35,432 bases of DNA from Macrostomum lignano (Eukaryota): contig NIVC01004769.1 in assembly GCA_002269645.1 (NCBI GenBank), positions 1 to 35,432 of the forward strand, in the 5' to 3' direction. Every line of letters begins with the position of its first letter. Position 1 is the first letter of the stretch. The position numbers and the translations under genes were made by a program. A model generated the notes under the pieces. It made no database searches and was not told the origin of the DNA. It saw only the letters and a list, made by a program, of their open reading frames with translations. Shown piece after piece: positions 1 through 35,432 of the stretch.

Positions 1-775
1 TAGCTAATTTAGCAAATAGAGCATTCCATTTTTTACAGTATTTAGGAATGAAGAACCGCTTTTGTTGCTCTGTTCTAGAGAAAGGAAGCTTAAAGTATCG
101 AGTTGTTTGCTGATAGAAAGCAATTATATTAAAGCTATTAATATCACTGCAGAAAAAACAAAAATCGCTTGTGCAACAATATTTGGTTCAATAAACAGAC
201 AAATTATTAGAAACTCAAACTAATGACCCACGCACGTCATTTTTTTTTTCTGCTAGAGGCTGGAGCGCACTATCACGTAAGTTAAATTGCACGTGATTGT
301 GATTTTGCGAATCCGGTTATCAATTTTGGAAAACTCCAAACGCATTAGCAATGAGCATAAAAAATAGAAAAAAAAACATTAGCAATGCTCGTAGTTTATA
401 ACTCATAATGCTTCGCGATATAGTTAAATAGTTGATTAAAATATCTCAAAGATCATACATTCCCGTATTGTTATACTGTGTTATATTTTGGTGATAACAC
501 TGTCGTGAAATATTTCAATATTTTTTTCGTCGAAAGGTCCGATCCAGTTGAAAATGTGTGAAAAAAACTCGCTTCTCTATTCCTTTCTGCTTTGAAGCTT
601 GAGATTGTGCATTTAATATTTTTTAAATATATAACTTTAAAAAAATTCTAGTGAACTTGGTGCTTGTTTCTAGCCCAGTGATCTTCCTTTATAGAGAAGA
701 TTTAGGGCACACCCCTAGGTCATATACGATATTTTTTAGACAGTTTCTGGCTCATCGCGTGATAATACAATAACA

Positions 776-6180
<5,405 letters not shown>

Positions 6181-6942
6181 ATAGCGATTAGCTTATGAAA
6201 TAAACTTACTATAGTTCAATAGCTATAATTTCAGCTTAACGACTGCCTCAAGCGCTATAGCATTGAAAATTCTGTAGTTTGCTTACCGTGGTGTCATCGT
6301 CAATAGCTAGACAATGCAACTACTTTTTTGTTTAGGATAAAAAAATTATCCACCGATAAAAATATGAAAACCATTTTTGTTCAAGATAATTATGTATTTG
6401 AAATTTCGTACTCTTTGTTACTACTCTTTTAGTCAGTAGCTTGAATGAACATTTAGCGATTTTTCCAAGTATGAAAAAACAATTGGACGCTGATTGCTTT
6501 ATTTTTTTCCAGCCAATTACTTTTAATAATAATTATATATTGATAACAGTAATATCTAGCTTTACAATCATATTTTCCTGCTGATTTCAAGAATAATTAG
6601 TGTCATTAATAATATTTCCAATATTTTTATCAAACTTTTTTTACACGAAGTAGATTTATGTTGTCTTTTGTACGTTTTTGTTTTGAACTTTTTCAGTTTC
6701 CATGCTGCAGTCGCGCAGTTATTAATAGTCCGTTGCGGATTGGCAATATTTTATTTATTTAGCTGTTTCTAAATCAATATAATTAATCTTTAAGTATTCT
6801 AGTTGATTCTAATCAAGAATTAGATGCGCGTTTCAATCCTGACAAATCTTGGAGATTTTCTTATTTATTGAATGAAAATTTGTTATACATTGTAATAAGA
6901 GCGTAATAACATCTTGAAGCTTACTCGTACGAGCGTACGTGT

Positions 6943-7419
6943 GTGTCAAGAAAAGACAGTTTAAAATACACTAGTAATTGTAATGTTGGCCTTCCTACCT
7001 TCCTACCAGCTACTGCAGGCGCACTCACGATGGCAGGAGCCACTATCTGCTTGGCAAATGAATTCAAGGAGAACAATAGCCACAAAATTTCCCGAAAGCA
7101 AATTTTCCCGTGCAGAAAATTTGAAGTGGCTTTGGAAGCGACAAAACGGCCCTTTTCAGTAACTACCATTTGGAAATTTGAGCAATTCAAGTTGGCTGAG
7201 AAGAGCCACTACAGATGCAGCTGGCACGGGAAACAAGTGGAAGCCAATATTCAGGTGTTAACTGTCAACGCAGAACTGTATTTGATGAAATTTGAGGCTA
7301 AAATAGACTCAATTGTTCTCCAACATCCCCAGCTAACACTCGGAACGCAACTAGCTGAAACTCTCAGCAACAGATGGCAAGAATGGAAAAAGCCCTTTTT
7401 CGCAAGCCTTATACTATAA
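6943..7419 (+). other. Unassigned open reading frame (up to 158 codons; first ATG at 7030)
   Basis: Stop-free frame in a higher-GC patch just upstream of channel copy 1. No recognisable motif. Confidence 0.2.
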
Positions 7420-7516
7420 ATACAAGACCGCATGCAGCTCCCCTCGTTGAAAAGAACCCACAGTAAATGATTCAGAGAGTCCTCGTTGTGACTCAAATTT
7501 TGATTTGTTACTCAAA

Positions 7517-8802
7517 ATGCATCTAAACGCTGAGCAGCTGCAGTGCCTTGTCACCATCTACATTCTCCTTGTACTGTGCAACAAATTCTCGATGGGGAGG
7601 TAAGCACCGACCCGGAAGCTGATCTCATATTTTATCTGAAGAACAACATCACCAAGTACAGCCCGCTATTGCGGCCGCTTCTCAACTCTAGCGAGATTCA
7701 TTACATTAACATGGACATTTCCGTGACTCAGCTAGTGTCTGTGGACAGCGCCAAGCAGAGTGTGAAAATTTCTGCACTCACTTTAGCCAGATGGCTTGAG
7801 GAGCGACTAGTATGGGATCCGGCCAGCTTTGGGAATATTACGACAATCAACTGGAACGCGGATGACATTTGGTTCCCAGTTATCTTGATGTACAACGGCA
7901 TCGGCGACAACCAAGTCCTAGCGAAACAGATACCGGTGTATCTGACCTCTTGGACGCCTAACGCAACGTTTGTTACGGCTACGTGGCGCAACGATATTGA
8001 ATTCTCCTGCCAATTCGATATGAGAAAATTTCCGTTGGACCAGCACACCTGCGAGCTGCTGTTCTTTATTAGCGACCAGGGCCACGGCAATAGAATGGTG
8101 CAGCCGAAACGATTAGTGCCGTCGTTCAACGTGCTCGGCACCTACCAGCCCAACAGCGAATGGATCATGCTGAACGCTAGCACCAGGGCGGAGCCGCAGC
8201 TGTTCGAAGTGTTCGAAGGCAGGCCGCCAATTCCGTTGCCAACATTTCTTTTTCGATTTGAAATCAAGCGAGTGTCGATTTATTATTTTGTTAATATTAT
8301 CACGCCGCTATTGCTGCTGACGCTGCTCCAAGTGCTGGTGTATTTTGTACCAGTGGAGTCCGGCGAGAAGCTGGGATTCGGCATCACAATCATGCTCAGC
8401 TACACCGTGTTCCTGCTGCTTCTAGCCGATATCGTTCCAAAGTCAGAAGATACGCCAGCGATCGCTTCGTTCATCACGGCCGCTATGATAATTTCTACCG
8501 TATCCCTGCTACTGACTTCCGTGATCATGCGATTCCAATTCGCCCCGGAGGGAGCGCGAATGCCCGCCTGTGTCCGGGCCGTAGCTGTTCGCTTTTTAGG
8601 CCGCCTGTTCTGCGTCAGCGGCGCCTCCGGTCCGCCAGTCGACAGCGTGACTAGCATGCGCCGAAAATCCGACCAAGATAACGATTGCGTCAGATCCGAT
8701 TGGGTGGTGGCAGCGCACGCTTTGGAGCGTCTCATGGTGGCCCTCGGGGTGGCTGCCACAGTCGCTATCATCGGGTACTTCGTCATCAGGCCGTACACTT
8801 AA
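7517..8802 (+). CDS. Cys-loop ligand-gated ion channel subunit (nAChR-like, non-alpha, predicted cation-selective), copy 1; signal peptide lies in a different frame from the main ORF
   Basis: Cys-loop CQFDMRKFPLDQHTC, four TM segments and ESGEK before M2. ATG at 7517 encodes the signal-like MHLNAEQLQCLVTIYILLVLCNKFSMG, one base out of frame with ORF 7543..8802 at the GGGG run 7594-7597. Confidence 0.9.
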
Positions 8803-9749
8803 GATCGACGGAAATCGTCAAGTAAAGTCAACCGACTCGTTGAAACTACGAATAATTTCTGCTTCTATTCTTTTTTTTTATTAAAATCTTTCTCACTATA
8901 GAAAACTTATACCGTACTTACCCTAGTTTCTTGAATCACACGGTGATTAAATATCCCAGCTTCACAAGCTGTTTGCTTTGATTTTGAAAAAAAAACTTTA
9001 GGTAAAATTGAGATCCTTTAATCCCTTTCAGGTTTGAGAATTGAGAACCTGTTCTAAAAATTTCTGGTCGTATATAATTTCTTGTCCAAAGTCTGTCACT
9101 GATGAAACTCCATATCTCAATATACTAAAACTTACTAATATAAATACCTACGCACGTTCCCACGTAAATATATCTGACTCCTAAACCGTCTGTGTATCAA
9201 AAGACTTGTTTAACAGACTACAAAGACTAAATAGATTTATTTTCACTATATAGACTTGCAATTTCTGTCTGAAACCGTGCAATCAATCACCCGTTCGACG
9301 AATCAAGTTGTTCAAACTAGAATTTTTTTATTTTAACGCAAGTCCTAGAAACTTTCGTCCGCTCCTCTCCATGGTATGATTGAATTTCAAACGAAAGGAC
9401 TGAAATTGAGAGTAAAGAAAAGACGAGAGCTAAATCTTGTGAACTCCATACGCTCAGCTCCCTATTATCAAACAAGAGCTAAACCGACTACAGTAAGCTA
9501 ACAGCAATTCTTCACAAGAACGAACAAGAATTTAATCGAGCTGAACACACACAATTCCCTAAACGGTAAACACAGCCGGAAAAGGTGGCGTACGGGTTTA
9601 TAGCAGAATGTCAAACAATGGTAGGGAAGGAGAGGAAGCGGGATCTTGAAATATAGCATATAGAGACCAAGCATTACCAATACTCTCGACAAGAAAGTTG
9701 AACAAGAGAATCGAGACTGTCGGAGCCATCGAGACCTTCGGTATAAGTT

Positions 9750-11051
9750 ATGTCGGCGACCACGACACTTCTTGTTGCTATCTGTCTACTTGGACTCCCA
9801 ACTGAAGCGCAACAACCACCAGACTACGAAGCTGAATTAATCAAATATCTGAGCAACAACATAAGCAATTTTAGTCCGCTACTCAAGCCAATAAAAGACC
9901 TGAGAAGACAAATGAAAATCAGAGTTGGCTGCATGGTTACCGGCCTAGTCTCCGTGGACAGCGCCAGACAAAGTGTAAAGCTGGCGGTTTTCCTACACAC
10001 GAGCTGGCCAGAAGAGCGACTTGTCTGGAACGCGTCACAGTTTGGCAACTTGTCTGTGGTGAGCCGGGATGTCAGCCAGACATGGTTTCCCGTGATCATT
10101 ATTTACAATGGCATCGGAGACAACCAGTTGCTGCTGCCTCAGATACCAGTTTTCTTGAGATCGATGTCGCCAAATCTAACGCTAAGCACAGCGGCTTGGC
10201 GCAGAGAACTGGAATTCACCTGCCAATTCGACATGACCAGGTTCCCGCTAGACAGGCACATCTGCGATGTGGAATTCTTTTTTAGCGATCAGGGTCATAA
10301 CAATAAGCTGATTCGTCTAGTGGACAGTAAGCCCGCATTCAACACCCTTGGAATTTACAAGGAGAACGGTGAATGGCAAATGATCAACGCTACTTCGCTG
10401 GTAGAGTACAGAAAGTACAATGTTTTCAACTCTATGCCGCCTGTTCTGCTGCCAACCTACATTGTTCGAATTGAAATCCAGCGCGTGTCGGCTTACTACT
10501 TCATGAACATCATCACGCCGCTGCTGCTGCTGACTCTGCTCCAAGTGCTGGTGTACTTTGTGCCTCTGGAGTCCGGTGAGAAGCTGGGATTCGGCGTCAC
10601 AATCATGCTCAGCTACACCGTGTTCCTGCTACTACTAGACGACATTGTGCCGAAGTCTCGAGCAACTCCGGCGATCGCTTCGTTCATCACGGCGGCTATG
10701 ATTGTATCTGGCGTATCCCTGCTGCTGACCTTAATTATGATGCGATTCCACTTCGCTGCGGGCGGAGCTCGAATGTCAGCCTGTGCTCGGGTCGTGCTCG
10801 TTCGCTTTTTAGGCCGCCTGCTCTGCGTTAGCGCCGCCGGCTCGCGGGTCGGCCAGCAGACTCCAAGCAATCACTGCAGCGAGGTTAGCATCAGGAAGGC
10901 TGACGTTGATGAAACCGATGATGCTAGGACTACCGACCAGCAGTCCGAATGGATGGTGGCAGCGCACGCATTGGAGCGACTCATGGTTGTGCTTGGAGTT
11001 GCTGCTACAGCCGCCATTATTGGAGTCTTTGTTGTGAAACCGTATATTTGA
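9750..11051 (+). CDS. Cys-loop ligand-gated ion channel subunit (nAChR-like, non-alpha, predicted cation-selective), copy 2, single exon, 433 aa
   Basis: Signal peptide MSATTTLLVAICLLGLPTEA, Cys-loop CQFDMTRFPLDRHIC, ESGEK-M2 and M1-M4. Colinear paralog of copy 1. Confidence 0.93.
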   Translation: MSATTTLLVAICLLGLPTEAQQPPDYEAELIKYLSNNISNFSPLLKPIKDLRRQMKIRVGCMVTGLVSVDSARQSVKLAVFLHTSWPEERLVWNASQFGNLSVVSRDVSQTWFPVIIIYNGIGDNQLLLPQIPVFLRSMSPNLTLSTAAWRRELEFTCQFDMTRFPLDRHICDVEFFFSDQGHNNKLIRLVDSKPAFNTLGIYKENGEWQMINATSLVEYRKYNVFNSMPPVLLPTYIVRIEIQRVSAYYFMNIITPLLLLTLLQVLVYFVPLESGEKLGFGVTIMLSYTVFLLLLDDIVPKSRATPAIASFITAAMIVSGVSLLLTLIMMRFHFAAGGARMSACARVVLVRFLGRLLCVSAAGSRVGQQTPSNHCSEVSIRKADVDETDDARTTDQQSEWMVAAHALERLMVVLGVAATAAIIGVFVVKPYI

Positions 11052-11547
11052 CCTGAAAAACACTGGAACGATTTATGATGATTAGTTACCTTAACTACTG
11101 AGGATATAATCTCCAGAATTTGTTGGAGAAATTAGTCGAAAATGCACCAGAACATCATTCTCGTTGGGTAACTTCGATTAAATCTCGTAGATAATACATG
11201 TAGGTATCTCTACTTGTAGCTGGGCCCCCTGGAATCAGTTGGGTCACATTGGGTCTGGTTCAGTCATCAGTAAATGTACTTTTATGCTTCTTACACGAAG
11301 TTAATAAATTCTGGAACATCATCCTTACTACCATCATTCTCATTACAATTACAAATCAAATAAGTAGCTGTGGAAAATATAAAACGAATATGTTTTAGTA
11401 ACTAAGCGATAAAGAAGAGGAAAATCTCGCACAAAAAAGTGTAAACACGAGGGCTTTTTATTAACGAAAAAGAAAAATGCCTTTTTTATATCCATGCAGG
11501 ACGTAGACGGCAAAACAGAAAGTAAGACCGAATTTTGATAAAATTTT

Positions 11548-14500
11548 TCAAGCTTTCCGAGGCTCGCTGCCCATCCTGGGAAACAGCGAACCAAATAAAT
11601 TGGACAATAGCTCGTCGAGTTCAGCGGCGCCTCCAGCCGACGTGCCGTCCAATGGTTTGACAGCATCAGCGATTCGTAACAACGCAGCGTATTGAGCTCG
11701 CGACAGACGCAAATACTGCAGATTCTGTTGGGCCCTGGCCCAATAGTCCGGCAGGAAGGCTGGCAGCTTGTGCAACTCGCCGGGTTGTTCAGCCAGTGCC
11801 GACGGGCGATGATGATGAAGGTCGCGGACGGCTGCAGGACCGACGGATAAAGTGGTGTAGTTACCAATTTCCTCTAGCTCAAAACTGAACCACTATAAAA
11901 AGTTTATTAAAGCCAGGGGCTGTGTACAACCTGTCGCACTTTACCGGTAAGCGACACTGTCACACAATCGGCAAGAGGCATTACTGCCAATTCCGCCGAT
12001 ACGTTCGCAGTCATACGCATAAACTCACACAGGAGTATACAGCGTCGCCCTAACTTGTTTATCATTAGACATGTACACTTCACTGTGCCTTTGGGATTGG
12101 CTTTCAAGAGCATTAATTTTACGAGCAGAGCCAAGCCGAGATTCTTCCAATTTAGCCCGAAATTAATATTGACAGCACTTGGAATCGAGTCTGGGTCGCT
12201 GGCATATCATGGCTGTGGTCTTTTTTCTCCTGGCAACCTACGCGAACTCAAAAACTTATAGCGGTCACCCAAGTGGCAGATCAGCTCAGAGGAAAGCGCC
12301 ACACACTCATTAGGGGCTTAACACGAAAACTTTTTCCAAGGGCTGTCTGTATGAGTATTCTCCAGAATGAATGCCAGGATGCCACAACCCTGTTGCAATT
12401 ATTATTATTATTATTAATACAGTCACCACCTGCAAAATCGAATCCTTAGACTGCACAGCTCGAGTCAAAAACTCTGACTGCTCATCGCCTTGGATGCTTC
12501 CAATTCTTTTTCTATTTTCGAAGTCTCATTGACGATTCGTATAGATCATCTACATAAGCTTCGATCATAAAAACACTCACGCAGCAGAGTCTTGGCGCCT
12601 AATAGCGTGAACACGGTGGCCTCGAAATTCAAATCCTCCACTCCGATGCTCAGCCTGATGCGGCCTTCTAGAATGAACACGGCGTAATCGGCGGGCACGC
12701 CTCGACGATAAATTGTATTGCGATCGTCGTCTCCGTGACTGTTGGGTATAGAGACACGTTAACGGCATTCATTGATTACGGGCTAGGCTGGTTTAACTAC
12801 TAACAGTAGAAAAAAGGAACATAAATATGAAAAAACTGTAATATTGCAATTTGACTTTCAAAAGTGTAACTATTCACTCACATAAACATATGCTTGATGA
12901 GAACTTTTTCCTGGAACATTCGTTCCAGCACAATTTCGGGAATAACTCGCTTGCCAAAGAGGTCACTGTGTTCTGCGAGGAGAAAATATTGGTGAGCTAT
13001 TATTTTATTAACTATTACACAGACAATTGGCAATGAAATAACTTCATTAGATAAGTAGGAAAGATCTGTTCTGGGAGGCTGGCACAGCAACTGAGGATCT
13101 GGGAGGCTGGCACAGCAACTGAGGATCTGGGAGGCTGGCACAGCAACTGAGGATCTGGGAGGCTGGCACAGCAACTGAGGATCTGGGAGGCTGGCCCAGC
13201 AACTGAGGATCTGGGAGGCTGGCCCAGCAACTGGCACTCTGGGAGGCTGGCTCAGCAACTGAGGATCTGGGAGCTAGCCAGCAACTGAGGATCTGGGAGG
13301 CTGGTGGCCCAGCAACTGAGGATCTGGGAGGCTGGCCCAGTAACTGAGGATCTGGGAGGCTGGCCCAGCAACTGAGGATCTGGGAGGCTGGCCAAGCAAC
13401 TGAGGATCTGGGAGGCTGGCTTAGCTACTGGGGTTCTGGGAGGCTGGCCCAGCAACTGAGGATCTGGGAGGCTGGCCCAGCAACTGAGGATCTGGGAGGC
13501 TGGCCCAGCAACTGAGGATCTGGGAGGCTGGCTCAGCAACTGAGGATCTGGGAGGTTGGTGGCCCAGCAACTGAGGATCTGGGAGGCTGGCCCAGCAACT
13601 GAGGATCTGGGAGGCTGGCCCAGCAACTGAGGATCTGGGAGGCTGGCTTAGCTACTGGGGTTCTGGGAGGCTGGCCCAGCAACTGAGGATCTGAGAGGCT
13701 GGCTCAGCAACTGAGGATCTGGGAGGCTGGTGGCTCAGCAACTGAGGATCTGGGAGGCTGGCCCAGCAACTGAGTATCTGGAAGGCTGGTTGCCCAGCTT
13801 ACGGATCGCCAGGCAGTGCACCGCGGCCATCCGGAGCTGAGCTGGAACCTGCATGCCGGTGCTGCCAGCCAGGGCCAGTTCGCGCCAGGACACTCGAGGC
13901 ACGCGTGGCGGCGGACGGTGCGACGGTTGGGCTGCAAAATTCGATTGATTTATTAATAAAGCATCTCATCATTATGCAGCCAATTGTCAGAGAGGGGCTT
14001 CTTGGGAATTGCCAATTCATGTCAATTCTGCTGACCCCTGATTACAAAACCGTACACAGATGAGTACGAAAGCATGCTAGTACAGCGGTCCTGATTTTTA
14101 ACCGTCGGGCGTGAACAGTCACTATGCCTTGAGGGGTTGCCCCTCATGGCTATGAATCGCACGACAATCTTTAGCCAATTTTTGTGCACACACAAGCCCC
14201 GAAGGAATTTGGCTTTGCCCCTGTCTCTTAGGTGGGCGCCCCTGTCTCTTAGGTGGGCGCCCCTGTCTCTTAGGTGGGCGCCCCTGTCTCTTGGGTGGGC
14301 GCCCCTGTCTCTTAGGTGGGCGTCCCTGTCTCTTAGGTGGGCGCCCCTGTCCCTTAGGTGGGCGCCCCTGTCTCTTAGGTGGGCGCCTTTGTCCCTTAGG
14401 TGGGCGCCTTTGTCTCTTAGGTGGGCGCCTTTGTCTCTTAGGTGGGCGCCTTTGTCTCTTAGGTGGGCGTCCCTGTCTCTTAGGTGGGCGCCCCTGTCTC

Positions 14501-17500
14501 TTAGGTGGGCGTCCCTGTCTCTTAGGTGGGCGCCCCTGTCTCTTAGGTGGGCGCCCCTGTCTCTTAGGTGGGCGCCCCTGTCTCTTAGGTGGGCGTCCCT
14601 GTCTCTTAGGTGGGCGCCCCTGTCTCTTAGGTGGGCGCCCCTGTCTCTTAGGTGGGCGCCCCTGTCTGGGTGACAGGTCACAGAAAACTCTCACAAGAAA
14701 CGTCAGTCTCGTCCTCAATCTCTTCTTGAATAATCTCTTCCAAGATGTCCTCAAGCGTTACCATGCCAACCGTGGACTCTTCGTTCACTTCGACTCCAAT
14801 TGCATCCGTTTCTCTATGCCTAACAATTGCCATATGCACTCGGTTGCTCAAGAAGAGTTTCAGCGCGCTATCCAGAGTATCCGTGTCCATAACTGAGTGT
14901 ACTTTTCTGTTGAAATATTCGCAGACTAAATCCACTCGCATTGGCGCGTCGCGACTAACTATAGTTAGATCTTTGAAATTGAGCACGCTGATAATGTTGC
15001 TCCGTTCGCGATCATAAATTGGTATCCTGGTGAAACCGGTCTCCCGGATCTGCTCAACTGTGAACGAGTCAATCAGGGTCTCAGCCGGTAGCATATAAAC
15101 TTCGCTTAGTCCGCGCATTACCTGACCAATCGTTTTATTCTGAAGCGATAGCGCGCCCAAAATTATGTTAGCCTCTGTCCGCTCCAGATTCTGGTTAGCT
15201 ATGAACTCCTTGAGCTTGTTGCGGTCGTACACCTGGTATAGGGTGCGTAGGATCCATGAGATCAATCAGTGGCTTTCCATCAGATCAATCAGTGACTTTC
15301 CATCAGATCAATCAGTGACTTTCCATCATATCAATCAGTGACTTTCCATCAGATCAATCAGTGACTTTCCATCAGATCAATCAGTGACTTTCCATCAGAT
15401 CGATCAGTGCATTTTTATCAGATCAATCAGTGACTTTCTATTAGATCAATCAATGTATTTCTATCAGATCAATCAGTGTATTTCTATCAGATCAGTCAGT
15501 GCATTTTCATCATATCAGTGACTTTCTATCAGACTACTCAGTGAATTTCTATCAGATTAATCAGTGAAATTCTATCCGATCAATTAGTGACTTTCTATCA
15601 GATCAATCAGTGACTTTCTATCAGATTAATCAGTGACTTTCTATCAGATTAATCAGTGAAATTCTATCCGATCAATTAGTGAGTTTCTATCAGATCAATC
15701 AGTGACTTTCTATCAGATTATTCAGTGACTTTCTATCAGATCAATCAGTGAATTTCTATCAAATTAATCTGTGAATTTCTATCAGACCAATCAGTGACTT
15801 TCTATTAGATCAATCAATGTATTTCTATCAGATCAGTCAGTGCATTTTCATCATATCAGTGACTTTCTATCATATCAATCAGTGACTTTCTATCAGAACA
15901 ATCAGTGACTTTCCATCAGATCAATCAGTGACTTTCTATCAGAACAATCAGTGACTTTCCATCAGAACAATCAGTGAATTTCCATCAGATCAATCAGTGA
16001 CTTTCTATCAGATCAATCAGTGACTTTCTATCAGATCAATCAGTGACTTTCCATCAGATCAATCAGTGACTTTCTATCAGATCAATCAGTGACTTTCTAT
16101 CAGATCAATCAGTGACTTTCTATCAGATTAATCAGTGACTTTCTATCAGAAAGATCAGTGAATTTCTATCAGACTATTCAGTGAATTTCTATCAGAAAGA
16201 TCAGTGAATTTCTATCAGAAAGATCAGTGAATTTCTACCAGAAAGATCAGTGAGTTTCTATCAGATCAATCAGTGAATTTCTTTCAGATCAATCAGTGAC
16301 TTTCTATTAGACCAATCAGTGACTTTCTATCAGACCAATCAGTGACTTTCTATTAGATCAATCAATGTATTTCTATTAGATCAGTCAGTGCATTTTCATC
16401 ATATCAGTGACTTTCTATCAGATTAATCAGTGACTTTCTATCAGATTAATCAGTGACTTTCTATCAGATCAATCAGTGAATTTCTATCAGATTAATCAGT
16501 GAATTTCTATCAGATCAATCAGTGACTTTCCATCAGATTAATCAGTGACTTTCTATCAGAAAGATCAGTGAATTTCTATCAGACTATTCAGTGAATTTCT
16601 ATCAGAAAGATCAGTGAATTTCTATCAGAAAGATCAGTGAATTTCTACCAGAAAGATCAGTGAGTTTCTATCAGATCAATCAGTGAATTTCTTTCAGATC
16701 AATCAGTGACTTTCTATTAGACCAATCAGTGACTTTCTATCAGACCAATCAGTGACTTTCTATCAGACCAATCAGTGACTTTCTATTAGATCAATCAATG
16801 TATTTCTATTATATCAGTCAGTGCATTTTCATAATATCAGTGACTTTCTATCAGATTAATCAGTGACTTTCTATCAGATTAATCAGTGACTTTCTATCAG
16901 ATCAATCAGTGAATTTCTATCAGATCAATCAGTGACTTTCCATCAGATCAATCAGTGAACTCGCTCAGAGATCACTTCTTAATGATTCCACAACAACTTG
17001 CCTGCAATGAAAATGACCTCAACATGCAATACACCTCGTACTGCGATACAGAAATCGCAAGCAATGAGATAAAATGAAAAGAGGACCGTAGTTAATTCAA
17101 GGCTCGATATTATTAGGATAAAAAGGCTGGCATTATTGAAAGCGACGAAAATGTCGCATCTGTTAACACACTGTAGACTCTGTACATGTAGGCTTCAGTC
17201 GTATCCTTCATCATCACTGCCGAAAATGTCTCTAGGCGTTAAGCTTACCTGTCTCAAATCCTGGCCGAGTATCTTGTCCAACAGTACGGACAATGGAAAG
17301 CTGATTGGAGCAGTTAAAGCCATAAACAGTATGGTAATTGGCAGGGTAAATGCGCCAATAGCCAATCCGTGACGGGTGCACACAGCCTGAGGAATAATTT
17401 CGCCAAACAGCACAATACCAAGAGATGCCGCTATCACAGTGGTTATACCATCGCCAATTAGCGAGCTCAATATGATTGACAGGGTGGTGTTGACAACAAC

Positions 17501-18758
17501 GTTGCCTAGCAACAGGCTGCACAGCAAGAAATTGCCCCTCTTTCGAACCGGGATTATTCTCTTGGCGTGCGCCCGTTCTGACGGGCTGCCGGCGCGGCAG
17601 ATGATCTTTAGTTCACCAATGTCCAAAGCCATCAGGCCGAGGTTCAGGCCCGAGAACAGGCCTGCATGTTTAGGCCAGAATTGATGCATAATATTTCAAA
17701 TTCAACATGATTTTATAAACTCTAAATGTTATTAATCTTTGCACAAACCTAATATTGTCTTCATCAAACTGTTTCAGACTCTTCAAGCTTCATCAAACCG
17801 CACCCAGACTCTCCTAGCTTCATCAAACTGCACCTAGACTCTTCAAGCTTCATCAAACTGCATTCAGACTCTCCTAGCTTCATCAAACTGCACCTAGACT
17901 CTCCTAGCTTCATCAAATTACATCGAGAGTCTCCTAGCTTCATCGAATTGTACCTAGATTCTTCAAGCTTCATCAAACTGCATCCAGACACTCCTAGCTT
18001 CATCATCAAACCGCACCTAGACTATTCTTGCTTTATCAACCTGCACCTAGACTATCGTAGCTTCATCAAATTGTACCCAGTTCTTCAAGTTTGGGTTAAC
18101 TAAATTTAGACTTTCCCAGCTTAAATCCAAGTGGCTTAAAACCCAATGCACTGGCCCACAGAGTATTCCAGCTTCCTATCTTACCGGACAGTAACATCAG
18201 AGCCACTGTAAAGCAAATCTTAGCCCACAAAGGCAGTGTTTCTTTAGTCACGTAGAACCTTGGTCCGCCGTCAGAGCCACCAGGATAGCGCCACCGATGC
18301 TCTTCAGTAGAATCCGATTTTTTTGCCACCTTTGTAGTCCAGTTACCGTGTAGACACAGTAGTAGATAACCGCCCGACGGCATTGGCACCAGATCGCTAG
18401 GCACGGTTACCATAGCAACAGCTGTTAGACCAGTTTCTCCAGGTTTCAATCTGAAACTAGTAGGCAGTTTGGCATCCAGACACAGGCCATTGTCGTGATG
18501 GGTATTGGCAAAGGCTAGCCGGTCGAGTGCTTGCAGACCGCGACCGTAAAGACGTATTGATAGTTGACCTCCCAGTGGCACCTTTTGGTGACCGCCAGAC
18601 TCAGCGGCCTCCCAGCTGAGGCTGTCCCCAGAGCCATCCGACCTGGGGAATGCCACGGCGTCGGAAACTAACACATCATCGGAAGCGGCGGCGGCTGTGG
18701 CAGCGACTGAAACAGCTATGGCGGCCAGGCTGGCAAAGACTAAGGCCAGAATAGTTGG
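11548..18758 (-). CDS. CNNM: CNNM/ACDP metal (Mg2+) transporter, 7 exons: complement(join 18758..18185, 17661..17249, 15232..14695, 13931..13803, 12972..12882, 12738..12581, 11873..11548); initiator Met not found in the first exon
   Basis: The exons join in frame through GT-AG (2229 nt to TGA). DUF21 motifs SGLFSGLNLGLMALD, LLCSLLLGNV and FGEIIPQA; CBS pair (GFTRIPIY...GMVTLEDILEEIIQEEIEDETD); CNBH domain (IYRRGVPADYAVFILEG, FLPDYWARAQQNLQYLRLSRAQY). The last three small exons are somewhat less certain. Confidence 0.92.
13071..13798. repeat. 28-bp minisatellite, about 26 copies (CTGGGAGGCTGGCMCAGCAACTGAGGAT), in CNNM intron 4
   Basis: Visible tandem array with 28-nt period, starting a few bases from the donor at 13802. 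Confidence 0.97.
14217..14667. repeat. 21-bp minisatellite, about 21 copies (TAGGTGGGCGYCCCTGTCTCT), in CNNM intron 3
   Basis: Visible tandem array; same unit family as 5472..5722. Confidence 0.97.
15259..16959. repeat. About 23-bp minisatellite, roughly 70-75 copies (ATCAGATCAATCAGTGACTTTCY), in CNNM intron 2
   Basis: Visible 1.7-kb array with variant units and an approximately 410-bp higher-order duplication. Confidence 0.97.
17759..18090. repeat. 30-bp minisatellite, about 11 copies (TTCATCAAACTGCACCTAGACTCTCCTAGC), in CNNM intron 1
   Basis: Visible tandem array with 29-30 nt period; it produces the spurious MKLGESRCSL-repeat ORF. Confidence 0.95.
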
Positions 18759-21700
18759 CTGGAAATACAAGAAAATCTAATTAACTTTTCAAAGTTCTTT
18801 AACCGCCTATCAAGGTTGTCTTTCGCTATTGCCCAGTTCGGTCAATATATAAGCAGACTCAAGTCCCGCGTGTTCCTCTAGCTCTGGTGACAGGTGTTGT
18901 GTACAAGTTATCTTGTTCTGTGGATCAGAAAATTTCCTATATATAGGGAAAACCATGCAAAAGACATAATACATATACACTAGAGCGAGAAAAGAACTCC
19001 TTCTCGGCTACAATAGCTGTTGTGACAAGAAGCAAACTTAACAGTTCAAAATTATCGATCGTTGTCAAACAGAATCTAGGATTAGCATATTTGAATCAAA
19101 CTACACCAAGTCACCAAGTGCGCAGTGAATTCCAGCCCAGTATTGACTTTTGAGTGACGCAACTTGCGCCACGCGACGCAGAGTTGGGCTGGGTGATGTG
19201 GGATTGGGAAGAGTGGAGGGCGAAGATTGGATGGATTGAAGCTTCCGCCCGGTTTTCATTGTTTTTTTCAAGAATTTTTTAATACCAAAATGGTTGGCCA
19301 GGTGATAGACTCTGGTTGAAAGATACTGCTCACCGGGGGCAAAGGGTGGCGACTTTTCAATGTTGCTGAGTATATTTCTCAGACCCTGAAGATGGCCCTT
19401 GACGGACCGAAATGTGTTGGCTGATTTATTTAACTAAAGCAACGTATGTTGGTTTTTTGGTTTTTATTTCAGTTAAATTAATGTTAGCTAGTTAAGCTGT
19501 AGTTTGCAGGGCCGAAGGTCGTTGCAATTCGAGGCGGTGGCGTACGCAGGGGGGGGGGCAGGTTCTCCGATAAGTAAAATAAGCAACAACTTTGTCGACA
19601 TCATCCCACGACGGGCGCTGAGGAAATTCTGGTCATTCCGCTGACTCCTTAGCACATTCAAGCGCGCCAATACTGTACGCAGGCACACACACTCGCTCAC
19701 CGTCACAGGCATATACACTCACTGCGTCTTTAGAATAGGCCTTTATGTGCGTGAAGCGCAGTATAATTTTCGTGCATGAACTCCAAATTAAATGGAATCT
19801 AACATACTTTAGTGCAATTTTTTAAATCTGAGTTAATCTGCCCCTGCAAAGAGCATTGTTTAAAAAGTTGATGTAATTTGAACAAATGACATGATGGGAA
19901 AACTAAAAGAAAGAAATAGCACACAAACCAATTTTTAATAAAGTCAAGAATTACATTGACCTCTGTAGTAAAACTGTTCCAGTTTTGTTGTAAATTAAAA
20001 GTTTTTATCTTTTTTCTACTTTTACTTTAGCTAAAAACAGGAGACAGGAGCCTTCTTAAGAATTAAACTCACTATTTCTAGAATTGAAACTAGATGATGA
20101 TAGATAAATTGATAGAGCCACTTATTTTTAGTACATAGGATATCATATAGTGCTTTCTAAATAAAACTAGTGTATACTACAAATTTACTAAACAATTGAA
20201 TATAATGTTGAATATTCTATTTTATAAAAAAGAAATATAAGCCTGCATTAATACATAAAAATGAACACATTCAACAATCAGTAAATCAGTAACAAAATTG
20301 AACATACAAATTTTCCAAACTTATTTAAACTTTATTTTTTAATAAATTTTATAAAGTTGAAACAAAATTTAAGTTTTTTGAAAATATCATTTTTATTTAA
20401 CAAAATAAATCGAAAAAACACCCTTTTATTACCAAGTATTGTATAAAATGTAATTAAGACATATGTTAACAATAAAGAAGAATCACTATTGGACAGTATT
20501 TTTCATAGAAATTAGAGGTTTATTATGTTTCTTAGCTATCAACGTTTAAAAAAATTCACTTAAAATTTGATATATACATTCATACATCACTAAGCACTTG
20601 GAAAAAAAGGAAATGAATAATTTTTACTTAATTAATAGCTCTAATTTCAATAAGGACGACAAAAGGGACAAAGATAATATAGCTGCATGAACTTTTTATG
20701 GACCACAAAACGGTAGATCAATTAAGAGGTTGGCTCTCATAGTTTTTTCCTTGCTTTTTATTGATAATCTAAAAAGTCACGACTAATTAGTCGTAAACAC
20801 ATGCATTCTGCACGTGTAGTAATCTGCACGCAATGTACAGTTAAGTTAGTTACGTTTTAAATTATCGTGCCAACAGTCACAACATCTAAACAAAGCTTCC
20901 ATGCTAAATAATATAAGCTTACTTTTTTCTGTCCCCTAAACTTTTAAACAAAAAAAACTAAAAAATGTAAGCATAAGATTCATGTATATATTTCAATGTG
21001 TGGTACCCGAAAAACGGAAAATAATTCAAAATTTCGGTTTTTGGCGCCAAATTTCGAGTAAAGTATTTTAAGTAGATCATGCTCAGTGTTTTAATTAGAT
21101 GCTTATAGTCTGGCCCAGGGACACTGATTCCCAAAACAATATGCAAAATTTAGGAATTTGTCGTTTTATATTTTTGGTTTTAAAATTTTAATTGTACCCC
21201 TGCTGATATATAAAATCCAACGCCACTGTGCGCAACGCCACTGTGCTGAAAAATTAGGGACAAAACTTGGCTGAAATGCCTGAACGTCTACGAGAATCGA
21301 ATTAGGAGGGGAAAACTGTAAAATCAAAAGTATGCTTGCTTTGACTTTTCTAGTAAATTATTTGAAAATTAAGTCGTCATCTAGAATTTATTAGAATCTA
21401 TAGTTAACTGGCGATTTGTATGTGCACATGATGGCAGTCAGTTTTCCAGCAGTAAGTTTGTCGGAATTCAATTTTTGGAAGGCAGTAGCTAAGCTTTCTT
21501 TTTAGATCCTGGCGTAGAGTATATGTAAATCGCACTGTCACGTACATACAACTGCACGTAGTACAGGTTAGTCTTGCTAAATTTCAGTGTACAACAATCG
21601 GACGTCGCGGCGACTTCGGCCGTCATTTCAGCCGAAATCATGACGTCGTTATATCCGTCAATGAAATGCAAAAGTACATATTTGTCAGCAGCATCGATAG

Positions 21701-23070
21701 ATCTCGGGATCGTCGTCAGCAGACGTTGCCGCGATGTCGGAAAATAAGGATATTCGAGAGTAAATCAAATTTAAGTAATTAGCTAAATAATGATTTAAAG
21801 TTTTACGCTCGTACTTTAAGTTATGTCTTTGTGCATGGCCGTAGAGCGCGCAGTATCTGACTCGCGAACTGAACTGATTCTAAACGATTTTACACATAGC
21901 TAGACCATTTGGCAATTGTTAAGACGTAGGTCAGCTTGCTCTAGACTGCCATTGCAATTTTGGCTAATGGGTACCTGCTTTGTTTACTAGTTAAAAATAC
22001 CAATTTAAAGATGAAAGGACAAAGAGGCATAGTAGCTAATTACTTTTCGTGCATTTCTAATTTATTACTTTTATTATATTGGGTGCCGCCTACACAGCTG
22101 GTTTGAATGCTGCATTTAGAAAATTTGTTTCGAAAAAGTTCTTTTTTTGTCCTCAAAGTTTAAAAAGTAGCTTAGCTAAGTTTTGGCAAAGGAAGAAAAA
22201 TAAGCAAGTCTCTTCGAAACCTGCGCGCTTATGGAATAGCTGTATCCAGAACGTGGAGCACTGTGAAACTTCACTCTATTCGATGCAAGCCTCAATTATA
22301 CTAATTATAGACCTGACTAGCAATGACTGCCTTCGGCTGTCTGTCCCGAGTCCCAACCCAGTCCACTGCTTCATCAGCTGTAGAGAAGATAGAAAAATAG
22401 CAAAAAAGAATGAACAAATTGAATGAATGAGATGCACAACTGTCACCCGCGCTAAGGCCAATCGCAAAGCAGTGAGCAGTTATATTTCGTCTTTTCATCG
22501 GGCAGCTGCCCCTAGGTTTTATGTCGGCGCGCTTCTGTCACAATGTCTTTGGAAAATTTTTCTGCGATTTAGCTGGCACCGCCACTCTAAGCATTGTTCG
22601 GCGCTAGCCGTCAGTGTTCCGCTTTTTCAAGGTCGAGAAGAGCTACTGTAGCTATCAGAATCGGCCAGCCGCTTCAATTGTAAGTTTTGAAATCAAAAAG
22701 CATTTTAGTTCCGAAATGCGAAATCAAATACTAATTTGCAACTGTATGGTTTAAATTATTTCCGCGCTTTATAATCAGTTTTAACAAATAAAATAAAATA
22801 GCATGTGATGCTACTAAGACTTATCACTCCTCGGGAGTGGGGAGTAATAAGTTAATTACTTGTTTACTAACTTAGATGCAAATATGATTGCTTAAAATTT
22901 ACTTTGAATAGAATTTAATCAAATTACTCGTAGATACAGTACGATGGATACGAACCCGAATAAAGCAAGCTGGTGTCGGCCACAAAGCCCTTTGATTAAG
23001 TTCACTACCGGTACAAAAATCACAAAGATGTTGAAAGATAAACGTTTTATTAAAAATCATCACTCGATTT

Positions 23071-24065
23071 TTAAGCCTTCTTCTTGCATGCGAAACGGAG
23101 TCGCTCATGACAGCGAGCCGATTTGATTTTTCGACCGTTCAGCGCGACGCAGTTTGTCACGAGGTCGTTGTTGGGATTGTCCGTCTGCCAAGCTGGGAAG
23201 CCTCTGTAGTCACCTGACCTATCAGACCACCTGTAGCACACGGAAGCTCCAGTTGAGTAGTCGATCCTGCACGGATTGAGCTTTAGCAAGCCAGTCCAAA
23301 CGTCCACCGGGCACTCGTCGGTGCTCAAATCCAGCAGGATGAGCGCGCGCACCTCAAGGTCGTTGTGAAGCGACGCCACGTGGGCGCCGCGACCGTTGCA
23401 GTAGAAATCGGCCTCGATGTACGTAGCCGCAAACTTCGGCATGAAGAAGCAGTAGCCGTTGAGATACTTCCAGTTGGTCGGGCAGGGCGTCGGGGCCGGG
23501 GTGCCGGATCCCAAGTTGGGAACTTTGCAAACAAACTTCTGCTTGGCGTGATAGAGATTGTTATACCAGAACCTGTCTTCAAGCGAAATTAGCGGCTGGT
23601 GATAGCCAATAATTCTAGAGAAGTTGTGCGCGTGGTACGAACTGTTGCTCGTCTGACCGTCTGACCATCGGTAGTTGTCTGGCTCTCTCAGCTTGTCAAC
23701 GTCGACGGCGTACCTTCCAGTCCAGACGCTTTCGCAGTACGTCAGCTTGCTAACAAAGATGTTCTCAGCTTTGTCGTAATGCTAGCCAGGTAGCCACCTT
23801 GCCTCTTGCAGTATTCATTTGCAGTGTACCAGTAGTCACGGTTTTCCACATATAGATAGCAATAATCGCGGAAGACAACCCACGACTTGTTTCTGGAGCA
23901 TTGTCCAAAGAAGATTTCATCTTGTGGCGGCGGCGGCGGCGGCGGTGCAGCAGCCGCCTTGACAGGGACAGCGGCCTTCAATGGCTGAGCGAGCGGTTTT
24001 ACACTAGCAGCAGCGTTGCTTGAAGCAAAGGCAAGCGTCAGGATAATTAGCAGTGCAGCTTGCAT
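23071..24065 (-). CDS. Secreted protein with two C-type lectin-like domains, intronless, one frameshift near 23775
   Basis: Signal peptide MQAALLIILTLAFASSNA and a polyproline linker. CTLD1: WVVFRDYCY...YCKRQGGYLASI, continuing after a 1-nt shift as DKAENIFVSKL...VWTG...YRWSDG...FVCK, in frame with ORF 23071..23514. CTLD2: CPTNWKYLNGYCF...VWTGL...YRWSD...NCVAL...CHERLRFACK. Confidence 0.88.
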
Positions 24066-24799
24066 GCTTGACTAGGTATACAATGTCTAGCTGACTACAA
24101 GCTTAGCTATGGCACCTTAGCTATGGTATACTGTATTTATAGACAGCTTGGTTGTCATGGTCAACATAACAGGTCTAAAATGTCTTATCTTTTCCATGCT
24201 CGTAAAATGGCTACAACATTTTTCGACCAAGTCTCAGGGATGTTAAGCAAAAAAGCTTTATCAGTCGTTTTTAATGATCTGCTTTTTAAGAAATGGCGCG
24301 ATTTCATTAGCAAAAAATTTAAAAGAAAAAAGAGAGGTGTGTCGCGACTCCTCTAGCCAATGTTTTTCTGCCGGCCAGGACGAAATTTTTTAAAAGAAGT
24401 TCTTATCAGCCCGACTTCGCTGATTTTCTTTAACTAGCTAGCTAACTAAGAATTTGCGAAGTTTTATCTCACTCTAAGCTGAAAAAATTCTCGCATACAG
24501 TTCAACTCAAATTCATATATTAAACAGTTTATAGGCTTTCCGGTCTCGTTTACAATTTTTGGAAATCTAGAATCTCGAATCTATAAATTCATGTTTGACG
24601 CATTTTTGCGGACGGATGTAAAATCATTTTGAAGAAATGACTTTGTTCTCATGAGTTAGAACCTTGTTTGCCAACACTGTTAGTTTAGTCTGTTGCATAG
24701 GAAAATAATAATGACGCTAATATTATTAATACATATTGAGTATCGTCAATACGATAATTTCAGACACAGATCGCTACAAAGCTCGCCTCCTGCAGTTTC

Positions 24800-27700
24800 A
24801 TGGAGACTGTTCAGTTGACTGTGACTCTGTCCAGGTCTCCGAATTTCGGCTTAGGCATCGAAATATCCGGAGGCATTGACAGTCGACCGATGCACCCCGT
24901 GGCTGGCATCGACGAGGCGCCAGGAGGTGTTTATGTTTGCACGGTGATTTCAGGCGGCCCGGCTGACAAGGTCCTCAAGCCGGGTGACCTGCTGCTGGGC
25001 TGCAATGGTTCCTCGATGCGTCGTGTAACTCACGATGAAGCCATCGCGATGCTGCAGCGAAGTCCTGTGGTCAACCTGCTTATCGAGCGGACTCTCAATG
25101 CCAGGCATCTGGAATCGTCGGACCGGGGAAGCCTGACTTCCGTGAGGACCCCGTTGGCGGCTGTACAAATGGATCGTGCATTCTGGACGGCAAGGAACTG
25201 CAAGACTTTGAAGTTGAAGTGACTTTCGCCGTGCTTTCAAAAGAAACGCGAAAGTGCCAGTTGGCCGTAGTGAAGACTCTGGCGAGAGTGTCAACGGTGT
25301 CTCAGTGGACCAACTGGCTTCTCCAGCTCATTTAGCACGGCTAGTTGACTCCGCCCAATCCAGCACACTAAGATTCAAGCTAGCCAATATGGGACCTTTG
25401 ACACTTTCCAAGGTGGGCTCACAATCTGCAATACAATCTAATGGAAGCGTCACAAATGAAAAACAGAAACAACAGCAGTATCCTTCACATGTAAGCCAGA
25501 AAATGGAAAAAGAGAAGTCTATAACTCTGTCTAATGGCATGAAAGAGTCAAAATATCTTCAAAAACTAAAAGGCAACCATACCAATTGCCTGGGAGCAGA
25601 CCTTGTCACTGGCCAGAAGATTACAACAACAAAGGGCTCAGCGGCGAACCTGGTGCGTCATCAAGACTGAGTGACCACCTGCAAACGACAAAAGCAGGTT
25701 CATATGAAAGTCGCGGAGCTCAGCTGCTTATTGACTCGCATGACGTCAGAGTTCAAGTACAGACTGCTGGTCAAGTAGATGGCCAAGCGGTTTCACGGGT
25801 TCACAGGGCTGTCAGTAACGGGCTAAATCCAAACAACTATTCGGATAGCAAGAACACGAGAAATCTTAATTCAGCTGAGCCGATTAGGCTTCGGAAATTT
25901 GGAACGACATCCGATCCGATGGAGCTTCGGCAACTGCCAGCTGAAGCCGAAGCTCGCAACGAAGTTCGACAAACAACAGGCTTGCAGCCAAAATTGGTAT
26001 TGTCAAGTACCGCTGCCTCTTTACTTCAAGAGCGTCCAATGACAGATAAACGACTTACCGAGACACAGCAAAGTAAGACAGAAGTCGGCAATGGCTACGG
26101 TAGACAATCAGATGTGCAGGGTGGTCGGAAATATGATCAATCGTTTGTGCACAGAAAAATAGTCAAGCCGACAATAAACCTCCCTGAATCAAATTTAGTC
26201 GTTATGGAGCAGTCAAAGTGGAGCTCCAGCGTAGATCAAAGTCGACCGTTAATATCTCAAACGTCCGGTGTATCCTCGGTGAGGGAGCCAAAGGAGAATC
26301 AGGAAATTGTTACGAAGCCAGCGCATTTTCCCGAACGTCAACAGCAAACAAACGCGTCAAATTATTTTCAAGACTTTTCATGGCCGGAAAAAAATTCCAG
26401 GTCTGTAAACGCAGAAGAGAGCAGAAATACCAATAATTCACGCACACTGATCAGTCAACCTCTTTGCGGGAGCTCTGACGCGAAGAAATCAAATAATTTA
26501 ATCAAGTCCGGATCCAATATTGTCAATAGAAAAGATATACAAGAATTCATGGATGAATTGCTGCCGCCAAGGCAAGCCGAGAAGGCGACTTTCTATCTAG
26601 GAAAGCCGTCAAGTGAAACATGGAATCTTCCATCGAGCTTTATCGAGGAATGTCAACACTTTTCGTCAAGTCGCACCCGATATAGTCAACTTACCGACGC
26701 GCCAGACAGTCAACCAGGCGAGAAGACCATCCGGGTCGTGCCCGACCTCGACGGATCGATCGGCGTGCGGCTGGACGGTGGTAATGCGGTCGGAATATTT
26801 GTGCGCCAGGTGACCCCAGGAGGCGCAGCCGATAGAGCGGGCATCCGTCCGAGCCACCGACTACTCGCCATCAACGAAAAGAGCATTGCCCGAGCCACGA
26901 AGGAAGAGGCCATGCTTTTACTACTGCGAGCTAACGGCCAAGAGCTTCAGGTTCGTTTGATTTACGACCAGGCTGGTTATCGAGCTTTCGTCGCGAGCCA
27001 AAAACCGGGGGAAAACTTCTTCGTGCGGGCGCACTTTACCTACTCGACCCCGGCGCCGGGCGAGACGGCTTTTAGACGAAATTCCGTGTTCCAGGTAAGA
27101 GATACTCTTGTAGGCGGAGTTGTTGGTAGCTGGGAGGCTGTGCGAGTTCATCCGCTGCCAGCCGAGACCGAGGCCTCTTTGATTCCGTGCGCAAATCGAG
27201 CTGACCAGATCGTCATGGCGAACGCTGGCAGCGAGCTGCCAACAGCGTTCCCTCCGTACGAGCGGGTGGCTCAACGCCGGGCAACCTTCTGCCGGCCTGT
27301 GGTCATATTTGGTCCGTTTGCCGACCGCGTGCGGAACTATTTAGTAGCTACTCATCCAGACAGGTTCGAGCTACCGAAGCATTCGGGACCCACAGTGAGT
27401 TTAAGTGACCTGATATTTATGAGTTGCTAATTTCCCGCTTATGCTCTGAAATTTCAACTTAAAACCCGGTGGTTCCACTGCAAGGTGAAACTATCCGAAA
27501 TTCGCTCTGTGGTTGCCCGCGGCAAGCATTGCGTCCTAGATTTGAACCCGGTGGCGGTGGACCGTCTCTGCTTTGCTCAGCTGGCTCCCATTGTGCTATA
27601 CGTGCGAGCCGCCAATCGCATGGTGGTGAAGAAGATTCGTAAAGAGCGCGGCTCGAAGCGTCTTTACCAAGACAGCTGCAGGATGGAGCGATGGTGCAGC

Positions 27701-28516
27701 CACCTATTCACTGGGGGTTCACGGTGGACCAGCCGGACTTGAACCCGTTGCTAGCTGGACTCGACGGCCTCATTCATCTGCAGCAGTGCCAGACACTCTG
27801 GCTGGCTGAAAAGGACGAACGATTAATCAGAGCGTTGTCGGAGCCCAGTCTCTGCTGTTCAAGTGAGTCGCCTTCAATGTGTTTTCTGAGTAGCAAATTG
27901 CTTTTTATGTATATAATAAACTATTCAGCTTAAACAATACTGAATCCGAGCAGAGTCCAACAAGCAAGACTTGGAGCTGCCAATCTATTCAATGATTAGT
28001 GAAAAACACGACAGAAACGAATGGATGACCTGCGTTCATCACATGGAGGATCAACAGTTTCAGCAGCGGTACAGCCCGTCAGGCAGCTGCTGCTCGAACG
28101 ATTGTCCGCTATCGGCTCACGTTGGAGACCCAGTGAAACTTCGCAAACAACAGCCCATAGCTCTATGCACAGGGCTGTTTGACTTTGCCGGAGGGCAGCT
28201 GCGCTGCTCGCGAACGGGCGCCACATTGGAGGTTCCACCCAACGCACTGGCTCTCGGGCGTCTTCAACGCCTTCAACTGGCTGTACTGGGCGCTCAGACG
28301 CTGCTTCTTGGACCACCTGGCGTTCGATTTCAAAAGCATCTGACTGTTCGCCTGCCGGCCGGATGGAGGAGCGGTCGAATTGTCACGGGAACTTTGAGCG
28401 AATCTGGAGAAGTGACCAAGTGGACAGAGCTGCACTGGCCGTTGGCTGCTGCGAAATCCAGCGAGGGCATTGTCAGCTATACTGGCGATACCTTTGCGGC
28501 CACAGGTGCAGCTTAG
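24800..28516 (+). CDS. TJP1: Tight-junction ZO-1/polychaetoid-like MAGUK (PDZ1, degenerate PDZ2, PDZ3, SH3, GUK, ZU5); introns 27395..27484 and probably 27863..27953; several frameshifts
   Basis: PDZ1 VTLSRSPNFGLGIEISGG; PDZ3 GSIGVRLDGGNAVGIFV; SH3 GENFFVRAHFTY; GUK PPYERV...RPVVIFGPFAD and KHCVLDLNPVAVDRL...HLFT; C-terminal ZU5 GLFDFAGGQL...GPPGVRFQKHLTVRLP. This domain order is diagnostic of the ZO family. Frames change about three times in 25100-25670 and once at GGGGG 27713-27717. Confidence 0.87.
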
Positions 28517-29447
28517 AAGATGCGTTTGAACAATTTTTACCTAGATAACGACGTTTTTTAATCATAAAAGTTTTCGCTGACTGTAGCTGGTACCCTACAG
28601 CAATCCGACGTCGATGAGTCAATTGTTTTGCATTACACCGACCTTCAGGTGACGTATGACGTCATTATCCCTCGGCGTAATTGAAAAATTCCCATTTTCA
28701 AGCGACATCGACGTCGGATACGTCGGATTTCTTTCATACGTCGGCGGAATTCGAAATTTTGCACTGGATAGTTACATTTTATGCACGCAGAAGTGGTTCT
28801 CACCAAGCACCTTGCGCTCAATATATAAATGCTCGACCCGAAGAGAAACAAAAGTAAATTTACGCTCGTATTTAGCTATTCACTAGAAAGAGTCCAAGTG
28901 TAATCTTTTACTCCCTCAAAAAATTGTATACACTTAGCATGAAAAACTTTGTCACTTTATAAGCAAAGCAAATACTCTTAGTTGCATGGCAATAGTCATT
29001 ATTATTACTATCCTTAGTATTAGCAATGCAGCGTACAGTAAATTCTATTATTATTTGATAAAATGTCATACTGAATCGTCATTGTACTTTGCGGATAGCG
29101 TATGCCGGAATAGATTTTTTGAAATGTAAGATGTTTTAAAATGTTTTTTGCGATTTCAAATACTTTCTTGTGACAATATACACAGCATGCGTTTACAGGC
29201 TCTGTGCACAAGTGTTGAGACACAAACTTCATACAGTGATGTCATGCATTTAGTTTTGCGATAAACGAAATTGGATGAAAGAAATTTATAAATCTTAGCG
29301 CTACAACTTAGCGCTGAAAACTGGAGAATTACAATTGATTTGGTGGGGGAGGTTATCGGAAGTCTCATTTCCAGTTAGCGTCATATATTGATTTGTCTAC
29401 TGTATGTGCGAAATAGTAGTAAAATACTTTGTGGAGCAAACTAAAAT

Positions 29448-29897
29448 AACGCTCGATATTCTCTATGGATGCGAGAGCTGGACTCTGGGGAAGAAAAGTA
29501 TGGAGACACTCACACCGTTTGAAATTAAATGCTACAGAATAATGCTAACGAATACCATGAAAGAGAAAAAGACAGATGCCTGGGTTTGGGGTAAATTGAC
29601 GGAGGTACTATTGGAAAAGGAACCAGAATCTGTAGAAGAGATTATCAATCAAATTAAGTTCAGATATTACGGACATCAGACGAGGAAGGGAGGGGTGGCA
29701 AATGTCTGTATTCGAGGAGGAATAGAAGGTAAAAGAAGAAGAGGAAGACCGAAAAGGCAGTGGAAGGATGACCTGAAGGAAGGACAATGGAAAGGTTAAG
29801 AAGAGCAGCGAAGGATAGGTAGTGGTGGCGGAAGCTGGCCTGCATAAATGGGTGCCCCCACAGCCATGACGGCTACGGCAACGAAGAAGAAGAAGAA
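29448..29897 (+). mobile_element. 5'-truncated non-LTR retrotransposon (RTE-like LINE) 3' fragment
   Basis: ILYGCESWTL...FEIKCYRIML...YYGHQTR...GKRRRGRPKRQWKDD is the typical post-RT C-terminus of RTE-like LINEs. It is followed by a short 3' UTR and a (GAA)5 tail at 29883-29897. No target-site duplication was seen. Confidence 0.85.
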
Positions 29898-32800
29898 CGA
29901 GTCTTGTAGAAAGTCTGAGGCGAGAACTTGTCTATGGCTCTTATAGCGCTTATAAATTCTTAAAAATAAGCTGAGGTTGACAAGTCATAGCTCATATCTA
30001 TCTATCTATCTATTTTTGCTCTGTGATAAGAGACAAGATCGGAGAAAAAAGAAAGAAAAGAAAGAACTAACGTACTCGTAAAATCACAGGAGTAAATCCG
30101 AAAAATACATATACGTTGGCCAAGGTTCAGTTTCTATAACTGCACCTTCCATGACTGTCAGTTCGATTGAAGACTATGCATTGAATGAAGACTAAAGTCG
30201 ATTCGATGGAAGAAGAAATGTTCAGATTGAGGTTAAAAAATAAAGAGACAAGCGTATTGTTATAAACCGCTATAATGCTTAAATTTATTAGACGTTTACT
30301 TGCTTTTCTTCTTTACTATTAGAACAAGAACATCATAGAACATTAGCGTGACATAATATTTCTAAAAATGTATGCCGCATCTCCAACCTGCAGCGGGACA
30401 TTCAGCCGACGGATTTTGAACTAAAGCCTGCGTCGTGCACAACTGCAGATTCGAGCCGATGCTTGCCAGCGATGGCTGAACAGAACATTTGGCACTGAAT
30501 TTCGATTCCTAAGATAACACTTCGTTGAAGATCCTGGAAAACTCAGCTGAACTCGGTTCAAAGTTTACTGAGAATTGGAGGGAAGGCTAGCGCCTGTCGG
30601 ACAAGAGGTCGAATATAAAATTAGGGCGGTTTGGTGCACTCCTGCTTCTTCTTTTTGTAGCATTAAACTTTTAAACTATTTTAAGGTACATGTTAAAATA
30701 GTACCTTTTATTTTAATAGATACTCAAAAGTATCTAAAGCGTATTTTTCGTATTATTTATCTTTATACCGGTAGCACTTTGCAGTATGCTTAAAACATGT
30801 ATGATTGAACGGTTTTGATCACATTGGCTTTCCCTTGTTGATTACGTGGTTAGTCTATATTATAATTATTTAATGTACGGGCGTAAATTAAGAAATATAT
30901 TTATAAACGTCTTTCACAGCTGAGGCTGCTTAAGTGACAAATAAAAAGTATGTCATGCAGTCAACAGCCCTTCTGCTAATTCCCGAACACAAACATACAC
31001 GCATGTGTATAGACTCTTCCAGGCTGCACAGCGGCCCTAACTTTCTAAATTTTCGTGCATGTGCACTTGTGCTTTGTGGGTTGTTCGACCTCTCAGGGAC
31101 TTGAATCGCATGAAAGTCGCAAGTCATTTTTTCTTGCTTTAAAACCTTATTAGCCACTTCGGCCATGCACTGAGTCGAATCCAGGTTACTTTATTTTTCG
31201 TACGGTAGATTGCATGAATATAATAGCGTTCGGAGTTTACGATGCATGCAAGCAAATTAATCTTCTTTAAATTAATAATGCTGCCTCAATAAAACCATTT
31301 TTAAAACCGAACTGTTAAGGTTGCTGCACTTTTGAGATTGTTTTTCTTCATTCACAGCCATAATGTCACGTTAGGTTTTGCAACGACTTATAGGTATAGC
31401 ATGCTGCATATACATGTACGTGTACATACATATACACCTAAGCTACTGGCTACGTGGACTTTTTGCTCTCGTTTCGTGAAACTTTATAACATCAATAAAT
31501 TAATTGAAAACTACAAGGCTTTTGATCTGCATCTACTTCCGTCTGTGCCTGGAAGAGTGCGAGCTTATATACAAGATCAATATTAGTTACGAGTAACATG
31601 ACTTTTCCTTTCGATGTGTAGCTACTCGTACTTGTAAATGCTAAAAAGTGTTAGAAATAAGCAGGTGTATGAAGCCAATGAATTTAATAAGTGCGACAAA
31701 AGGAGCCACGACGAAAATGTAATAGATTTAACAACTTGTATTTTAATTTCGGTATCTCAATCTCTTTGTATCAGGTATCGCCGCATCATCATCAAGATCT
31801 TAGAAAATGAACACATATTTTTTAAAAAATCTTTGGCAGAGTGATTACGATGTAAATAAAATTAGAATAGTGCTTTAAAAAAAAATTTAGTGAGTATGTG
31901 CGTGAGTAATTTACTAATCGGTTGGCCTGAAAAAAGACTAAACGGATAGTAGCTAATGGTGCGTGTTGAGTCCGCCCACAGATAATAAAACATAGTATCT
32001 GTGCCGCCGTGTGACTAATTTAAATAGCTAGCTACAGAAGCTATACGGATCAATTCAAAATATGCAATTTAGGCCGGATTAAGAATGTTAAAACTACCAG
32101 CAAAGATAAAAATATTGTTGCATCGTTATACCTTTTTATTTTTATTTATGTTAGCCTAATTAAGCCATTATTGTTTCGCAAATACTACTGGCTAATTTAA
32201 AATTGTTTTATTCCCGCATGCAGTAAACTCCAAATTCTAAAAAATATCAAACCAGTCTAAAATTGCTCGAACGCATCCTGTGGCAGCGATGAATTACTTA
32301 AATTATCCAGACCAATTTAATACGCTTGGATTTTTAGTTAACTAGATAAAATATCGATTAGAAAAAATATTGTTGAGAAAGAGCTACTTTGCAATGGAAT
32401 ATTTGAAAATAATGACATGTAAGTGAAAAGAATAAACATCGCATTTAAAGAACGTCGACACTTAATGTAGCTAATATTTAACAGTGCCGTTTTTTCAATG
32501 TGCAAAGCCAAGTGACACAATCATCACGTATAACCATGCGCATTTTTACCTTTTGACGAGTTTTCTGATTTCTGAAAACATTCTGAGTCGAATTTTAAAT
32601 ACCTTATTCGGTCTAGAAAATCCTATTTTCTAAAAATAATCATCAACTCTCGTCATTTATAACTATGCATTATTACTATATAGCAGTTTATATTAGCAGC
32701 GGGCAAATTAATTCAAACAACGCTTCATGAGCTATCTAAACGATCGTATCATACACTTGGTGTATTAGCTACTGTTTTCGTAGCCACTTTTTTTTTACAC

Positions 32801-33593
32801 TTGATTCTGGATTTTCTGGTTTCTAAATAATTTTATAGCTAGCTATAATTCACATATCATGCACGTTATAGTTTACCTGCATGAAACGTTGCATGTTTTT
32901 TAATTATTCCGGCCGGCCAAATATTTAATAATTAAGTTTTCTACGTCTACTGAATAAACATAATCATATAATCACCCTTTAAAAGTATAAACTTAGCGTA
33001 GTGCTTTTCCAGCATAGAAAAGGTTTCAACATTCTAACGTAAAAATCAGTAACGTGCCTTTCCAATTCTGTGAGGAATTATCTTACTTGCTGACTTGCAG
33101 ACTGCTGCTTCTGTTGAAGAATGATTGTATAATAAGAATATCGTTGACAGTCGCTAAAAGTAACAAATTGAGTTTGAAATAGAGAACACTAAATAAGGGA
33201 CTTAAAGTAGTACAAAGAAAAAAGATTTTGGGTGGCAACAAGCCAAAAAATCTCGCAAAAACAGATGCACGCAGGATAAAAACAAAGTTAGACACACGTT
33301 TGTCATAAAGCAAACTCAATCGGGGCCAGAAAAATGTCGTTCAAAAAGTCTATGCTTTGTAGTCTACATGTACCATTCTAAGTACCTTGCAAATCGGCAA
33401 AATGAGGACGAGTTAATCAGTCACTTCCGAGCCTTTTAAAATTCGGAGTAGCTAGCAGTGCATCAATTTCTCGTCTAGATACAATTTTTTTCAAGTGCAG
33501 CGCTTGAATCTTAAATTCCTCTTTCAAAGTAAAATAGTTTGTATTGCTTTTTTCTAGCTCTCATTTTACACGCAACACTTGCTGATTATTCGC

Positions 33594-35344
33594 TCATTTT
33601 GGATTGCGACCAAGTCTCCCATCCACACTCAGGTGGGCATGAGCACGGTCCCATGTGCGCAGCGCAGCACTGTGCCTGTTCAGCAGGGATTCCACCGCGT
33701 TCAGCCTCATTTCCACCAGGTCAATGGATGCATTGAACGCGACTGAAATGACGACAACAATACTCAGTAACAAGACTAACCAGTGCTAAACAGTCTCCCG
33801 GGTAAACTTACCGTCGAATCCACATACGACTCGTGTGTCTCCTGCGCTCTATTCCAGAAGGTGTTCTTGAATCGCTGCAGGACGAACTGCACAATCTGGA
33901 AGTCGCGCGCTCCGGCGACCTCGCAGTTCTTGGACATCTCGTAGCTTTCATTCAGGACGCTGACGAAGAAGTTGACGATGACGAACGTAAGAAAGGAGAC
34001 GTAGATCGAGAAGGCTATCTTCGGTAAAAGTCCGTGGTGAGTGACTATTTGTATGTCGAACTTGCCCAGCATCGCAGTGAACAAGGTGGACATTGCGCCA
34101 GCTGGTGAGTTGAACTGCTGCTGCACTGAGCCAAGCAGCAGATTCATGAGCAGGCTGAAGGCAACGAAGATCACACAGAAGACGATGCTGAAGGAGCGCA
34201 TCTGGCTTAGAGAGAGGCGAAGCGTAGCAAGCAGGTGACTGAGGTTGGTGCTGAACCTGACGAGACCCAGCAGAGACAGCTGAAGCATGAAGGTGCTGGC
34301 GCCAAGGCAGTAGTAAAAGTACTGGTTCAGCAGCAGCAGAGCCCGTAGCTGCGGTCTGCCGCCGTTCACAGCAGCTTCGAGAGCGGCCCAGTGTTGGCAG
34401 TCCGGACTCCGTAGATGCTTGCGGTCGCAGTCATGCTCAGCGCAACGCCAACGTCCAACCAGTTCTCGAAGCTGTTCCAGAAATCTCGAAACTTCCGCAA
34501 CCGCACAAGAAGCAGGACCAGCCGAATGAGGACGATGATGCCAGCCAGAATCTCTGAGACCAGAGCGAACACTCCCATGGCACCGACGTACCGATAGAGA
34601 CGAGTGCTCAGCAGCTGATGGCTCACCAGAGCTCCACCAAACGGTTGCAGCTCAACAGCCAGGGTGACAGAAGTGAAAAGGTTAATGTCGGAATACAGCA
34701 GGTCCAAGTCGATGGCCACAAAGCGAGTGTGTCGGTCCAACCAGTTCAGGCTCTTCAGCTCGCCGATCAGAGCTCGGCTCTGCTCGAGGCTGTCGGGCAG
34801 CAGGATCGAGAAGCCACCTCCGCGGTACTCAGCCAGCCGTCCGAGTATCCGGCACCGTCAACACGGTTCATGAAGGCTTGGGCAAGAAGCTCGCCATCCG
34901 TGAGGTTGCACGGCGTCAGCTCTGTCCAGCGGAGAAAGCAGCGCATTCTCGTCTTCATCCCTATCGCTGACGAGCCCGACGCTGACCGGCTTGCGACGCC
35001 GCCGCAGCTGCCGACGGAGACGCGGCTCAGCCGATAGCCGCAGCCGTCAGAGATGAGCTTGGATCCGGACTTCGGGAACACGGATGGCAGAAAGCTGTCG
35101 TTGAGTGCGCTGTACATTTTATCGACACGTGTTCGACACAGACTCAATATCAGCATATTTCAAGTGGTTCAGAACGCTCTCGTGCAGCTGGAAAGTCATC
35201 GGGTCCAGATTGGTGTAGCAGATGCAGTACTGCAGGAACAGCAGCAGAATGGCAAGACAGGCGTTCACGGAGCTGCTGATGGCCTCTTTTCTCAGGGATC
35301 CTTCTTGGCCTCGGACTGCAGCTCGTGCAAGTAGGCGACGCCCT
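33594..35344 (-). CDS. PKD1-like polycystin, 3' part (TOP domain and channel-like TM region); large exon 35344..33812 with multiple frameshifts, probable last exon 33742..33594; 5' end outside the window
   Basis: Motifs RQLR, LGRLAEYRGGGF, LKSLNWLDRHTRFV, INLFTSVTLAVE, RLYRY, WNSFENWLD, FTAMLGKFD and IVNFFVSVLNESY. MLGKF and the short tail fit the PKD1L type rather than PKD2. The motifs are spread across several reading frames, so it could be a pseudogene. Confidence 0.85.
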
Positions 35345-35432
35345 CTGAGGGTGAAAAGTTTTAAGAAAGTAAAGATTCACAATGATTACTGAAGATTAGC
35401 TGGAATTAAGCTGCACCCAACGCTGTCCTCGA

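Follow-up and report, generated by a model that had tools for sequence, protein, structure and literature searches.

Two tandemly arranged, nicotinic acetylcholine receptor (nAChR)-like channel genes lie in the 35,432-nt stretch of Macrostomum lignano DNA analysed here (contig NIVC01004769.1, hereafter the window), and we favour, with moderate confidence, the reading that they are old tandem paralogs from a small Macrostomum clade, encoding orphan cation-channel subunits gated not by acetylcholine (ACh) at the canonical site but by another stimulus. The presence of two such genes at 7517-11051 had been claimed in an earlier, sequence-only reading, and their ORFs, Pfam matches and similarity to the alpha7 nAChR bear it out. 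The two single-ORF genes are both on the + strand, spaced by 948 bp, and are 59% identical to each other (Table 1). Matches to Neur_chan_LBD and Neur_chan_memb were above the Pfam gathering scores in both, with E-values of 7e-27 and 6e-19 for the gene 1 ORF (7543..8802) and 8.5e-22 and 2e-19 for the gene 2 ORF. The best solved relative of the pair in a PDB sequence search was the human alpha7 nAChR (E 1.3e-37), and the top PDB matches by sequence and by fold were alpha7, alpha4beta2 and muscle nAChRs. Both proteins combine the two Pfam domains with a C-x13-C Cys-loop and four modelled transmembrane (TM) helices, as in Cys-loop pentameric channels, and at the sequence level they carry the marks of the cation branch, namely -1' Glu (of GEK), 9' Leu and 20' Asp (all three read in the gene 2 pore), and are closest to nAChRs. 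An AlphaFold model was built on an alignment of 4 sequences; because of its low confidence (pLDDT 60, pTM 0.46; Foldseek TM-scores about 0.35) it served for topology alone and not for pocket analysis. From the N-terminus it shows a helix, a beta sandwich and four TM helices. Its best Foldseek matches were nAChRs.

Table 1. Positions of the two channel genes and of their parts in the window
Feature	Position	Strand	Basis or remark
Candidate core promoter TATAAATA, ~95 nt upstream of gene 1 ATG	7415..7422	+	Sequence motif
Gene 1, whole	7517-8802	+	Cys-loop channel gene, tandem with gene 2
Gene 1 start, ATG and signal-peptide-like ORF MHLNAEQLQCLVTIYILLVLCNKFSMGR	7517..7603	+	Three-frame translation
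Gene 1 mature-protein ORF, 399 aa + stop, extracellular domain and M1-M4	7603..8802	+	Pfam LBD and TM domains
Gene 1 Cys-loop, C-x13-C	8008-8052	+	Alignment with alpha7
Gene 1 loop B, FFISDQGH	8062-8085	+	Alignment with alpha7
Gene 1 loop C	8200-8247	+	Alignment with alpha7
Gene 1 SGEK	8359-8370	+	Alignment with alpha7
Gene 1 M2	8371-8430	+	Alignment with alpha7
Candidate polyadenylation signal ATTAAA, 78 nt past gene 1 stop codon	8880..8885	+	Motif only
Gene 2, complete intron-free CDS, 433 aa	9750..11051	+	ORF, Pfam and PDB matches
Gene 2 Cys-loop CQFDMTRFPLDRHIC, C-x13-C	10221..10265	+	Alignment
Gene 2 loop B, FFFSDQGH; Ser179 opposite alpha7 W149	10275..10298	+	Alignment
Gene 2 loop C KYNVFNSMPPVLLPTY; 4-5 residue insertion	10413..10460	+	Alignment
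Gene 2 SGEK filter and M2 pore helix LGFGVTIMLSYTVFLLLLDD	10572..10643	+	Alignment; SGEK itself 10572-10583

The genes had been called intron-poor, and each is really one uninterrupted coding ORF, which covers the whole of gene 2 and the mature part of gene 1. Gene 2 runs from an N-terminal signal peptide through the extracellular domain and M1-M4 to a stop codon; 99% of it is collinear with P0001 (434 aa), an M. lignano protein whose 90% cluster includes PAA92206.1. The mature ORF of gene 1, which opens earlier (at 7543, + strand) when delimited mechanically, can be aligned over its full length with gene 2 and with M. lignano paralogs. Three-frame translation placed this main ORF one base off the frame of the ATG at 7517 and found no in-frame ATG 5' of the mature part; the ORF that begins at that ATG ends with a TAA at 7601-7603, and the two frames join at a GGGG run at about 7595-7598. 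Because the start ORF is out of frame, gene 1 as assembled has a frameshift at the junction of signal peptide and mature protein, and since this single frame change lies by a G run and the 399-codon ORF is intact, the defect is probably either very recent or an assembly error; the sequence speaks in favour of a one-base frameshift or a misassembly. Three other solutions were considered and set aside. A 29-nt GT..AG intron (about 7570-7598) restores the frame arithmetically and is too short for an animal intron, while a 42-nt intron from GTAAGC (7600) would remove the clade-invariant D-x-E-x-x-L-x-x-Y-L segment. Flatworm spliced leaders are able to supply an AUG, and such an AUG joined at the CAG acceptor near 7542 would give the N-terminus VPCHHLHSPC..., which has no signal peptide.

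Residues were called from an alignment with alpha7 and five canonical relatives. As had been claimed, both copies keep the Cys-loop, GEK and the 9' Leu of M2 in the alignment with alpha7. With human alpha7 (for example PDB 7KOO) they share fold, topology, SGEK, a 20' acidic residue, the loop A Tyr (Y93) and the first loop C Tyr (Y188, as Y/F); M2 of the pair reads LGFG[IV]TIMLSYTVFLLLL, and the gene 2 Cys-loop has His in place of the canonical Gln of FPFDxQxC. On the other hand, identity to alpha7 is about 22-23%, loops E, F and C are enlarged, and W55, W149, C190-C191 and Y195 are gone. At W55 of loop D the alignment reproduced the proposed substitutions, Leu in gene 1 and Phe in gene 2, with L, I, Y or F in their relatives. 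The vicinal Cys-Cys of loop C, correctly noticed as missing, is Val-Phe in both genes (L/I-I/F in other clade members), and the second loop C Tyr (Y195) is Leu. For loop B the loss of Trp stood, but its replacement by Asp did not, as the residue opposite W149 is the Ser of FF[FI]SDQ, one position before the Asp. The Pro-rich loop C (GRPPIPLP, SMPPVLLP) is indeed present, though restricted to the two window copies and missing from their relatives. The M3-M4 loop is short, as described (about 51 aa in gene 1 and 63 aa in gene 2); at about 50-63 aa it falls below that of alpha7, which is roughly 150 aa. Neither the vicinal Cys-Cys and full aromatic box of an alpha-type ACh subunit nor the loop D Trp of a complementary non-alpha ACh subunit is present in the pair, and the alignment supports the view that these are nAChR-derived channels with a cation-type pore and without the canonical aromatic box for ACh.

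These losses are common to a clade. The pair's clade received 100% bootstrap in an NJ tree and contains at least six intact paralogs at no fewer than three loci. A profile search of 1.84 billion representative proteins returned M. lignano sequences only as close relatives, supporting the proposed independence from cephalopods; the next single-domain matches were generic nAChR-like proteins at about 150-200 bits, against 729 for the clade representative. All six members examined lack W55, W149, C190/C191 and Y195 and keep Y93 and Y/F188, all of which the top outgroup matches retain. Since the same losses recur in 6/6 members, they precede the radiation of the clade: its ancestor was already without Trp in loops B and D and without the Cys-Cys and second Tyr of loop C, and it had gained the insertions in loops E, F and C. 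Save for one Ile/Val position, the six members have an identical 18-residue M2 core, and the cation-type pore and M1-M3 are almost frozen among paralogs that are 45-60% identical overall; WRRE (on the loop E strand), VSVD[ST]A and YNG.G are new extracellular motifs that are invariant in the clade. The M. lignano locus L001 has three copies in tandem (A, B and C), each an intact single ORF, and a C-terminal fragment (truncated copy at 16393-16671). BOX15_Mlig033226g1 (PAA92206.1; UniRef100_A0A267H1R5) and its tandem neighbours on NIVC01000059.1 belong to the same clade, being 54-59% identical to the window genes and resembling them in length, single-ORF structure, tandem same-strand order, lost ACh residues, loop insertions and a near-identical M2. 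They differ from the pair in a loop C without the Pro-Pro motif and in the locus itself, with GIPC1 among the neighbours there and PP1, CNNM and one ZO-like gene in the window; in paralogs A and C and in P0002, loop B is also unlike that of the window pair. The term expansion, used earlier for this family, holds for the existence of several paralogs at several loci, but the family is modest in size and old.

The coding sequence is under purifying selection. NG86 dN/dS was 0.22 for the extracellular domain, against 0.18 for M1-M3 and 0.11 for M4, values that are rough because synonymous sites are saturated in every pair of paralogs; the same saturation indicates that the duplications within the clade are old. 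The extracellular domains do diverge more than the pores, as had been noticed (50% identity between the copies versus 86% in M1-M3). However, the dN/dS comparison of the two regions, which the sequence-only reading had suggested as a check, gave no sign of adaptive change, as the ratio is about 0.2 in both alike. Within the clade, identity is 34% in loop B, 24% in loop C and 35% in loop F, and 78%, 93% and 73% in M1, M2 and M3; in canonical receptors, loops B and C (53% and 44% identical) are among the better conserved extracellular parts.

Against this background, decaying retrocopies or functionless pseudogenes are a very improbable account of the pair. The out-of-frame start of gene 1, the intron-free structure, and the uncalled paralogs beside the annotated gene and truncated copy at L001 would all fit such decay, and no or low expression is commoner among intron-poor nAChR genes (Jiao et al., PMC6896357). 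Yet five ORFs of 400-440 codons are intact (gene 2, the mature part of gene 1, and A, B and C of L001), and their persistence despite synonymous saturation would be impossible without selection; dN/dS is 0.1-0.2 in structured regions, the M2 core is conserved in all six members, and the defect of gene 1 is confined to a single frame change by a G run. For gene 2, this account is largely refuted.

A more serious alternative, though still an unlikely one, is that the proteins are accessory (structural) subunits of heteromers with canonical flatworm nAChR alpha subunits, having no binding face and tuning conductance, trafficking or desensitisation. Extreme conservation of the TM domain with drifting binding loops is what would be expected if only assembly and pore matter, and the missing vicinal Cys is a general mark of non-alpha subunits. 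Vertebrate non-alpha and accessory nAChR subunits, however, generally retain the loop B and loop D Trp, and both residues occur in 6/6 canonical sequences aligned and are lost in the pair's clade. The extracellular domain is moreover still under purifying selection, and its clade-invariant motifs suggest a retained extracellular function. The need for a partner subunit is, on the other side, one explanation offered for the silence of the orphan receptor Alpo4 (PMC10338036).

According to the orphan-receptor reading that we prefer, this clade of the free-living flatworm Macrostomum encodes, from intron-free genes, nAChR-derived subunits that would assemble as cation-permeable pentamers, would be unable to bind ACh in the canonical cation-pi manner, and would be gated by another stimulus (a small molecule, an ion or pH being candidates) acting on a remodelled, paralog-variable extracellular pocket, with the differences among paralogs in loops B, C and F putatively determining specificity. 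The stimulus may be internal (a transmitter or metabolite) or environmental (chemosensation). Equally, loops B, C and F may vary so much because the pocket has fallen out of use altogether.

A narrower form of the orphan-receptor reading, and the one put forward from the sequence alone, takes the pair for environmental chemoreceptors, the flatworm counterpart of the cephalopod chemotactile receptors (CRs). Their expression would then be in epidermal or head sensory cells, and compounds from outside, perhaps hydrophobic ones, would gate them. CR genes are, according to the sequence-only reading, tandemly arranged. They are also nAChR-derived and intron-free and have lost the signature ACh motifs (van Giesen 2020 and Allard 2023, as summarised in PMC13174522 and PMC10338036), so that the pair, with its tandem order and its presumed cation pore kept, follows the same gross recipe, a likeness of design that is not proof of common descent. 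The swaps in the aromatic box are mainly aliphatic or hydrophobic (L/F at W55, L at Y195, V-F at Cys-Cys), and the binding loops differ among paralogs. Nevertheless, we consider a chemoreceptor function rather doubtful, and a chemosensory role is speculation. The clade is small (at least six members) and old, with saturated dS and without the recent, fast birth-and-death turnover typical of chemoreceptor families, the extracellular dN/dS has no excess over the pore region, and many of the lophotrochozoan nAChR-like genes in which the ACh residues are missing have their expression in gill, gonad, embryo or immune contexts and not in sensory cells (PMC6896357). For CRs, sensory-cell expression and gating by poorly soluble compounds were established by experiment according to the accounts in PMC13174522 and PMC10338036, whereas the likeness of the pair to CRs was judged from its sequence against their published descriptions. 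No CR structure was among the best 60 sequence matches or best 50 fold matches to the pair in the PDB. As the CR clade is described in PMC13174522 as predominantly cephalopod and the pair has Macrostomum relatives alone, any likeness would be convergent, and membership of the pair in a CR or CR-like clade is very unlikely. It also seems improbable to us that a retrocopied nAChR gave rise, independently in macrostomids, to a small family whose members are ionotropic chemoreceptors or receptors for a new class of endogenous ligand; the remodelled pocket would then be built from the invariant WRRE of the loop E strand together with what was inserted in loops C, E and F, and the family would represent a second, convergent case of the route taken by the CRs.

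Intronless tandem nAChR-like genes with non-conserved ACh sites have already been published for lophotrochozoans (PMC6896357, PMC10338036, PMC13174522), and the pair adds a flatworm clade to this known pattern. While the general phenomenon is thus not new, the clade itself, which had been supposed to be undescribed, was not found in the literature searched on Macrostomum nicotinic receptors and flatworm Cys-loop phylogenies or by gene identifier. The study of Jiao et al. 2019 (PMC6896357) dealt with molluscs, annelids and cnidarians but no flatworms, and counted 42-217 genes per genome; both the window pair and the M. lignano array share with their genes the nAChR type, intron-free structure and same-strand tandem arrays of two or more, but differ from the expansions described there in small number and in duplications that are old rather than recent. 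Another orphan, Alpo4 of the annelid Alvinella pompejana (PMC10338036), is likewise an nAChR-like lophotrochozoan subunit whose loop C has no Cys-Cys and which ACh does not gate. It differs in retaining the key aromatic residues, the loop B Trp among them, and in its 16' Met constriction, whereas the pair lacks the loop B and loop D Trp and has 16' Leu. The schistosome 'Cys-less' clade (PMC9874803) was ruled out as a relative, as the pair's proteins keep the Cys-loop. Taken together, the sequence-only interpretation was partly supported, its nAChR derivation, tandem arrangement and independence being supported and its chemoreceptor expansion overstated.

If the proteins are functional orphans, they would be a flatworm addition to the increasing number of receptors that derive from nAChRs but have lost the sensing of ACh; if they are accessory subunits or barely expressed genes, the result would amount to routine gene-family annotation. 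The clade also separates what is indispensable in the nAChR scaffold from what can be rewritten, with M1-M3, the Cys-loop and loop A fixed and loops B, C and F changing. M. lignano is a laboratory flatworm tractable to transgenesis, which puts de-orphanising by knock-down, reporter lines and oocyte expression within reach.

Clade members are already public as 'hypothetical protein', and the annotation of locus L001 omits at least two intact ones, paralogs A and C being absent from the gene calls. Neither window protein was found in the protein collection searched, which, together with the uncalled A and C, is compatible with low expression; exact-sequence look-ups gave no match for window gene 2, P0001, P0002 or P0169, and P0153 alone gave a locus. 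Around the pair, a Pfam search of the flanking ORFs (6943-7419, 11349-11867 and 29404-29799) and an Rfam scan of the window had no matches, and in a repeat search of the window only the coding regions of the two copies could be aligned, their flanks having diverged. Elsewhere in the window, each exon of the ZO-like neighbour has 95-100% identity to an M. lignano protein, which places the source in M. lignano or a sibling species; the CNNM match is 78% identical, the best family match of the pair being 55%.

Tandem genes 1 and 2 are derived from nAChR. They are 59% identical across ~409 residues, and the top match was human alpha7 nAChR (E 1.3e-37), followed by alpha3, alpha4, muscle subunits and 5-HT3A (all PDB chains). 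The two genes lie 948 bp apart, with alignable sequence between them now confined to the coding regions. Gene 2 is complete in one ORF and encodes 433 aa with an N-terminal signal peptide, and a 434-aa relative is collinear with it end to end. The AlphaFold model of gene 2, of low confidence (pLDDT 60, pTM 0.46, alignment of 4 sequences), predicts an N-terminal helix and a beta sandwich, then M1-M3 with a short helix after M3, and M4 behind a disordered loop, and its Foldseek matches were nAChR chains at 20-23% identity.

Residues were checked in an alignment of genes 1 and 2, alpha7 (sequence from the PDB match), four relatives and five canonical top matches. The determinants of a cation-type pore are kept: both genes carry the C-x13-C Cys-loop, SGEK (-1' Glu) and the M2 9' Leu, as the sequence-only reading had it, together with a 20' Asp in M2, and the M3-M4 loop is indeed short (~51 aa in gene 1, ~63 aa in gene 2). 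The canonical ACh residues of the principal and complementary faces are lost. Val-Phe stands in place of the loop C vicinal Cys pair, Y195 is replaced by Leu in both genes, and the loop D Trp, W55, by Leu (gene 1) or Phe (gene 2). The loop B Trp is also lost, but its proposed replacement by Asp was one residue off, since W149 pairs with the Ser of FF[FI]SDQ. The loop A Tyr, Y93, is kept in both genes, and Y188 as Tyr in gene 2 and Phe in gene 1. The Pro-rich loop C noticed earlier is real, yet confined to this pair.

The only close proteins in a word-indexed search were P0001 (55% identity) and P0002 (48%). When 1.84 billion representative proteins were searched exhaustively with a HMMER profile, only P0002 (729 bits), P0004 and P0009 among the 11,627 matches were close; the next single-domain matches were generic nAChR-like proteins of about 150-200 bits, from bivalve, hemichordate, corals and abalone, and entries scoring higher were multi-domain fused gene predictions. 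The clade motifs GEKLGFG, MLSYTVF, VSVD[ST]A and WRRE were absent from all other matches of this search. Cluster look-up placed M. lignano PAA92206.1 (BOX15_Mlig033226g1) in the 90% cluster of P0001 and identified P0004 as an M. lignano UniRef protein, while P0002 and P0009 have UniParc ids only and are presumably from M. lignano, P0009 being nearly identical to copy C at locus L001 (NIVC01000059.1). L001 encodes PAA92206.1 and holds three intact single-ORF paralogs (copies A, B and C) on one strand; copies A and C flank the annotated gene and are themselves uncalled. The clade thus counts six or more intact members, spread over at least three loci (genes 1 and 2, P0002, and the three L001 copies), with pairwise identities of 45-60%. 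It had 100% bootstrap in the NJ tree, where the window pair joins copy B (75%) and genes 1 and 2 are weakly sister (64%).

The losses of W55, W149, Cys-Cys and Y195 are common to all six members, so dismantling of the ACh site is ancestral to the clade and not special to genes 1 and 2. The retained Tyr residues are likewise common to the six, as are insertions in loop E (4 aa, with N-x-T sites), loop F (3 aa) and loop C (4-5 aa), and a His for the canonical Gln of the Cys-loop. W-R-R-E (gene 2 aa 150-153, 10197-10208) is invariant in the loop E strand directly before the Cys-loop, where alpha7 has P-P-G; its Trp and both Arg, close to the complementary face, might help to form a remodelled pocket, which may suit an anionic ligand.

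Extracellular-domain pS is saturated in every clade pair (0.69-0.80), therefore the duplications are old and the dN/dS ratios rough. By Nei-Gojobori, the ratio for gene 1 versus gene 2 was 0.22 in the extracellular domain, no real excess over 0.18 in M1-M3; M4 had 0.11 and the M3-M4 loop 0.6-0.8. The extracellular domains do differ more than the pores, as first noticed (50% versus 86% identity in M1-M3), without a higher ratio, and this contrast would be exaggerated by a gene-conversion tract, if real: pS between genes 1 and 2 falls to 0.2-0.45 from M1 into the M3-M4 loop, M1-M3 of other clade pairs being at 0.48-0.58, and the tract may be an old conversion. Purifying selection maintains both genes, the start of gene 1 being a possible exception. 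That the genes are pseudogenes is very improbable, and for gene 2 excluded, because intact ORFs have outlasted synonymous saturation.

Inside the clade, loops B (34%), C (24%) and F (35%) are the most variable in mean identity, versus 78% in M1, 93% in M2 and 73% in M3; in the canonical set, which is far more diverged, loops B (53%) and C (44%) are comparatively well conserved. A transmembrane domain frozen while loops drift would suit an accessory subunit, but both conserved Trp are lost and new extracellular motifs are invariant in the clade, which makes such a role rather doubtful. We lean slightly towards orphan receptors, that is, cation channels that ACh would not gate through its classical site; their variable loops B, C and F would probably give paralog-specific properties. 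The narrower proposal of the sequence-only reading, chemosensory receptors, is unlikely: nAChR origin, cation pore and ACh-residue loss held, but the expansion is only small and old, without birth-and-death turnover, and expression of molluscan intron-poor nAChR relatives extends to many non-sensory contexts (PMC6896357).

Cephalopod chemotactile receptors (CRs) share the design of genes 1 and 2, but their clade is predominantly cephalopod (PMC13174522, PMC10338036); by this analogy the pair would work like CRs, yet not belong to the cephalopod CR family. The annelid orphan receptor Alpo4 (PMC10338036) also has no Cys-Cys, but keeps its aromatic residues, unlike genes 1 and 2. Jiao et al. 2019 (PMC6896357) reported tandem, intronless nAChR-like genes in lophotrochozoans, many with ACh sites that are not conserved. 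Their species set is without flatworms, the clade is absent from the flatworm Cys-loop surveys found (schistosome nAChRs, ACCs, GluCls, 'Cys-less' clade), and the literature search found no mention of BOX15_Mlig033226g1. Genes 1 and 2 are a new, uncharacterised clade within a kind of system already known.

The proposed start of gene 1 at 7517 is partly borne out: this ATG opens a convincing signal peptide, MHLNAEQLQCLVTIYILLVLCNKFSMGR, but the frame of its ORF (7517-7603, stop 7601-7603) is shifted by one base against that of the main ORF. The frames join at a GGGG run (about 7595-7598), no ATG in the frame of the main ORF lies 5' of the conserved mature N-terminus TDPEADLIFYL, and the other 399 codons are undamaged. 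A rescue of the start by a short intron or by trans-splicing was rejected, as it would delete invariant residues or give a protein without signal peptide; gene 1 thus has either a one-base frameshift of very recent origin or an assembly error in homopolymer length.

Features of the window and of M. lignano locus L001
Feature	Coordinates	Strand	Remarks
PP1-type Ser/Thr phosphatase exon	1676-2245	+	near left-hand end
Minisatellite arrays	5472-5717, 13070-13789, 14217-14667		units 21, 28, 21 nt
TATAAATA	7415		sequence motif, ~95 nt 5' of gene 1 ATG
Gene 1 main ORF	7543-8802	+	Neur_chan_LBD E 7e-27, Neur_chan_memb E 6e-19 (Pfam)
Gene 2 ORF	9750-11051	+	Neur_chan_LBD E 8.5e-22, Neur_chan_memb E 2e-19 (Pfam)
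Low-pS tract	10452-10900		gene 2 aa 235-384, and matching part of gene 1; extracellular pS about 0.7
ATTAAA motifs			sequence motif, 3' of stop codons in both genes
CNNM-type metal-transporter gene	14678-18770	-	CNNM TM domain, CBS domain
C-type lectin domain gene	23071-23514	-	single ORF, 147 aa; Lectin_C E 7e-7 (Pfam)
ZO-like scaffold gene	24770-28516	+	PDZ domains and ZU5 in window ORFs
Polycystin-2-like cation channel exons	33776-34740	-	near right-hand end; PKD_channel, Polycystin_dom
L001 copy A	7863-9188		intact single ORF; not among genes called
L001 copy B	10001-11305		intact single ORF
L001 copy C	12783-14105		intact single ORF; not among genes called
L001 C-terminal fragment	16393-16671		M3-M4 only; downstream of copies A-C

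Both 21-nt minisatellite units have the core CCCTGTCT(C)TTAG in common, and the arrays give rise, at 12878-14896 and in both strands, to long repeat-peptide ORFs that are spurious. An ORF at 29404-29799 (+), ending in GKRRRGRPKRQWKDDLKE, had no match in the Pfam search but resembles the C-terminal end of ORF2 proteins from non-LTR retrotransposons. One CNNM exon has its best match in M. lignano, and the gaps between the CNNM ORFs, presumably introns, are filled by minisatellites (15259-16958, 23-nt unit, 74.6 copies; 17759-18089, 30/60-nt unit). Each exon of the ZO-like gene shares 95-100% identity with UniRef A0A1I8HH66 of M. lignano, so these neighbours place the window in M. lignano itself (another haplotype, subgenome or assembly) or in a sibling species. 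The M. lignano proteins matched by the ZO-like gene have a guanylate-kinase (GuK) domain as well, and BOX15_Mlig006899g2 is a paralog at 56-59% identity.
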